Shown here one piece after another: positions 1 through 64,000 of a stretch of 64,000 nt of DNA. The stretch is from Coraliomargarita sp. (GTDB lineage: Bacteria; Verrucomicrobiota; Verrucomicrobiia; Opitutales; Coraliomargaritaceae). The position numbers and the translations under genes are program-made. The notes beneath the pieces are model-generated. The model saw nothing but the letters and a program-made list of their open reading frames with translations. It did not search any database and had not been told where the DNA came from. The stretch is from assembly GCA_965216325.1 (NCBI GenBank), contig OZ244160.1, positions 576,001-640,000 of the forward strand. The letters run 5' to 3'. Positions within the stretch are counted from its first letter, which is position 1, and each line of letters opens with the position of its first letter.

Positions 1-42
1 ACGTTCCATCGTGTATTGGCTATCTGAGCTTGATCGGCGAAC

Positions 43-67
43 GGCAGCCTCGGCGAGGCTGCCCTAC
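43..67 (-). repeat. REP family A (GTAG-type), right arm of a REPIN truncated by the window start
   Basis: Reverse complement is GTAGGGCAGCCTCGCCGAGGCTGCC (GTAG plus hairpin). Identical to 653-677, and the preceding spacer resembles 610-652. Confidence 0.85.
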
Positions 68-111
68 CTGTTGATCGCATTTGCAGTTTGTGATCGCTGC
101 GTTAGGTTTGC

Positions 112-567
112 TTGATGTTGCCTGAAAGGAAGCGTTTGCCGCATGATCCGCCTCCGTGGGTTAAAGATGGCTCGATCTATTTCATCACGATCAACTGTGT
201 GCCGCGAGGACAGAATCAGCTGTGTCGATCCGAAGTGGCAGTGGCTATTCGAGAGAGTATCATTTTTCGCCAGCAACGTGGAGATTGGTGGGTTCAGCTG
301 TTTCTACTGATGCCAGATCATCTGCATGCGCTTGTTTCGTTCTCTCAAGCTTCGGGTATGAAGTCGACGATTTCGAACTGGAAACGATTTGCTGCGAAGC
401 AAATGAGAATCAGCTGGCAAGTTGGTTTCTTCGACCACCGAATTCGCGATGTGCATTCGCTGGTCGAAAAGGAGCAGTATATTCGAATGAATCCAGTTCG
501 GCAGGGGCTGTGTAATATCCCTGATGAATGGAGATATTGCTGGAATGCCGAAGGTTTGAAAGGGTAG
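112..567 (+). CDS. REP-associated tyrosine transposase (RAYT/TnpA-REP, Y1 HUH family)
   Basis: YFIT, MPDHLH (HUH), WQxGFFDHxIR and YIxxNPVxxGL motifs. Flanked by GTAG REPs on both sides. Confidence 0.9.
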   Translation: MMLPERKRLPHDPPPWVKDGSIYFITINCVPRGQNQLCRSEVAVAIRESIIFRQQRGDWWVQLFLLMPDHLHALVSFSQASGMKSTISNWKRFAAKQMRISWQVGFFDHRIRDVHSLVEKEQYIRMNPVRQGLCNIPDEWRYCWNAEGLKG

Positions 568-677
568 GGTCGTCTCGCCGAGGCGACCGTTCGCAGTGGT
601 GGCTGAATTTGCCATCCATTGTGGATTGGTTCTCTGAGCCTGATCGGCGAACGGCAGCCTCGGCGAGGCTGCCCTAC
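564..677. repeat. REPIN family A (inverted REP pair 564-588 and 653-677)
   Basis: GTAGGGTCGTCTCGCCGAGGCGACC ... GGCAGCCTCGGCGAGGCTGCCCTAC. Confidence 0.9.
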
Positions 678-777
678 CTCTACACGACCTTTTGCTTGAT
701 CTCGCACAAGGTCTTTGTCTTTATCCGCGCCTTCCCCGCCAACAGTTCCCCTGTTGGCGTTTGTTTTTATAACTAGC

Positions 778-2382
778 ATGGCACAAGCAACTTACTTTCA
801 ACAATGGTTCTCGAATCCGCGTAAAGACATTATCGCGGGCACGGTGGTCGCGCTCGCGCTGATCCCGGAAGCCATTGCCTTCTCGATTATCGCAGGCGTC
901 GACCCGAAGGTCGGTCTCTTTGCCTCCTTCTGTATTGCAGTGACGATTGCGTTCCTTGGTGGCCGTCCGGGCATGATCTCGGCTGCGACGGGTGCGATGG
1001 CGGTGTTGCTGGTGACATTGGTCAAGCAATACGGCATCGAATACCTGCTGCCGGTCACGATTTTGACGGGTATTCTGCAGATAGGTGCGGGCTTCTTTAA
1101 ACTCGGGGGGCTGATGCGCTTTGTGTCGCGCTCGGTGGTCACCGGCTTTGTGAACGCGCTGGCGATCATTATCTTCATGGCCCAGTTACCGGAGTTTCAT
1201 GGGCAAGGGCTCATGATGTATGGCATGGTCGCTGCCGGCTTGGGTATTATCTACGGTCTGCCGCGCATTACGACGGCAGTGCCATCGCCGTTGGTTTGTA
1301 TCGTGGTGTGCACCATCGTTTCCATGGTCTTTGATCTGGCGGCTCCACTTCCGGAGCAGGACGAAGCCAATTCTGAAGTCCTTGAAGAACTCCTCATTTC
1401 GCCCGGTGCGGTGACCGCTGAGCTTGAACTCGCTGAAGTCGCGGAAGAGCCAGCCAAATTGGATGGCCTGCGCACCGTCGGGCACATGGGTAATTTGCCG
1501 ACGGGTCTGCCGCAACTCGAAGCGCTCAAGGTGCCGCTGAACTTGGCGACGCTGGCCATCATTTTCCCATTTGCGATCTCACTGGCCATTGTCGGCCTGC
1601 TTGAGTCGCTCATGACGGCGACCATTGTCGATGACTTTACCGATACCAGCAGTAACAAGAATCGTGAGTGTGTGGGACAGGGTGTCTCCAATATTGTCTC
1701 CGGTATCTTTGGTGGTATGGCGGGTTGCGCGATGATCGGGCAATCGGTGATCAACGTGAAATCGGGTGGTCGGGGTCGACTCTCCACCTTCGCCGCAGGT
1801 ATTATTTTGCTCATCCTGATCTTGGTCTTGGACAACTTTGTGCGCCAGATTCCGATGGCGGCGCTGGTTGCGGTGATGATCATGGTTTCGATCGGAACCT
1901 TTAGCTGGCAGTCGCTTCTGGACCTTAAGGTGCACCACAAGACTTCCAGTGTGGTGATGATCACCACGGTCTTGGTGACAGTCTTCTCCCACAACCTCGC
2001 GCTCGGCGTGGGTGCGGGCGTATTGCTCAGTGCCTTGTTCTTCGCATACAAGGTATCCCGTCTGCTGGAGATCGATTCGGCGCTCGAAGTTTCCAAGAAG
2101 GAGCGTGTTTACACGGTGCGTGGTCAACTGTTCTTCGTCTCGGCGAGCAGCTTTGCTGATTCCTTCGATTTTAGCGAGGTTCTGGATAAGGTGCGCATTG
2201 ATGTGTCCAACGCACACTTCTGGGACTTGTCAGCGATTAACGCCTTAGACCGTGTTGTCTTGAAATTCCGTCGTGAAGGCACTGAAGTAGAACTCTTCGG
2301 TATGAATGAAGCCAGCAAGACACTCGTCCTTCAGGTCGCTAAGCATGACAAGCCGGGCGCGATGGACGAAGTCGGTCACTAA
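778..2382 (+). CDS. SulP-family inorganic anion transporter with C-terminal STAS domain
   Basis: [40 protein letters not shown] motifs and STAS-like C-terminus. ATG 778 preferred over 715. Confidence 0.92.
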
Positions 2383-2405
2383 TCTTACCCCAAACAACAG
2401 ACATT

Positions 2406-3266
2406 ATGGCTAAGCCAAACATTCTCGCTTGCACCGACGGTTCGATCTACGCGCCGAGCATTTACGATCACGCTGCGTGGGCATCCAAGCAAATGGATGC
2501 GTCCGTGCACGTCTTGCACATGCTGAATCCTCATCATGAGGATCCGGTTAAAACCGACCTCAGCGGTTCGATGGGCTTCAATGCACGCAAGAACCTGATG
2601 GAAGACATCGTCGAACTCGAAGCAGCCAAAGCAAAGGTCGCGATCAAGCGCGGCGAGGCCATCCTCGAAGATGCAGAAGCGCAACTCCGCGACGCTGGGG
2701 TCAGTGAAATCCTTGCTGATCAAAAGCACGGCAAGCTCAGCGACTCTATCGAGAACTACGAGCGTGATGCAGACCTCGTGGTGATCGGAAAGCGCGGCAA
2801 CAATGCAAACTTTGAAAAGGGCCATCTGGGCAGTAATCTCGAGCGTGTGATTCGTAGTTGCCAGCACCCGGTGCTCGTGGCTGCACGTGAGTTCCAAAAA
2901 ATGGAGCGCTTCGTACTCGCGTTCGATGGCGGCGCGAGTGCCTTGAAGGCAGTCGACTACGTGGCAAGCGAGCCACTGCTCAAGGGCATGCACTGCTACC
3001 TACTGTATGTGGGCGAGGGCACTCCGAAGATCGAAGCAGCTCTCGCGGAAGCTGCGAAGAAGCTCGAAGCGGCTGGCTTTGAAGTGACGATTGAGCAGCG
3101 CGCGGGGGAGCCTGAGAAGGTGATCGAAGGCGTCGTGGCCCAGGATCATATCGATTTGTTGGTAATGGGCGCCTATGGGCACTCCAAGATTCGCCAACTG
3201 ATTGTCGGCAGCACCACGACTGCGATGATTCGCTCCGTGAAAATTCCAGTGCTGTTGTTCCGCTAG
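2406..3266 (+). CDS. Universal stress protein (tandem USP domains)
   Basis: ILACTDGS, DLVVIGKRG, LGSNLERV and LLVMGAYGHS..GSTT motifs. Directly follows sulP. Confidence 0.9.
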   Translation: MAKPNILACTDGSIYAPSIYDHAAWASKQMDASVHVLHMLNPHHEDPVKTDLSGSMGFNARKNLMEDIVELEAAKAKVAIKRGEAILEDAEAQLRDAGVSEILADQKHGKLSDSIENYERDADLVVIGKRGNNANFEKGHLGSNLERVIRSCQHPVLVAAREFQKMERFVLAFDGGASALKAVDYVASEPLLKGMHCYLLYVGEGTPKIEAALAEAAKKLEAAGFEVTIEQRAGEPEKVIEGVVAQDHIDLLVMGAYGHSKIRQLIVGSTTTAMIRSVKIPVLLFR

Positions 3267-3343
3267 TTCTTGACGGAGTGCGGACACTCTTGTCCGCATC
3301 AATGGATGACAGCTTGTTAGGCAGCTGTGATGCTCAGGTGTGA

Positions 3344-3584
3344 GGAATGGCACAACCTTAAGGTGAGCTTGAGTTGCTTGCGGCTTCTTTAAGGTAGGGT
3401 CGCTTCGCCGAGGCGACCGTTCGGCAGACTATTCGGAATTCCCTGGCAATGTGGATTGCTACGCTGGACCAATGCGCCATCCTAAAAATATTGAGGAGCG
3501 CGTTATCTTAGCGAACGGCAGTCTCGGCGAGACTGCCCTACCAAGCTATACCTCGCTTAAATGCTCTTAAGGTAGTGCCATTCC
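3344..3584. mobile_element. MITE-like segment bounded by 19-bp inverted repeats, containing a REPIN
   Basis: GGAATGGCACAACCTTAAG (3344-3362) and CTTAAGGTAGTGCCATTCC (3566-3584), one mismatch. Confidence 0.55.
3394..3541. repeat. REPIN family A (arms 3394-3418 and 3517-3541)
   Basis: GTAGGGTCGCTTCGCCGAGGCGACC ... GGCAGTCTCGGCGAGACTGCCCTAC. Confidence 0.88.
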
Positions 3585-3715
3585 AGGAGTGAGCACCCTT
3601 CTGCTATGTTGTTTTTACAATTTCGATAATAGTAACATCAAGGGCGTCCCTTACTTGACTTAGGGCGCGTAGGCTTCTTTTCTCAAGGGCTCTACTTCTA
3701 CTTGTCATACGCCCT

Positions 3716-6700
3716 ATGAAGAAATTACTTGCCGCGAACCGCAGCGAAATCGCTGTCCGTATCTTCCGTAGTGCAACCGAGATGGGTTGCCGCACCGTAG
3801 CCATCTATGCGAATGAAGACCGCTTTGGTGTTCATCGTTTTAAAGCTGACGAAGCCTATAAGGTTGGCTCAGGAAAAGGCCCGGTTGCTGATTATCTAGA
3901 TATCGATAGCATCATCGATCTTGCTAAGGATAAGCAGGTCGACCTCATTCACCCCGGCTACGGTTTCCTCTCCGAAAATGCCGGCTTTGCCAACGCTTGT
4001 GAGGCCAATGGTATCAACTTTGTTGGTCCTAGTTCGGATCTGCTGGCGCGCATGGGCGACAAGATCGAAGCACGCAAGATTGCGGATCAAGCCAAGGTGC
4101 CCACCTTGCCCGGCACTGAGGACCCGATTGCAGACCCAAACAAGGCGCTCAAGACTGCCAAGAAGATTGGCTTCCCGTTGATCATTAAGGCCGCCTTCGG
4201 TGGTGGTGGTCGTGGTATGCGCGTGGTCAAGGATCCAAAAGATCTGAAAGCTTCACTCGAAGAAGCGCAGGGCGAAGCGCAACGTGCCTTTGGTAACTCC
4301 TCGGTCTTTCTTGAGCGTTACATCGAACGTGCCAAGCATATCGAAGTTCAGATCCTGGGTGATAAGCAGGGCAATGTGGTGCACTTGCACGAGCGTGACT
4401 GCTCGGTGCAACGTCGCCACCAGAAGGTAGTCGAGATTGCGCCGTCGATTGGCCTGCCGGATGATGTGCGCACCGCGCTGTGTGACGCAGCCGTGCAGAT
4501 CGCAAAGTCTATCGGTTATTACAGTGCCGGCACGGTTGAATTCCTCTACGACCTAGATACTGACGAGTGGTTCTTCATTGAGATGAACCCACGCATTCAA
4601 GTGGAGCATACCGTTACCGAAGTGATTACGGGTATCGATATTGTGCGTAGCCAAATCCTGATTGCGGAAGGTCACAGCCTGCATTCCAAGGAAGTTGGCA
4701 TTCCGCAACAAGCCGACATCCCGCGCAACGGCGTGGCGATTCAGGCACGTGTGACCACGGAAGACCCAGAGAAGAATTTTGCACCCGACTACGGTAAGAT
4801 CGTAAACTACCGCTCCGCGGCCGGTTTCGGTATTCGTCTTGACGGTGCCATGGGTGATACGGGGGCTGTGATTACACCGTTCTATGATTCGCTGTTGGTG
4901 AAGCTTACGGCATCGGCGAGCACCTTCGAGCTCGCGATCCAGCGTATGGAGCGCGCACTCAGCGAAATGCGTATCCGCGGTGTGAAGACCAATATTCCAT
5001 TCATTGAGAATGTGGTGGGGCATCCGATCTTTGTTTCCGGCAAAGCAACGACCACGCTGATTGATACCTCCAAGGAGTTGTTCAACTTCAAGCGCCGCCG
5101 CGACCGTGCGACCAAGATCTTGAATCTGCTCGGTGAAACGATCGTCAATGGCAACGAGCAGGTGAAAGGCCGCCCAGTGCCCACCATGGATTTGCCGGTG
5201 ATTGTTCCGGAACATGATCACACTTCGAAGCTGCCACTCGGCACCAAGGATTATCTGACGAAGCACGGCCCGGAGAAATTTGCCCAGTGGACTCGTAAGC
5301 AGAAGAAGCTGCTGGTCACGGATACGACGATGCGTGACGCGCACCAGTCCTTGCTTGCGGCTCGTATGCGCAGCTATGACCAGCTCAAAGTTGCCGATGC
5401 GATCGCGCAGCGTGCGGGCGATCTCTACTCGCTCGAATGCTGGGGGGGGGCGACCTTCGATACCTCGATGCGCTTCCTGCATGAGAATCCGTTCAAGCGG
5501 CTGCGCCGTCTGCGTGAGCGCATCCCGAACATCTGTTTCCAAATGCTGCTGCGCGGCGCCAACGGTGTTGGCTACTCCAACTATCCGGACAACGTTATCC
5601 GTGGCTTTATTAAGCACTCGGCCGAATCCGGAATGGATATCTTCCGTGTCTTCGACTCGCTCAACTATCTGCCGAACCTGAAGGTTGCGATGGAGTCGAT
5701 CCGCAAGGATACCAACTCCGTCTGTGAGGCGACCATCTGCTATACCGGTGACATCCTCGATGACCGTCGTGACAAGTATTCCCTCGAATACTATGTCAAC
5801 ATGGCCAAGGAACTGGAGAAGATGGGCGCACACGTGCTGGCGCTCAAAGACATGTCCGGCCTGTGCACACCGCATGCGGTCTTCAAGCTAGTCAAGGCGC
5901 TGCGTAGCGAGATCGGTATTCCGGTGCATTTCCATACCCACGATTCGTCCGGCATCGCTGGGGCGTCGATCATCAAGGCCGCTGAAGCGGGCGTCGATGT
6001 CGTTGACCTGGCAACTGCATCGCTGTCCGGCCTGACCTCGCAGCCGAACCTCAACTCCATCGTCAACGCACTGCGTGGCGACAAGCGCGATACCGGCCTC
6101 GATTTGGAATTTCTCAACGAGCTTTCCATTTACTGGGAAGCGGTTCGCCAGTTCTACGGTCCCTTCGACACCAGCCCGAAGTTTGGTTCGGCCGAAGTGT
6201 ACACCCACGAAATGCCGGGTGGCCAATACACCAACCTCCGCGAGCAAGCCCGTGCGCTGGGCCTCGGTGCCCGTTGGCCGGAAGTGGTGCGCTATTACCA
6301 CGATGTGAACGAACTGCTGGGTGATATCGTTAAGGTGACACCATCCTCCAAGGTGGTCGGTGATCTTTCAATGTTCCTGCTGACCAAGGGTGTGGAGCCC
6401 GCAGATCTGGTGAATCTCGAACCCGGAACAGCCTTCCCTGAGTCGGTGGTCGACATGCTTTCCGGAGGCCTCGGCCAACCAAAGGGTGGCTGGCCGAAGC
6501 AGGTGCAAAAGGTCGTGCTGGGCGACCGCAAGCCATTCAAGGGCCGCCCGGGCTCACGTGCTGAGAAGGTTGACATCAAGGCAACCCGTGCCGAGTTGAG
6601 CACTAAGTTCAAGCGCGAGATTAACGATGACGATCTCTATGCCTACCTCATGTATCCACAGGTCTTCACGGACTTGATCAAATATGTGAAGGAATACGGT

Positions 6701-7153
6701 CACGCACGCGTGCTGCCGACACCGGCATTCTTCTACGGCCTTCAGCCAGGCGAAGAAATCACCGTCGAGATCGAAGAGGGCAAGACCCTGATCATTAAAC
6801 TCATCTACGTCTCTGAGCCAAACGAAGACGGTGAGCGCACCTTGACCTTTGAGCTGAATGGTCGCGCCCGTGAGTGCGTGATTTTGGATAAGTCGATTAA
6901 GACCGAAACCAAGAAGCGTACCAAGGCCGATCCTGCGGACAAGATGCAAGTGGGCGCGCCAATTCCGGCGATGGTGAGCAGTGTCTCCGTTTCGGTTGGT
7001 CAGAAGGTCAAGAAGAAGGAAAAGCTCCTCGTCCTCGAAGCCATGAAGATGCAGACCACGGTCTATGCACTCGCCGATGGCGTGATTGACAAGATCGAAG
7101 TCCAAGCTGGCGATCAGGTCGACTCCAAGGACTTGTTGGTCAGTCTCCGCTAA
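3716..7153 (+). CDS. pyc: Pyruvate carboxylase
   Basis: Biotin carboxylase (ANRSEIA, HPGYGFLSEN), carboxyltransferase (RDAHQS, WGGATFD, HEMPGGQY) and biotinyl (EAMKM) domains, 1145 aa. Confidence 0.97.
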   Translation: MKKLLAANRSEIAVRIFRSATEMGCRTVAIYANEDRFGVHRFKADEAYKVGSGKGPVADYLDIDSIIDLAKDKQVDLIHPGYGFLSENAGFANACEANGINFVGPSSDLLARMGDKIEARKIADQAKVPTLPGTEDPIADPNKALKTAKKIGFPLIIKAAFGGGGRGMRVVKDPKDLKASLEEAQGEAQRAFGNSSVFLERYIERAKHIEVQILGDKQGNVVHLHERDCSVQRRHQKVVEIAPSIGLPDDVRTALCDAAVQIAKSIGYYSAGTVEFLYDLDTDEWFFIEMNPRIQVEHTVTEVITGIDIVRSQILIAEGHSLHSKEVGIPQQADIPRNGVAIQARVTTEDPEKNFAPDYGKIVNYRSAAGFGIRLDGAMGDTGAVITPFYDSLLVKLTASASTFELAIQRMERALSEMRIRGVKTNIPFIENVVGHPIFVSGKATTTLIDTSKELFNFKRRRDRATKILNLLGETIVNGNEQVKGRPVPTMDLPVIVPEHDHTSKLPLGTKDYLTKHGPEKFAQWTRKQKKLLVTDTTMRDAHQSLLAARMRSYDQLKVADAIAQRAGDLYSLECWGGATFDTSMRFLHENPFKRLRRLRERIPNICFQMLLRGANGVGYSNYPDNVIRGFIKHSAESGMDIFRVFDSLNYLPNLKVAMESIRKDTNSVCEATICYTGDILDDRRDKYSLEYYVNMAKELEKMGAHVLALKDMSGLCTPHAVFKLVKALRSEIGIPVHFHTHDSSGIAGASIIKAAEAGVDVVDLATASLSGLTSQPNLNSIVNALRGDKRDTGLDLEFLNELSIYWEAVRQFYGPFDTSPKFGSAEVYTHEMPGGQYTNLREQARALGLGARWPEVVRYYHDVNELLGDIVKVTPSSKVVGDLSMFLLTKGVEPADLVNLEPGTAFPESVVDMLSGGLGQPKGGWPKQVQKVVLGDRKPFKGRPGSRAEKVDIKATRAELSTKFKREINDDDLYAYLMYPQVFTDLIKYVKEYGHARVLPTPAFFYGLQPGEEITVEIEEGKTLIIKLIYVSEPNEDGERTLTFELNGRARECVILDKSIKTETKKRTKADPADKMQVGAPIPAMVSSVSVSVGQKVKKKEKLLVLEAMKMQTTVYALADGVIDKIEVQAGDQVDSKDLLVSLR

Positions 7154-7175
7154 ACTGCGTGACCACTCTTAAAGC

Positions 7176-7202
7176 AAAGCCCGCCAACTCGGCGGGCTTT
7201 TT
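7176..7202 (+). terminator. Intrinsic terminator after pyc
   Basis: AAAGCCCGCC-AACTC-GGCGGGCTTTTT. Confidence 0.85.
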
Positions 7203-7249
7203 GTTTAGGTTGGGTTCCCTCCTTTAGGCGGATTCAGGAACAGGCTTTC

Positions 7250-7313
7250 GTCGCACAGGCATCTCGCCTGTGTTTTGAGGTCTACTAGGACACAGGCAAG
7301 ATGCCTGTGTTAC
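7250..7313. repeat. REPIN family B (degenerate GTCG/GTAA feet)
   Basis: CACAGGCATCTCGCCTGTG ... CACAGGCAAGATGCCTGTG. Siblings at 37507, 40342 and 62290. Confidence 0.8.
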
Positions 7314-7359
7314 GACTTTCCAGCTTGCACCGACGACGATTGAAACCAGCTTCGGTGAG

Positions 7360-8211
7360 ATGTCTCGTCTGTTTATTCTCTGTTCTCTTGTGATGGCCCT
7401 TGTTTGCGCGCAGAGCATTGCGGATCCGGTTGAGGGGCGCGTGTTGAGCCTTGATCCTAAAACACGCCTGCTGGAGCTGGAGCTGACCAAGTCGAAAAAT
7501 CAGGATCTCAACGTGGGCGAAACAGTTGTCTTCAAAGTGGGCCTCGGTGATGCAGCGATCGGTTATGTCGGCCGGATGATTCAAGGCAATGCGGCGAACT
7601 ACGCCAAACGCTGGAATCTGGAACAGGTCTTTCCTATCGATGGCGAGGGGGCTAAGGCGGTCAATGATGCGAACAAAAAACTGCGTGCGGAGACCGCTGC
7701 TATGTCGCGGCGTAAGTTTGTGCGTCAGGGCGACTTGATTCCAAATTTTGGCATGCTCGACCAGAATGGCGACTTTGTGCAAATCCGCCAGTATCGCGGT
7801 AAAGCCTTCGTGCTGAACTTTATCTTTACCCGCTGCCAAGTGCCAACCATGTGCCCAGCATCGACGACTCGCATGTCCGAGCTACAGGATACTGCCCGCG
7901 AAGCAGGGCTTGAGAACTTGGACTTTGTGACCATTACCTTTGACCCGCTGTTCGATTCGCCTGGGGTGCTGCGCCAGTATGCCAAAGGCTACGGTTTGGA
8001 GGGTGACAACTTTCACCTCTTAACCAATACGGATGAGAAAGTCATTGAGGATCTCCTGCGTCAGTTCGGGATCATGACGATCGAGGAAGACGGCACGATC
8101 AACCACACCATGGCCACGCTTTTGGTCGATGCCACGGGCCGTGTCGCCTATCGCAAAGAAGGCTCCAGCTGGACGGTTAAAGAATTCATGAAGGCAGCGA
8201 AAAAGCTGTGA
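7360..8211 (+). CDS. SCO1/SenC-family copper chaperone with N-terminal signal and extra domain
   Basis: FIFTRCQVPTMCP (CxxxxxC variant), ITFDP.FDSP and conserved His in INHT. Confidence 0.85.
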   Translation: MSRLFILCSLVMALVCAQSIADPVEGRVLSLDPKTRLLELELTKSKNQDLNVGETVVFKVGLGDAAIGYVGRMIQGNAANYAKRWNLEQVFPIDGEGAKAVNDANKKLRAETAAMSRRKFVRQGDLIPNFGMLDQNGDFVQIRQYRGKAFVLNFIFTRCQVPTMCPASTTRMSELQDTAREAGLENLDFVTITFDPLFDSPGVLRQYAKGYGLEGDNFHLLTNTDEKVIEDLLRQFGIMTIEEDGTINHTMATLLVDATGRVAYRKEGSSWTVKEFMKAAKKL

Positions 8212-8214
8212 GTT

Positions 8215-8244
8215 GAACCGTTAATTTACGTTAATTAACGGTTC
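8215..8244. repeat. AT-rich perfect inverted repeat (AACCGTTAA family, minimal form)
   Basis: GAACCGTTAATT-TACGTT-AATTAACGGTTC. Confidence 0.8.
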
Positions 8245-8257
8245 CCAAAATATCACC

Positions 8258-9154
8258 ATGACTCGTTCCAAGAAACTACCCCTGCTCAGTATCGCGATCA
8301 TCACGGTCGTATTCGTGGCTGCGTATTTTGCTTTGAGGGCGTTGCCGGATGCGCAGTGCGGCTTCCTGACCTATGAGGAAATTGTCCATGAGGACGGCAC
8401 CATCGAGTTTTGCGCGACCAACCATGCCGGCTTTTTGGATCTTTCACGCTTGGAGTATCCGATCTCGATGGATCTTGAAGTTACCGAAGATGCCAGTGCA
8501 GGAGAATCCGTTCCCGTCGCCCTTGTTCTTGAAACGAACAAGGGCCACACCATCGCGCCACATGAACTGGCGGTTACCCACGAGCGGAAGATGCATGTGA
8601 TGCTGATCGATCCAGCCATGGAGGACTACCATCACGTGCATCCGCAACCGGATGGTATTGGCGGGCGTTACACCTTTACCTTTGAGCCACAAGCAGATGG
8701 GCCGTATCGTATGTTTACCGAGATCGTGCCGATTCGCACACGTCGGCAGGTGATTGCTACGGGGGAGATTCCAGTGGGCACAGTCGGAAGTCCGCCAGAG
8801 TTTTCGCGCAGTCTGGAATCTGAAGTGGATGGCTTGCGCTTTCGCTTAACCGAGGTGCCTGAAACGCTGAAGATCAAGCGTGACTATCGTATTGAACTCG
8901 ATGTGAGTGCAGAAGATGGATCGCCGGCGCCGCTGGAAATGATCATGGGTGCTAAAGGGCATATGGTTGCCTTCGATGCCGCGGGTCTCGGCTTTGCGCA
9001 CATGCACCCGATCGACAGCTTGAAAGGGGCAGTGGATAGTGACCGCTTGGCCTTCTTGTTCAATGTGCCGAACCCGGGGTGGTATCGTCTCTTTGCACAA
9101 GTGCAGGTCGGGGGTCGCAGTATCTATGGCCGCTTCGATTTATTGATCGAATAG
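8258..9154 (+). CDS. Membrane-anchored putative metal-binding protein (two His-rich beta domains)
   Basis: N-terminal TM segment, HERKMH..YHHVHP and MGAKGH..FAHMHP motifs. Lies next to SCO. Confidence 0.7.
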   Translation: MTRSKKLPLLSIAIITVVFVAAYFALRALPDAQCGFLTYEEIVHEDGTIEFCATNHAGFLDLSRLEYPISMDLEVTEDASAGESVPVALVLETNKGHTIAPHELAVTHERKMHVMLIDPAMEDYHHVHPQPDGIGGRYTFTFEPQADGPYRMFTEIVPIRTRRQVIATGEIPVGTVGSPPEFSRSLESEVDGLRFRLTEVPETLKIKRDYRIELDVSAEDGSPAPLEMIMGAKGHMVAFDAAGLGFAHMHPIDSLKGAVDSDRLAFLFNVPNPGWYRLFAQVQVGGRSIYGRFDLLIE

Positions 9155-9200
9155 TGTTTCCACAGTTTGCAGATGACGCTGGATGTGCTCCTTATTCGGC

Positions 9201-9659
9201 ATGAAAACATCCAAGACACTACGCTTCTCTCTTCTGGTAACTTTATTGGTCGCGCTGGTTGCGCCGCAGATTGCTTCCGCGCACTGCCAAGTGCCCTGCG
9301 GTATCTATGGCGATCACGAACGTGTGCATGCCTTGCTTGAAGATGCTGAGACCGTCTCCAAAGCCTGCAAGATGATGGCAGAGCTTGCGGGTAAGGCCGA
9401 TGCCCAGTCGCAGCAGCAGTTTGTTCGTTGGGTGAATAACAAAGAATCACACGCTCAAAAGATTATCGAAATGATGAGCGATTATTACTTCACCCAGCGC
9501 ATCAAGCCGAGTCAGGGAGACTACACGGAGCGTCTGGTGGCCCATCACGCAGTGGTGCTTGCCGCGATGAAATCGAAGCAAAGCGCAGACATAAAGCATG
9601 CCGAAGCACTCTCTGAAGCGATTAGTGGCTTGATGCTCTATTATCCACACCAGCATTAA
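9201..9659 (+). CDS. sodN: Nickel superoxide dismutase with Sec-type signal peptide
   Basis: Nickel-hook HCQVPCGIY directly after an ASA cleavage motif. RWVNNKESHA helix. Confidence 0.9.
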   Translation: MKTSKTLRFSLLVTLLVALVAPQIASAHCQVPCGIYGDHERVHALLEDAETVSKACKMMAELAGKADAQSQQQFVRWVNNKESHAQKIIEMMSDYYFTQRIKPSQGDYTERLVAHHAVVLAAMKSKQSADIKHAEALSEAISGLMLYYPHQH

Positions 9660-9787
9660 GTGTGAAGCGCGGTAGCAGGAGCGTCCTCTGCTCCGCACCG
9701 ATTGACAAAGTGCGGTGGATTTGCTGCTATTCTGGCGAATTGCGCCGCGAGGACGCGGCTGCGCTACCTGTACAATCCAGAGTTCCC

Positions 9788-10324
9788 ATGAAGAGTTACG
9801 AAGCGTTTAAAGCCTCGCGCGAGAAGATGGATCCCAGCTCGCGTAAGATGAATGAGCATCAGTGGCAGCAAGCATATGCGGCCTATAAAAGCACTCGTGA
9901 GCGGGTTCGTTCCAGTCGATCTGAGGGGCGTAAGTCGTCTGGAAGTCGTGACAGTGCGGTTCCGGCTTCGGGTATGCACACACCCAGTAGCGTGACGCCA
10001 ACTGCCATGCTGCGACGCAAGGTGCGCGCGCTCTCTGGCTACGAAGAGGTGCGTTTGTTGATGAACTTACTGGCGTGGATCGGCATCGTCGTTGTGGCGG
10101 GGCACTTAGTCGCACAGTGCATTTTCTACTCATCTGCAGAGAGCTATCTAATGGCGGGAGTCTATGCTGCGATCCGTATTCTAGCGATTCTCTTCTTTAA
10201 AGCGATGGCACAAGTGCTTATCGATATCCCCGATATAGCGCTCTATCGGATGCATCTGGAGACTGCCGCGACTGAGTCGACCGAGTTGGATCCTGAATCA
10301 GTTGGTTCAGCGGACTCAGTGTAA
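9788..10324 (+). CDS. Hypothetical membrane protein (two TM segments)
   Basis: Open frame with a charged N-terminus and two hydrophobic helices. ATG 9788 is the likely start. Confidence 0.65.
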   Translation: MKSYEAFKASREKMDPSSRKMNEHQWQQAYAAYKSTRERVRSSRSEGRKSSGSRDSAVPASGMHTPSSVTPTAMLRRKVRALSGYEEVRLLMNLLAWIGIVVVAGHLVAQCIFYSSAESYLMAGVYAAIRILAILFFKAMAQVLIDIPDIALYRMHLETAATESTELDPESVGSADSV

Positions 10325-10455
10325 CTATTGAATTACACGCAAGCTTTCGGGTTGATGTGGATGTTCTGATTGTGGCATTTGCTGTCTGTTGCTAAGACCG
10401 CAAACTCGGGAAGTTCCTTGCGCTGGATTCGTCTGTGGTGCAGTTTCGCCCTCCA

Positions 10456-12393
10456 ATGAAAAAGATCCTGTTACCTTTGGCACTTAGTCTGGGAATCGTG
10501 ATCGGCTGGTTTGCCGGTGGGAATCGTGAACGGAGTGATTCTGTGGTTTTGGAGCAGCTTCCACAGCAGCCTAGCGTAGCTGTGAGTGACGAAACGGTTG
10601 ATGAGTCGAGTATCCTCCCGCCGGGAGAGCTCGAATTGGGTGTCGGTATTGACGAACTGGAGACATGGACACTGGACCAGAAGTTAGCGCGCATCGATAC
10701 GCTTAAAAAATCGCAGTCGTTGACGAACACGATCGCTTCACTGAATCTGATCGCCTCCATGTCAGAGACCGAGCTTAGGGACATGCTTGGAGAGGCTTCA
10801 AAGCGTGGCTTTGGCAGTATGGATGATTTCTTCATGCCTTATTACACCTTCTTGGCATGGGTAGAAAAGAATCCTGATAGTGCTTATGATTTTTACCTGA
10901 ATGAGGCACAGCCGATGCAAAAGCAGATGTATTCACAGTCGCTTTTCTCGGCATGGGCGACACGGGATGCGGAGGGCGCAATTGCTGCGGCTGATCAAAT
11001 CGAGTCGGAGCACGAGCGTGCTCAAGCGATGGGAGCGATTGCGATGTCGTTGGCAGGATCGGACCCGGAGGCTGCCGTTGATTTGCTGCAGTCGAGGGAT
11101 GATACGAAACCATGGAATTATCAGACCGTTTTTATGATGTGGGCGGGGTCCAATCCGGATAAAGCGTTTGCGAAGTTGGAGTCGCTGCCTGAGGGGCAGG
11201 AGCGGGAAAATGCGTTTCAGGGCTATATTCGTGGAATTGCGAGCAAGGACGTGACTAAAGCGGCTGACATGGCGATCAATCTAGAAAATGAAAGGGATCG
11301 CGCTCAGGCCCTACAGAGTGTCATGCATCTCTGGCTTAATTCTGATTCCGACGCGGCATTTGATTTCCTAACTCGGCTGGACGAAGGCAAGCTGAAGAAT
11401 GACTTACTGCGTAATTCGATCTGGAATCTCACACGCCAGGACCCCGAACTTGCGCTTCGAGTGGTGAATGAGCAAATGACTGGGCGTGCACGCGATGATG
11501 CTTTGGGGAATGTGATCAATCAGTTGGCCAACGACTCTCCGGAAAAGGCAGTGGCGGTTGTTGCGACCTTGCCCTATGGTCGTGTCTACGAGAACGCGGT
11601 CCGCAACATTGCCAGTAATTGGGGGAGGAAGGATCCAGTGGCTGCATTGAACTGGGTGCACAGTCTTGAAGAGGGGCAGGAGAAGGACAGCGCCCTCAGT
11701 AATGTGTATAGTTCTTTTGCGAACGCGAAGACCGATGAGGCTCAGGCTTATTTAGTCGCGATGCCGGATGGTGATGAAAAGAAGAAGCTGGTGGATGCCT
11801 TGGGGGCTAAGCTTGCGCAGACGGATCCCCAAGCAGCAATCCTTTGGGCGAAGTCGATGGCTACGGAGGAATACGTGAAGTTAGCGCAAGATCGTGTGAT
11901 TAGTGCGTGGGCTCAGGAGAAACCTTTGGAGGCGATTCAGTATTTAGAGGCTACCGGAGATACCGAGCGTTTAAACGATCAGATTTGGTCACTCGCCAAT
12001 GGTTACGCTCGTCAGGACGTGAAAGCTGCGGCGGATTGGGCGGGCACGATTGAGGATGAGGATGCGCGTCGGAAGGCCTATGAGCGCGTTGCCGACGAGT
12101 GGTTGCAGCACAATACCGAGGAAGCATCTATTTGGATCGCGGGTCTCGAAACGAGCCCGGAACGTGATAGCTCCGTACGCAAGCTAGTAGATAAAATCTA
12201 TCGTTCAGATCCCGATGCGGCCTTTCAATGGGCTGCAACGATCGAGAATCAGAATGAACGGCGCAATGCCACACGCCGAGCGATCGACTTTCTCAGCCAT
12301 AGTGATCGTAAGGAGGAAGCACAGGCACTGATCGATGGTAGTGAGCTAAGTGAAGCCGATAAAGAGCACCTCCAGAAGCGACTGGGTAAATAG
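10456..12393 (+). CDS. Secreted/anchored alpha-helical repeat protein (WAxxDPxAA repeats)
   Basis: Signal/TM N-terminus and many W-x-x-x-D/N-P-x-A-A helical repeats. Confidence 0.8.
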   Translation: MKKILLPLALSLGIVIGWFAGGNRERSDSVVLEQLPQQPSVAVSDETVDESSILPPGELELGVGIDELETWTLDQKLARIDTLKKSQSLTNTIASLNLIASMSETELRDMLGEASKRGFGSMDDFFMPYYTFLAWVEKNPDSAYDFYLNEAQPMQKQMYSQSLFSAWATRDAEGAIAAADQIESEHERAQAMGAIAMSLAGSDPEAAVDLLQSRDDTKPWNYQTVFMMWAGSNPDKAFAKLESLPEGQERENAFQGYIRGIASKDVTKAADMAINLENERDRAQALQSVMHLWLNSDSDAAFDFLTRLDEGKLKNDLLRNSIWNLTRQDPELALRVVNEQMTGRARDDALGNVINQLANDSPEKAVAVVATLPYGRVYENAVRNIASNWGRKDPVAALNWVHSLEEGQEKDSALSNVYSSFANAKTDEAQAYLVAMPDGDEKKKLVDALGAKLAQTDPQAAILWAKSMATEEYVKLAQDRVISAWAQEKPLEAIQYLEATGDTERLNDQIWSLANGYARQDVKAAADWAGTIEDEDARRKAYERVADEWLQHNTEEASIWIAGLETSPERDSSVRKLVDKIYRSDPDAAFQWAATIENQNERRNATRRAIDFLSHSDRKEEAQALIDGSELSEADKEHLQKRLGK

Positions 12394-12528
12394 AGAGGTT
12401 GAGCTGTGCTCTGTTCAGATGTGTCACGTACCTATGTTTAATAGAACTGTTTGAGTGAAATGAGCTTGTCGGCTGAGGGAAGGGCATACGGCCAACTTGA
12501 GCGTGCTACAGTTCTAAAGCTGCCACTC

Positions 12529-12726
12529 AGGCTATTCAACCGTGACCGACTTGGCTAAGTTGCGTGGCTTGTCGACATCACAGCCGCGAGCGAGCGCGAT
12601 GTGGTAGCTGAGCAGCTGCACCGGAATGCTCATGAGAATTGGACGGGCGATGTCGTGGCTTTCCGGAACGACGATCAGATCGTCGATCAGATCTTCCGGC
12701 ATCTCGCAGTCAGCGCTCGCGATACA
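12529..12726 (-). pseudogene. glmS: Second copy of the glmS 3' end (last ~64 codons plus stop)
   Basis: Direct repeat of 14034-14231 (offset 1505 bp) with 4 mismatches, all synonymous. Confidence 0.95.
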
Positions 12727-12729
12727 TGG

Positions 12730-12814
12730 AACGCTTAAAAGGAACGCTTAAAAGGGACAGGCTAAAAGTAGCAGGTTGAGTTGCGTCTTATTCAGTAGTG
12801 GTTATGCTGTTTTT
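12730..12814 (+). mobile_element. Left end/origin of HUH element copy 1 with a 13-nt tandem truncated unit
   Basis: AACGCTTAAAAGG (12730-12742) followed by AACGCTTAAAAGGGACAGGCT... (from 12743). Same leader as copy 2. Confidence 0.8.
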
Positions 12815-13837
12815 ATGCGACAGCGACGACTCAAGGTCGGTGGACGGGAAGCGATCTATCACTGCATGACTCGCACCGTGAATGGTGAGCTTCTCTTTAA
12901 GGATAGAGAGAAAGAGATGCTCCGGAAGATGATGCACATAGTTGCAGACTTTTGTGGGGTGCAGGTGCTCACATTCTGCATTATGTCAAATCATTTTCAC
13001 GTGCTCGTGAAAGTGCCAGCCTCACCGAGAGTATCTGATCAAGAGCTGATGCGGCGTTATCGGGTGCTGTATCCGAAACCGACGAAATATCAGGCTGAAT
13101 CTGCGAAACAGATGGAGCTGACGCTATCTGATGGCGGCGAGGATGCGGAAGTGATTCGTGCGAAGTTGTTGGCCCGAATGGCGGATGTCTCGGAGTTTAT
13201 GAAGGCGCTGAAACAGCGCTTCTCGGTCTGGTATAATCGTAGTCACCGTCGTTATGGAACTCTCTGGGCGGAGCGCTTCAAGTCGGTCTTGGTGGAAGGC
13301 GAGGGCAATGCCTTGCAAACCATGGCGGCCTATATCGATCTGAACCCTGTCCGGGCGGGATTAGTCGAGGATCCAAAGGATTACCGTTTCTGTGGCTATG
13401 CAGAAGCCGTTGCGGGAGTCTCTGAAGCCCGCATTGGTTTGAAGTGTATTTGGGCTGATCATGCTGGAGCGGACTCGAGTGAAGTGACGCACAAGTGCGC
13501 ACGCTACGGGTCTGTCATGAAGGCGCACCGCCAGTTGCTTTTCGGGAAAGGGGCGAGTCCGTGGACACATCACGGTAAAGTCATCAATCGCAAACAAGCG
13601 CTTAAGGTGCTGGAAGAGCAGGACGGCCAGCTGTCTAAAGCTGCAGTCTTGCGTTGCCGGGTTCGCTATTTCACGGACGGGGCCATTCTTGGCTCATCGG
13701 AATTTGTTCGAGGCTTTGCTGGCGCTTGGCAGTTGGACCGCGGGCGGAAGCATCCTCCTAAGACGAATCGCCTCCGTGGAGCCGATTGGGGCGATTTGTC
13801 TGTGATTCAAGGCCTACGACGGCAGGTGTTTGGCTAG
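12815..13837 (+). CDS. Large Y1 HUH transposase-like protein (IS200/RAYT superfamily), copy 1
   Basis: YHCMTR, CIMSNHFH (HUH), GTLWAERFKS and YIDLNPVRAG motifs. ATG 12815 preferred over TTG 12776. Confidence 0.9.
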   Translation: MRQRRLKVGGREAIYHCMTRTVNGELLFKDREKEMLRKMMHIVADFCGVQVLTFCIMSNHFHVLVKVPASPRVSDQELMRRYRVLYPKPTKYQAESAKQMELTLSDGGEDAEVIRAKLLARMADVSEFMKALKQRFSVWYNRSHRRYGTLWAERFKSVLVEGEGNALQTMAAYIDLNPVRAGLVEDPKDYRFCGYAEAVAGVSEARIGLKCIWADHAGADSSEVTHKCARYGSVMKAHRQLLFGKGASPWTHHGKVINRKQALKVLEEQDGQLSKAAVLRCRVRYFTDGAILGSSEFVRGFAGAWQLDRGRKHPPKTNRLRGADWGDLSVIQGLRRQVFG

Positions 13838-14036
13838 CTTCGCGGACCAATGGTTCCCTTGTTTTTGCAGATGAGTAACTGGGCGGGCAGTCTGGAGACA
13901 TGCGGGTCTTGAGAGATATCCCAAGCATTCTGGGGAACTAGACCTGCCGACGTGTGGTTGAGCTAGGTGGGAAAACGCCCACTGTTTCAAGGTGGACGTT
14001 GATAACACTTAAGCTCTTGTTTGGCTTCCGCTGAGG

Positions 14037-15884
14037 CTATTCCACCGTGACCGATTTGGCTAAGTTGCGCGGCTTGTCGACATCACAGCCGCGAGCGAGC
14101 GCGATGTGGTAGCTGAGCAGCTGCACTGGAATGCTCATGAGAATTGGACGGGCGATGTCGTGGCTTTCCGGAACGACGATCAGATCGTCGATCAGATCTT
14201 CCGGCATCTCGCAGTCAGCGCTCGCGATACAAATGACCTTACCTTTACGCGCTTTGACCTCCTGAATGTTTGCTAGACTCTTCTGGAAGATTTCACCGGA
14301 TGCAGCGAGGAAGACACTTGGGCAGTCTTCGCTGATCAATGCGATCGGGCCGTGTTTCATCTCCGCTGCAGGGTAACCTTCTGCGTGAATGTAAGAGATT
14401 TCTTTCAGCTTGAGCGCACCTTCCAAGGCAATCGGGAACATAAACTGACGGCCGAGGAAGAGGCAGTCTTCGTAGTGTGCGTAACGCTTTGCGATTTCCT
14501 CGATCTTGCCGTTCTGCTTGAGCACCTCGCGGACCTGATCCGGGAGGGCCTTGAGCGCTTTGACTATATCGGCACCGTCGCTGTAGCTCAAGTCTCGGAG
14601 GCGGCCGAAGTATAGTGCGACCATCGCACCGAGCAGCACTTGGGAAGTAAATGCTTTGGTTGAGGCCACACCAATTTCCGGGCCTGCGTGCTGGTAGATA
14701 CCACCGTCACATTCGCGAGCGATGGTGGAGCCGACACTGTTGTTAATTGAAAGCGTGCGATAGCCTTTACGCTTGGCTTCACGCAGCGCAGCCAGTGTGT
14801 CGATGGTTTCACCGGATTGGCTGATCGCAAAGACCAGGGTGTTCTTGTCCAGAGGTGCGTTGCGATAACGGAACTCGGAGGCGTATTCGACTTCAACAGG
14901 AATGCGCGCATAGCGCTCGATCAGATACTCCGCCATCAAGCAGGCGTGCCATGCGGTGCCACAAGCGAGGAAGAGAATGCGGTCCACATTGCGCAGGTCC
15001 TGTGGGCTCAGATTTAGTCCACCAAAGAAGGCGGTGCTGCCGTCGTCCGAGAAGCGGCCACGCATACCGTTTTCGAGCGCGGTTGGCTGCTCGAAAATTT
15101 CCTTCTCCATGAAGTGACTGTAGTTGCCGAGTTCTGCTTCGCTAGTGTCCCAGTCGACTTGTTGGATGACTGGCTCAACGTCCTTACTGGATGCAGTGGT
15201 AATCGAAAAGTCGTCGTCACGGAGGTGCACGACTTCGTTGTCGTTCAAATAGATGACGTTCTGCGTGCAATGGGTGATCGCGTTTACGTCGGAGGCAATG
15301 AGGTTCTCGCCCTTGCCGATGCCGACGATCAGAGGAGAGCCTTTGCGTGCGCCGATGAGTTCGTTCGGGTAGTCGCTGCAGAGCACTGCGATGCCGTAGG
15401 TGCCTTCTACATGGCTCAGGCTTTTGCGCACGGCTTCCAAAAAGCGGTTTTTGCCCTTGGACTCAGGTTCCTTGTCGTAGTGGTAGGCGATCATATTGGA
15501 GAGCGCCTCGGAGTCGGTTTCGGAGCTGAAGGTGTAGCCTTTCTCTGTGAGAAAGTTCTTCATGCCGAGGTAGTTTTCGATCACCCCGTTGTGCACTAGC
15601 GCAATTTTTCCATCGCTGCTGACGTGTGGGTGGGCGTTGGCTTCAGTGACATCACCGTGAGTGGCCCAACGTGTGTGGCTGATTCCGAGCGTGCCGCCTA
15701 AATCTTCACCTAAAGCGCGCTCCAATTCCTTGACGCGGCCCGTTCTACGTATAGTGCTAAAGCCGTTACTGCTACTAATGGTCATTCCCGACGAATCATA
15801 CCCTCGGTATTCGAGGCGCTTTAATCCATCCAGCATCACGCTACCCGCACGGGAGCGACCAATATATCCTACGATTCCACACAT
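14037..15884 (-). CDS. glmS: Glutamine-fructose-6-phosphate transaminase
   Basis: Starts MCGIVG, ends [23 protein letters not shown] and SQSGET motifs. Confidence 0.98.
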   Translation of the reverse strand: MCGIVGYIGRSRAGSVMLDGLKRLEYRGYDSSGMTISSSNGFSTIRRTGRVKELERALGEDLGGTLGISHTRWATHGDVTEANAHPHVSSDGKIALVHNGVIENYLGMKNFLTEKGYTFSSETDSEALSNMIAYHYDKEPESKGKNRFLEAVRKSLSHVEGTYGIAVLCSDYPNELIGARKGSPLIVGIGKGENLIASDVNAITHCTQNVIYLNDNEVVHLRDDDFSITTASSKDVEPVIQQVDWDTSEAELGNYSHFMEKEIFEQPTALENGMRGRFSDDGSTAFFGGLNLSPQDLRNVDRILFLACGTAWHACLMAEYLIERYARIPVEVEYASEFRYRNAPLDKNTLVFAISQSGETIDTLAALREAKRKGYRTLSINNSVGSTIARECDGGIYQHAGPEIGVASTKAFTSQVLLGAMVALYFGRLRDLSYSDGADIVKALKALPDQVREVLKQNGKIEEIAKRYAHYEDCLFLGRQFMFPIALEGALKLKEISYIHAEGYPAAEMKHGPIALISEDCPSVFLAASGEIFQKSLANIQEVKARKGKVICIASADCEMPEDLIDDLIVVPESHDIARPILMSIPVQLLSYHIALARGCDVDKPRNLAKSVTVE

Positions 15885-15959
15885 AAGGGGGCATATCTGT
15901 ATGCTGCCCCATGCTGGAGGCAAGACCCTAATTTCTCTGTATACTCCACTAACATTACT

Positions 15960-17255
15960 ATGAAAAAACGTAAAGTCGTCTGTATTATCATGGGAGGTGG
16001 CCGCGGCACACGCCTGGTTCCTTTAACGCAAGAGCGCTGTAAGCCTGCTGTGCCGCTGGCTGGCAAGTATCGCTTGGTTGATATCCCCATTAGTAACTGC
16101 CTGAACTCAGGCTTTAATCAGATTTATGTGTTAACTCAATTTAACACGGCGTCACTTCACCGCCACATTCAGGAGTCCTTTAAGTTCGATCCCTTTGGTG
16201 GGGGGTGTGTCGATATCTTGTCTGCTGAGCAGACTGATAAGGACGATGGCTGGTATCAGGGCACTGCGGATGCGGTTCGCCAAAATATGAATCACTTCGG
16301 TGAGATGGGCGAGGGCGACCTCTATATTATCCTCTCCGGTGACCAACTCTTCCGTATGGATTTGGCGAGCGTGGTTGCTGAGCACGACGCAAGTGGCGCG
16401 GAAGTCACCATCACCGCGAAGCCGCTTGGTTTGGATGAAGCGGAAGGCCTGGGCCTGATGCGCATTAACGACGATTTGGAAATCACCGAGTTCGTCGAAA
16501 AGCCAACAGACCCTGAGGTGATCAAGGGCCTTGCCGTTGGAGAGAGTGTTACCAGCAAGATGAACAACCCTGGCGATCGCGACTACTGCCTGGCGTCCAT
16601 GGGCATTTATGTGTTCAACGCGCCAACTCTGGATAAAGCGCTCGATTCGGACACGACGGACTTCGGTAAGGAAATTATCCCCGGGCTCTTGGGCCAAGCG
16701 AAGATGTGTAGCTATGTCTTCGATGACTATTGGGAAGATATCGGAACCGTAAAGGCATTCTTCGACTGTAACCTACGCCTGACGGATCCGGTGCCGCCAT
16801 TTAATTTCTTCAACGAAGATGCGAAGATCTACACGCACGCACGCTTCCTGCCTGCGGCGAAGATGAATTCCTGCAAGATTGACCGTGCGGTGGTTGCAGA
16901 CGGCTCGATCGTGACGGACTCTGCGCTGACACGCTGCTCGCTCGGTGTGCGTTCGGTTATCAACGAGGGCTCTGTGCTGGAGAATGTTGTGATGATGGGG
17001 GCGGACTTCTATGAGAACGATGAGGATCGTAGTGAGAATGCTTCGCTTGGTCGTCCAGCAGTCGGCGTCGGTAAGCATTCAAGCATCAAAAATGCGATTC
17101 TAGATAAGAATGTGCGTCTTGGTGACAATGTTGTGATCGACCCAACTGGCTTGCCGGATAAGTTTGGCCCTGGTGTCGATGTTGCCATCCGTGACGGCGT
17201 TTGCGTGGTTTGTAAGGGCGCAGTTATTCCTGATGGATTTGTGCTGAAAGCCTAG
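15960..17255 (+). CDS. glgC: Glucose-1-phosphate adenylyltransferase
   Basis: GGGRGTRL.PLT..RCKPAVP, WYQGTADAV, FVEKP, DFGKEIIP and YWEDIGT motifs. Confidence 0.97.
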   Translation: MKKRKVVCIIMGGGRGTRLVPLTQERCKPAVPLAGKYRLVDIPISNCLNSGFNQIYVLTQFNTASLHRHIQESFKFDPFGGGCVDILSAEQTDKDDGWYQGTADAVRQNMNHFGEMGEGDLYIILSGDQLFRMDLASVVAEHDASGAEVTITAKPLGLDEAEGLGLMRINDDLEITEFVEKPTDPEVIKGLAVGESVTSKMNNPGDRDYCLASMGIYVFNAPTLDKALDSDTTDFGKEIIPGLLGQAKMCSYVFDDYWEDIGTVKAFFDCNLRLTDPVPPFNFFNEDAKIYTHARFLPAAKMNSCKIDRAVVADGSIVTDSALTRCSLGVRSVINEGSVLENVVMMGADFYENDEDRSENASLGRPAVGVGKHSSIKNAILDKNVRLGDNVVIDPTGLPDKFGPGVDVAIRDGVCVVCKGAVIPDGFVLKA

Positions 17256-17277
17256 TCTTGAACACAGACTTTTTCCT

Positions 17278-17307
17278 AAACGGCGATTCGTTAGAATCGC
17301 CGTTTTT
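17278..17307 (+). terminator. Intrinsic terminator after glgC
   Basis: AAACGGCGATTC-GTTA-GAATCGCCGTTTTT. Confidence 0.85.
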
Positions 17308-17391
17308 CGTTGCTAAAACAGGGATTCAGCAGCATACTAAAATTTAGAAAACGACGTTCTGCTTGATTCACTGTTTAACCCCATATTTCTG

Positions 17392-18240
17392 ATGAAACGC
17401 TTATTAGTCTGCACCGATGGTTCTGCTTACTCCCAAGAATGCTGCCGCTATGCAGCTTGGCTTGCGCAACAGGATCCTGAAATTGAAATACTGGCTCTGT
17501 ATGTGACGGACCTTCGGCAGTTCGAGGTGCCGGCAGTGGCTGATTTGAGCGGTAGTCTGGGGATTCAACCATTTGATGGGATGATTGCTCAGCTTCAAGA
17601 GGTCGAAGAGATCAAAGCGAAGTTTGTCGAGGAGCAGGCAAGTAAGGTCTTTCAGGAGGCGGATATTCAGGATCGAGTCACCTTTCAGCATGACACCGGA
17701 CTGTTGGTCGACGCCATAGCCGAGTATAACGCAGATACGGATCTGATTCTGCTCGGTAAGCGTGGTGAGAATGCAAACTTTGCGACCGAGCATCTTGGTT
17801 CGATGCTGGAACGGGTAGTGCGCTCTGCGAGTAAGCCCTGTTTGGTGACGACGCGCACGTTCAAGGCCTTTACCCGTGTGGCAATTGCTTATGATGGTGG
17901 TGAGAGCTGCCAGAAAGCATTGGAGTATTTGTCGGAACTGAGCTTGTTCGAGTCCTTGGATCTACACGTGATCACTGTGGTGGAGGGCCATCACGAAGAT
18001 TTGGCGGCAAGCCGTTTAACTGATGCTGAAGCTCAGTTGAATGCCAATGGCCTGCAGCCAACCTGTCAGGTGCTCTCGGGCAATGTCGAGGAGGCGATCT
18101 CTAATTATGTCACGAGTGCCAGTATCGACCTGTTGGTGATGGGCGCGTATGGCCACAGTCGTATTCGTGAACTGTTGATCGGTAGCACAACGACGGAGCT
18201 TTTGCGGCGCTGCCATGTGCCAGTGCTCTGCCTGCGCTAG
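17392..18240 (+). CDS. Universal stress protein (tandem USP), paralog of 2406-3266
   Basis: LVCTDGS, LGKRGENANF, HLGSMLERV and LVMGAYGHS motifs. Confidence 0.9.
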   Translation: MKRLLVCTDGSAYSQECCRYAAWLAQQDPEIEILALYVTDLRQFEVPAVADLSGSLGIQPFDGMIAQLQEVEEIKAKFVEEQASKVFQEADIQDRVTFQHDTGLLVDAIAEYNADTDLILLGKRGENANFATEHLGSMLERVVRSASKPCLVTTRTFKAFTRVAIAYDGGESCQKALEYLSELSLFESLDLHVITVVEGHHEDLAASRLTDAEAQLNANGLQPTCQVLSGNVEEAISNYVTSASIDLLVMGAYGHSRIRELLIGSTTTELLRRCHVPVLCLR

Positions 18241-18342
18241 GGCAAACTTGGTATTTGGGCTATTTCTGGCTGGTGATCTGCTAGGGGATACGCATAGGCA
18301 TAGAGCTACAACTGCACTTTCCCTACCACTTATATTAACCGC

Positions 18343-19734
18343 ATGGCTAATCGCAGCATTCCGACAACTTACGAAAAAGCACTTTCTCTCAATCTCGATA
18401 ACGGCACTTACGGTGTGTTTGCTGAGATTGGCGCAGGGCAGGAAACCGCCAATTGGTTCTTCCGTGTCTCAGCCAGTGCGGGCACTGTTGCTAAGACGAT
18501 TTCGGCCTATGATATGACGATGAGCGATGCGCTGTATGGCAAAGCGCAGCGCTACGTTTCTCAGGAACGTCTACACTCCATGCTCGAGTATGAGTATGAT
18601 TTGTTGGAGCAGCGTCTGGGCGAGGCGCGCGGCAAAGATACGACCTTCTTTTCCTTTTGTAATACGGTGCGCGCACGCGGCTATAAAGATACCGCAGAAT
18701 GTCACGGCTGGCTCGGGGTGCGTTTTCAGTTAAAGCCTCAGACCGAGCCGGTAGAAATTGTGCTGCACGTGCGCTTGCTGGACGAAACCAATGCCGAGCA
18801 AATGGACGCACTTGGCAAGGTCGGCGTGAATTTGATTTATGCCGCATTCAACTACCGCGAGAGTTTGCAGAATTTCGTCGAGTCCTTGGCAGATGATCTG
18901 GCGCCTCGACGCATTGAGGTCGACATGCTGCGCTTTAGCGGTGAGGGCTTCCGATACGTGGATAATCGTCTTTGCGCCCTGCAGCTAGTTCAAAGCGGCC
19001 TGACCGATGCGGCGATGTTCAATGAGGCGGGCGAAGTCGTGCAGGCGGCAGATGCGCTGTATAAACGTCCGATTTTGCTGTTGCGGGGTAGTTTTAATCC
19101 CGTGCTGAAGCTGCATTTGGATATGATCCGCCAGGCACGTAGCGTGTTCTCCACCGGCCTGAGTGGGGCCGAGCAGGAGCGCTCGATTGAACTGTGCGAA
19201 ATCAGCACCAACAATCTCTTGCGCGATGGTGAGCTGGATCACGAAGACTTTATTGATCGCGCGGATGCCTTGCAGGCGCTTGGCAAAACGGTGCTGATTT
19301 CAAGTAGTGCGGAATTCCACCGAATTGCCACTTATCTGAGCCGCTATACTGCAGAGCCAATCGCGATTATTCTAAGTATTGGCCTGCTCAATGAGCTGTT
19401 TAAGCCAAAGTGGTCGGCCAACCTGCCGGGTGGTATTCTGGAATCCTTTGGCCGTCTGTTCAAAAACCGTGTGCAGCTCTATGTCTACCCATGGCACAAC
19501 ACCAAGAGTATGGAGTTGGTCACTGCGGAGAACTTCAAGGCGCCAGAGAATTGGCAGTATTTCTATCGCCACCTGTTGCAGAATGAGCGAATCCGCACGG
19601 TTGGAGTGGGGGATCCGTCACTTCTGGCTAAAACGGGACGCAAGATTCTTGATGAAATCCATGCCGGTAAGCCGGGCTGGGAAGATTGGGTGCCTGTCGA
19701 GGCGCATGAGATGGTGCGCCGTAAACACGTCTAA
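18343..19734 (+). CDS. Conserved protein with a C-terminal nucleotidyltransferase-like (NadD-like) motif
   Basis: YGVFAEIGAGQE N-terminus and LLRGSFNPVLKLH resembling the GSFNP..H motif. Function uncertain. Confidence 0.7.
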   Translation: MANRSIPTTYEKALSLNLDNGTYGVFAEIGAGQETANWFFRVSASAGTVAKTISAYDMTMSDALYGKAQRYVSQERLHSMLEYEYDLLEQRLGEARGKDTTFFSFCNTVRARGYKDTAECHGWLGVRFQLKPQTEPVEIVLHVRLLDETNAEQMDALGKVGVNLIYAAFNYRESLQNFVESLADDLAPRRIEVDMLRFSGEGFRYVDNRLCALQLVQSGLTDAAMFNEAGEVVQAADALYKRPILLLRGSFNPVLKLHLDMIRQARSVFSTGLSGAEQERSIELCEISTNNLLRDGELDHEDFIDRADALQALGKTVLISSSAEFHRIATYLSRYTAEPIAIILSIGLLNELFKPKWSANLPGGILESFGRLFKNRVQLYVYPWHNTKSMELVTAENFKAPENWQYFYRHLLQNERIRTVGVGDPSLLAKTGRKILDEIHAGKPGWEDWVPVEAHEMVRRKHV

Positions 19735-19764
19735 TACCGAATCGATCAGGGGTTGGCCTAAATG

Positions 19765-19854
19765 CCACCACCTCTCCTTGCCAAGAAGGAGGGTCTAAAA
19801 AAGCTCCTCTCCTGCTAAGGGGCGGTCATCCCGCTCCGCAGGATGGCAGGGGTG
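19765..19854. repeat. CCCCTCC/GGAGGGG-type multi-hairpin repeat
   Basis: Shares CTCCTCYCCTGCTAAGGG..GGTCATCC with 23831-23930. Confidence 0.7.
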
Positions 19855-19904
19855 TTTCGGATCATACCGGAATAGCACTAACTTAAGCGATTGAACTGAA
19901 GAAC

Positions 19905-19980
19905 GTAGGGGCGTTGCTTGCGACGCCCGCCCGAGCCAAAGCCCTCTCTTCGTGAACGGGCTTCGCAAGCAAAGCCCCAC
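19905..19980. repeat. REPIN family D
   Basis: GTAGGGGCGTTGCTTGCGACGCCC ... GGGCTTCGCAAGCAAAGCCCCAC. Inverted sibling at 51817. Confidence 0.8.
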
Positions 19981-20070
19981 AATGATACGGATAGCCACGG
20001 TTATTATCGCCTTAAGTCAGGGCCATTCGAGGCATCGCTTTTTCACTATGTTATAGAAACTCTCTTTCCC

Positions 20071-20096
20071 AAAGCGGCCATTAGGCCGCTTTTTTT
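20071..20096 (+). terminator. Intrinsic terminator-like hairpin upstream of nifJ
   Basis: AAAGCGGCC-ATTA-GGCCGCTTTTTTT. Confidence 0.7.
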
Positions 20097-20211
20097 CTCT
20101 AGAGGCTGCCGTTGAGCTGCAGTAGGGCCTGGCATTTGAAAAGCGGAACTTTCCGGTTATTCTATGTTATTCCACTTGACCGGCTCATGTCTTTGTTTAG
20201 ATTTTCTAATT

Positions 20212-23200
20212 GTGAATAAGCGAGATATTAGCCCTGCTGCTTGTATGTCTGATGCAACCGAGGCGGTTGCATCGGTTGCCTACCGCGCCTCTGAAGTCAT
20301 TGCAATCTACCCCATTACTCCATCTTCGGGCATGGCCGAAGTTTGTGACGAGTGGGCCTCTGCCGCTCGCCCGAATATATGGTCGGATGTGCCTGAAGTT
20401 GTTCAACTCCAATCAGAAGCCGGTGTTGCGGGGGCCTTGCATGGCTCACTGCAGGCGGGTGCACTGGCCACGACCTTTACGGCATCGCAGGGGCTCTTGT
20501 TGATGATCCCCAATATGTATAAGATTGCGGGTGAATTGACCCCATTCTGTATGCATGTGAGTGCGCGTGCGCTGGCGACGCATGCATTATCGATTTTTGG
20601 CGATCACTCCGATGTGATGGCCTGCCGCCAGACTGGATTTGCGATGTTGGCATCCAATTCAGTGCAAGAGGCTCAGGACATGGCTTTGATTGCCCATGCC
20701 GCTACCTTGAAGACGCGTGTGCCGTTCCTTCATTTCTTCGATGGCTTCCGCACTTCGCACGAGATCAACAAGATCGAGCCACTGGACAACTCGGTGATTG
20801 AGGCGATGATTGCGCCTGAGGAAATTGCACGCATCCGGGCGAATAGCCTGTCGCCGGACCATCCGACGATACGTGGCACTGCACAAAACCCAGATGTGTT
20901 TTTTCAGGCACGTGAGGCAGTCAACCCATTTTACGATACCTGTGCGGATGATGTAGAAACTGCGATGAATCAGTTCGCAGAACTGACCGGACGCCAGTAT
21001 GCGCTCTACGAATACGCTGGGGCCGAGGATGCCGAGGAAGTCATCATTATCATGGGCTCCGGAGCAGAGACTGTGGAGCAAACCGCAGCTCATTTGAATG
21101 GCTCAGGCCGTAAGGTCGGTGTATTGAAGGTGCGCCTCTATCGTCCACTGGATTTGAAGCGCTTGATTGCAGCTTTGCCGAAAACCGTGCAACGCATTGC
21201 CGTGCTTGATCGTTGCAAAGAGGCGGGTGCTCTGGGTGAACCGCTGTTTTTGGATGTGGTCACTTCAATCGAAGAGGCACGTCAGACTGGACTGGTGGCC
21301 GATTCATTCTGCCCAACGATTGTTGGTGGTCGCTACGGCCTAGGCTCCAAGGAATTCACGCCGGCAATGGTCAAGGCGGTCTACGAAGAACTTGCTTCGG
21401 CGAAGCCGAAGCGTCGTTTCACCATTGGTATCGTCGACGATGTATCCGGTTTATCGCTACCGATTGATGATGCATTCGACATTGAGAATGAGGACGTGGT
21501 CCGTGCGGTGTTCTTTGGTCTCGGTTCGGATGGCACTGTGGGTGCCAATAAGAATTCCGTAAAGATCATTGGAGAGGGCACATCGAATTACGCTCAGGGC
21601 TATTTTGTTTATGACTCGAAGAAGTCGGGAGCGGTGACGATCTCGCACCTACGCTTTGGCCCACAGCCGATTCATGCTCCGTATTTGATTAAGAATGCCA
21701 GTTTTGTGGCCTGCCATCAATCGCAGTTTCTGGATCAATACGATGTGCTGGATTTAGCAGCACCGAATGGTGTCTTCCTATTAAATTCGATTTACGCAGC
21801 TGATTCAGTCTGGTCTGAGATGCCACGCACTATTCAGGAGGCGCTCATCGAGAAGCAACTCAAATTCTATGTGATCGATGCTTATCAGGTGGCACGCGAG
21901 GCCGGTATGGGCGGGCGGATTAATACCATCATGCAGACCTGCTTCTTCGCGATCTCAGGTGTCCTGCCAAAGGATGAGGCGATAGCCAAGATCAAGGAGG
22001 CGATTGAGAAGACCTATGGTAAAAAGGGCCCGGAGGTAGTGCAGAAGAATTTCGCGGCGGTTGACCATACGCTCGCAGCCTTGGCATTGGTTGAAGTGCC
22101 TGCCGAGGTGAGTTCTACCCGCGAGCGTCCACCTGTGGTTTCATCCGCAGCTCCCGACTATGTGCAGCGAGTCACTTCTGTGATGTTGGAAAATAAGGGC
22201 GACGCTCTGCCCGTGAGTGCTTTTCGTCCGGACGGTGTTTGGGATGTCGGCACTAGCAAGTGGGAGAAGCGCAATATCGCACAAGAGGTTCCGATCTGGG
22301 ATCCTGCTGTGTGTATCCAATGTAATAAGTGTGTTCAGGCCTGCCCGCACTCAGCGATCCGCTCGAATTTCTATGATCCGGTCGCGTTGGCGGGGGCACC
22401 TGAGGGCTTCCGTTCGGTCGATTTCAAGGTGCGTGACTTTAAGGGCTCGAAGTTTACCATTCAGGTGGCTCCTGAAGATTGCACGGGATGTTCGCTCTGC
22501 GTTGCGGTCTGTCCGGCGAAGAACCGTTCGAATCCACGTGAGAAGGCGATCAATATGCGTGAGCAAGCGCCTCTGCTGGATACGGAACGCGCGAATTATG
22601 AATTTTTCCTCGATCTGCCGCAGCCGGATCGCCGCGCTCTGAAGGACGATGTAAAATTCACGCAGTTTAAGGAGGCACTCTTCGAATATTCAGGTGCCTG
22701 TGCGGGCTGTGGTGAAACACCGTATATTAAGTTACTCACACAAATTTGTGGTGACCGCTTGCTGATGGCAAATGCCACCGGCTGCTCGTCGATCTACGGT
22801 GGTAATCTACCGACGACACCCTACACCTGTAATAGTGACGGTCGTGGCCCCGCGTGGGCCAACTCCTTGTTCGAGGACAATGCGGAATTCGGTCTCGGCA
22901 TGCAGGTTGCAGTTGAGAAGCAACAAGCCATTGCACTGGGTATGTTGCAGTCGCTCAGCAGTGAACTCGATGCGGATCTGGTGAAGCAACTGATTGAAGC
23001 TGACCAATCCGACGAAGCTGGGATCGCGGCGCAGCGCCAGCGTGTCGAGCAACTCAAAGTTGCTTTGCATGCGATCAACAGTTCGGCTGCGAAACGCCTG
23101 CTTGATGTGGCTGACTATCTGGTTGAGAAATCAGTCTGGATTGTCGGTGGCGACGGCTGGGCCTATGATATTGGCTTCGGTGGTGTCGATCATGTGCTTT

Positions 23201-23796
23201 CCTCTGGGCGCAATATCAATATCCTCGTGCTGGATACAGAGGTCTACTCCAACACCGGCGGTCAGCAAAGTAAGTCCACGCCGATTGGAGCGATCGCCAA
23301 GTTTGCCTCCGGTGGCAAGGCCGTTGGTAAGAAGGACCTCGGTCTCATTGCTATGAATTATGGCAATGTGTATGTGGCGAAGGTTGCGATGGGTGCCAAA
23401 GACACCCAGACGGTCAATGCGTTCTATGAAGCGATGCGCCATCCGGGCCCTTCCTTGATCATCGCTTATAGCCATTGTATTGCGCACGGTTATAATCTGT
23501 CCGCTGGATTCGAGCAGCAGAAGCTCGCGGTGAGCACTGGTGCATGGCCATTGTATCGCTACGACCCAAGCCGTGGCGAAGTTGGGGAGAATCCACTTAA
23601 GTTGGATTCGAAAGCGCCGAAGGAGCCGCTCTACACGTATACGGACAACGAGGCGCGCTTCCGTATGCTGAAACTGAAAGATCCTGAGCGCGCCAAGGAG
23701 CTGAAGCAGACCGCGCAGGACTTTGTTGACCAGCGCTATGCACTCTACGAGCGTCTCGCCAAACCCTACGAAAAGCCTGAACCCGACTCGGAATAA
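20212..23796 (+). CDS. nifJ: Pyruvate:ferredoxin/flavodoxin oxidoreductase
   Basis: IYPITPSS, two 4Fe-4S motifs (CIQCNKCVQACP, CTGCSLCVAVCP), GACAGCGE and GGDGW TPP motif. Start uncertain (GTG 20212 or ATG 20245). Confidence 0.96.
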   Translation: MNKRDISPAACMSDATEAVASVAYRASEVIAIYPITPSSGMAEVCDEWASAARPNIWSDVPEVVQLQSEAGVAGALHGSLQAGALATTFTASQGLLLMIPNMYKIAGELTPFCMHVSARALATHALSIFGDHSDVMACRQTGFAMLASNSVQEAQDMALIAHAATLKTRVPFLHFFDGFRTSHEINKIEPLDNSVIEAMIAPEEIARIRANSLSPDHPTIRGTAQNPDVFFQAREAVNPFYDTCADDVETAMNQFAELTGRQYALYEYAGAEDAEEVIIIMGSGAETVEQTAAHLNGSGRKVGVLKVRLYRPLDLKRLIAALPKTVQRIAVLDRCKEAGALGEPLFLDVVTSIEEARQTGLVADSFCPTIVGGRYGLGSKEFTPAMVKAVYEELASAKPKRRFTIGIVDDVSGLSLPIDDAFDIENEDVVRAVFFGLGSDGTVGANKNSVKIIGEGTSNYAQGYFVYDSKKSGAVTISHLRFGPQPIHAPYLIKNASFVACHQSQFLDQYDVLDLAAPNGVFLLNSIYAADSVWSEMPRTIQEALIEKQLKFYVIDAYQVAREAGMGGRINTIMQTCFFAISGVLPKDEAIAKIKEAIEKTYGKKGPEVVQKNFAAVDHTLAALALVEVPAEVSSTRERPPVVSSAAPDYVQRVTSVMLENKGDALPVSAFRPDGVWDVGTSKWEKRNIAQEVPIWDPAVCIQCNKCVQACPHSAIRSNFYDPVALAGAPEGFRSVDFKVRDFKGSKFTIQVAPEDCTGCSLCVAVCPAKNRSNPREKAINMREQAPLLDTERANYEFFLDLPQPDRRALKDDVKFTQFKEALFEYSGACAGCGETPYIKLLTQICGDRLLMANATGCSSIYGGNLPTTPYTCNSDGRGPAWANSLFEDNAEFGLGMQVAVEKQQAIALGMLQSLSSELDADLVKQLIEADQSDEAGIAAQRQRVEQLKVALHAINSSAAKRLLDVADYLVEKSVWIVGGDGWAYDIGFGGVDHVLSSGRNINILVLDTEVYSNTGGQQSKSTPIGAIAKFASGGKAVGKKDLGLIAMNYGNVYVAKVAMGAKDTQTVNAFYEAMRHPGPSLIIAYSHCIAHGYNLSAGFEQQKLAVSTGAWPLYRYDPSRGEVGENPLKLDSKAPKEPLYTYTDNEARFRMLKLKDPERAKELKQTAQDFVDQRYALYERLAKPYEKPEPDSE

Positions 23797-23830
23797 GCCT
23801 AAGATCTGACTTTAACCAATGAAGCAAAAC

Positions 23831-23930
23831 ACCACCCCGCCTGTTAGGCCCCCTCCTCATCAAGGAGGGGAGTCTTTTAGAAACTCCTCCCCTGCTAAGG
23901 GAGGTCATCCGCTTGTCGGATCGGAGGGAG
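23831..23930. repeat. CCCCTCC/GGAGGGG-type multi-hairpin repeat
   Basis: CCCCTCCTCATCAAGGAGGGG hairpin plus the segment shared with 19765-19854. Confidence 0.7.
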
Positions 23931-23962
23931 ATACACTAAAGCCATTCTGAGATACCATTGCC

Positions 23963-24958
23963 ATGCAGTTAGAAACCAATTACCTCGGCCAGAAGCTAAA
24001 GCATCCTTTGATCGTTGGCGCCTGCCCATTGTCTGACGACCTTGATAAGGTGCGCGCGTGCGAAGACGCCGGCGCGGCTGCCATCACCATGTATTCACTG
24101 TTCGAGGAACAGATCGTGCACAATACGGTTGGTGCTGAAGCGCATATCGATGCGTATGAGAATTCGTTCTCTGAGGCGGCATCGTATTTTCCGAATGTTG
24201 ATTTGTTCGATTTAGATGTGGATACCTATCTCGGCCAACTGCAGAAGGTGAAAGATGCGGTGGATATCCCGGTAATCGGTTCGCTCAACGGCACACGCGA
24301 AGGGGAGTGGGTGAACTATGCAAAGCTGATTGAGCAAGCAGGTGCCGATGCGCTGGAGTTGAATCTTTATTTTCTAGCGACTGACATTGATGAAAGTGCA
24401 TCTGACCTAGAGGACCGCTGCATTCGTATTGTTGAGTCGGTGAAGGACAAAATTCAGATTCCATTGGCGGTGAAATTGTCACCGTTCTTTACAGCACTCC
24501 CACAGTTCGCGACACGACTTGCAGTTGCCGGTGCTGACAGTCTGGTCTGTTTCAATCGCTTTTATCAGCCCGACATTGATACGGACGAGCTGACGATTGA
24601 GCCGCGCTTATTATTGTCCAACTCCACTGAGCTTCGACTGCGCTTGCGCTGGTTGTCGCTCTTGCGCGAGCGTGTGGACACGCAACTCTCTGTCTCAGGG
24701 GGTGTGCATACCGGAATCGATGCGGTCAAAGCAGTGATGGCTGGTGCGGATAGTGTTCAGCTGGTCTCAGCTCTATTGATGAATGGCCCCGATCATCTCG
24801 GCGATGTTCTCACTGAACTGAAGCAGTGGATGGAGGAGAAGGAATACCAAAGTATCGATGAACTGCGTGGCTGTATGAGCTACTTGCGTTGCCCTGATCC
24901 GGAAGCGTTGGAACGTGCGAACTACTTGCGGATTCTGAAGAGCTGGCGTTCGAATTAG
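23963..24958 (+). CDS. Dihydroorotate dehydrogenase-like flavoprotein (nifJ-associated)
   Basis: GADALELN, PLAVKLSP, FNRFYQPD and SGGVHTG..AVKAVMAGA FMN-barrel motifs. Confidence 0.88.
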   Translation: MQLETNYLGQKLKHPLIVGACPLSDDLDKVRACEDAGAAAITMYSLFEEQIVHNTVGAEAHIDAYENSFSEAASYFPNVDLFDLDVDTYLGQLQKVKDAVDIPVIGSLNGTREGEWVNYAKLIEQAGADALELNLYFLATDIDESASDLEDRCIRIVESVKDKIQIPLAVKLSPFFTALPQFATRLAVAGADSLVCFNRFYQPDIDTDELTIEPRLLLSNSTELRLRLRWLSLLRERVDTQLSVSGGVHTGIDAVKAVMAGADSVQLVSALLMNGPDHLGDVLTELKQWMEEKEYQSIDELRGCMSYLRCPDPEALERANYLRILKSWRSN

Positions 24959-24981
24959 CGTAGCTGAACTCTGAATACAGG

Positions 24982-25062
24982 GTAGGGATCGTTATTCTTA
25001 ACGATCCGTCTAGTTATAGAAGCCGTTCCGCCATTCGGCGCGTTAAGGATAACGCGCCCTAC
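24982..25062. repeat. REPIN family C between convergent genes
   Basis: GTAGGGATCGTTATTCTTAACGATCC ... GGCGCGTTAAGGATAACGCGCCCTAC. Confidence 0.8.
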
Positions 25063-25066
25063 CGCA

Positions 25067-26071
25067 TCATTTCTGCTTCTCCCTGAGCTGCTCCTCAAGG
25101 TTGACTAGGTCGCGTGGGAATTTGCTGCGGAAGCGCTTGGTTTTACCGGTTTCCGGATGGATGAAGCCAATTGTGGATGCGTGCAGTGCTTGACGCTTGC
25201 AGCCATAGGGTTGGCCACCTTTGCCTTCGGTTGCCTTGATGAAGTCCGGGTGGTAATGGCGGTCTCCCAGCAGTGGCACGCCGGCACGAGCGGCATGGAT
25301 ACGAAGTTGGTGCTTGAGTCCTGTTTGCAGGCGCAGACGAAGGCGGCTGATACTGTGCTGTTTACCATCCTTCGTTGGCCACGAAATTTCGTCGACCACT
25401 TCATAGCGGCTAACCGCTTCAGTCGCACCTTCGGTTGGCTCGTCGAACACAGCTTGATGCATTCCCTGGTCGTCGAGCTTGAACCAACTGCGCCAAGTGC
25501 CTTTTCGTTGTTCGAGATGACCGTCGCCAAGCGCCAGATATTCGCGTAAGAATGTGTGCTCGCGCACTTGCTTGACCAATTTCTCACGCGCTTGAGGATT
25601 CATTGCAAAGCAGAGCAGCCCGCTGGTATATTGATCGAGTCGATGGACGGGTAGAGGGGTGAGCTTTTTGCGGTTTACGCGGTTGCGGTCCAGTTCGGCC
25701 GAGCCTTTCCCTTGAAGGTAGTCGTCGAGTAACTTAAGCGCGGAGATTTGGTCTTTCTCGGGCAGGGGCACTGAGAGCAGGCCAGGCCCTTTGTTGACGA
25801 TCGCGAGTGAGCTGTCGATATATAGCAGATTCAGCTGGGCGTGGATGCGCGTCGGCATGCTCTTAAAGAAGATCTTCGCCGCAGGGTTGGGCTGGCCCAT
25901 GCTGAGGCGCTCGCCAGGATCTGTGAAACGCAGGTGATGCTTAAAAATGACTTCACCGTCGAGTTGGATGCGGCCTTTGGCGAACCACTCTTTTAGGCGC
26001 TTCTTCGGGCTGTCCGGGTATTGTTCGGCCAGCCACTCCAGCGCGGTCTTTTCTTCTGCGTTCTCAGTCAT
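25067..26071 (-). CDS. RluA-family pseudouridine synthase
   Basis: VNKGPGLLS, VHRLDQYTSG, TGLKHQLRIH, LLGDRHY and QALHA motifs. Confidence 0.92.
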   Translation of the reverse strand: MTENAEEKTALEWLAEQYPDSPKKRLKEWFAKGRIQLDGEVIFKHHLRFTDPGERLSMGQPNPAAKIFFKSMPTRIHAQLNLLYIDSSLAIVNKGPGLLSVPLPEKDQISALKLLDDYLQGKGSAELDRNRVNRKKLTPLPVHRLDQYTSGLLCFAMNPQAREKLVKQVREHTFLREYLALGDGHLEQRKGTWRSWFKLDDQGMHQAVFDEPTEGATEAVSRYEVVDEISWPTKDGKQHSISRLRLRLQTGLKHQLRIHAARAGVPLLGDRHYHPDFIKATEGKGGQPYGCKRQALHASTIGFIHPETGKTKRFRSKFPRDLVNLEEQLREKQK

Positions 26072-26146
26072 TGCACCGATCATCGGCGAGCAAATGGCTG
26101 AGTGCAATGCTACGCTTTAGCAATCGAGGTCGTGTGCGTCTTGTGT

Positions 26147-27256
26147 CTAGCCATTCGGTAGAATGCAGAACACATGTGGAATGTTTTGCACACTGTTACG
26201 CTGAAATTGCAGTTCGCCAGTTGCTTGGTCGATTGCGAAGACGGCGACGGTGTTGGAGTGGGCACCCGCTGCGAAGAGCCAACGCCCGCTGGCATCCAAG
26301 TTGATATTGCGTGGCCAACTGCCGCGAATGGGTTCGACTTCGATCACGCTCAGTTCACCGGTTTCCGGATTGGCTCGGTAAGCAGTGACACTGTCATGCC
26401 CGCGATTGGCGGTGTAGACGAACTGACCACTTGGATGTACGAGAATCTCGGAGGCGGAGTTGTAGGATTCTTGAGCTTTGCAGTGTTCGCTCAGGCTTGG
26501 AGTGGTGCTCTGTCGTTGGGTGGTTCCTGCCGCAGCATCATATTTGAAGGTGGTGACTGATAAACTGAGTTCGTTTAAGAGATAGATGAAGTTGCCATCT
26601 GCAGAGAATTTCATGTGGCGTGGTCCTGAGCCGGGCAAGGCGGGCACGACACCGTGCGGCTCGATGCCCGAGTTGGTCACATTGACTTTGTAAACGACGA
26701 TCTCGTCGCATCCTAAATCGGGCACGAAGGCAAAATGTCCGTCGGGCGAAAAGCCCACCCAGTGTGGATGGGGACGGTTTTGGCGTTTCGGGTCCACCTT
26801 GGATCCGCCGCGATGTTCTAGGAGTTGACTGCGCGGGCCGAGTTTGCCGTCAGCTTCGATTGGGAATACGGCGACGGAGCCACCGCCATATTGAGCGGTC
26901 AGGAGAAATTGGCCAGATGGATGCACCGCAATGTGGCAGCCAGCTCCGTCGCCGATTGGCTGAGAGTTCAGCGATTCCAGTGCCCCATCCTCTACTATTC
27001 GGTAAGCGACAACAGCGGGCTCTGGATCGGGAGTGGCAACCGCATAGAGTGTTTTACGGTCGGGGCTGAATGCGAGGAAGCCCGGCGCATTGACTTCGGT
27101 AGCGAGACGAATGTCGGTGAGCGTGCCTTTGATCGGGTCGAACTCGGCCTGATAAATACCTGCTGCCGACCTTCCTCCAGTGCCGAAATAGAGATCAAAC
27201 GCATGCAGCGGGAGGGTGTAAAAAAAGAGCAGAGTGAACATCCATGGTGTGCGCAT
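26147..27256 (-). CDS. 6-phosphogluconolactonase-like beta-propeller lactonase (signal peptide)
   Basis: AQYGGGSVAVFP, RQNRPHPH, PGSGPRH, NRGHDS and WPRN motifs. Confidence 0.88.
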   Translation of the reverse strand: MRTPWMFTLLFFYTLPLHAFDLYFGTGGRSAAGIYQAEFDPIKGTLTDIRLATEVNAPGFLAFSPDRKTLYAVATPDPEPAVVAYRIVEDGALESLNSQPIGDGAGCHIAVHPSGQFLLTAQYGGGSVAVFPIEADGKLGPRSQLLEHRGGSKVDPKRQNRPHPHWVGFSPDGHFAFVPDLGCDEIVVYKVNVTNSGIEPHGVVPALPGSGPRHMKFSADGNFIYLLNELSLSVTTFKYDAAAGTTQRQSTTPSLSEHCKAQESYNSASEILVHPSGQFVYTANRGHDSVTAYRANPETGELSVIEVEPIRGSWPRNINLDASGRWLFAAGAHSNTVAVFAIDQATGELQFQRNSVQNIPHVFCILPNG

Positions 27257-27304
27257 GGTCGCTCACTCTGCGGTGGTTGTGCTGGGATGCAATCGATTTG
27301 TCTT

Positions 27305-28564
27305 TTATGCAGCCTCGGTCATGTGGAGTTGCTTGAGCACTTCCTTGAGGGTCTCGCCCGAAGCAGGGAGATTGCCCAGCACACTGTCGTGGTGGCTGAG
27401 TAGCCACGAGGCCGTTGCGTCGGAGGCAACGATGTGGTGGTCCAGATCGAGGCGACGCTTCCATTCGCCTAAGCAGTCGGCGTTGTAAGCGGCGAGGCGG
27501 AATTGGCGCACTTCGTCGCTCGTGTCGGTGCTGAGATGATCGACTAGATCTGCGGCTTCGAGCATTCCGGCATTCATACTCATGATGCCGCCGGGGTGCG
27601 TCATGTGCGCCGAATCTCCGGCCAGCCAGATGCGGCCCTTACCGAAGTTCTCGGCTAAGCGGTGCTCGAAGTGCACCATCATACGCCAGTTGATCTGTTC
27701 GACACTGCCGTGGAACCAAGGAGCATGCTGATCCAACAGCTCACGAAGGTGCTTGCGATTAAGCTCGGGCAGGTCCGTGCGACCACGACTGTATTGACGG
27801 TGGTCTTTGTCGATCGAATCGGCGTCGGCTGAATTGCTGACTTGGAAGCTGAAACGGCAACGTCCTCCGGGTAATGGCCAGAAGATGTGGGTTTGCTCGT
27901 CGTCGATGATGATACGCATCTCCCCAGAGAGCATGGCGTCGGTTTTGAACTCAAATACAGCATAGTCTTCACTCGGGCTGTATTCGGGGAACTCGATGCC
28001 TGCGCTACGACGTGCATTGGAATCATGACCGTCGGCACCGATGATGTAGTTGGTCGAGTATTCGAAGATCTTGTCGACCTGCATGTCGATGTAGGCAACG
28101 GCATAACCGGTCATGCCTTCCATCAGGCGATCCACGGTTAAGTTCAGGCAGGTTTCCCGTTCTTCGATGATACGAGCGCGGTGGTTCCAGAGCGGTTTGC
28201 GACCTTTCTTGGCGAGTGTTTGAACCAGAATATTTTCGAGTTCGTCTTGGCCAATCACTGCGAGGAAGGGATACTTCACGGGCAATTGACTGTAGTCGAC
28301 CAGTGATTTCGGCTGGTCGGCCTCATAGATGGCGACCCGCTGGAGTTGAATGGATTTTTCCAGCACGGGCTCGACGATGCCGAGTTTGTCGAGCAGGGCT
28401 AGGGTTTCTGGGTGGAGTGCGAGCGCATAGCTATGAGTGTTGGTGCGTTGCTCGCGGTCGATTAGTACGTAGTCCATATCGCGATCGGTGAGTGCGTGGG
28501 CTGCGGTCAGTCCTACGGGGCCCGCCCCTAGAACCATGATGTCGGTTGTTTTCTTATTGAACAT
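27305..28564 (-). CDS. FAD-dependent monooxygenase-family protein
   Basis: VLGAGPVGL, IGADG..S..R and WLAGDSAH motifs. Confidence 0.85.
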   Translation of the reverse strand: MFNKKTTDIMVLGAGPVGLTAAHALTDRDMDYVLIDREQRTNTHSYALALHPETLALLDKLGIVEPVLEKSIQLQRVAIYEADQPKSLVDYSQLPVKYPFLAVIGQDELENILVQTLAKKGRKPLWNHRARIIEERETCLNLTVDRLMEGMTGYAVAYIDMQVDKIFEYSTNYIIGADGHDSNARRSAGIEFPEYSPSEDYAVFEFKTDAMLSGEMRIIIDDEQTHIFWPLPGGRCRFSFQVSNSADADSIDKDHRQYSRGRTDLPELNRKHLRELLDQHAPWFHGSVEQINWRMMVHFEHRLAENFGKGRIWLAGDSAHMTHPGGIMSMNAGMLEAADLVDHLSTDTSDEVRQFRLAAYNADCLGEWKRRLDLDHHIVASDATASWLLSHHDSVLGNLPASGETLKEVLKQLHMTEAA

Positions 28565-28811
28565 GACCTCTGTGTGTTGAAGTTGTGAAGTTGAGTGGCT
28601 GCATTGTTCGCTTTCGCGCTATCACTAGTGTATCCCATAAGTGCTTGAGGTCAAGGGTATTTGGCCTCCGTTGCAGGGCGGTGCACTGCTGGTTCGTCTG
28701 CAGCTACTGAGCCATTGAGCTGATCCAGACTACGGGTGAGTGCGCACTAGAGACTGAGGAAAGACGGAGAGACTCAGCACCGCAGACCGAGGCAGAAAAA
28801 ACGGAATTGTC

Positions 28812-29354
28812 TTGCCCGCTGAAACCTCGTTTCTTGGGCCTGTGCTACCCTACAAAAAGCTCTGTCTGCTACTTTATCTACTACCGCTCTACCTGCGTGC
28901 TGAGGTCGATTTGCAGGCTTTGCTGAAGAGTTATGTCGGCACATGGTCAGGCAAATACACGGTGCACTCGACTGCGACCGGGTTTACCGAAGCATTTGAA
29001 GTTCAACAGCAATACTGGCTTGAGGATGGTAAGTTGTATGGGGTCTCCGTGATGATCCGTGATGAAGGAATGCGGAGTGCGAATTCAGTGACTGTGCTCC
29101 ATGAAAATTATTATTATTCCGTGGTGAAACGCGCAGAGGTGGAAGAGGAATACCTGGGGGTGCCGAAGGACGGCGGCATTTTATGGGTGCCGCGTAATAT
29201 GGGCCGTGCCACGGATTACCAAATTCGCGAATGGGTGGAACAGTCCGATGGCACGCGTCGGCTGAAGACTGAAGGCTTTGATACCTATGTCTTCGCGGAG
29301 GGGATAGCGCACCTTGTGTATAAGGGCGAACTGCTAGAGGTGGAAGATCAATAG
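28812..29354 (+). CDS. Hypothetical secreted beta-barrel-like protein
   Basis: Open frame with a hydrophobic leader and YVGTWSG motif. Start uncertain. Confidence 0.6.
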   Translation: MPAETSFLGPVLPYKKLCLLLYLLPLYLRAEVDLQALLKSYVGTWSGKYTVHSTATGFTEAFEVQQQYWLEDGKLYGVSVMIRDEGMRSANSVTVLHENYYYSVVKRAEVEEEYLGVPKDGGILWVPRNMGRATDYQIREWVEQSDGTRRLKTEGFDTYVFAEGIAHLVYKGELLEVEDQ

Positions 29355-29456
29355 GCTTCGGTCGCCAGGGGGCAGTCGCTCAACTAGCCGATGTCTCGTG
29401 ACGACTGGTTAGGCCTTCTTGTAGTTCTTTAAGTCTTTTCATGACTTCCAAAGGTA

Positions 29457-29738
29457 TGATATGTCCTGAGAAAAATGGACATGGGATTCTCTTAAGTAGA
29501 GGATCACACCATGCAAAGACGACGATACACTGCCGAGTTTAAAAACGAGGCCGTAAAGATGCTATTAATCGAGGGGCTCTCCGTGAAGGAGGTCTCTGAA
29601 CAACTCGGGGTTCCTAAGGGGATGCTGTATGCCTGGAAGGCGAAGCACCTCGACGATCTGGAGGCACAGACTCCAGAAGGAGCTCAAAGCCCGAAGGCCT
29701 TGGCCGCAGAGAACGATCAGCTACGTAGGGCTTCCTGA
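29457..29738 (+). mobile_element. Truncated IS3-family element: left end plus partial orfA (29511-29738), no orfB
   Basis: TGATATGTCC..AAAAATGGACA IRL-like end. RRRYTAEFKNEAV..VSEQLGV..LYAW HTH. Cut in the leucine-zipper region. Confidence 0.85.
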
Positions 29739-29785
29739 AAAAGTTTAGGTTGGCATAGCGCCAGCGAGTTCACGCTGCAGTGCGA

Positions 29786-29940
29786 AACGTTTTAAAGGGA
29801 CAAACGTTTAAAAGGGACAGGCTAAAAGTAGCAGGTTGAGTTGCGTCTTATTCAGTAGTGGTTATGCTAACGTTTAAAAGGGACAGGCTAAAAGTAGCAG
29901 GTTGAGTTGCGTCTTATTCAGTAGTGGTTATGCTGTTTTT
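29786..29940 (+). mobile_element. Left end/origin of HUH element copy 2 with three tandem units
   Basis: Units start AACG at 29786 (17 nt), 29803 (66 nt) and 29869 (full leader). Confidence 0.88.
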
Positions 29941-30921
29941 ATGCGACAGCGACGACTCAAGGTCGGTGGACGGGAAGCGATCTATCACTGCATGACTCGC
30001 ACCGTGAATGGTGAGCTTCTCTTTAAGGATAGAGAGAAAGAGATGCTCCGGAAGATGATGCACATAGTTGCAGACTTTTGTGGGGTGCAGGTGCTCACAT
30101 TCTGCATTATGTCAAATCATTTTCACGTGCTCGTGAAAGTGCCAGCCTCACCGAGAGTATCTGATCAAGAACTGATGCGGCGTTATCGGGTGCTGTATCC
30201 GAAACCGACGAAATATCAGGCTGAATCTGCGAAACAGATGGAGCTGACGCTATCTGATGGCGGCGAGGATGCGGAAGTGATTCGTGCGAAGTTGTTGGCC
30301 CGAATGGCGGATGTCTCGGAGTTTATGAAGGCGCTGAAACAGCGCTTCTCGGTCTGGTATAATCGTAGTCACCGTCGTTATGGAACTCTCTGGGCGGAGC
30401 GCTTCAAGTCGGTCTTGGTGGAAGGCGAGGGCAATGCCTTGCAAACCATGGCGGCCTATATCGATCTGAACCCTGTCCGGGCGGGATTAGTCGAGGATCC
30501 AAAGGATTACCGTTTCTGTGGCTATGCAGAAGCCGTTGCGGGTGTTGTGGAGGCTAGGGAGGGCTTGAGGCGTATTTGGGCCGATCATGGGCGGAATTAT
30601 CTCCAAGCACATCGCACGCTACTTTTCGGCAAGAGTGCGAGCCCATGGACACATCACGGCAAAGTGATCAACCGCAAGAAAGCTCTCCAAGTGCTCGAGG
30701 AGGATGGGGGACAGCTGTCTATAGCTGTGGTGCTGCGCTGCCGTGTACGCTATTTCACTGACGGTGCCATTCTGGGTTCGTCAGAGTTTGTGCGTGGCTT
30801 TACCGGTGCCTGGCAGCTTGAGCGCAGCCGAAAATATCCTCCGAAGGCGAATGCACTGCGTGGAGCGGATTGGGGAGATCTTTCAGTGATTCAAGGGCTG
30901 CGACGACAGGTTTTTAGCTAA
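29941..30921 (+). CDS. Large Y1 HUH transposase-like protein, copy 2
   Basis: Same motifs as 12815-13837. N-terminal ~200 aa identical, C-terminus diverged. Confidence 0.9.
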   Translation: MRQRRLKVGGREAIYHCMTRTVNGELLFKDREKEMLRKMMHIVADFCGVQVLTFCIMSNHFHVLVKVPASPRVSDQELMRRYRVLYPKPTKYQAESAKQMELTLSDGGEDAEVIRAKLLARMADVSEFMKALKQRFSVWYNRSHRRYGTLWAERFKSVLVEGEGNALQTMAAYIDLNPVRAGLVEDPKDYRFCGYAEAVAGVVEAREGLRRIWADHGRNYLQAHRTLLFGKSASPWTHHGKVINRKKALQVLEEDGGQLSIAVVLRCRVRYFTDGAILGSSEFVRGFTGAWQLERSRKYPPKANALRGADWGDLSVIQGLRRQVFS

Positions 30922-31811
30922 ATACACTCAAGTATCTGGCTCAGAGTGGTGATCTCCAGGTCTGCGACTAAATCTGCGCAGTTGGGATGCTCTTTGCGGC
31001 GGCGCAGCGAGAGCGTGTCACCGGCGAAGAGGGCGGTTTTGAAGCCAACTTCGCTGGCGGGCCAGATGTCGTTGCGCATGTCGTTACCGATGTAGAGCAC
31101 TTCATGCGGCTCAATTCCGTGGTGCTGCTTCAGGTGTGCGGCTGACAGGCGGTAGAGCGCTTGAGAGGGCTTGCCCTCCAGTTCGCGGTAGGACCAGACA
31201 TTGATGCGTTCATCGAAGTGGAGTGTCTCCAAGTCCTTGGCGAGATAGGTGTCGAACAGCAGCCGTGTGTAAAACTGTGCGTTGGAAATGATGCCGAGCA
31301 CTTGATCACACTCGTGTAACTGGCTGAGGGTTGCTTCAAGCTCAGGCATCGCTTGCGTCGGGTTAACGCGACTTTCGTAGTCGATGATCAAAGTTTCGAT
31401 GTCGGCTTCAAAGTCTTCGGTGATGAGACCATCAGCGACGAGCGCTTGAATAAAGTCGACCCAGACTTCGCGGATCTCGACCTCCGGATATTCAATGCCG
31501 TCTTCCTTGCGGGCGGCCTGATGTGCATGGATGTGCTCGTGTAGGCGATCGTCTAAACGTGCCGTTTTGGCTTCGTCAGTGAGATGTATGCCGTTGTCAG
31601 ACAAGGTCGACTTGAGCTCGGCGTCACGGTACTGCTCGGTGGCCAGACTGATGTCGCCAACTCCGGAGCTAAACAGGGTGCCATACACATCGAAGATGAC
31701 GGCCCGAATGCCGCTGAGCTGTTGCAAGCGTGCTGTGACATCATCGGGCAAGGTGACCGGGCTGGTCTGGCAGCGTGAGCGGATGAGTTCTGTCCAAGTG
31801 TCTAAGCTCAT
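30918..31811 (-). CDS. HAD-superfamily phosphatase (candidate MGPG/GPG phosphatase)
   Basis: IFDVYGTL, ISNAQ, GKPS and YIGNDMRNDI motifs. Clustered with a glycosyltransferase and gpgS. Confidence 0.85.
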   Translation of the reverse strand: MSLDTWTELIRSRCQTSPVTLPDDVTARLQQLSGIRAVIFDVYGTLFSSGVGDISLATEQYRDAELKSTLSDNGIHLTDEAKTARLDDRLHEHIHAHQAARKEDGIEYPEVEIREVWVDFIQALVADGLITEDFEADIETLIIDYESRVNPTQAMPELEATLSQLHECDQVLGIISNAQFYTRLLFDTYLAKDLETLHFDERINVWSYRELEGKPSQALYRLSAAHLKQHHGIEPHEVLYIGNDMRNDIWPASEVGFKTALFAGDTLSLRRRKEHPNCADLVADLEITTLSQILECI

Positions 31812-31830
31812 ATTCGAAATTTCTGTGGGC

Positions 31831-31856
31831 GGACGCATGAGGGCATGCGTCCCTAC
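31831..31856 (-). repeat. Single GTAG-type REP
   Basis: Reverse complement is GTAGGGACGCATGCCCTCATGCGTCC. Confidence 0.65.
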
Positions 31857-31859
31857 CTT

Positions 31860-33335
31860 TTAGGTGCGTAGTAGGCGGAACGATTCTGGTTTTAGGAAAC
31901 CATTGAGCACTGCGTGTGGCGATAAGTAATCGATAGCGTCAGCGTTTTGGGTGCCGCTGATTTGTTTATAGAGTGTGGTTATGGTCTGTGCGTAGTTGGG
32001 TAGTGCGTAGTTTGCTTCGATACAGGCAGCGTTCGTTTCGATGCAGTTGATTGCGGTGTTTGGAATCAGTTCCGGGAAGTCTAACTGGTCGCGGAGTTCT
32101 GGGCTTTCGACGAGTTGCTGAATGACGGATTGCTGGTTGCTCTCGTCCAGACCAGAAAAATCGATGGTGCTGCCTTGAATCAGGCTGCCGAGTGCGCGCT
32201 CGGTGGCATCTTCGGGGAGGTCGACACCATATGCGGCGTAGGATGCTTCAAGCTCGCTGTGTATGCGCGAGTATAGCGATGCTTCGTCGATCCAGTCGAG
32301 TGGTATACCGAGATGCGTGTAAAGGTGGTCCAGTTGAACGCCCTGCGCTCTAAAGTCGGCGGTGATCTGTGGTAGGTCGCGCCCCACGATGGCTTTGCCG
32401 AATAGGGCTGGCTCGAGAAATGCCAGGCCGAAGCCCTCCGCGATGCTGGTCGTGCAAATGCAGTGTGCGGTCTGCATGATGGTTTCAAAGGACCAGTCAT
32501 GGTTCTCACCAATGCTGAAGTGAACCGGTAGCTGAAGCTTTGCGGCAAACTGCTTCCAGTCATTGTAAGCAGCTTGATAGTTCTTGTTTGTTGGGCCAAG
32601 CGTGTTGGCAAAGACATCGCCTGATTTGGCGAGTGCGGCCCATAGGAGTAATTCGCCGAAGTTCTTACGCCGCACGGCACGCACTGGATAGAGGATCAGT
32701 CGTTCGGCTCCGAGCGCTTCAAGAATCTGAGCTGACTCATGGCTTACGCTGCTGGGTGCTACGCCTTCGACTGGGTTGGCTAATTGGTGTAATTGATTTG
32801 TGGATACGCCGCTTTGCTGGAAAATGGTTTCGTCGCGGCCGTTCAGCACGGCGTAGTGCACGCGCGGACAGTTCGGGTAGAGCTTTGCTGCAAAGGCTTG
32901 GTCAGTTTGATTCAGTTCGTAGTTGGCCGGGCGCCCATCTTCGGCGAAGTCGTGCATGTGAAGCAGTAGGGCTTCACCTTGCTCGGCTAGCAGGGAGATG
33001 ATTCCAGGTGTCGAGCTGTTCTTACCAAGTGAGTGGTTGTGTATGTGCCAGAGGTCGGGTGGGCCTCCCAAGGCTTGCTCGGCAGCTTCGCGTAATGCTG
33101 CAAGGAGTGTCTCGGGTGGCGGTGTTTCAGCTTGGGCATTTGAATACTGCAAGCCGGGCACTTCGACGGCTTGCGCGTTGAAGCTAACATCATCCGGCAC
33201 ATCACCTGCAAGCAGCACACAGTGTGGTGCGTTGTCGAGTTGGCTGAAACCGCGTAGAGTCGATTCGATTACGCGTGTGACACCACCGCGCTTTAGGTGG
33301 TAGTGCACAATGGCAATCCGTATATTTTTCGACAT
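31860..33335 (-). CDS. GT-B glycosyltransferase (candidate mannosylglucosyl-3-phosphoglycerate synthase)
   Basis: HYHLKRGGVTRVI, YPVRAVRRKN and TSIAEGFGLAFLE motifs. Confidence 0.82.
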   Translation of the reverse strand: MSKNIRIAIVHYHLKRGGVTRVIESTLRGFSQLDNAPHCVLLAGDVPDDVSFNAQAVEVPGLQYSNAQAETPPPETLLAALREAAEQALGGPPDLWHIHNHSLGKNSSTPGIISLLAEQGEALLLHMHDFAEDGRPANYELNQTDQAFAAKLYPNCPRVHYAVLNGRDETIFQQSGVSTNQLHQLANPVEGVAPSSVSHESAQILEALGAERLILYPVRAVRRKNFGELLLWAALAKSGDVFANTLGPTNKNYQAAYNDWKQFAAKLQLPVHFSIGENHDWSFETIMQTAHCICTTSIAEGFGLAFLEPALFGKAIVGRDLPQITADFRAQGVQLDHLYTHLGIPLDWIDEASLYSRIHSELEASYAAYGVDLPEDATERALGSLIQGSTIDFSGLDESNQQSVIQQLVESPELRDQLDFPELIPNTAINCIETNAACIEANYALPNYAQTITTLYKQISGTQNADAIDYLSPHAVLNGFLKPESFRLLRT

Positions 33336-33360
33336 GCTTTGCGGAGACTTTACAGGATTT

Positions 33361-33541
33361 TTTGAACCGTTAAATTACGTCAATTGACGTTAATCAGACG
33401 TAGGGCTCTTGTGCTCGCATGACACCCTTTTCTATTGTGAGGCACTTTGCCAGCAAAGGCCCTACAACTGTATTGTGATTTGCTGATCGAATTCATCTTT
33501 GGAGAAAATTTACGTTAATTGACGTAAAATAACGGTTCAAA
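33361..33541. repeat. AACCGTTAA-family inverted-repeat element (34-bp arms) with an internal degenerate GTAG...CTAC REPIN (33400-33465)
   Basis: TTTGAACCGTTAAATTACGTCAATTGACGTTAAT ... ATTTACGTTAATTGACGTAAAATAACGGTTCAAA. Confidence 0.8.
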
Positions 33542-33561
33542 AATTGAGTAGTTATATTACA

Positions 33562-34542
33562 TCACTTGATCCCGTATTTCTCGCAGTAGGCGGGGATGGT
33601 CACCATTGGTGGACGCTCATACTCGACGATTTCCTTCTTCAGCAATTCGTAGTGATTGCCCTCTGCTTGGAATTGTCGATAGAGCGTGGCCATGTCTGGC
33701 ATCTTGTCGACCATGCCGTATTTGCGCATACGGTTGAGGAACGTTTGTAGGATGCCGAAGGACATCTTGCCGAGCGCATTGGTGCTCTGGTTGCGGTGGA
33801 TACGCTGATCCAGATCACACTGCGCAAAGGCTTCGAGGCCCCATTCGCGATAGACATCGAGAATGTGTGCGGTCTCAACGCCGTAGCCAATCGGGAACGG
33901 AATCTTCTCCAGCACTTCACGACGCACGGCGAATTCGCCGGAGAGCGGCTGAATCAGTGAGGTCAATTCTGGGAAGAAGAGCGAGAAGAGGGGACGTATC
34001 AGGATTTCCGTGACACGGCCACCGCCACTGGCGCGCACTCCAGACGAGTAGGTGATTGGGCGGTCGTAGAAAGCCTTACAGTATTTGATCGATTCGTTGA
34101 TGATCAGCGGTCCGACAATGCCATACACGAAGCGCGGGTGGATATTGCTGATGTCGGCATCGACATAGATGATGATATCACCTTTGAGCTGGTAGATTGC
34201 TTTCCAGAGATTTTCGCCCTTGCCGGGCTTGTTGCCAACTTCTGGCAGGATGTCTTTCGCGCTGTAGGTGTCGGCGCCAAACGAGGCGGCCACTTCGAGC
34301 GTCTTATCCTTAGAGCCAGAGTCGATCACCGCGAATTCGTCGATGAGCGGGTAGCGCTCCATGAGTTCCGACTTTAGGATGACGATCTCTTTACCGATCG
34401 TCTTCTCTTCGTTCAGTGTCGGAATACAGAGTGAAATTTTAAGACCTTGTTCTTCTTTGAGGCGGACGAGCTTCAGGATGTCCCAGAATTCTCCGTGGTG
34501 GAAGGTGTTTGTTTCAAGCCATTTATCAATTTTCTTACTCAT
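33562..34542 (-). CDS. gpgS: Glucosyl-3-phosphoglycerate synthase
   Basis: IPTLNEE, DSGSKD, GKGENLW, YVDAD, GGGRVTE, QPLSGE and GYGVE motifs. Confidence 0.92.
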   Translation of the reverse strand: MSKKIDKWLETNTFHHGEFWDILKLVRLKEEQGLKISLCIPTLNEEKTIGKEIVILKSELMERYPLIDEFAVIDSGSKDKTLEVAASFGADTYSAKDILPEVGNKPGKGENLWKAIYQLKGDIIIYVDADISNIHPRFVYGIVGPLIINESIKYCKAFYDRPITYSSGVRASGGGRVTEILIRPLFSLFFPELTSLIQPLSGEFAVRREVLEKIPFPIGYGVETAHILDVYREWGLEAFAQCDLDQRIHRNQSTNALGKMSFGILQTFLNRMRKYGMVDKMPDMATLYRQFQAEGNHYELLKKEIVEYERPPMVTIPAYCEKYGIK

Positions 34543-35704
34543 CGCAAAGTCCTCCGTCGATTGCTTGTAGCAGGGCTACGAGTTGTGCCAAACCGTCGAA
34601 GGTGGGTTGGATCTCAATAGTTTCGTCGTCTTCGTTTTTGTGGCTGCCCTTGGTTAGGCCGAGGGTAACGCTTGGTATCTGATGGGCGATGAGCTCGGCA
34701 AGCTCACCAACGCTGGGTTCAACGTGTGACTTGATGTCGAGTTCGTTGTGAATACTGCGCATGCATTTGACCAATGGGTGGCCATATTCGAGGCCGCCTT
34801 TCTTACGCTGGGCGATGACGGAAAGTTTAATGCTGGTGTTGGTGGAGTTGGCGATCTCCTCGATGATGTCTTCGATTTGATCGCGTAGTCTTGAGACCAT
34901 ACCACCTTCTTCACTACGGATCTCAAAGCGTAGTTTTGCGGAGGTAGGCTGTGTGGCAAAGGAGGTGCCGGCATTCATCGAGCCAAAGATGATCTTTGTT
35001 TCCGGCTCGTTTGGAATTGGGATCCGCATGATCTGTTGGATCACTTTGGAAAGGATCGCGACCGGGTTGGAAGCGCCGAAGCGGGTCCAGTCGTATTCGG
35101 ATGGCATGCGGACTTTGATCTCGCCACGTAGCATACCGACTGAGCTGTAGCTGAGGCGTCCGAGGTGAATACCTTCGACGCAGACGCCGGCACGGATGGG
35201 CGATTTAAAGTTGTCTAGGAAGAAGCGGATGCCGGACAGGTTGCCTAGTCCAAGGCTGTCGGTGTCAGCAAGGAGAATGATGTTGTCCTCCAGTTGCAGG
35301 TCGAGGCGCTGTAGCACTGCGGGCAAGGTCGCCAGTGCCGCGAGGCCCAAGCTGTTATCACCGATGCCCGGGCCGATTATGGTGTTTTGCTGGACCGACA
35401 TGGCGTGGTCGATCTTGCTGTTGAAGACCGTATCGGCATGGGCGCAGACCAGAATATTGTTCTCGCCGACTGAACCGGGGATCATCGCCATGCAGTTACC
35501 TGCTTCGTCGATCGAGATATTGTCTAGACCTTCCTCGGTGTAGCGATTGCCGAGAAAAGTGATACGCTCTTCTTCCTCTCCGGTGGGAGAGGGTATTTCG
35601 CCGATCATTACGGCATTGGCCAAGAGCATTTGGCGTATCGACTGGAGCGTATCGCTGTGCTCTGAGAGCGAGTTGAGTATTTTCTTCAGTGCGGCTTTGG
35701 GCAT
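34535..35704 (-). CDS. M20-family peptidase-like protein
   Basis: IPSPTGEE, CAHADTV and GPGIGDNSLG motifs. The catalytic EE pair appears replaced. Overlaps gpgS. Confidence 0.75.
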   Translation of the reverse strand: MPKAALKKILNSLSEHSDTLQSIRQMLLANAVMIGEIPSPTGEEEERITFLGNRYTEEGLDNISIDEAGNCMAMIPGSVGENNILVCAHADTVFNSKIDHAMSVQQNTIIGPGIGDNSLGLAALATLPAVLQRLDLQLEDNIILLADTDSLGLGNLSGIRFFLDNFKSPIRAGVCVEGIHLGRLSYSSVGMLRGEIKVRMPSEYDWTRFGASNPVAILSKVIQQIMRIPIPNEPETKIIFGSMNAGTSFATQPTSAKLRFEIRSEEGGMVSRLRDQIEDIIEEIANSTNTSIKLSVIAQRKKGGLEYGHPLVKCMRSIHNELDIKSHVEPSVGELAELIAHQIPSVTLGLTKGSHKNEDDETIEIQPTFDGLAQLVALLQAIDGGLCDE

Positions 35705-35714
35705 GGATTTTGAG

Positions 35715-35803
35715 AGGAGTTAGGAGTTAGAATTTAGGAGTTAGGAGCTTTGCACTGGTGTTACTACGAAATGCTGACTTCTAACTTTTGCCTTCTAACT
35801 TCT
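35715..35803. repeat. Inverted arrays of heptamer AGGAGTT/AGAAGTT
   Basis: Five forward units at 35715-35749 and about four reverse units (CTAACTT) at 35774-35803. Confidence 0.75.
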
Positions 35804-35809
35804 ATGTGA

Positions 35810-36628
35810 TCATGGGATCACAACCTTGCTCGGGTCGTAATCCACTTCTGGGTAGCTGAGGTGCAGATCCTCAAGACAAGCAACTACGATTCGAGCAACT
35901 AGCAGATTGCGTGCCCACTTTTTGTTGGCCGGAATTAAATACCATGGAGCATGGGGCTTGGAGGTCTTTTCGAAGACGTCTTCATAGGCCTTTTCATAGT
36001 CTCCCCACTTCTTGCGGGCCACGATATCGGAAAGGTCGAACTTCCAGTTTTTCTCAGGGTTGTCCAAGCGTGCCTGCAAGCGCTCCTTTTGTGTGTCCTG
36101 ATTAATATGAAGGAAGAGTTTGAGGATTATGGTGTCCTCATCATAGAGCATTTGCTCAAAGTCGTTGATGTGCTTGTAGCGTTTTGACCAAACAGATTCT
36201 GGTTTGAGCTCATTTACGCGCACTGCGAGTACGTCTTCGTAGTGGCTGCGGTCGAAAATGACGATTTCACCATCGGAGGGCGCACGCTTGTGAACGCGCC
36301 ACAGGTAGTCGTGTGCTAGTTCGCGGCTGGAGGGCTTCTCAAAGCTGGCAACATGGACGCCCTGTGGGTTGACGCCGCGGAATACTTTACGGATGGTGCC
36401 GTTTTTACCGCTGGTGTCCATGCCCTGCAGCACGATGAGTAATTTCTTACGACGATCGACGAAGAAGCGCTGTTGCAGTTCAGTGAGGCGCTCTTGGAGT
36501 CGGGTGAGTTCCTCACTGGCAGCGGTTTTGCTTTTGGGCAAATCATCCCATGGATCTGAACTGACTTTGGCCAGTTGGTCGTTTTGTCCCGATTGAATGA
36601 GGTAGTGCTTAAAATCTTTTAGACTCAT
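35810..36628 (-). CDS. ppk2: Polyphosphate kinase 2 family
   Basis: LQGMDTSGKNG, FDRSHYEDV and KNWKF..SD motifs. Confidence 0.92.
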   Translation of the reverse strand: MSLKDFKHYLIQSGQNDQLAKVSSDPWDDLPKSKTAASEELTRLQERLTELQQRFFVDRRKKLLIVLQGMDTSGKNGTIRKVFRGVNPQGVHVASFEKPSSRELAHDYLWRVHKRAPSDGEIVIFDRSHYEDVLAVRVNELKPESVWSKRYKHINDFEQMLYDEDTIILKLFLHINQDTQKERLQARLDNPEKNWKFDLSDIVARKKWGDYEKAYEDVFEKTSKPHAPWYLIPANKKWARNLLVARIVVACLEDLHLSYPEVDYDPSKVVIP

Positions 36629-36724
36629 AGGGCAAGTTAGCTGACGTAGTTGATCGCGTTTAGGCTGTTAGGTCAAATCCGAGTTTAAGGAAGTTGGTGG
36701 AGGGCGCTCGTGTTGTAGACTAAA

Positions 36725-36789
36725 GTAGAAGCGAGCTTCCAGCCGCTTTCAAGTAGGCCTAGAATAACGCGGCAGGATGCCGCTTCTAC
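36725..36789. repeat. REPIN related to family B
   Basis: GTAGAAGCGAGCTTCCAGCCGC ... GCGGCAGGATGCCGCTTCTAC. Confidence 0.75.
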
Positions 36790-36841
36790 ATTACTTTCTG
36801 AAAGCTTGCCATCCGGGGGCGGCGCTTCTTGGTTCAAGTGT

Positions 36842-37510
36842 ATGGATCATTCTGGGATGGTGGCTGCATTAGAGTCGGCTTTAGGGCAAATATTGCCCGC
36901 TGGCTGTGGCGCGGCTGCGTCTTGGCCGGATGTGGAGCCTTCAGCGGATGTGTTGCCAAATGCGGCAGCGCATCGCCGCAAAGAGTATGCGGGAGGGCGT
37001 GCCTGCGCCCTGCGAGCTTTGCAAGTCCTTGGCTACTCGGAGGCTGCCGATTTGCACGGCGATGCGGATGGTGTCCCGGTGTGGCCAGATGGAATGTTGG
37101 GTTCAATTACGCACTCGAAGGGACTCTGCGCTGCTGTCGCCGGATTTATCAATGACTTACAAATTATTGGTTTGGATTTAGAGCGCACGGATCGTTTGAA
37201 GGCTGCTGCCATTAAGCGTGTGCTGCATCTGGATGAGACTGATTTTGCGCAGGGCGATCAGTTGCGTGCGAGCATCCTGTTTAGTTTGAAAGAAGCCTTT
37301 TATAAGGCACAGTTTCCGAAGTGGCGCACAGCTGGGAATTTTGAAGATTTGGCGCTCAACTTGGACCTGTCTGCTGGCACTGCCTCCGTGAACTTCATGA
37401 GTGACCGTTTCGACGCGGAATTGGTTCAGCAGGCGGATGCCTTGCAGTTTCGCTTCGCTGTATTGGGTGACTTTGTGGTCAGCGTGTGCTGGTTGGGGTC
37501 CCGCTCGTAG
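36842..37510 (+). CDS. 4'-phosphopantetheinyl transferase (EntD/Sfp-like)
   Basis: RRKEYAGGR, PVWP.G..GSITHS, IGLDLE and FSLKEAFYKA motifs. Confidence 0.9.
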   Translation: MDHSGMVAALESALGQILPAGCGAAASWPDVEPSADVLPNAAAHRRKEYAGGRACALRALQVLGYSEAADLHGDADGVPVWPDGMLGSITHSKGLCAAVAGFINDLQIIGLDLERTDRLKAAAIKRVLHLDETDFAQGDQLRASILFSLKEAFYKAQFPKWRTAGNFEDLALNLDLSAGTASVNFMSDRFDAELVQQADALQFRFAVLGDFVVSVCWLGSRS

Positions 37511-37576
37511 CACAGGCATCTTGCCTGTGTCTGCGGAGGCTTGTTTGAGGTGAAACAGGCGAGACGCCTGTTCTAC
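37507..37576. repeat. REPIN family B
   Basis: GTAGCACAGGCATCTTGCCTGTG ... AACAGGCGAGACGCCTGTTCTAC. Confidence 0.88.
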
Positions 37577-37579
37577 ATC

Positions 37580-37903
37580 TTAGACGTCTTCCCACTCAAG
37601 GGCTTTGATGTGATCAATGCGTCCCTTGGAAAGTTCGACCCAAAGCTTCAGTGCGGCATGGCGGGTGAGGCCGGAGATGACCTTTGGAGGCAGGTCGTTG
37701 TCTCCCAGGTTCTCGAAGGTGGCAATACCGGTCGGGAACAGTGATATCGACCAGCCGCTTGGGTCATGCACCAGAGAGACGTCTTGGTGGTCCGCTTCCT
37801 CGAAGTCCGGATCATCGAGCTGCGCGATGACTTCGCGCAGGGTCTCCATGTCTGGATTCAGTTGGCTGACGCCGTCGCAGTCGGTGGTGTGAAATAGGTC
37901 CAT
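37580..37903 (-). CDS. Hypothetical protein downstream of argA
   Basis: ATG lies 1 bp after the argA stop. Acidic 107-aa frame. Confidence 0.7.
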   Translation of the reverse strand: MDLFHTTDCDGVSQLNPDMETLREVIAQLDDPDFEEADHQDVSLVHDPSGWSISLFPTGIATFENLGDNDLPPKVISGLTRHAALKLWVELSKGRIDHIKALEWEDV

Positions 37904-37904
37904 A

Positions 37905-39212
37905 CTAGGCGTTCTTAGTGAGAACCGTTGAGTTGCGTCCGCTGGAGAGGTAGCTTTCGCGGCGTGGTTCCGGAAGATCATCGACCGTGCCTTCGCTAAA
38001 GCCGCAGACTTCGACGAAAAAGCCAGCTGCTTGAGTGGAGAGCGCGATGATACGTTGCGCGCCCCATTCGCTGGCTTGCTCGGAGGCGTATTGGATCATG
38101 CGGCGGCCGACGCCCTTGTTTTGATAGAAGGACTGCACGAATACACTACCGATTTCAATCGTGGCGCCTTCGTCGTAGCGTTGCAGGTGCACGCAGCCGA
38201 CGATGCTGCCATCGATTTCATACACGAGGAAGTGCTCAATTGAGCTTTCGATGGCTTCCAGCGAGCGTTCGACGAGCGTTTCGGAGCGGACCGCGTTGCG
38301 GGTAATGTTGTAAATGGAGTAGGCGTCCGCTTGCACCGCGGGGCGGATCGACTCGTATTCGTTGCTATACACCATCGTGCCCACGCCGACCTTGTCGAAG
38401 ACTTCGTTGAGCAGTGCGCCAAAGATGCGGCCATCCAGGATATGGATGCGCTCCGTGCCGGCCTTGATGGCTTTTACGGCATGCACGACCTTGCTGTGGA
38501 GGCGTTCGGGGATGCTGTCTGGCGCAGCTTCGAGGAGTTGCTCAAGATCGGCGACCGGAAGGTTGGTGCGCGGTTCGCCGTTCACCTTAAGCGAGTCTTG
38601 AGTGGTCAGATAAATGATCTTGGAGGCTTCGAGCTGTGAGGCGAGTTCGACTGCCAGCAGGTCGGAGTTCATCCGCAGAGGTTCGCCTTTGCGGTCGAAC
38701 CCGATCGGTGTCACGACTGGAATGGTGTCGGCGTCGAGCAGCTTGTTGAAGAGGGTGATGTCGAGTTTGGCGACATTGCCGCTGAGCTGTTGGTGCACAC
38801 CTTTGACGATGCCGACTTCCTTGCTGCGCACTGCGTTGGATACCGCGCACCGTAAGCCGTTGCGTGTCAGTCCTTGAATGATCTCAAGGTTCACGGCTGC
38901 AGAGACTTCGGATGCCAGCTTGAGGGTGGTGGTGTCGGTAACGTCCTCGCCGTGTGGGTTGCTGATGGTGATTCCGCGCTCCTCGGCGACGGCCTTCAGT
39001 TGTTGGCCAATGCCATGCACGAGCACGACTTTGATGTTCAGCGATCGGAGCACGGCAATGTCGAGCAGCACATTTTGAAAGATCTCATGCGCGACCAGAC
39101 TGCCATCAATCGCGATAACAAACACCTGCTCACGAAACATCGGGACATACTTAAGGATGCCGCGTAGGTCCGTGGGTTTGATGGCGTGTTCGTCTGTCTG
39201 ATTGGTGCTCAT
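37905..39212 (-). CDS. argA: Amino-acid N-acetyltransferase (N-acetylglutamate synthase)
   Basis: Kinase-like domain (VLVHG, RIHILDG, GVGTM) plus GNAT domain (YQNKGVG). Confidence 0.92.
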   Translation of the reverse strand: MSTNQTDEHAIKPTDLRGILKYVPMFREQVFVIAIDGSLVAHEIFQNVLLDIAVLRSLNIKVVLVHGIGQQLKAVAEERGITISNPHGEDVTDTTTLKLASEVSAAVNLEIIQGLTRNGLRCAVSNAVRSKEVGIVKGVHQQLSGNVAKLDITLFNKLLDADTIPVVTPIGFDRKGEPLRMNSDLLAVELASQLEASKIIYLTTQDSLKVNGEPRTNLPVADLEQLLEAAPDSIPERLHSKVVHAVKAIKAGTERIHILDGRIFGALLNEVFDKVGVGTMVYSNEYESIRPAVQADAYSIYNITRNAVRSETLVERSLEAIESSIEHFLVYEIDGSIVGCVHLQRYDEGATIEIGSVFVQSFYQNKGVGRRMIQYASEQASEWGAQRIIALSTQAAGFFVEVCGFSEGTVDDLPEPRRESYLSSGRNSTVLTKNA

Positions 39213-39311
39213 TAAAAATGCTATAGGCTAACCATTCACATTGTACGCAGACTGCAAGCTTGCAAGGTCGATGTTTACTGCCTGAATGGTGGCTTGCTGA
39301 GTTCTTCAACG

Positions 39312-39399
39312 GGGATCGCAGGAGCGTCTCGCTCCGCAGGGTCTTTTGAGTGGCTTGGCTGACCACTCCGTGGTACGCACCGAGACGGTGCCGCGCTAC
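39312..39399. repeat. Degenerate REPIN in the argA-xerD divergent spacer
   Basis: Right arm reverse complement is GTAGCGCGGCACCGTCTCGGTGCG. Left hairpin GGAGCGTCTCGCTCC. Confidence 0.55.
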
Positions 39400-39412
39400 C
39401 TTTTTTCTAACT

Positions 39413-40345
39413 ATGCAGACCGACCCCGTATCCACAATTCCTGACGCGTATGCGGAACCGGTTGAGAGTTTTTTGGCCTGGCTGGAGTTGGAGCGAGGCT
39501 TGTCGAAGAATACGATTAACTCGTATGCGCGCGATTTGGCGCAGTGTGCTCAGTATTTTTTTAAGCAGAATCTGTCGGATTGGGGCGCAGTGCAGGGCTC
39601 GCATTGTAGCGAGTGGATTTCAACTTTGGCGAAAGCCGACTATGCACGTAGCAGTCAGGCCCGTAAGCTCTCGGCGCTGCGTATGTTTGCGAAGCACTTG
39701 GTGCGGGAGAATCTGCGTAAAGATGATTTTACCGAATTGGCTGCTGCGCCCAAGCTTTCGCGGAAGTTGCCGGATGTGCTGACCATTGAAGAACTCGAGC
39801 GACTGCTGAATGCCCCGCAACTCACGACGCCACATGGCGTGCGTGACCGCGCCATTCTAGAGCTCTTTTACAGCAGTGGCTTACGTGTCTCGGAGCTCTG
39901 TGAGTTGACCTTGCAGGCGATCAACTTGGACGAGGGCTATGTACGGGTCTTTGGTAAGGGCTCCAAGGAGCGCATTGCACCGGTGGGAAGTGCGGCGATC
40001 AAAGCAGTCGAAAATTACTTGTCGGCGGGGCGTCCACATTTCGTAAAAGGGGATACCGGTAGTGCGGTTTTCCTGAGTCAGCGTGGCAAGCCGATCTCAC
40101 GCAAGATGGTGTGGGTGATGATTAAGCAGCATGCTGCAAAAGTTGGCATCAAGAAACCGATCAAGCCGCACCTGTTGCGCCACTCTTTCGCCACGCATTT
40201 GCTCGAGGGGGGGGCGGACCTACGAGCGATTCAGGAGATGCTGGGACACGCCGATATCTCAACGACACAGATTTACACCGCAGTTCAAGCGAGCCGACTT
40301 GCGGATGAGCATGCGCTGCATCACCCGCGGGCTAAGCAATCGTAG
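39413..40345 (+). CDS. xerD: Tyrosine recombinase XerD
   Basis: ERGLSKNT..SY..DL, SGLRVSEL, GKGSKER, HLLRHSFATHLL and LGHADISTTQIYT motifs. Confidence 0.93.
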   Translation: MQTDPVSTIPDAYAEPVESFLAWLELERGLSKNTINSYARDLAQCAQYFFKQNLSDWGAVQGSHCSEWISTLAKADYARSSQARKLSALRMFAKHLVRENLRKDDFTELAAAPKLSRKLPDVLTIEELERLLNAPQLTTPHGVRDRAILELFYSSGLRVSELCELTLQAINLDEGYVRVFGKGSKERIAPVGSAAIKAVENYLSAGRPHFVKGDTGSAVFLSQRGKPISRKMVWVMIKQHAAKVGIKKPIKPHLLRHSFATHLLEGGADLRAIQEMLGHADISTTQIYTAVQASRLADEHALHHPRAKQS

Positions 40346-40407
40346 CACAGGCATCTTGCCTGTATCATCTAGGCCTGCATGAAAAATAGGCGGGACGCCT
40401 GTTCTAC
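40342..40407. repeat. REPIN family B
   Basis: GTAGCACAGGCATCTTGCCTGT ... ATAGGCGGGACGCCTGTTCTAC. Confidence 0.85.
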
Positions 40408-40718
40408 CAATAATCTGGCATGAAGCTAGCTGTAGCCATGCTTAGCTTTTTGCAGATCCACTTGCACCCTTGGACTTCCTCTTCATAGTTTCAAGTGTTC
40501 TGCTTTTACTCGAACGATGCAAACGGACTTCCCGAAGAATATGTTACAAATTGTTAATGGCAGATTTATGATGCGAGGCACCACAAACCTGCCTTTCGAT
40601 GTCGTGTTCGGGAATTCCTTCGGCGACCAAGGCACATGGCTGCCTGTCAGGCCTGCGGTTGCCGAGCACCTTGCTCATCCGATTGCATGATTCGAGTGTA
40701 ACCCTCCGCTGCTTAAGA

Positions 40719-42017
40719 ATGTCGAAAAATATTGGTTTTATTTCCACGCGCTTTGCGGGTTCCGATGGTGTGTCCTTGGAAAGCGCGAAATGGGCGGAAG
40801 TTCTCTGGGACGATCAACATGTGAGCTACTGGTATAGTGGCCGAAATGACCGTGATCCCGGGTGTAGTTATTGTGTGCCGGAGGCGTATTTTGGTCATCC
40901 GGAGAATGAATGGATCAATGAGCGGATCTGGGGCCACACCCAACGTGACCCCATCGTAACCGAGCGTATCCTGGAGATGGCCAGCTATCTGAAGCAGACG
41001 CTCTACGACTTTGTGGAATACCACAAAATTGACATCCTTATTCCACAGAATGTGCTCGCGATTCCGATGCATGTGCCGCTCGGAATTGCGGTGACCGAGT
41101 TTCTTGCAGAGACACAGATGCCTGCCATCGCGCACCAACATGATTTTTATTGGGAGCGTACGCGTTTCTCTGTCGGCGCGGTGAAGGACTATCTCGACAT
41201 GGCCTTTCCACCGAGTTTGCCGCATTTGCACCACATTGGGATCAATCAGGCTGCGATCGAGCAGATGTCGCTGCGCAAGGGCGTGACCGCGACGCTCATG
41301 CCAAATGTGTTTGATTTTGATAATCCACCGCCGGAAACACACGACCCGTATACCGCGGATATACGCGATGAGATTGGAATTAGCCAAGATGACATTCTGA
41401 TCCTGCAGCCGACTCGTATTGTGCCGCGCAAGGGAATCGAGCATGCAATTAAGCTGGTCGGGATGCTCAACGATGATCGCTATAAACTAGTGATTTCGCA
41501 TGACGCAGGTGATGAGGGACTCGACTATAAGCATCAACTGGAAGAACTCGCGCGCCAGGAGGGCGTCGACCTCCGCTTCTTTGCTGCGCGAATTGGGGAG
41601 GTTCGCCAAGTCGACCATGAGGGGAATAAGATCTACACTCTCTGGGATATCTACCGGCATGCAGATTTGATGACCTATCCGAGCACCTATGAGGGCTTTG
41701 GGAATGCCCTGCTGGAGGCGATTTATTTCCGGGTTCCTGTGATCATTAATCGCTACTCGATCTATGTGCAGGATATTGAGCCGAAGGGCTTCCGCTTGCT
41801 CGAGATGGACGGCTTTATCACTGCTGAGCTAGTTGAAGAGGTGCGCCGCGTTATCGAGGATAAACAGTATCGCGATGAGATTGTAGATCATAATTACAAG
41901 GTGGCCCGTTACTACTACAGTTATACCGTGCTGCGCCGAGTGCTCCGTCACCACATTGCAATGCTGACCGGTGACACTCCAATGTCCTCAACGCGTAAAA
42001 GAAAGCGTTCCAAATGA
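40719..42017 (+). CDS. GT4 glycosyltransferase (mannosylglucosylglycerate synthase-like)
   Basis: DGVSLESAKW, HDFYWER, QPTRIVPRKGIE and YPSTYEGFGNA motifs. Confidence 0.85.
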   Translation: MSKNIGFISTRFAGSDGVSLESAKWAEVLWDDQHVSYWYSGRNDRDPGCSYCVPEAYFGHPENEWINERIWGHTQRDPIVTERILEMASYLKQTLYDFVEYHKIDILIPQNVLAIPMHVPLGIAVTEFLAETQMPAIAHQHDFYWERTRFSVGAVKDYLDMAFPPSLPHLHHIGINQAAIEQMSLRKGVTATLMPNVFDFDNPPPETHDPYTADIRDEIGISQDDILILQPTRIVPRKGIEHAIKLVGMLNDDRYKLVISHDAGDEGLDYKHQLEELARQEGVDLRFFAARIGEVRQVDHEGNKIYTLWDIYRHADLMTYPSTYEGFGNALLEAIYFRVPVIINRYSIYVQDIEPKGFRLLEMDGFITAELVEEVRRVIEDKQYRDEIVDHNYKVARYYYSYTVLRRVLRHHIAMLTGDTPMSSTRKRKRSK

Positions 42018-43750
42018 TTAAGTCTGTATCCAGAGAACAACTACGTAGTGTTCGTCGTCGCTTGACACGTTTGTATGGTGGTGACGCTGAGAAATTGCTG
42101 GAGCGTTTCTTTATGCATATCGGCCGCTATGGGGTCGGGGGGATCGAGACACTGGCGAAGCCACAGTTGTGGAGTGAGCACGATAGCGTGTTGATCACGT
42201 ATGCGGATAGCTTGCAAAGCGAGGAGTCCGGATCGCCCTTGCGGGCGCTCAATCAATTTGCCTGTGAGCATTTGAAAGGAGCGATCAGCACAATCCACCT
42301 GTTGCCGTTTTACCCATGGTCGTCGGATGACGGATTCTCCGTTATCGATTATCGCCAAGTCGATCCAAGTGGGGGTACGTGGCAGGATGTTGAACAACTC
42401 GGACAGGAGTTCGACCTCATGTTCGACTTGGTGCTCAATCACTGTTCCGCAAAGAGCAGCTGGTTTAAGGATTTCATCGCGGGGATCGAGCCAGCACGCC
42501 ACTACTTCTTGGATATGGACCCGAAGAAGGACTACTCGGAAGTGGTTCGACCGCGCACGAGTCCACTGCTCACACCGACCCGCACGCGTGATGGCGAGGC
42601 AAATATTTGGACGACCTTTTCTGCCGATCAGGTCGACCTCAATTGGCAAAACCCCGAAGTCCTGTTTGAGTTTATCGATATCCTGATGCTCTACATTTCA
42701 AAGGGCATGCGTATCGCACGTCTGGATGCGGTGGCCTTTGTCTGGAAGCAACTGGGCACAAACTGTATTCACCTGGCGGAGACGCATGAGATCGTTAAGC
42801 TCTTCCGCGATATCATTGAGATTATTGCTCCCAGCACGATTCTGCTGACGGAGACCAACGTTCCGCATGACGAGAACATCAGTTACTTCGGCGATGGAGA
42901 TGAAGCACAGATGGTCTATCAGTTTAGTCTTCCTCCGCTCTTGTTGCACGGACTCGCGACTGGCAATGCCAGCTATCTAACGAAGTGGGCTACGGAGCTC
43001 GCACCGCCGCCAGCTGGCTGCACCTTCTTTAACTTCACCGCGAGTCACGACGGGGTCGGGGTGCGTCCGATCGAAGGTTTGCTGCCTGAGAAGGAAAAGA
43101 ATAAGTTGATCCAGCATGTGCAGGATGCGGGCGGTAAGATCAATTGGCGTGCGATGCCTGACGGTTCGAAGCAGCCGTATGAACTGAATATTACGTACTA
43201 TTCGGCACTGTCCGAAGGCCTCAGTCCAGAGCTCGGTTCGGCGCGCTTCCTTTGTTCGCAGGCATTGATGCTCTCCTTGCGCGGCATTCCGGGGGTCTAT
43301 CTCCACAGTTTGACGGCAACGCCAAATTACCACGAGGGAGTTGAAGCGACCGGTATCAATCGTCGTATTAACCGCCGTAAGTGGCAGGCGGACGAGTTGA
43401 GCGATCATCTGGGTGATGAGATGAATAAGGCGACCTTCCGTAGTTATCTGAAGATGCTGCGTAAGCGTTCCAGCCACCCGGCTTTCCATCCGGATGCGGA
43501 GCAGCATGTGTTCGACGTCGATCCGGAGCTGTTTGTGCATAGCCGTATCTCGATCGACCGCAATGAGGTGATCTTCTGTATCTACAACTTCTCGGATCAG
43601 GTGAAGACGATCACCAATCCAATGGACTCTGAGTTATTGAAGAATACCAAGTACTTCTACGATATTTTGACCAGTCGCAAGCTGGGTTCCGGGAAGAAGG
43701 GCCTCAAGTTAGAGCCGTATCAGGCCCTCTGGCTTGTGCCGCGCAGCTAG
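42014..43750 (+). CDS. GH13_18 sugar phosphorylase (glucosylglycerate phosphorylase-like)
   Basis: LITYAD, SSDDGFSVIDY, DLVLNH, WTTFSADQVDLN, RLDAVAF, TETNVPH and ASHDG motifs. Confidence 0.9.
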   Translation: MIKSVSREQLRSVRRRLTRLYGGDAEKLLERFFMHIGRYGVGGIETLAKPQLWSEHDSVLITYADSLQSEESGSPLRALNQFACEHLKGAISTIHLLPFYPWSSDDGFSVIDYRQVDPSGGTWQDVEQLGQEFDLMFDLVLNHCSAKSSWFKDFIAGIEPARHYFLDMDPKKDYSEVVRPRTSPLLTPTRTRDGEANIWTTFSADQVDLNWQNPEVLFEFIDILMLYISKGMRIARLDAVAFVWKQLGTNCIHLAETHEIVKLFRDIIEIIAPSTILLTETNVPHDENISYFGDGDEAQMVYQFSLPPLLLHGLATGNASYLTKWATELAPPPAGCTFFNFTASHDGVGVRPIEGLLPEKEKNKLIQHVQDAGGKINWRAMPDGSKQPYELNITYYSALSEGLSPELGSARFLCSQALMLSLRGIPGVYLHSLTATPNYHEGVEATGINRRINRRKWQADELSDHLGDEMNKATFRSYLKMLRKRSSHPAFHPDAEQHVFDVDPELFVHSRISIDRNEVIFCIYNFSDQVKTITNPMDSELLKNTKYFYDILTSRKLGSGKKGLKLEPYQALWLVPRS

Positions 43751-43796
43751 GGGACACAAAAAACGCCACATGAAAAAATGTGACGTCAATTTCTCC

Positions 43797-43879
<83 letters not shown>

Positions 43880-43944
43880 GATAGAGAAAGCAGAGGTTAA
43901 TGCAGCGGGAAAAATCAGCTGTCAACTATTCAAACAGAAGTTTT

Positions 43945-44020
43945 ACCGCTTAAATACGCTTAATAGCGCTAAAGTCCCTTAGTTTGAGGTTTTAGCGTCA
44001 ACTAAGCGCATTTTAGCGGT
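43945..44020. repeat. ACCGCTAA-type periodic inverted repeat between the divergent tRNAs
   Basis: ACCGCTTAAATACGCTTAATAGCGCTAAA ... TTTAGCGTCAACTAAGCGCATTTTAGCGGT. Confidence 0.65.
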
Positions 44021-44100
44021 CTGAACTAATCTTTCCCAGAAATGTAATCTGATGCTTGCATTGGAGAAAAACCACGCCATAACCGTCCACCATCACTTTA

Positions 44101-44182
<82 letters not shown>

Positions 44183-44187
44183 TTTTG

Positions 44188-44221
44188 AAGCGGCTTTGAA
44201 TTTTCAGGGCCGCTTTTTTTT
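44188..44221 (+). terminator. Terminator after tRNA-Leu(CAA), duplicated at about 44313-44344
   Basis: AAGCGGCTTTGAA-TT-TTCAGGGCCGCTTTTTTTT. Confidence 0.85.
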
Positions 44222-44289
44222 GTTTGAGGGTCTCACCGCGGTGGCCCGATTCGCTTCGCGATCGGTCATGTCGGCCTTCGGCCTCGGAA

Positions 44290-44347
44290 CGACCCCCATT
44301 CTGGGTATTTTGAAGCGGCTTTGAATTTTCAGGGCCGCTTTTTTGTT
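44290..44347 (+). repeat. Direct repeat of the tRNA-Leu(CAA) 3' end plus terminator
   Basis: Matches 44165-44224 apart from T-tract length. Confidence 0.93.
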
Positions 44348-44401
44348 ACCCGATGCCGAGCTGGGGCTTGCGAAGCTTAGTCTGCTTTGGTCTGGTGAGG
44401 T

Positions 44402-46030
44402 ATGTCACTTTCGCTTGTTCAGCCGTTTTCGTCTCGGACAGTTCTTTCCGTAGTGGTGACCTTGCTCTTGAGTACTGGCTTGGCTCAGTTGGAGCGTTCG
44501 GAGTTTATGTTGCTGACGCTGTGGCCGAGTCTGGTGGCTTTGCTCGTAGTTGTGCTCTCGCGCAGTGCCTTTGTTGGGCTGCTGTCTGGGGCAGTTTCTG
44601 GGGCTTTGCTGATATCGCAGGGGAATCCTTTGGACTCCGTGACCTATCTGATTACGCAGCAATTTTTGCCCATATTCCAATCCTCGTGGAAACTCAGTGC
44701 GGTTGCCTTTACGCTGATTCTGGGGGGCTTTGTCGCGCTCGTTGAAGCGGGTGGTGGTTTGCAGGCATTAGTCAGACGGTTGTTGGGCGATGGTCGAGCG
44801 CCTGCCAAGCGGATGCAATTGACGGTCTTTGGTATGGGGCTACTGGTCTTCTTTGATGGTTTGGCGAATACGATGCTGATTGGTCGCTTGCTTCGCTCGG
44901 CGGCGGATCGCTGTGGAGTCTCGAGAGTGAAGCTTGCGTATTTGGCAGATGCGACGGGTTCGGCTGTCGCGTGCCTGGCCTTTGTGTCGACTTGGATTGC
45001 ATTCCAGTTGTCGATGATTCGCCAGGGCTATGAGGCTGTGGGGCTAGAGGTGAGTGCCTATAGTTTATTCTTCAGATCCTTGCCGATGAATTTCTATTGC
45101 TGGTTTGCGCTGGGGATGGCCTTGGTTTGTGTGCTGCGCCGTTTCAATCCGGGGCCGATGGGACGCTACGAACAGGAGGCTGTCTCGAGTTTTGTTGAGA
45201 CCAGGGATATGGAGCGTAATGCGCCACGTGCTCATTGGCTGATGGCGCTGTTGCCGATTGCGGTGCTCACGCTGTCGATCCCAGTGCTGAGCTATGTGAT
45301 CGGCGCCGACTCGCTTTGGCCGTTTAACTTGTCAAAATTCGCGACAGCATATGGTGCCGCGGAAAACCATGTGCCTTTGATTCTTGTGGCTGCATCGGTG
45401 ATTGCTGCGTTGACCGCGGCGCTCTTTGTGAAGCTGGGCCCTGTGCAAGTATCGGTGTCGCCCGTCTTTATCTCCGGAGTACGAGATTTGTTGAAGCCGG
45501 TAGCCATTCTCTTGGCGGCCTGGTTGCTGGGGGGCGTTATTTCGAATTTGGGAGCTGCGGAAGTCATCAGTTCCGCGCTGACTGGCAACATTCCGCTGGC
45601 TTGCCTGCCATTGGTCATTTTTCTGGCGGGAGCTGCGATTTCGTTTTCGACTGGAACTTCCTGGGGCACGATGGGGGTGCTCATGCCCTTGGCGATCCCG
45701 GTGGTATTTACTTTGGCAGGTGAGGGGATGGATGCTGAAAGGGATCGTTTAATTGTGGCTGCGATTGGTGCGGTGTTTAGTGGTGCAGTCTTTGGCGATC
45801 ATTGTAGTCCGTTTTCGGATACGACGATTGTAGCGTCGATTGCGGCAGGAGTAGAGCCCTTTGATCATGTGCGCACGCAGTTGCCCTTTGCGTTGATTAC
45901 GGCGGCGTGTGCGATTCTGTTTGGTTTCTTGCCCTTGGGCTATGGTTTGTCGGCTTGGGCTTGCTTAATTGGCGGTCTCGGCTTCCTGTGGCTACTGCCG
46001 AATGTAAAGAATTTAGTAGTCAGAAGTTAG
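44402..46030 (+). CDS. Na+/H+ antiporter NhaC-family membrane protein
   Basis: SRVKLAYLAD, FSTGTSWGTMG, GAVFGDHCSP.SDTTI and HVRTQLP motifs. Confidence 0.9.
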   Translation: MSLSLVQPFSSRTVLSVVVTLLLSTGLAQLERSEFMLLTLWPSLVALLVVVLSRSAFVGLLSGAVSGALLISQGNPLDSVTYLITQQFLPIFQSSWKLSAVAFTLILGGFVALVEAGGGLQALVRRLLGDGRAPAKRMQLTVFGMGLLVFFDGLANTMLIGRLLRSAADRCGVSRVKLAYLADATGSAVACLAFVSTWIAFQLSMIRQGYEAVGLEVSAYSLFFRSLPMNFYCWFALGMALVCVLRRFNPGPMGRYEQEAVSSFVETRDMERNAPRAHWLMALLPIAVLTLSIPVLSYVIGADSLWPFNLSKFATAYGAAENHVPLILVAASVIAALTAALFVKLGPVQVSVSPVFISGVRDLLKPVAILLAAWLLGGVISNLGAAEVISSALTGNIPLACLPLVIFLAGAAISFSTGTSWGTMGVLMPLAIPVVFTLAGEGMDAERDRLIVAAIGAVFSGAVFGDHCSPFSDTTIVASIAAGVEPFDHVRTQLPFALITAACAILFGFLPLGYGLSAWACLIGGLGFLWLLPNVKNLVVRS

Positions 46031-46043
46031 AAGATAGAAATTT

Positions 46044-46901
46044 ATGACGATACGAATTGAGGATAATTTTGAGGATGTGCTGATGAAGGCCTCGACAGGC
46101 TTGGGCTATGGTAAGCACGAGTTGGCAGAGCGCGCAGGTATATCCCTGGACGCGGTTGCTGCTTTGTTAAATGCCGAGGTCGATGAAGCCAGCTTGCGAG
46201 CGGTTGCACTTGTATTGGAATTGGATGCGGATGCCTTGATTTCGATGGCGAAGCAAGCATGGCAGCCGGGCGAAATTGAATTGGATGGTTTGCGTTGCTA
46301 TAACACGCCGTTCCCAGTCGAGGGTTATGAAGAGATGACCGTGAATAGCTACTTGGTCTGGAATCCAAAGGACAAGGTTGCGGTAGCCTTTGATACGGGT
46401 GCCAATGTCGATGCGATGCTGGCTGACATCGAGACGCTTGGCTTGGACCTGCAGGCGTTGGTGATTACGCATACACACCGTGATCATATCGCTGCGTATG
46501 ATGCGCTTTTAGCGAAGATTGAGGGCAAGGTTGCCTTTGCACCCAAGCTGGAGCCGTGGGCTGATGCGGATCAATTGGAGCACGGCGATACAATCGAGTT
46601 TGAGGGGCTCTTTATTCAAGCGCGTCAGACGAATGGCCACTCGCCCGGAGGTATGAGCTATGTGATCGAGGGCTTGGAACGGCCTGTTGCAATTGTGGGT
46701 GACTCCTTGTTTTGTCTCTCGCAGGGCGGTGCGCAGGAGCATTATTCACAGGCCTTGCAGAATAACCGCGAGTGGTTGCTCTCGCTCAGTACGGATACCA
46801 TTCTTTGCCCAGGACACGGTCCGATGACGACTGTGGCCAATGAGCAAGCTCACAACCCTTTCTTCCCTGAATTCAAACAATCCGCAGACTCTGCGAGTTA
46901 G
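46044..46901 (+). CDS. MBL-fold metallo-hydrolase with N-terminal HTH-like domain
   Basis: THTHRDH, GHSPG, GDSLF and PGHGP motifs. N-terminal ELAERAGIS. Confidence 0.88.
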   Translation: MTIRIEDNFEDVLMKASTGLGYGKHELAERAGISLDAVAALLNAEVDEASLRAVALVLELDADALISMAKQAWQPGEIELDGLRCYNTPFPVEGYEEMTVNSYLVWNPKDKVAVAFDTGANVDAMLADIETLGLDLQALVITHTHRDHIAAYDALLAKIEGKVAFAPKLEPWADADQLEHGDTIEFEGLFIQARQTNGHSPGGMSYVIEGLERPVAIVGDSLFCLSQGGAQEHYSQALQNNREWLLSLSTDTILCPGHGPMTTVANEQAHNPFFPEFKQSADSAS

Positions 46902-46911
46902 ATTTTGTTTG

Positions 46912-47094
46912 TTGAACCGTTAATTTACGTGAATTACTCGGCCATCTCCACGTTGTTCCGTTACGTTAATTGGACGAGTTGCTTTGAGTTCAATGAATGC
47001 CATGGGGATCAATTGTTAACTTTATAGCACTATTACGATTAACGGGCCTAGTTTACGTATGATTCATGTTAATTGACGTTCATTAACGGTCCGA
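46912..47094. repeat. AACCGTTAA-family inverted-repeat element
   Basis: TTGAACCGTTAATTTACGTGAATTAC ... GTTAATTGACGTTCATTAACGGT, with internal partial units. Confidence 0.7.
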
Positions 47095-47162
47095 ACCCTT
47101 CTTTTAGACTTCTTAGAAACTGCTGTCGCAGTTCCTCTACAAACCTCTACAGATTATTGATT

Positions 47163-48218
47163 ATGCCAATCAAACGCACGACTACCAAGCGCCCAGCCAA
47201 GAAACGTATCACACAAAAACGTACAAAGATCGGCTTTGTCGGAGTCGGCCGCATGGGAGCTAACATGGCTCGTCGCCTTAAGGACTGTGGCTACCCAATT
47301 ACAGCTATTTATGATACCAACCAAGTGGTGGCCAAAGAACTGGCCGCTGAGCTGGGTGGTGCCGCGGTGACCAAATTGTCTGAGGTGACTGCCGCAGCAC
47401 AGGTGGTGATTACGGTGGTATCCGATGATGCGGCGATGAAGCAGATCTTCTCGGGCAAGAAGGACAACCTTCTGCAAGGAGCTGAGGGCACGCTGTTTAT
47501 TAATTGCGCAACCGTCAGCCCCTCGGTGCATGTGGAGGTGGAAGCCCTCGCGAATGCGGCTGGTGCAAATACGTTGGAAGGATGCATGGCGTCCTCGATC
47601 CCACAAGCTCGTGAAGGTTCGTTGTATTTGATGATTGGTGGCCAGCAAGACGTGTTCCGCAAGGCGCGCACCATTCTGAAGTTTTTGAGCAAGGATTTGA
47701 TCTATGTCGGTGAAGCGGGCAGTGCGGCCAAAGTGAAGGCCTTAGTCAACATGGTGATGAACATCAATACGGCGGCATTGGCGGAAGGGCTTGGCTTGGG
47801 GCATGCCTTGGGACTCGATTTGAAGATGCTGTGCAAGGTCTTTGCTCAGACTGGAGCCAATAGTCGCGTGTTGGAAACCGATGCGGCGGACATGCTGGAT
47901 CGCGATCATGATTGTTATTTCTCGGCGGCTCACGCGGCCAAGGATTCGGGGATTGCCCTAAAGTTGGCCAAGCAGGAGGGCTTACGACTACCTCTGGCTA
48001 AAGCGACCAAGGAGCAATATGATGTCTTGGCAGCAGGCGGCTTGGGCGAGTTGGATAAGTCTGCGGTTGCAGAGTTGACCTTCTGCGACCGTAGTCCGGA
48101 CCTGGCTAAGGCTAAGCGTGTGCAGAAAACCAAGCGTCTGAAGAAATCGAAAGATACTAAGAAGACCAAGAAGGGAAAAAACGATACGAAGGCGAAGGGC
48201 TCGAAGAAGAAAAAATAG
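47163..48218 (+). CDS. Beta-hydroxyacid (3-hydroxyisobutyrate-type) dehydrogenase with basic N- and C-terminal tails
   Basis: IGFVGVGRMGANMA, AAKVKALVN and HAAKD motifs. Lys/Arg-rich termini. Confidence 0.88.
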   Translation: MPIKRTTTKRPAKKRITQKRTKIGFVGVGRMGANMARRLKDCGYPITAIYDTNQVVAKELAAELGGAAVTKLSEVTAAAQVVITVVSDDAAMKQIFSGKKDNLLQGAEGTLFINCATVSPSVHVEVEALANAAGANTLEGCMASSIPQAREGSLYLMIGGQQDVFRKARTILKFLSKDLIYVGEAGSAAKVKALVNMVMNINTAALAEGLGLGHALGLDLKMLCKVFAQTGANSRVLETDAADMLDRDHDCYFSAAHAAKDSGIALKLAKQEGLRLPLAKATKEQYDVLAAGGLGELDKSAVAELTFCDRSPDLAKAKRVQKTKRLKKSKDTKKTKKGKNDTKAKGSKKKK

Positions 48219-48315
48219 GTTCTCCACTTGCGGGTGCACGGCGTCGGGGGGGGGCACGAGTGAGTTTACCATCCGGAAGTGACGCACAAGTGCGCACTTT
48301 ACAGTTTTGGAATAT

Positions 48316-48339
48316 ACATATCAAAATATCCTGATATGT
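48316..48339. promoter_or_regulatory. Palindromic operator upstream of metK (SahR/ArsR-like)
   Basis: ACATATCA-AAATATCC-TGATATGT, 52 bp before the metK start. Confidence 0.65.
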
Positions 48340-48391
48340 TGATGTAAGTTCTTGCAAACAGCTGCGATCCAGCTATCTCAGATCGCAGTCT

Positions 48392-49555
48392 ATGAGCAAG
48401 AACTTCATATTTTCCTCCGAATCCGTTGGCGAAGGCCACCCGGATAAAGTATCCGATTATATCTCGGACAGCATTCTGGATGCCTGCTTGGAGCAGGATC
48501 CTAAGAGCCGTGTTGCCTGCGAGACTCTGGTGAAGAGCAACTGTGTGGTACTCGCTGGTGAGATCACCACTAACGCCAAGCTCAACTACGAGGAGATTGT
48601 TCGTCAAGCCATCCGCGAGATCGGCTATGTGAACGATGACGACGTTTTTCACGCCGACAAGGTGTTCGTTTCCAACATTCTGACTGCCCAGTCTTCCGAC
48701 ATCGCGCAAGGTGTGGATGCTGCGGGTGCCGATGGCAAGGACACTGAAGAGCAGGGCGCGGGCGACCAGGGAATCATGTTCGGTTACGCTTGTAACCAAA
48801 CTCCTGAGTTGATGCCTGCGCCGGTGATGTTCGCACACCGTTTGCTTCGTGAAATGGCGCACCAGCGTAAGGACGTGAAGGTGCCTTGGCTCCGCCCGGA
48901 CGTGAAGAGTCAGGTCGCGCTTGAGTATATCGATGGCAAGCCAGTCGCGATTAAGAACGTGGTGATTTCCACACAGCATGCTGCGGATGTCTCACACGCT
49001 CAGATCAAAGAGTTCTGCATCGAGGAAGTCATTCGCAAGGTGCTTCCAGTTGAACTGCTCAAGGACGAGACTGAGTATTTAATCAATCCAACCGGCAAGT
49101 TCGTGATCGGTGGTCCACAGGGTGACGCAGGTCTCACAGGCCGTAAGATCATTGTCGACACCTATGGTGGTTGGGCACGTCACGGTGGTGGCGCCTTCTC
49201 CGGCAAGGATCCATCCAAGGTTGACCGCTCAGCAGCTTACTTCACTCGCTGGGTCGCGAAGAATATCGTCGCCGCTGGCCTTGCGGATGAGTGTGAGCTC
49301 GAAGTCGCGTATGCAATTGGTCACCCATACCCAACCAGCATCCACGTAGATAGCTTTGGCACGGGTAAGATCGACGACGACAAGATCGCCGAGGCCGCAC
49401 AAAAGGTCTTTAGCTTCAAGCCAGCAGACATCGTTAGCCAGCTCGACTTGCTGCGCCCAATATACCGCGAGTCCACACACTACGGTCACTTTGCTAAGGA
49501 TAACTTACCATGGGAATCCACCGCGAAGGCTGAAGAACTCAAGGCAGCACTGTAG
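48392..49555 (+). CDS. metK: S-adenosylmethionine synthetase
   Basis: [17 protein letters not shown] and GGGAFSGKD motifs. Confidence 0.98.
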
Positions 49556-49594
49556 AGATTACGATTAAGAGCCAGATTAGGATTAAGAATTACT

Positions 49595-51034
<1,440 letters not shown>

Positions 51035-51057
51035 GCGAGATCATAAACCTAACTTTC

Positions 51058-51085
51058 AAAGCGCTCTCTTCGGGGAGCGCTTTTT
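51058..51085 (+). terminator. Intrinsic terminator after ahcY
   Basis: AAAGCGCTCTC-TTCG-GGGAGCGCTTTTT. Confidence 0.9.
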
Positions 51086-51200
51086 GCGTGTAGCGACGAT
51101 AATAGTGTGCAGCACTGGGACTGATATCCGGCGGTGGACTTCATCCTTCCATGGATCTGTTAACTGAGTTATGTTTCTAACCTATTCGAGAAGTTGATTT

Positions 51201-51716
51201 ATGAATATCGAATCCTACATCCGTGTGACGCCTGACTTTCCGAAGCCGGGGATTATTTTTCGTGATTTTACACCGCTGCTTGCGAATGGACCTGCCTTCA
51301 AAGCACTGACGGATCTGTTTGTGGAGCGCTATGCGGATATGCAGATCGATGTCGTTGTTGGGATTGAAGCGCGTGGCTTTGTGCTCGCATCTGCTCTGGC
51401 TTACGCGTTGGGGGCAGGCACGGTCTTGATACGCAAAGAGGGTAAGCTTCCACACGAAACGCATGCACAGGAGTATGAACTGGAATATGGTTCCAGTGTG
51501 CTCGAGATCAGTCGCGACGCCTTTCAAGAAGGCCAGCGTATCTTGGTGATCGATGATGTTCTGGCAACGGGGGGCACCGTGAATGCAGCGCTCAAGCTCA
51601 TTCAGGAGAACTTCTCGGTGAGTGTCGAAGAATTGGTCTTCCTGATGGAGTTGGTTGACCTTCAGGGGCGAGGTAAGTTGCCGGACCTTCCGATTTATTC
51701 GGCGTTTAGTTACTAG
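51201..51716 (+). CDS. apt: Adenine phosphoribosyltransferase
   Basis: DFPKPGI.F.D, EARGF, YELEYG and VIDDVLATGGT motifs. Confidence 0.96.
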   Translation: MNIESYIRVTPDFPKPGIIFRDFTPLLANGPAFKALTDLFVERYADMQIDVVVGIEARGFVLASALAYALGAGTVLIRKEGKLPHETHAQEYELEYGSSVLEISRDAFQEGQRILVIDDVLATGGTVNAALKLIQENFSVSVEELVFLMELVDLQGRGKLPDLPIYSAFSY

Positions 51717-51816
51717 TTAGATGCATCGATACCCCTCCCAGCTGACAAGCACCCAGAGGGCATTCCACAGGTGACCTCCCATTGGCTGGGGAGGAGCTTT
51801 CTTTTGCACGTGATTT

Positions 51817-51891
51817 GTAGGGGCTTTGCTTGCGAAGCCCGCAGTAGGGAACAGCTTTTTTCGGGGCGGACGTGGCAAACAACGCCCCTAT
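51817..51891. repeat. REPIN family D (inverted relative to 19905), preceded by a CCCCTCC-type hairpin at about 51731-51797
   Basis: GTAGGGGCTTTGCTTGCGAAGCCC ... GGACGTGGCAAACAACGCCCCTA. Confidence 0.78.
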
Positions 51892-51958
51892 GTTTATAAT
51901 AAGAGTGGACTCCCGCGTGGAAGTCCGCCCTGATTGTCGTCAGGTCTGCTCGATTGCT

Positions 51959-52777
51959 TTAGAAGTGATACTTCACAATCCAGCTGAAGGTGTTCTGATC
52001 GGTGTCGAAGTTACTGGTATCTTTGATACCATATTTGTTCTTCCAATAGTCGTATTCGATACCAGTGAATAGTTTCATTGGCTTGATACCTGCGAACACG
52101 CCTACATCAAACTTAAGTTGTGGACAGAAGTGCAGGTGATCGGTGCCATCGCCAAATACCCAGTCCATAAAGCCGTCGCAGACGAAGGTCGATTTGCCTA
52201 CCGGGTGTGTGTATTTCCATGCGGTGGTGAGCTGATAGGTCTCCATATCGCTCTTTCCATCGTCAAAGCGTCGGTAGACGTTGAGTTGGAAGAAATCAAA
52301 TCCTGGTAGGTCCAAGTCGAAACCCGGGCCGACCAGATAGTCGTCGTCGATGTCCTTGCCAAACTCCCAGCAGGTTGCGAGATTCACATCTTTGATGATG
52401 CCGTAGGACAGATCCTTGTTGAGGATCTTACCCGCGCTGAAGCGTGGCGCAAATTCGCCGTAGTAGCTTTGTTTATTGCCGAAACCATTCTCATCGCCAT
52501 CGAAGTGCGTGCCATCGACGAAGATGAAGAGGTCGCCGAAGGACCAACCACTGGCGTGCTCAAAGGTGAGCGTATGCTGTGTGCTTGGATCGACTTCATA
52601 GTTCTTACCTGTCAGGAAGGTTAGGCTGTTGTCCTGCCATAGGACGAGTCCATCAAAGAAACTGGATGCGTTGGTTTCTTCCGCAACTGCTGTAGTGCTT
52701 GCAGGCTCTTCAGCAAGGAGCGAAGTCGTTAATAGGACGGCGCTAGCCGCTGTGATCAATTGTTGTGTCTTTATCAT
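51959..52777 (-). CDS. Tsx-like nucleoside-specific outer-membrane channel
   Basis: Signal peptide, TFEHASGW..GD.F.F.D, YYGE, YDYWKNKYG and terminal Phe. Located in the salvage operon. Confidence 0.85.
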   Translation of the reverse strand: MIKTQQLITAASAVLLTTSLLAEEPASTTAVAEETNASSFFDGLVLWQDNSLTFLTGKNYEVDPSTQHTLTFEHASGWSFGDLFIFVDGTHFDGDENGFGNKQSYYGEFAPRFSAGKILNKDLSYGIIKDVNLATCWEFGKDIDDDYLVGPGFDLDLPGFDFFQLNVYRRFDDGKSDMETYQLTTAWKYTHPVGKSTFVCDGFMDWVFGDGTDHLHFCPQLKFDVGVFAGIKPMKLFTGIEYDYWKNKYGIKDTSNFDTDQNTFSWIVKYHF

Positions 52778-52787
52778 TATCAAAATG

Positions 52788-53330
52788 CTACCCAACCGGT
52801 CCTTCGTAGATGCCGATGTAGGGCACGTTCCGATACTTCTGGGCGTAATCGAGACCATAGCCGCAGACGAATTCATCGGGGATATCGACGCCGCAGAAAT
52901 CAATGTCTACCTCGACTTGGCGTCGCGATGGCTTGTTCAGTAGCGTGCAGATCTTAAGCGAAGCTGGCTTGCGGCTTTCAAGCATGCGCACGACTTTGCT
53001 AAAGGTGTTGCCGGTATCGATGATGTCTTCCACTAAGAGCACGTGGCGATCAGTAATCGACTCGTCGAGGTCCATGACGACTTTGACATCACCGGAACTT
53101 TCGGTCGCATCACCGTAGCTTGAGATGGTCATAAAGTCGGTGACCATTGGCAGTTTCACCTCACGCACAAGGTCAGCCATGAAAACAAAGGAGCCGCGTA
53201 AGAGGCCAACCACGATGAGTTCCTTGTCGGAGTCTTGGTAGTGTGTCGTGATTTCCTTGCCGAGTTGCGTGACAATTTCAGCAATCTCTTCTTGGGAGAA
53301 GAGTATCTTTTTGAGTCCTTGTTCAGCCAT
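52788..53330 (-). CDS. hpt: Hypoxanthine phosphoribosyltransferase
   Basis: LLRGSFVFMADL, LVEDIIDTG and FVCGYGLD motifs. Confidence 0.95.
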   Translation of the reverse strand: MAEQGLKKILFSQEEIAEIVTQLGKEITTHYQDSDKELIVVGLLRGSFVFMADLVREVKLPMVTDFMTISSYGDATESSGDVKVVMDLDESITDRHVLLVEDIIDTGNTFSKVVRMLESRKPASLKICTLLNKPSRRQVEVDIDFCGVDIPDEFVCGYGLDYAQKYRNVPYIGIYEGPVG

Positions 53331-53357
53331 ATTGGGTCCTTCTATATTGGTTGGTGT

Positions 53358-54641
53358 TTAGTGAGTAGAAATGAGTAGGTTGATTGCAGAGAGTAGGCCG
53401 ATGACCCACATGACTGGGGGCAACTTTTTAAGGTCTCCGCTGAATACCGCGATGAGGATGTAGGCGAGGAAGCCGATGGTGAGCCCTGTTGCGATGCTGA
53501 AGGTCAGTGGCATGAGCAGCATGGTCAGAAAGGCTGGTATCGCGACTTTGATGTCTGTGAAGTCGATTTTGCTGATGTTTTTGAACATCAAGGAGCCGAC
53601 GATGATCAACGCGGGTGCGGTTGCGAACGCTGGCACGACACTGATGATGGGAGCTAGGAAGAGTGCCAAAATGAAGAGTCCTGCGGTGAATACCGATGAC
53701 AATCCCGTGCGTGCTCCATCTGCAATTCCGGAGGCTGATTCGATGTAGGTTGTGGTCGTGCTGGTTCCTAGAATCGAGCCGGCGACGGTGGCAACCGCAT
53801 CAGCTTCGAGGATCTTATCGATCTTCTTGATCGAGCCATCCTCCTCGACTTGCCCCGCTTCATACGCACAGGCGACAACGGTTCCGACTGAGTCAAAGAG
53901 GTCAACGAACATGAAGGAGAAAATCGCGCCCATGAGGCCCCACTGAAACGCGCCAATGATATCGAGTTCGCCTGCAATCGGTGCAATTGACGGTGGCAGC
54001 GAGAACAAGGCCTCGGGCATCGCGGTTTCGCCAGCAATAACTCCAGCAACGGTGGCAGCGATAATGCCAATGAGGATCGAGCCTTTGACATTCTTGGCTT
54101 CCAATAGGGCGATGAGTGCCAGCGCAATCAGACCAATCGTGACTGAGGTGGTGATCGAACCCAGGCCGACGAGCGTGGCAGGGTTGTCGATCACGAGGCC
54201 CAAGTTTTTGAGGCCGATAAAGGCGATGAACAGACCGATGCCAGCTGCGGTCGCAATACGCAGGCTCACTGGAATGCCATTCACAATTTTTTGTCGGATG
54301 CCGAGGAGCGTCAGGATTAAGAAGGCGACGCCCGAAATGAAGACGACGCCGAGTGCTGTCTGCCATGAGATTTGCTCGCCGAGGACCAGCGAAAACGTGA
54401 AGAAGGCATTCAAGCCCATGCCCGGAGCCATGGCGAATGGCGCGTTTGCACGGAAGGCAACGAGGAGCGTGCCGATGGCGGCTGCGAGGCAAGTTGCAGT
54501 GATCAGCGCCCCCTTTTCCATGCCCGTCATGCTGAGCATGTCCGGGTTGACGATGATGATGTATGCCATCGTCAAGAAGGTGGTAAAGCCGCCGATTACC
54601 TCCGTGCGGACATCAGTGTTGTTTTCTTTGAGTTTAAACAT
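53358..54641 (-). CDS. NCS2/AzgA-family purine permease
   Basis: TTFLTMAYII.VNP, APGMGLNAFF and YIESASGI..GARTGL motifs. Confidence 0.93.
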   Translation of the reverse strand: MFKLKENNTDVRTEVIGGFTTFLTMAYIIIVNPDMLSMTGMEKGALITATCLAAAIGTLLVAFRANAPFAMAPGMGLNAFFTFSLVLGEQISWQTALGVVFISGVAFLILTLLGIRQKIVNGIPVSLRIATAAGIGLFIAFIGLKNLGLVIDNPATLVGLGSITTSVTIGLIALALIALLEAKNVKGSILIGIIAATVAGVIAGETAMPEALFSLPPSIAPIAGELDIIGAFQWGLMGAIFSFMFVDLFDSVGTVVACAYEAGQVEEDGSIKKIDKILEADAVATVAGSILGTSTTTTYIESASGIADGARTGLSSVFTAGLFILALFLAPIISVVPAFATAPALIIVGSLMFKNISKIDFTDIKVAIPAFLTMLLMPLTFSIATGLTIGFLAYILIAVFSGDLKKLPPVMWVIGLLSAINLLISTH

Positions 54642-54692
54642 GAAGGCTCTTCAGTTCGTATGTGTTGTTGGTTGAATTTTGCGTTGCTGTAT

Positions 54693-55328
54693 TCAGGTTC
54701 CGAACAGGCGGTCGCCTGCATCCCCGAGTCCGGGTAAAATGTAGGCGTTGTCATTGAGCTCCTTGTCTAGCGCGGCCGCATAAATTTCGACATCCGGGTG
54801 CGCATGTTGAAAGGCTTCAACACCTTCGGGTGCGGCGACCAAGCACATGAACTTAATATTCTTTGCGCCGTTCTTCTTGAGTAAGTCCGCCGATGCGATC
54901 GCAGAACCTCCGGTTGCGAGCATCGGATCGATCATGATGAACATACGCTCTTCGGGTTGCTTCATTGGTCGAAAATAGTAGGTCACGGGTTCGTGTGTGT
55001 CATGATCCCGATACAAGCCCAAATGGCTTACCGCACAGTTCGGAATTAGATTCAATACACCGTCGACCATGCCGAGTCCTGCGCGGAGTAGGGGCACGAG
55101 CACGACATTCTCGGCGTCAATGACATGGCAGATTGTTTCCTCCAGCGGGGTCTCTACTTGCACCGCGCGCACAGGTAAGTTCTTGGTGATCTCATAAGCC
55201 AAGAGTGTGCCGACTTCGTCGACCAGTTCCTTGAAGACTTTCTTTGGGGTGTGCTTATCGCGAATGTAGCTGAGCTTGTGTTGAATCAGCGGATGATTCG
55301 AGATCGTGAGTGTTGGGAATCGTTTCAT
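54693..55328 (-). CDS. upp: Uracil phosphoribosyltransferase
   Basis: [24 protein letters not shown] and PGLGDAGDR motifs. Confidence 0.97.
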
Positions 55329-55344
55329 GGTAGTTTGGTTGGTG

Positions 55345-56565
55345 TTAATCGTTGTCCGGGTCGTCAGGTAAAATGATGTGGAGAGCCAAGTTTGCGAGCA
55401 TGCCGATCAAGGCGGCCAATCCGATACCTTCGATGGCGAAATTACCAATGGATAGCTTCACGCCGCCTAAGCCGCATACGAGAATGAGTGCGACGATGAT
55501 CAAATTGCGGCTGCGGTTGAAATCGAGTTGTGCATTCGAAATTGTGCGAATGCCAACCGAGGCGATCATCCCGAATAGAATGAAACTGACACCGCCCATA
55601 ACGGCGACGGGGATGGTGCGCAGGAAGCCACCGATGGGGCTAAATAAGCCAAGCAAGATCGCGAAGGCTGCTGCAATGCGAATGACTGCAGGACTGTAGT
55701 TCTTAGTGACTGCCAAGACACCGGTGTTTTCAGAGTAGGTGGTGTTCGGAGGGCCTCCAATGAAGCCTGAAAACATCGTAGCCAATCCATCGCCCAGTAA
55801 GGTTCGGTGTAGACCTGGCTTCTTGAAGAAATCCTTTTTAACGACTGCACCGTTGGTCGTAATGTCTCCGATATGTTCCATAACTGAGACGATGGCAATC
55901 GGCATGATTGTTAAGATGGCCCCTAATTCGAATGAGGGGAGCACAAAGTTATCCGCGCCGATAAAGAGACTGCCGGTGCTTTGCAGTGGGGAGTAGTCGA
56001 TTCGCCCTAAGGCAGCTGCGACCGCATAGCCTGCAAAAATGCCAATAAGGATTGGCACTAATTTAAAGAAGCCTTTCATGAAGCAGGAAACGGCTATGAT
56101 CGTTAGAATCGAAACGATGGATAGCAGCCAATCGGAAGAGGCCATGCTGACCCCGATCGGGGCTAAGGATAAGCCGATGACCATAATCACCGGTCCGGTG
56201 ACGACTGCTGGGAAGAGTCGCTTCATGAGTTGGACGCCGCCGATTTTCACGACCAGCGACATCAGCATGTAAATCAGGCCGGCAAAGATAACACCTCCAA
56301 GAGCTGCGGATAAACCGCTGCCATCCTCTCCAGCGACTGTTTTAATCGCTCCAATAAAGGCAAAGCTAGATCCTAGGAATACCGGGACTATGCCGCCAGT
56401 TACTCCATGGAAAATAAATGTGCCGATCCCCGCTGCGAGTAGGGCGATGCTTGGGTCCATTCCAGTTAAGGCGGGCATGAGGATGGTTGCTCCGAACATC
56501 GCAAAGACGTGCTGGATTCCCAGCACGAGCTGTGGCCCGATACTTACTTGATCTTGTTTTACCAT
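55345..56565 (-). CDS. uraA: Uracil/xanthine permease
   Basis: [22 protein letters not shown] and PNTTYSEN motifs. Confidence 0.9.
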
Positions 56566-56659
56566 TTGTTCGTTTGTTCTGCTCTGGATTCGGAGAATCA
56601 ACCATTACGCTGAAAACACAGGGCGTTGGCCCCTCTCAATCACATCGTAATGATAAGGC

Positions 56660-56712
56660 AAAAAAAAGCTACCTGAGAGACTTCGCCTTGCGGTTATGTC
56701 TCCCAGGTAGCT
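56660..56712 (-). terminator. Terminator after the carboxyltransferase gene
   Basis: Long stem AGCTACCTGGGAGAC...GTCTCTCAGGTAGCT plus T8 on the minus strand. Confidence 0.8.
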
Positions 56713-56732
56713 CAAGTTTAAATACTCAGTTG

Positions 56733-58232
<1,500 letters not shown>

Positions 58233-58383
58233 AATTTACAACTTAGGATTTGGATAAGTTCAGCTTTATGCTTTTATTTTTAAAATCAGCAAGGCTTATG
58301 GGTTGAGCTTGTTATCTATAAGGGTAGCTGATATGCTGCAAAAGCAATTCGATGTACCACTTAGTTGTGGAATCGTCTCTAGC

Positions 58384-59427
58384 CTATGGGTTTACAAACA
58401 CAGGTAGCCCGTCATGGATCGCATGAACGAGGCTCTCGGCATTCCAGTTTGCTAGGCGAAAGCAGCCGCTCGACTCTGTGCGACCGACTTGTTCGGGCGC
58501 AGGGGTGCCATGTATGCCGTAGCTCGGGAGGTTAAGCCCGATCCAGACTGTGCCGACCGGGTTATTGGGGCCTTGAGGGATAACAAACTTGCTGGTGATC
58601 CCTTCCCGCTTGGCAGTATTCTTAAGGATTGCGGGGTTGAAGGTGTAGTTGGGGTCCTCAACCCGGACTTTGACGCGAAGCTCGCCACTGGGGCGCTTAT
58701 CGACTCTTTCAGCAATACTGACCGGGCAATGAAAGAGTAGCTTACCGTCCGCATCGAGTAGCTGCAGTTGACGGAGTGAGAGGTGGATCTGGATCGAATC
58801 GGCGCGTCCTTTTGGAATCGAGTAGGGCGTCAGATAGGGCACACGGATTCGTGTGCCAGCGCGAAGACTGTTCCAATGAATGCTGGGATTCAGTGCCTTG
58901 ATATAGTCGGGGTCGCTTAGACTGTGCTCGGCAACCATCTCAAGGACCGAATTGTAGGCCATTGAATCCACGAACTCACGCTCGCGCCATGTCCGCGGTT
59001 TGGGGGAGATTCGTTGAAAATCCCGAGTGGTGAGTTCCAGCTCTGCAAAGACCGGATCTTCGATGCGTAAGAGTCGACTGGTGGCAGGGTCGAGTTCGCC
59101 GCTTTGGGGCAGTTCGTGTCGTGCCTGGAAGGCTTTAAGTGCGAGTTTGGTCTGGCTGCCAAGGGTGCCGTCGATTGAGCCCGGTGAGCAGCCTTGGCGT
59201 GCGAGTGCGATTTGGAGTTCGGTTGGGCTGGCGATTGTGCGACCCGCAGGCAAGTTCCGCGTGGCTGGGCGTACAACTAGCCAGTAGTAGCCAGCAATTA
59301 CCGCAGCGATGGTGAGCAGCGCAATTAGCCATGGTTTGATTGGCAGCTTGCGCTTGGCTTTGCGGCGGGTTGGCTTGCGTCGTGTCGCGCGTTTGCGTGT
59401 GCGGGCTGTTTTGCGTTTTGGGCTCAG
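58384..59427 (-). CDS. L,D-transpeptidase with peptidoglycan-binding domain and N-terminal membrane anchor
   Basis: IDG..G.QT..AL..FQ PG-binding motif, GPNNPVG and YGIHGT...SSGCFRL. The frame stays open upstream of 59253 to a CTG at 59427. Confidence 0.85.
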
Positions 59428-59522
59428 ATCTAAAGAAGCTTACTCTTCATCTTGCTCATAATCTTACTCTAGAACACGTGAGATTAAGATTACAATTATG
59501 AGTAGGATTCAGATAATTAAGG

Positions 59523-61691
59523 CTACGACTTCGGCGGAGCTTTACGCACCAGCACTTTAGGCATCTCGCCGTGGTCGTCTTGTGTTTGGCGAGAGTCCGT
59601 TTCCTGTTTACGATAGGTGGACTCTTCAAGGAAGAGCTTCTGTGCCGATACCAGAGAGTTGCCCTTACGATTGCGGCTGGATTTTGTGTAGGAACCGTTG
59701 GCACGTAGGAAGCGGGCGTTTTGGGTGTCGGTCAGATAGACCTCGAGGATGTGGATCAGGCGCTCACGGATGCCCGGGTCTTTGACCGGAAAGACACACT
59801 CGATACGGCGGTAGAAATTACGTGGCATCCAGTCGGCGCTACCAGCCAGCAGGTGTGGCTCAACTCCTGTGGTATTTTCAAAGTAGAAGATGCGGCTGTG
59901 CTCAAGATAGCGACCGAGGATGCTACGCACTTTGATGTTTTCGCTGATGCCACGAATGCCGGGTACCAGGTTGCAAATGCCACGGACGATGAGATCAATC
60001 TTCACTCCAGCTTGTGAGGCACGGTAGAGGTTATCGATTGTTTCCTGATCCACCAAGCTGTTAGTTTGGACAATAATCCGTGCAGGCTTTCCAGCGCGGG
60101 CGTTGCGTGCTTCGGCTTGGATGTATTTCTGGATCGTCGAGTGCAGGTTGAACGGAGCAACGAGTAGTTTCTTAAACGACGGTGTCAGCGAGAAACCCGT
60201 GAGTGTGTTGAATAGGTTCGCGACTTCTTCGGTGAGATCTTCGCGTGCGGTGAAGTAGCTCAGGTCGGTATACAGGCGAGCGGTCTTGGGATTATAGTTT
60301 CCTGTGCCGAGGTGGCAGTAGCGCTTGAGTCCTTTGCCCTCACGGCGCACGACCATACAGGTTTTACAGTGGGTCTTCAATCCGACCAATCCATACACTA
60401 CATGCACACCAACGTCCTCAAGTTGGCGGGCCCATTGAATGTTGTTTGCCTCATCAAAGCGGGCTTTGATCTCCACCAGCACGGTGACTTGCTTGCCGTT
60501 ACGGGACGCCTCCATTAGAGCCTCAACAATGGGCGAGTCACCGGAGGTGCGATAGAGGGTTTGCTTGATGGCGAAGACTTTCGGATCTCGCGCGGCGCGC
60601 TGAATGAAGTCCACGAAGGGCTGAAAGCTATCGTAAGGCTGGTGTAGCAGGTAGTCCTTCTTAGCGATATTTTCAAACAGCCGTTCGGGCGATTCGAGAT
60701 CGGGCTCGGTGTAGGGGAACTGTGGCGGAAATTTTAGCTCCGGACGGTCAATCAGATCGTAGGCGCTCATCATGCGCGCGAAGTTGATTGGCCCATCAAT
60801 GGTATAGACGTGCTCGGGGGCCAAGTCGATGGACTGTAGCAAGTCCTGCATGAGCACTGGGTCGGCACCGCTGGCAATTTCCAGGCGCACCGCAGCTCCC
60901 TTTTCACGATTCATCAGCTCTTCTTGAAGCTTGTTGAGCAGGTTCTCCACTTCTTCTTCATCGAAATAGAGGTCACTGTTGCGCGTGATTCGGAAGGGCA
61001 CCGCCGAATGCACTCGATAGCCGGGGAAGAGTTGGCTCACATAGCGTTGGATAATGTCGCTTAGGAAGATATAAACCTCGGGCTTGCCACGGCGTGGCAC
61101 GTCGACTCGGACGACACGCGGCAAAATGCGGGGCACGGGGATAATCGCCATACGGTGGTCCGACTTGCCTTTGTCGACATCGCCGATTGAGGCCAAAATG
61201 TAGAGTGCTTTGTTCGCGAGCTTTGGAAAGGGGTGAGCCGGATCGATCGCTAATGGAGTTAACACCGGGAAAATTTGCTCTTCAAAATAGTCACTCAGCC
61301 AGCGCTTCTCGTTGCGCGTCAGGTCATCGTAGCCACGAAAGAGAATCGAGGACTGTTCCAATTCGGGAACGATTTGCTGATGCCAGCAGTCATACTGATC
61401 GCTCACTAGACGTTTGGCGATACTTTGGATGCGTCGGATCTGCTCTTTGGGGCCGAGGCCGTCTGGACCGCGCTCGATAATACCCGACTTTACCTGCTGC
61501 ATGAGGCCCGAGACGCGGATCTCGAAGAATTCATCGAGGTTTGAGCTGACGAAGGCCAGGAACTTCATACGCTCCAGCAGTGGATAGTCCGCAGACTCAG
61601 CCTGCTCAAGAACACGACGGTTAAAGGCGAGCCATGAAAGCTCACGGTTGAAGTAAGGGAAGCGGGAGAGGGTTGGATTCGAATTCGTCAC
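59523..61691 (-). CDS. ppk1: Polyphosphate kinase 1
   Basis: [31 protein letters not shown] and YLEHSR motifs. GTG 61691 is the likely start. Confidence 0.97.
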
Positions 61692-61768
61692 GCAGTGCAA
61701 AAGTTGATAGGCTAGGCATATCGTAGTGTGAGCGGATGGCAAGTCTACCTCGGCTTCGGCGTGTGAAT

Positions 61769-61911
61769 TTTGAACCGCTCATATACGTGAATCGATGCTG
61801 AGTGCATGATTTGTAGAATACCGCTTCAGATACTCGTGTGTTGTTGAGGCTTCTGTAATGCCATTCGTTTGGCTCGAATGAGCGTTGATTTACGTAAATG
61901 ATGAGTTCAAA
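61769..61911. repeat. Degenerate AACCG-family inverted-repeat element
   Basis: TTTGAACCGCTCATATACGTGAATCG ... CGTTGATTTACGTAAATGATGAGTTCAAA. Confidence 0.6.
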
Positions 61912-62008
61912 TCGCTCTGTGAGGCTTAACGGTTAAAAATGAGGAAAATTTCCCAAACCAGTTGCAAAATAGCGGATTTCACTGATGCTATTCTTCACAC
62001 CTTTAATT

Positions 62009-62221
62009 ATGAAGATCACATACCTACTAACACTCCTCGTTGCCTTGGGTTTATTCGCAGGCTGCAGCTCAAACTCCGATTCTGATGCTGGTGCATCTGC
62101 TGAATCTGCCGCTCAGACGGGTTCCGGTGAAGAAATCGATGAATCCGTTATCACTCCAAATGATGGCCCTCTGATGGACCAATACCTTTCCGGTGAGATT
62201 CCAGGCTACGACGACGAGTAA
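62009..62221 (+). CDS. Small acidic lipoprotein
   Basis: MK plus hydrophobic stretch and lipobox FAGC. Followed by a terminator. Confidence 0.8.
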   Translation: MKITYLLTLLVALGLFAGCSSNSDSDAGASAESAAQTGSGEEIDESVITPNDGPLMDQYLSGEIPGYDDE

Positions 62222-62243
62222 TCCCGTCAGCAGTTGAACTTTC

Positions 62244-62283
62244 AAAACGCCTCTTCAACCGTTTGGTTGGAGCGGCGTTTTTT
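62244..62283 (+). terminator. Intrinsic terminator (possibly bidirectional)
   Basis: AAAACGCC.CTTCAACC...GGTTGGAG.GGCGTTTTTT. Confidence 0.75.
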
Positions 62284-62289
62284 GTATCG

Positions 62290-62354
62290 GTAGCACAGGC
62301 GTTAGGCCTGTGTGTTATTTGTCAAAAGCGACGCGGGCAAGATGCCGGTATGAC
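62290..62354. repeat. Degenerate REPIN family B
   Basis: GTAGCACAGGCGTTAGGCCTGTG ... GGGCAAGATGCC. Confidence 0.6.
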
Positions 62355-62355
62355 T

Positions 62356-62901
62356 TTACTTCTTCTTGGGAAGGATCACACGGCGGCGCGGTATCGCTTT
62401 GCTACGTGAGGTGTTGTTATTGCTTGGTAAGCCCGGTGGTAAGGCATTGGGCTGCTTGTTGGCCGAAGCGCTGCTTGGCTTGGTCGGCATGGATGACCTG
62501 ACCGGTAGAGGTGCGTCGCTGGCGCTCATCAAGGTGAGCTGTTCAGAGCGCCCATTCATCGTGACCACGACCGTTTGCGCATCCGCATTAAAGCTACTGA
62601 TTGCGATGCCATCTTGATTCTGACCTTGAGTGAGCCAATAGCTACGCTGGTTTTGCTTGTTGAAAATACTGAAGCGATAGGTGCCGGCGAGATTGATGAG
62701 CCCTTTGAACTCCAATTGCTTTGCGATCGGGCCATTGACTTGTGGAGGGGACGGCGCTTGTTCGACTTCTTGCGATAGGTAGCCCGGTGGCAGGAAGGGG
62801 CTGTCTTCTTTCAAGTCCTTGGCTGCAAATAGGCTGCCAGTCAGGCCAATGCTGAGGAGACCTAAGGCAGATTTGCGTAACACTGTGTAATGCTGGGGCA
62901 T
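62356..62901 (-). CDS. Hypothetical exported protein downstream of the secretin
   Basis: Signal-like N-terminus from ATG 62901, SPFLPP motif and basic C-terminal RRRVILP. Confidence 0.7.
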   Translation of the reverse strand: MPQHYTVLRKSALGLLSIGLTGSLFAAKDLKEDSPFLPPGYLSQEVEQAPSPPQVNGPIAKQLEFKGLINLAGTYRFSIFNKQNQRSYWLTQGQNQDGIAISSFNADAQTVVVTMNGRSEQLTLMSASDAPLPVRSSMPTKPSSASANKQPNALPPGLPSNNNTSRSKAIPRRRVILPKKK

Positions 62902-62923
62902 GGACTCTTGAATTTCAGCGTGA

Positions 62924-64000
62924 TTACATATCGATATGGAACAGACCGCGACCTTCTTTTTCGTCAGATGCTGCTTCGTTTTCCTCTGAATTTTCTTCAG
63001 TTTCGTTATACTGATTCGAGTATTCAGGAATGACGCTTTCCTCGACGTAAGTGTCACCTAAATCTTGCTTAATGATGTAGTCGCGGATGATAGCTGAATC
63101 GATTGCATTCTGGATCTCCTTATCGGTTTCAGTTGCCGCATCTTCTGGGCTGGTGAGGACCGTTGGCTGTAGGAAGATGATGAGTTCAATGCGCTGGTAG
63201 TCACGTCCCTTGCTGCCAAATAGGCCGCCGATCAGTGGCAAGTCGCCCAAGCCCTCAAGCGAGCTATCGGATTGATCTTGGCGGTTCTCCTGCAGGCCAC
63301 CGAGGACGATCACATCCTGATCGCTGACACTAACAAATGATTTTGCTTCGCGCTTGGTAATAATCGGTTGGTCGTTTTGGTCGATGCGCACCGTTCCACT
63401 GACGTCTTCGATTAACTGTTCCACTTCCATTTGGACGGTGCCGTCCGCGCCGATGAGGGGGGTCACAGTTAATTGGATACCGATGTCACGATATTCGACG
63501 GTGCTTCGAGTATTGTTATTACTGTCTAGGGAGCTGGTAGATGAAGTGACGATTGGGCGCGACTCACTGACGTTGATGACCGCTTCCTGATTGTGGCTCA
63601 CGACGATAACCGGTGTAGAAATAATGCGCACGTTGGATTTGCTTTCGGCGGTGCCGAGAACCAAGTCCATGCTGAAATCCTTCAGAGAGAATACTGCGCT
63701 GGATCCCGCCGCGGTAGTGCCCCCAATGTTAATCTCATTGCTGTCCTCTAGATTGTAATCGAGTTCGAAGCTATCGATGCCGCGAGATTCATCGTCGCGT
63801 AGGCCAACTTGTGTAATGATCGCTTCAATACGAACCTGCGGTAGAGGGCGGTCGATTTTGTCGATTAGATCTTTCAATGTACGTAGGTCGCTTTGAGTGC
63901 CGTAGGCGACAATCGAATTGGTGCGTTCGTCTGCAGAGAGGCCAACGAAATTGGAGAATTGAAGGGTGCTACTTGCCTCGCCGCCAGCAGCGGCAACTGC
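62924..64000 (-). CDS. Type II secretion/type IV pilus secretin (GspD-like), 5'-truncated by the window end
   Basis: IDKIDRP.PQV.IEA, EYRDIGIQL.VTP, VLGGL, DLPLIGGLF and ELIIFL.P motifs. Confidence 0.9.
   Translation of the reverse strand, partial: AVAAAGGEASSTLQFSNFVGLSADERTNSIVAYGTQSDLRTLKDLIDKIDRPLPQVRIEAIITQVGLRDDESRGIDSFELDYNLEDSNEINIGGTTAAGSSAVFSLKDFSMDLVLGTAESKSNVRIISTPVIVVSHNQEAVINVSESRPIVTSSTSSLDSNNNTRSTVEYRDIGIQLTVTPLIGADGTVQMEVEQLIEDVSGTVRIDQNDQPIITKREAKSFVSVSDQDVIVLGGLQENRQDQSDSSLEGLGDLPLIGGLFGSKGRDYQRIELIIFLQPTVLTSPEDAATETDKEIQNAIDSAIIRDYIIKQDLGDTYVEESVIPEYSNQYNETEENSEENEAASDEKEGRGLFHIDM

Follow-up and report, generated by a model that had tools for sequence, protein, structure and literature searches.

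How does a transposase-like gene come to lie between two copies of the 3' end of glmS, one belonging to the working gene and the other an orphan that stops at the element's left terminus? The arrangement occurs in a 64,000-nt stretch of a Coraliomargarita sp. genome (contig OZ244160.1, positions 576,001 to 640,000), hereafter the window. An earlier note on this DNA had proposed that a circle of about 1.5 kb, carrying an origin, a transposase, a 200-bp spacer and a captured glmS tail, had homed into the locus by a single crossover. We found that the 1.5-kb interval is no self-contained mobile circle; it holds c1, a resident copy of a multi-copy RAYT/TIRYT-like Y1 gene. The orphan tail looks like a one-off scar of recombination between two variants of this chromosome region, and not like a homing device.

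The repeated glmS tail and its two alleles

The locus comprises the following features, in window coordinates:

10435-12393, + strand: 652-aa gene (ORF) of no known family, the left neighbour, converging on the orphan tail
12394-12518, no strand: D, the spacer between the 652-aa gene stop and the orphan tail, single copy in the genome
12519-12726, - strand: orphan copy of the glmS 3' end, with four synonymous differences, all within 12538-12622
12727-12729, no strand: TGG filler, matching neither the orphan tail nor the element
12730-12742, + strand: 13-nt partial duplicate of the element's left terminus (TRF period 13)
12743-12814, + strand: left end of c1, with a variable AT-rich 11 nt (12743-12753), the box AGGGACAGGCT (12753-12763) and an untranslated leader
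12815-13837, + strand: Y1 (HUH) tyrosine-transposase-like gene, coding for 340 aa when read from the conserved ATG, in a frame that is open from 12776
13483-13508, + strand: dispersed palindromic repeat of 26 nt within the Y1 gene, with 19 genome copies at up to 3 mismatches
13857-14036, + strand: decayed 3' remnant of an M23-peptidase gene, with two in-frame stops
14037-15923, - strand: intact glmS (TIGR01135, 777.9 bits), whose last 195 nt (14037-14231) form the second repeat copy

The only direct-repeat family here pairs 12519-12726 with 14024-14231 (208 nt, 97% identity, spacing 1505), and a genome-wide BLAST, in which the pair scored E of about 1e-94, returned no third copy. Its coding part, 12532-12726 against 14037-14231, spans 195 nt, that is 64 codons and the stop codon of glmS (codons 565-628); the GlmS protein is 97% identical to that of the congener G002. 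The four mismatches (12538/14043, 12550/14055, 12565/14070 and 12622/14127) were reproduced as the earlier note had listed them, all at third positions and synonymous (Val, Lys, Pro, Pro). They are confined to the stop-proximal 91 nt of the tail, and the 104 nt adjoining the joint are identical (12623-12726 and 14128-14231, no mismatch). Past the stop codon, 9 of 13 positions agree (12519-12531 against 14024-14036) and similarity is gone further left. At the other side the orphan tail ends at 12726, and the TGG and the left end of c1 follow, again as previously noted. No such filler was seen at the other duplication joints of the Y1 family, and TGG is not part of the element in its other copies.

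The repeat is real, and the sequencing supports its structure. The genome is assembled as one 3.06-Mb contig with 0.02% contamination, and the isolate run X16 yielded a contig that passes through the orphan-specific letters (11500-12595, depth 52), a junction contig (12697-12777, depth 51) and a contig covering 13387-14100 (depth 53), together with a 161-nt contig of the shared repeat part at double depth (107). This support comes from separate contigs, no single record covering both tail copies, as would also be the case had the glmS alleles of two strains been merged in one contig. Unique junction contigs at chromosomal depth (51-53) and a shared part at twice that depth in an isolate run, as well as a single-contig genome so low in contamination, make an artefact of this kind extremely improbable. 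X16 is not independent proof, because it may be the genome's own source sample.

Both copies had been taken for functional alleles on the argument that four random changes would all fall at third positions with a chance of 1/81. That was the wrong test, since at least two of the four changes occurred in the functional copy, a polarity that is weak in that the outgroup congeners are only about 80% identical. The conclusion itself was upheld on other grounds. Given two synonymous changes in the functional copy, about 8.8 neutral changes would be expected in the orphan (P of two or fewer = 0.007). Because the differences are synonymous only, and far fewer than a decaying copy would have gathered, the orphan tail appears to derive from a second functional allele of glmS.

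The Y1 gene and its neighbours

The Y1 protein matched a single Pfam family, Y1_Tnp (PF01797; 51.9 bits against a cut-off of 23, E 1e-13), and scored below the cut-offs of the NCBIfam models IS200 (NF033573; 21.2 bits against 55) and REP_Tyr_transpos (68 bits against 80). Across 26 homologues, F61 and H62 of the HUH motif and the catalytic Y173 are invariant and H60 is kept in at least 90%; conserved along with Y173 are N177 and P178, which complete the class-2 signature Y---NP. The N-terminal domain was modelled by AF2 with a pLDDT of 70-94 and the C-terminal half with values below 50. All 27 Foldseek matches at E <= 0.001 were to ISDra2, IS608, IS200-type or putative Y1 transposases or to TnpA-REP (4ER8), and a search of the PDB by sequence returned no relative. 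With the subclass assigned by motifs, we place the gene in the long RAYT/TIRYT-like Y1 branch.

The element's right end falls on the Y1 stop codon. Subterminal hairpins were not found, single-stranded folds of 12700-12830 and 13780-13870 on both strands giving z of -0.4 to +1.1 against shuffles; an Rfam scan of 12000-14300 (E up to 1) gave no match, and the sole feature in a promoter and terminator scan was a small terminator-like hairpin at 13844-13856. Copy c1 is mosaic, changing abruptly at 13416/13417: to the left, 12743-13416 is 99.7% identical to the second copy, c2 (2 mismatches in 674 nt), and to the right, 13417-13837 shows 72-76% identity. It is also 42 nt longer than c2, c3 and c4, the 26-nt palindrome lying within an in-frame extra segment of 42 nt.

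What had been read as a 200-bp spacer carried by the circle is, by its alignments, the native neighbour of glmS in decayed form and not cargo of the element. The remnant matches the last 56 aa of the G002 M23 protein at 75%, and congener DNA aligns from 13864 on into glmS (82% for G002, 80% for G001). In these congeners the 338-aa M23 gene is intact: in G002, 2 nt separate its end from the glmS stop, and in G001 the two abut. The remnant is 71% identical to the intact copy in its own genome (C1:542800-542971). The case carries a warning that a spacer beside an element may be a ruined neighbour gene and not cargo. Because the M23 3' end natively converges on glmS, the order element-remnant-glmS is the older arrangement; it is common to a sister strain, and c1 sits at an old synteny breakpoint.

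In a metagenome of this sister strain, X2, one contig leads from 12393 through 35 other letters to 12743, and a second covers 13378-15000 with 10 differences. X2 therefore has the element, the remnant and glmS and is without the orphan tail and the adjoining 138 nt, and in run X1 there is a loose end at 12393 as well. This is the donor arrangement that the circle account had predicted, with the element beside glmS and no duplication, and the orphan tail and D are an addition at the left terminus of c1. For this comparison the contig joint alone was used, and the uncovered stretch 12436-12669 in X1 and X2 was not counted as evidence. The left terminus in X2 bears an 8-nt partial duplicate, against 13 nt in c1. 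A simple deletion of D and the tail does not explain X2, whose 27 letters in that place bear no likeness to either (177 of 300 shuffles scored as well).

The companion prediction of an empty site, with glmS followed directly by D, was not borne out: this second haplotype was absent from the four sequencing runs examined, and from 100 family genomes. Exact-pattern scans of metagenome contigs, one with a 24-mer from D and one with a 27-mer from the tail of glmS, gave no matches, a result uninformative on the empty site because that collection seems not to contain the species. D has no homologue in the 100 other family genomes, the lone match being 20 nt inside an unrelated G002 gene. It is unrelated to the M23 3' end (46% identity), is not alignable with the DNA downstream of the 652-aa homologues in G002, and folds as single-stranded DNA no better than shuffles. 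The 652-aa gene itself had nothing above threshold in Pfam or NCBIfam, and its homologue in G002 lies on a different contig, beside a MEKHLA gene. Between 11500 and 12393 (894 nt) it shows 15 differences from X2, 6 of them within the last 138 nt.

A conserved box and nested duplications across copies

The genome contains four near-full Y1 copies and additional fragments. The window holds one further copy besides c1:

29786-30923, + strand: second element copy, c2, with nested left-end duplicates of 17 nt and 66 nt (29786-29868)

Upstream of the Y1 gene lies a box, AGGGACAG. Of 25 copies, 21 have it in forward orientation, and among these it does not vary; two copies carry it inverted upstream, and none of the 25 has an inverted box between the gene and 600 nt downstream. 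Many copies also bear nested tandem duplications, 8 to 1052 nt long, that start mostly 10-11 nt before GGGACA. In 17 box pairs (after removal of two rows with tandem tRNA-like repeats), the sequence shared to the left of the box ended 11 nt before it in seven and 10 nt before it in four, with the remaining six values at 9, 13, 14, 14, 15 and 32. Nested left-end duplications occur in all four copies of this genome and in at least 12 of the 21 copies with a forward box. A TRF tandem repeat touches 7 of the 9 loci with the 11-mer box, as compared with 3% of the genome, and these loci include sites without a Y1 gene. The joint of the orphan tail lies 3 nt from the usual duplication start point.

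The fixed start of the duplications suggests a site-specific nick; the duplications could also have another box-linked cause. Box and fixed-start duplications together may be a new finding for the Y1 family. They offer a concrete, testable candidate cleavage site for long RAYT/TIRYT-like Y1 proteins, with a visible genomic consequence in the form of local tandem duplication, non-transposase genes included.

On the right-hand side the picture at c1 is singular. None of the 25 other copies has a repeat of its downstream flank, a duplication that runs past the gene end, or 3' flanking DNA moved to a new place, so that c1 is the only case in 26, and the family as a whole does not make a habit of homing through a captured arm. 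A downstream flank shared between copies was seen only for c4 and G002:C115, which are orthologous; beyond this pair, two G013 copies match over 27 nt immediately past their stop codons. A 129-nt repeat flanking one copy (L064, in G015) was considered as a possible gene tail and rejected as a separate dispersed repeat.

To the left of the elements, the flank of c2 (29456-29725) consists of 270 nt from the 5' part of an IS3-type element, matching C1:388510-388779 at 97% identity, and that of c3 is the 5' part of a sulfatase gene ending in the element's left end. Sulfatase matches in G002 number over 100. In X2, where one contig has a depth of 60 and 37 differences in 438 nt, all the Y1 copies seem to have a different variant in common. 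The genome's four copies are all on the + strand, where the GC skew of the region is positive; a set of four is too few for a test of bias.

Routes to the orphan tail

The account that we favour, tentatively and as a possibility, is a nick-primed tandem duplication of 1505 bp and, after it, a homologous exchange in which a second glmS haplotype took part. In the first step, the Y1 enzyme would nick the top strand 10-11 nt upstream of the box; synthesis from the nick would run rightwards, at c1 for 1505 nt through the element, the M23 remnant and 195 nt of glmS, and once the new DNA was joined to the 5' end that the enzyme holds, a tandem duplication would result. In the second, exchange with a haplotype in which glmS is directly followed by D and the 652-aa gene, with one crossover in the 652-aa gene and one inside the duplicated tail, would remove the upstream element copy and leave a chimeric orphan tail. 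Nick-primed synthesis is favoured because the orphan ends so close to the start point of the family's duplications, and the exchange because X2 diverges more strongly towards the end of the 652-aa gene. The stop-proximal position of all mismatches, next to an identical stretch at the joint, is as predicted by a crossover in the duplicated tail. The reading is weakened because the second haplotype was not found, none of the 25 other copies offers a parallel, the TGG is unaccounted for, and two steps are needed. The make-up of the locus, its synteny, the contrast between strains and the traces of duplication were observed directly; the nick, both steps and the second haplotype are inferred.

The circle of the earlier note would arise by rolling-circle read-through from the left end, take in the element, the M23 remnant and 195 nt of glmS over 1505 nt, and enter a strain with glmS followed by D through a single crossover. 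Its topology matches exactly, the joint falls at the left terminus from which duplications in the family start, and the model accommodates both the donor arrangement of X2 and X1 and the synonymous-only differences expected of two functional alleles. A single crossover should, however, leave differences on both sides, whereas all four are stop-proximal (P about 0.05 for an even spread); the context at 14231 is unlike that of left-end cleavage, the other copies neither carry downstream DNA nor repeat a flank, the empty site was not found in the runs and D is absent from the family genomes, and the circle must pass between strains. What is supported of that account is the functional allele, the joint at the left terminus and the donor arrangement, and what is not supported is the cargo spacer, the empty site and homing as a general behaviour; we regard the circle as unlikely. 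We are about as doubtful that the element inserted at codon 564 of a second glmS copy or allele (glmS followed by D) and that this insertion and the resident copy next to the M23 remnant then recombined within the element, so joining the left flank of the one to the right flank of the other. The sharp break within c1 would fit, as would the left flanks of c2 and c3, which are also cut genes (the IS3 piece and the sulfatase 5' part) with no remainder on the right. The mosaic is equally explained by concerted evolution, c2 and c3 sharing the left part and the X2 copies another variant; moreover, a second glmS copy or a lethal insertion is required, TGG is no part of the element elsewhere, and the clustering of the mismatches is left unexplained.

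Copying in situ would dispense with a second haplotype altogether. While a break at the left end was being repaired, D would anneal through its 3' end, by microhomology, to the end of the M23 remnant, copy 195 nt of glmS and rejoin the element; D would then be the old downstream region of the 652-aa gene, and the sister strains would have lost D and the tail. The 9 of 13 agreeing positions past the stop codon fall precisely at the repeat end, as this account would have it, but a copy with four differences should show many non-synonymous changes (P about 0.007), and the unlikeness of X2's 27 letters to D or the tail (the 177 of 300 shuffles) speaks against a simple deletion. We consider it improbable.

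Returning to nick-primed duplication and exchange, the mechanism can be extended to the whole Y1 branch, although at this breadth we think it rather unlikely to hold. Its members would be site-specific nickases and not usual transposases, cutting 10-11 nt upstream of any AGGGACAGGCT box, priming re-replication and tandemly duplicating their own gene, PEP-CTERM gene arrays or the tail of a neighbour's gene. The tail of an essential gene would then act as a homology arm for spread between haplotypes by recombination, which would amount to homing in effect.

Comparison with known systems sets this locus apart in several respects. IS91 and ISCR elements undergo one-ended rolling-circle transposition, with circles that are rescued by homologous recombination, and their enzymes form a different, larger family of HUH transposases. 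The circle account shares their topology of read-through, downstream capture and integration via captured homology; unlike in those elements, the protein here matches Y1_Tnp only, and none of the 25 other copies shows 3' transduction. Integrative islands can create a second copy of the 3' end of the gene they target, and Tn7 inserts at attTn7 downstream of glmS. As in those cases, direct repeats of a gene 3' end flank DNA here and glmS is intact. In contrast to them, no integrase is present among 35 ORFs (>=100 aa, overlaps removed) in C1:541408-586324, in agreement with the earlier note, and no Tn7-type genes were found, a single ORF lying between the repeats; the native glmS neighbour lies between the repeats, and the foreign downstream sequence is on the orphan and not on the working copy. 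As the glmS case illustrates, long flank repeats left by such an element can resemble the outcome of site-specific integration.

Elements of the IS200/IS605 type resemble the Y1 family in the predicted fold and the HUH and tyrosine chemistry. IS608 and ISDra2 have one strand-specific cleavage point outside the conserved end sequence, and by analogy a similar single point may be supposed for the Y1 family. The family differs from them in that subterminal hairpins are absent at both ends, TnpB is absent, the signature is Y---NP and not Y---Q, and the right end falls on the stop codon. RAYT class 2 proteins go with inverted cognate REP hairpins and usually occur once per genome, and here there are neither hairpins nor a single copy.

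Closest are the TIRYT or 'TIRtron' tyrosine transposases of Di Nocera et al. 2013 (PMC3733652). Most of these fall in TnpA-Y1 subclass 2.1 (RAYT group 1) according to Quentin et al. 2018 (PMC6006769), where Y---NP is given as the signature of RAYT class 2. The Y1 protein shares with them its length (340 aa), HUH and Y---NP motifs and a conserved C-terminal extension, and REP hairpins are likewise absent nearby and several diverged copies present per genome. The GGGACAG upstream of the Y1 genes agrees with the published motif GGGGWSAS in part: it has three G, which suits GGGWSAS, where that motif has four. Unlike the terminal inverted repeats of TIRYT and TIRtron elements, the box lies upstream only and has no inverted partner at the right end in 25 copies. 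The sections on these proteins in the two papers (PMC3733652, PMC6006769) make no mention of nested duplications at a fixed box distance, and report no cognate site, substrate or activity for the long RAYT/TIRYT-like Y1 proteins. Such proteins are very common: 7995 of 8000 scored candidates were relatives.

The two copies of the glmS 3' end

The earlier note had reported a repeat of the glmS end with four synonymous third-position differences, an observation that was confirmed by repeat search, BLAST and codon comparison; the interpretation placed on it, homing of a HUH transposase by a captured glmS arm, is supported in part. The window contains one long direct repeat (12519-12726 versus 14024-14231; 208 nt, 97% identity, spacing 1505), and a genome-wide BLAST search found no third copy. 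The features involved are:

14037..15923, minus strand, intact glmS (TIGR01135, 777.9 bits), the end of which is the right repeat copy
12532-12726, orphan glmS tail, 64 codons and a stop, the left repeat copy

All four differences between the copies occur at third codon positions and all four are synonymous. Past the last orphan base, 12726, come TGG and the upstream region of the 340-aa ORF of a Y1 (HUH) element. The genome was assembled as a single 3.06-Mb contig (C1), and in contigs from an isolate read run, which may be the source of the assembly itself, the orphan-specific letters with the DNA to their left had a depth of 52, the tail-to-element junction 51 and the shared 161 nt 107; no record covers both repeat copies. 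A chimeric assembly is unlikely to have caused the repeat, and we give an assembly artefact almost no weight as its origin.

Comparison with three congeners suggested, weakly given relatives only 80% identical, that the working copy changed at 14055 and 14070, where the orphan keeps the older state; at 14127 the orphan is unlike two of the three congeners, and at 14043 the polarity is ambiguous. The orphan thus took no more than two of the changes, and the odds of 1/81 previously advanced for two functional alleles overstate the case. Among random changes to these codons, about 23% would leave the amino acid unaltered; given two synonymous changes in the working copy, a neutral orphan is expected to carry about 9 changes of any kind (p = 0.007 for two or fewer). 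In addition, the repeat has its limit at the stop codon, beyond which each copy has a downstream context of its own. From these change rates and this limit we accept that the orphan probably derives from a functional glmS that was followed by D, the DNA now lying between the orphan and the stop of a 652-aa gene (12393).

The neighbourhood of glmS and the sister strain

The glmS proteins of the two closest congeners are 97% and 96.5% identical to that of the window. In congeners G001 and G002, a 338-aa M23-peptidase gene is convergent with glmS (stops 0 and 2 nt apart, respectively), and their DNA aligns with the window from 13864 directly into glmS. Read through two stops, window positions 13857-14036 match the last 56 residues of the congener M23 protein at 75% identity. 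This segment, formerly described as a spacer carried by the element, is therefore not cargo but the decayed end of the native glmS neighbour. An intact copy lies elsewhere:

C1:541408-542970, intact M23 gene with a 175-aa upstream partner, 47 kb left of glmS

Besides housekeeping genes, the block separating this gene from glmS (47 kb, C1:543050-588393, in the window up to 12393) encodes a DDE transposase and three reverse transcriptases of group II introns; no integrase was found among 35 ORFs scanned across C1:541408-586324. Since both ends of the block adjoin each other on another G002 contig, c1, the element copy beside glmS, sits at an old synteny breakpoint. The breakpoint event long predates the tail duplication, because the remnant is 71% identical to the intact M23 copy as against 98% between the tail copies. 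The 652-aa gene has two further tandem paralogues in G002.

In metagenome run X2, one contig (depth 25) matches the 652-aa gene as far as its stop at 12393, and after 35 other letters it enters the element at 12743; another, starting at 13378, crosses the remnant and reaches into glmS, with 10 differences in all. The loose end at 12393 is seen in run X1 as well. The sister strain has the element, the remnant and glmS, and lacks D (138 nt after the 652-aa gene) and the orphan tail, which is the donor arrangement that had been predicted. Four read runs yielded no sign of the empty site also predicted, in which D follows glmS; two scans of metagenome contigs gave no matches of any kind, and a search of 100 other family genomes turned up no homologue of D. 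Over the 894 nt compared, divergence from X2 climbs near the 652-aa gene's end: 6 of the 15 differences fall within the final 138 nt.

The Y1 element and its left end

Four near-full copies of the element (c1-c4) occur in the genome; they are listed here together with copies from other genomes:

Near-full element copies and the lengths of their left-end partial copies
c1, Y1 gene at 12815-13837, 340 aa, Pfam Y1_Tnp match; partial of 13 nt
c2, window 29869-30923; partials of 17 and 66 nt
c3, C1:28121; partial of 104 nt
c4, C1:177471 (C1:177471-178526); partials of 433 and 130 nt
G002 copy sharing its flank with c4; whole-element tandem, 1052 nt
Relatives; partials of 10 to 328 nt

The motifs H60-F-H62 and Y173...N177-P178 are conserved in 26 homologues, and the N-terminal domain was predicted with confidence, all 27 Foldseek matches (E <= 0.001) being Y1 transposases or homologues (ISDra2, IS608, IS200, TnpA-REP). 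Of 8000 scored candidates, 7995 were relatives; among the 120 listed, the few with organism names are from Coraliomargarita, Lentimonas and Opitutaceae. By the classification given in passages of Quentin et al. 2018 (PMC6006769), the Y---NP signature places the putative transposase in class 2 (RAYT-like). The features it shares with subclass 2.1, namely protein length, a conserved C-terminal half and the absence of REP hairpins, point to that subclass, which the same passages treat as equivalent to the TIRYT genes described by Di Nocera et al. 2013 (PMC3733652).

Of 25 copies drawn from eight genomes, 21 have an invariant AGGGACAG (mostly AGGGACAGGCT), immediately preceded by 11 variable AT-rich bases, 54-97 nt upstream of the start codon; the box is inverted in two copies and absent from two. 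None of the 25 carried an inverted box downstream, folding of both element ends revealed no hairpin at either, and the stop codon is the limit of homology between copies. Partial left-end copies of varying length are arranged head-to-tail upstream of the full copy in all four cases here; among the 21 copies with the box, at least 12 show this arrangement. Across 17 box pairs (two rows of tandem tRNA-like repeats were left out), the shared sequence stops 11 nt before GGGACA in seven and 10 nt before it in four, the other six stopping at 9, 13, 14, 14, 15 and 32 nt. Such a fixed start with variable ends is the trace that would be expected of a site-specific nick from which synthesis displaced the strand until the 5' end held by the enzyme was rejoined. 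With a partial of 8 nt in the sister strain versus 13 nt here, the left-end site has seen activity after the two strains diverged.

Seven of nine loci with the 11-mer box touch a TRF tandem repeat (genome background, 3%), including sites without a Y1 gene, upstream of an oxidoreductase gene and PEP-CTERM genes. Nested duplications that start at a fixed distance from a conserved box are a more general result than the glmS case and possibly a new one; no description of them was found in text passages of PMC6006769 and PMC3733652 or in literature listings. The 11-mer occurs 19 times forward and once in reverse in the genome. Outside the window, at C1:440591-440673 and C1:463166-468604, AGGGACAGGCT boxes with nested duplications starting 10-11 nt upstream precede genes for a TAT-signal GFO/IDH/MocA oxidoreductase and several PEP-CTERM proteins, not transposases.

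The downstream flank is common to c4 and the G002 copy (80% over 518 nt), so the c4 insertion is older than the split of the two species; the c4/G002 protein is still 78-85% identical to that of c1. A 26-nt imperfect palindrome, present at 19 genome sites with up to 3 mismatches, occurs inside the c1 Y1 gene (13483-13508), within an in-frame extra segment of 42 nt that c2-c4 lack; the 18 other sites include C1:65856, 302061, 1662626 and 2298759. In-frame REP insertions are known in tnpA-REP genes of another subclass, according to passages of Quentin et al. 2018 (PMC6006769).

Origin of the duplication and flanks of other copies

Every model we built needs a second haplotype in which glmS is followed by D. 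All four differences lie within the stop-proximal 91 nt, and the 104 nt beside the joint are identical (p = 0.047 if evenly spread). We rank first, tentatively, a 1505-bp tandem duplication that would arise in the same manner as the smaller left-end ones, followed by an exchange with the second haplotype that would replace the upstream unit, with the right crossover inside the duplicated tail. The clustered differences and the identical stretch fit this order of events, as does the rise in X2 divergence at the 652-aa gene end. The circle and crossover originally proposed would yield the same topology; however, differences would then be predicted on both sides of the crossover, and nothing accounts for the required cut at 14231; we consider this model rather unlikely.

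Recombination within the element, between the resident copy and one inserted in a second glmS, is suggested by the abrupt mosaic structure of c1 (up to 13416, 674 nt with 2 mismatches to c2; beyond, 72-76% identity) and by the cut genes left of c3 and c2. Concerted evolution among copies accounts for the mosaic equally well, however, and we consider such a hybrid copy, like the circle, rather unlikely. An in-situ template switch appears quite improbable.

Homing by a captured arm was not borne out as a strategy of the family. Self-comparison with up to 2.5 kb of flank per copy (less at contig ends) found a repeated downstream flank in only 1 of 26 copies, c1, and an all-against-all comparison found shared downstream DNA only in the orthologous c4 and G002 pair, except for a 27-nt match between two copies of one genome (G013) directly 3' of their stop codons. 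In this sample, captured-arm homing is not a habit of the family; the duplicated glmS tail is an isolated structural variant at an element end that is active.

Left of c2 lie the first 270 nt (end and orfA start) of an IS3-type element (29456-29725), 97% identical to a full copy at C1:388510 and cut 60 nt before the Y1 element; the remainder is not on the other side. Outside the window, c3 adjoins a sulfatase-like frame (C1:27302-28039) that runs into the element's left end and stops there; its rest is absent beyond the element, where a convergent 606-aa gene lies. Beside c4, C1:179719-180587 is non-coding and consists of eight 110-bp units in tandem, each one a long hairpin whose arms measure about 25 nt; single units related to these, about 85 nt long, recur at over 25 further sites in the genome. 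Only at 1.1-1.87 Mb is GC skew negative; it stays positive from about 1.9 Mb across the contig start to about 1.1 Mb, which would imply very unequal replication arms of about 2.3 and 0.75 Mb.

Follow-up and report, generated by a model that had tools for sequence, protein, structure and literature searches.

The analyzed window is the whole 64,000-nucleotide stretch, which corresponds to positions 576001–640000 of a 3.06-Mb Coraliomargarita sp. genome assembled as one contig. At two loci in this window, a gene for an HUH/Y1 protein has head-to-tail partial copies of its own 5' end just upstream, two of them at locus 2 (17 and 66 nt, from position 29786) and one at locus 1 (13 nt, from position 12730). 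The full copy of the element at locus 2 (29869–30921, + strand) consists of an AT-rich start region (11 nt), a core with the sequence AGGGACAGGCTA (29879–29890), a promoter-like leader, and a Y1 open reading frame (ORF) of 326 amino acids (29941–30921). The proximal partial unit (29803–29868, + strand) is 66 nt long, is 100% identical to positions 29869–29934, and ends 6 nt short of the position equivalent to the ATG. The distal unit (29786–29802, + strand) comprises 17 nt, namely the start region and the first 6 nt of the core, and has one mismatch to the master copy (TTTTAAA versus TTTAAAA). The left flank of this locus is a patchwork that includes a fragment of an IS3-family orfA (29456–29722, + strand), which is 97% identical to genome positions 388510–388776.

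At locus 1, the full copy (12743–13837, + strand) has its core at 12753–12764 and a Y1 ORF of 340 amino acids at 12815–13837. It is preceded by a single partial unit of 13 nt (12730–12742, + strand), the border of which is uncertain by 2–3 nt (12728–12730) as a consequence of the 13-nt period. The two loci are 97.6% identical in the 5' half of the element and 78% identical in the 3' half, and the distance from the fixed start to the ATG is 72 nt at both (29869 to 29941 and 12743 to 12815).

The unit coordinates, the unit lengths, and the 72-bp spacing agree with the initial annotation of this DNA, which had also proposed that the units begin at the element's own 5' end, finish at variable points, and arise in cis. 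Every locus-1 unit reads AACGC and every locus-2 unit AACGT, as had been described; the resemblance of each array to its neighboring copy, confirmed by sequence comparison, argues for an origin in cis, and comparison across loci bears out the fixed start and the variable ends. The tandem units are also present in assembled sequence of run X1, the contigs of which (as opposed to raw reads) span the 29868|29869 junction with single-copy depth and extend over the junctions at 29786 and 29803. These contigs, and the presence of the same kind of array in many independent assemblies, show that the arrays are not an assembly artefact.

Features of the encoded protein

The ORFs of 326 and 340 amino acids match the Pfam model Y1_Tnp (PF01797) in two pieces, with 52.2 bits against a cut-off of 23. 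This was the only domain found, with no helicase domain. The scores against the NCBIfam RAYT model (68.5) and the NCBIfam transpos_IS200 model (21.6) were under the respective cut-offs of 80 and 55. The proteins have a single conserved tyrosine motif, and residues H60-F61-H62 and Y173 (AAYIDLNP) are invariant in 22 aligned sequences.

A single-sequence search of the PDB returned nothing relevant, whereas profile and fold searches did give matches. The best fold match of the AlphaFold model (pLDDT 82.6) is Escherichia coli TnpA-REP (4ER8, E 8e-6), followed by the ISDra2 and IS608 TnpA proteins (2XM3 and 2VJV). The model also predicts an inserted helical domain (residues 75–120) and a C-terminal domain. 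By its motif, its catalytic tyrosine, and the Y1 fold of the model, the protein is classified as a member of the HUH/Y1 transposase superfamily, and it is a long class-2 HUH/Y1 "tyrosine transposase" with predicted catalytic residues that are intact.

Arrays recur at other copies in this genome and in relatives

A BLAST comparison of both loci with the whole genome identified two further copies of the element, at positions 28127 (copy 3) and 177542 (copy 4). The copy at 28127 is preceded by one 104-nt unit and the copy at 177542 by units of 433 and 130 nt, which reach into the ORF, so that arrays lie beside 4/4 genomic copies. Among genomes of the same family, 17 of 24 have several copies of the Y1 gene (22 of the 41 relatives searched hold the gene). 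There are four copies here, and relatives have as many as 15 matches, counting whole and partial ones.

To compare related loci in other genera, all loci from relatives that include the N terminus of the protein were oriented, giving 35 distinct loci, and were analyzed with one decomposition algorithm. Start-anchored units were present at 12 of these 35 loci, and four further loci with units (L006, L009, L050, and L056), missed by the algorithm as a result of mismatches or a contig end, were recognized by eye. When random positions in the same loci were used as a control, 14 of 5873 were positive (0.24%), and a single unrelated 110-nt satellite accounts for 11 of these 14. Within these loci, duplications of this type have a background rate of 0.05–0.24%.

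An independent set of loci came from a scan of a sequence collection that found at least 597 relatives, the best 80 of which are almost all labelled Verrucomicrobiota; this set comprised 69 loci. A tandem duplication within the 160-nt leader window was found at 12 of these 69 loci, compared with 0.85 expected from a rate of 0.012 per 160 nt elsewhere (Poisson p ∼1e-10). In this set, subfamilies with variant or reversed cores also have stacks with a fixed start and variable ends, of up to seven units. No array was detected at 23/35 loci of the first set and 57/69 of the second. Based on these results, arrays of partial copies with a fixed start are a general feature of the element, far above chance.

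The arrays differ between close relatives. One orthologous locus has units of 433 and 130 nt in one species and a single 1052-nt unit in another, and a metagenome strain has a different array on an element of the locus-2 type. Among congeners, no empty site was found for locus 3, the neighborhood of which varies, and each of the three congeners has locus 4 occupied. Downstream of Y1 copy 4, at a distance of ∼1.2 kb (genome ∼179700–180500; L033 7690–8500), there are tandem 110-nt units, parts of which recur on many contigs of two congeners.

Units start 8–13 nt upstream of a conserved core

The conserved core is the 12-mer AGGGACAGGCTA, which lies 10–11 nt after the start in the copies of this genome. 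Across 15 arrays, the units start 8 to 13 nt before the first G of the core, most often at −11 (7/15 arrays). The start sequences themselves are AT-rich and different between loci and genera; genomic copies 3 and 4, for example, begin with GATC and AGTA (GATCAGTAAT.. at one and AGTAATAATT.. at the other). AACG, which had been put forward as the mark of the nick or origin site, is present only at loci 1 and 2, and other copies and genera conserve the spacing between start and core instead. For an HUH/Y1 gene, the fixed start is naturally read as a nick or origin, and the start position at the other copies is anchored rather than random; AACG itself is not supported as the signal.

The start region differs even between copies that are 95–98% identical, and metagenome contigs from runs X6 and X17 begin to match only at −5 and −4 from the core. 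At one locus (L012), a later unit takes in 3 nt from the end of an earlier unit. The inclusion of locus-specific DNA in the units, together with the L012 case, suggests that the position of the cut would be set by a ruler-like distance from the core.

The other end of the units is variable. Unit lengths range from 9 to 1052 nt in the 15 arrays. Measured from the core start, 16 of the 23 ends are at −1 to +9 and the others at +15 to +1041. A unit in one relative spans the entire element and terminates 1 nt past the stop codon. Distal units tend to diverge more from the master copy than proximal ones (the 17-nt unit here, L006, and L116), which fits the addition of new units next to the gene.

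Near-identical copies share sequence from between −19 and −2 of the core through to between −5 and +24 of the stop codon, and homology between locus 2 and the copy at genome 28127 stops at the stop codon. Judged from these boundaries, the element is a leader plus one gene and little more. Its 5' layout is an AT-rich stretch, the core, ∼10 AT-rich nt, and a TTGAC box 18 nt after the core start. At the 5' end, alifold gave no conserved pairs (mean z 0.02, n = 38). At the 3' end, a hairpin just past the stop codon is commoner than in controls, a difference that is not significant (z < −1.5 in 23% versus 7–8%; Wilcoxon p 0.08; n = 73).

Of 33 full copies, 25 have a forward core 54–84 nt ahead of the ATG and only 2 have an inverted core within 400 nt downstream, which argues for a one-ended element. 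When the 10–11-nt start regions were compared with the DNA after the stop codon at loci 1–4 and L046, no target-site duplication was found, the sole match being one of 6 nt at locus 3, taken as a coincidence. At L143, a reverse and a forward core abut around ATATAA upstream of the Y1 gene to form a perfect palindrome, and other distant subfamilies (L113, L116, L168, and L176) have only a reversed core upstream.

The core co-occurs with the Y1 gene and is also found in gene-less repeats

The core 12-mer is found in 17 of the 41 relatives, and all 17 hold the Y1 gene. It is present in 17/22 gene-bearing genomes versus 0/19 gene-free genomes (Fisher p 3e-7), and a reversed-pattern control gave 0–1 matches per genome. 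A search of this genome for the core returned 19 copies, all on the + strand, in gene leaders, units, and gene-less repeats. Nine of these are in the four gene leaders and their units. Nine others are short repeats without a gene, each made up of a start region, the core, and ∼8 nt, at 440.6 and 463–468.6 kb; these repeats are also stacked with variable ends, occur in at least 5 contexts, and in one array interrupt a sulfatase gene. The last copy, at genome position 3011369, is solitary, without the preceding AT-rich stretch, and may be a chance match.

In another genome (G005) there are 37 core copies, present as 25-nt repeats at >20 loci (L070–L089) in both orientations, and only a partial Y1 gene was found there with the query used. 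Some of the G005 repeats form inverted pairs and some form diverged tandem units. The gene-less core repeats correspond to REP repeats but are non-palindromic.

In the stretch at genome 463000–468700 (L031 7000–12700), gene-less cores lie between genes for PEP-CTERM proteins, iteron-like short repeats are found upstream of several core sites, and a highly structured repeat of ∼180 nt that has no Rfam match follows the core site three times. An Rfam search of the 16-kb region with gene-less sites identified no family. TATAAT follows some gene-less cores and was considered as a promoter element, which was rejected because there is no −35 box at the proper spacing. A different 25-nt repeat, with the palindrome GTGCGCAC, lies in frame inside the locus-1 Y1 ORF (13484–13508), at the point where the identity between loci 1 and 2 falls from 97.6% to 78%. 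This repeat has 9 other genomic places, often near a second conserved motif, and probably represents a separate REP-like family.

The sense strand of the element is the G-rich strand

Strand orientation was analyzed for 20 copies on long contigs from 8 other genomes, using 20-kb windows around each copy. The sense strand is the G-rich strand in 17/20 of these copies, among them 15/15 with at least 62% identity, and in 4/4 copies in this genome (21/24). The three copies in the opposite orientation are of more distant subfamilies, and one of them is at near-zero skew. Neighboring long ORFs are unbiased (70184 versus 70799 amino acids), and the local skew is positive at all six sites in this genome. 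Assignment of the sense strand to the G-rich strand makes the top strand the lagging-strand template, and IS200/IS605 elements have the same strand bias (PMC5027513). The bias could stem from a cause other than replication. Over the whole genome (G000), the cumulative GC skew turns at ∼1.1 Mb and ∼1.78 Mb, which would give very unequal replichores of ∼2.4 and 0.7 Mb.

Duplicated and truncated genes flank the elements

The left flank of locus 1 holds an orphan duplicate of the 3' end of glmS (12519–12726, + strand), which is 208 bp long, is 96.6% identical to positions 14024–14231, and lies 3 nt (TGG) before the 13-nt unit. The intact glmS gene (14037–15923, − strand) is the source of this duplicate, which comprises the final 195 bp of the gene together with the 13 bp that follow its stop codon. 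Between the element and glmS is a 3'-terminal fragment of a gene that we call X (13864–14036, + strand), which is native DNA on the right-hand side of the element. In two congeners, X and glmS adjoin each other in convergent orientation. Here, the order is full-length X, ∼45 kb of other DNA, a gene for a protein of 652 amino acids, 125 nt, the glmS tail copy, and TGG, followed by the 13-nt unit, the element, 26 nt, the last 170 nt of X, and glmS. The ∼47 kb between X and glmS (genome 542935–589863, including window positions 1–13863) is bounded by diverged duplicates of the 3' end of X that are 74% identical.

The glmS tail had been interpreted as the end of a much longer unit of the same kind. 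It does meet the fixed start in the way expected of a unit that ended 1489 nt downstream, but the first 1.28 kb of such a unit is absent. The absence of the upstream part of the 1489-nt unit means that a second event, a deletion or a rearrangement, would be needed, and it is possible that the tail copy is the remnant of such a unit. Its left border lies 5–12 nt before a core-like heptamer (12528–12534), and the chance of such a match within 20 nt is ∼1e-3 before multiple looks are considered. This spacing is the one expected of a second enzyme-made junction, an agreement that is suggestive only.

Two other left flanks consist of the 5' parts of sulfatase genes, the remainders of which are absent, and these truncated flanks hint at adjacent deletions. 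At genome 27056–28039 (L034 5056–6039), a sulfatase gene is interrupted by Y1 copy 3 and is also split into two ORFs further upstream, and the latter split indicates that it is a pseudogene.

A proposed origin of the arrays

We favor the reading that each polar array consists of 3'-truncated copies of the 5' end of a one-ended Y1 element, made by the cutting and joining activity of the enzyme, and we assign this reading a probability of about 0.6. It builds on the observed anatomy of the arrays, their recurrence, the association of the core with the gene, the bias of the sense strand, and a Y1 fold with intact catalytic residues; cleavage itself, the position and strand of the cut, and the joining partner are what we infer from these sequence patterns. 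The protein would recognize the core on the top (sense) strand and would cut this strand ∼10–11 nt upstream of it, at a position determined by distance and not by the sequence of the cut site. The tyrosine would stay linked to the 5' end made by the cut, and this linked end would be joined to a free 3'-OH downstream, on a strand of the same polarity that had already been copied past the start. The source of this 3'-OH could be the nascent leading-strand tip at a passing (co-directional) fork or the 3' end of the nick itself, extended by strand displacement. The product would have the order flank, start to end of the unit, start to end of the full element, and repetition would add units next to the gene. 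The clustering of unit ends in the core suggests that synthesis may stall when it meets the bound protein, with many events going no further than the first 10 nt of the core.

HUH enzymes bind, and stay linked to, only the 5' ends that they cut themselves, and for this reason only a free 3'-OH can be the variable partner; every junction has the form of some 3' end followed by the fixed start. Known Y1 enzymes read a hairpin and a guide tetranucleotide; here there is neither a conserved hairpin nor a conserved cut-site sequence, which departs from the rest of the family and weighs against the favored reading. So do units with ends at −1 to +2, as they would need joining before the core was copied. 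Runs of equal units, such as the two of 18 nt at genome 465026, could be the result of secondary slippage.

The initial annotation had instead proposed that abortive copies return to the origin in cis. In this version, rolling-circle copies that run from the start to a variable end would come free, either as circles or in linear single-stranded form, and the enzyme would then integrate them at the site that it cuts; the same enzyme and site would thus yield the same product, with a fixed start and variable ends. The gene-less copies of start and core, in at least 5 contexts here and at least 20 loci in G005, suggest that short units can move to new places. However, re-insertion adds two steps, release and re-integration, and units of 9–13 nt with little or no core would hardly be recognizable as substrates. 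The final sequence is the same as that produced by direct joining to a nascent 3' end; we consider the longer route unlikely. Replication slippage or unequal recombination would need no enzyme at all: replication would pause at the core or at a bound protein, and misalignment would be favored by the AT-rich stretch. Short AT-rich repeats are prone to slippage, units of equal length do come in runs, and 1–3 nt of microhomology is possible at some junctions (GG at locus 1). Yet slippage needs repeats at both ends, whereas here one end is anchored in a 6-nt window at 15 loci with unrelated starts and the other is spread over 1 kb. With no usable microhomology at the 29868|29869 or locus 4 junctions and a background duplication rate in the same loci of only 0.05–0.24%, slippage is a quite improbable source of the arrays.

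The repeated starts might instead be selected binding-site arrays, iterons or operators that tune expression of the gene or a neighbor, and not scars. In keeping with such a role, the core is fixed 18 nt before the TTGAC box, which resembles a −35 element, and gene-less copies lie upstream of PEP-CTERM genes. This explanation is scarcely credible when set against the many units that lack a complete core, the units of 433–1052 nt that extend into the ORF, and the differences between close relatives, and selection would leave the anchored start unexplained.

Returning to enzyme-made copies, a broader proposal that we offer as tentative is that this is a new kind of replication-coupled, one-ended HUH element, with a non-hairpin site, a cut on the lagging-strand template placed by an ∼11-nt ruler, and ligation to the nearest nascent 3' end. 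On this view, the arrays would preserve a chronological record of aborted events, and the same chemistry would generate duplications and deletions of host DNA (the glmS tail and the truncated sulfatase genes) and the spread of the 25-nt gene-less copies.

The polar arrays recur across a bacterial phylum as a scar pattern that points to where and how this enzyme family acts. Long class-2 Y1 proteins are widespread, and the present analysis provides a candidate recognition site, a predicted cut position and strand, and natural "reaction products" across a phylum, which together bring a question that had been open within reach of a simple oligonucleotide assay. If a cut set by distance from a non-hairpin site and acceptance of any 3' end are true, they would represent a new way for an HUH enzyme to act, and local duplications and deletions would have a new source; such an enzyme might also be useful as a tool for joining single-stranded DNA.

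Comparison with known systems

The protein resembles those of the IS200/IS605 elements IS608 and ISDra2 in its HUH motif, single catalytic tyrosine, and fold. The left end of IS608 is cut 5' of the recognized element on the top strand, and the predicted cut here is likewise 5' of the recognized core on that strand. No target-site duplication was seen, and the active strand would be on the lagging-strand template, as for IS200/IS605 (PMC5027513). Unlike the IS200/IS605 proteins (subclass 1.1), which consist of a core of ∼150 amino acids, the proteins analyzed here have 326–340 amino acids, are twice as long, and contain inserted helical and C-terminal domains, and their tyrosine motif is YIDLNP instead of Y---Q (PMC6006769). 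IS200/IS605 elements also have subterminal hairpins at both ends, whereas here there is no conserved 5' hairpin, a non-significant excess at the 3' end, and no conserved target tetranucleotide. In our literature search, no description of polar left-end arrays was found for IS200/IS605.

Another counterpart is the TnpA-Y1 subclass 2.3 of Quentin et al. (2018, PMC6006769), with a median of 325 amino acids, a 55-amino acid insertion in the core between β3 and αC, and a C-terminal domain specific to it; its members carry the signature Y---NP and are present in several copies per genome. Judged by the published description, the proteins described here are similar in length, inserted helices, C-terminal domain, and copy number. 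Their motifs, NHFH and YIDLNP, are each one residue off the NHYH and YVDLNP of subclass 2.3, and their host phylum, Verrucomicrobiota, has 0 mentions in the text of PMC6006769. According to that text, no REP-like DNA partner was found for subclasses 2.1 (TIRYT) and 2.3, the role of which was left open; relative to subclass 2.3 as described there, a candidate cognate DNA site and scars of activity are identified here.

The long RAYT-like TIRYT genes of TIRtrons are flanked, at a defined distance, by the motif GGGGWSAS (Di Nocera et al. 2013, PMC3733652). GGGACAG in the core fits 7/8 positions of this motif, but TIRtrons have inverted repeats on both sides, and a downstream inverted partner is present here in 2/33 copies. 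As in the RAYT/REP system, the genome contains scattered short repeats that are cognate to a Y1 gene, repeat and gene are found together, and the best structural match is 4ER8. In RAYT/REP, palindromic REP hairpins flank a gene that is usually single-copy; here the repeats are non-palindromic and one-sided, and the gene is multi-copy. In the texts covered by our full-text literature search, neither arrays of this type nor a cognate site for this group of proteins had been described.

One precise origin end and one imprecise end are features shared with one-ended transposition of IS91/ISCR, with Helitrons, and with Replitrons. Head-to-tail junctions and tandem arrays have been taken as marks of rolling-circle replication in Helitrons (PMC5876387), and Replitrons combine a precisely defined left end with right ends that are "fuzzy" (PMC10288648). 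Those systems depend on Y2 proteins or Rep-helicase fusions, and the domain make-up here is unrelated to theirs. Rolling-circle transposons form arrays of whole elements, whereas the arrays described here are graded, 3'-truncated left ends stacked at the origin.
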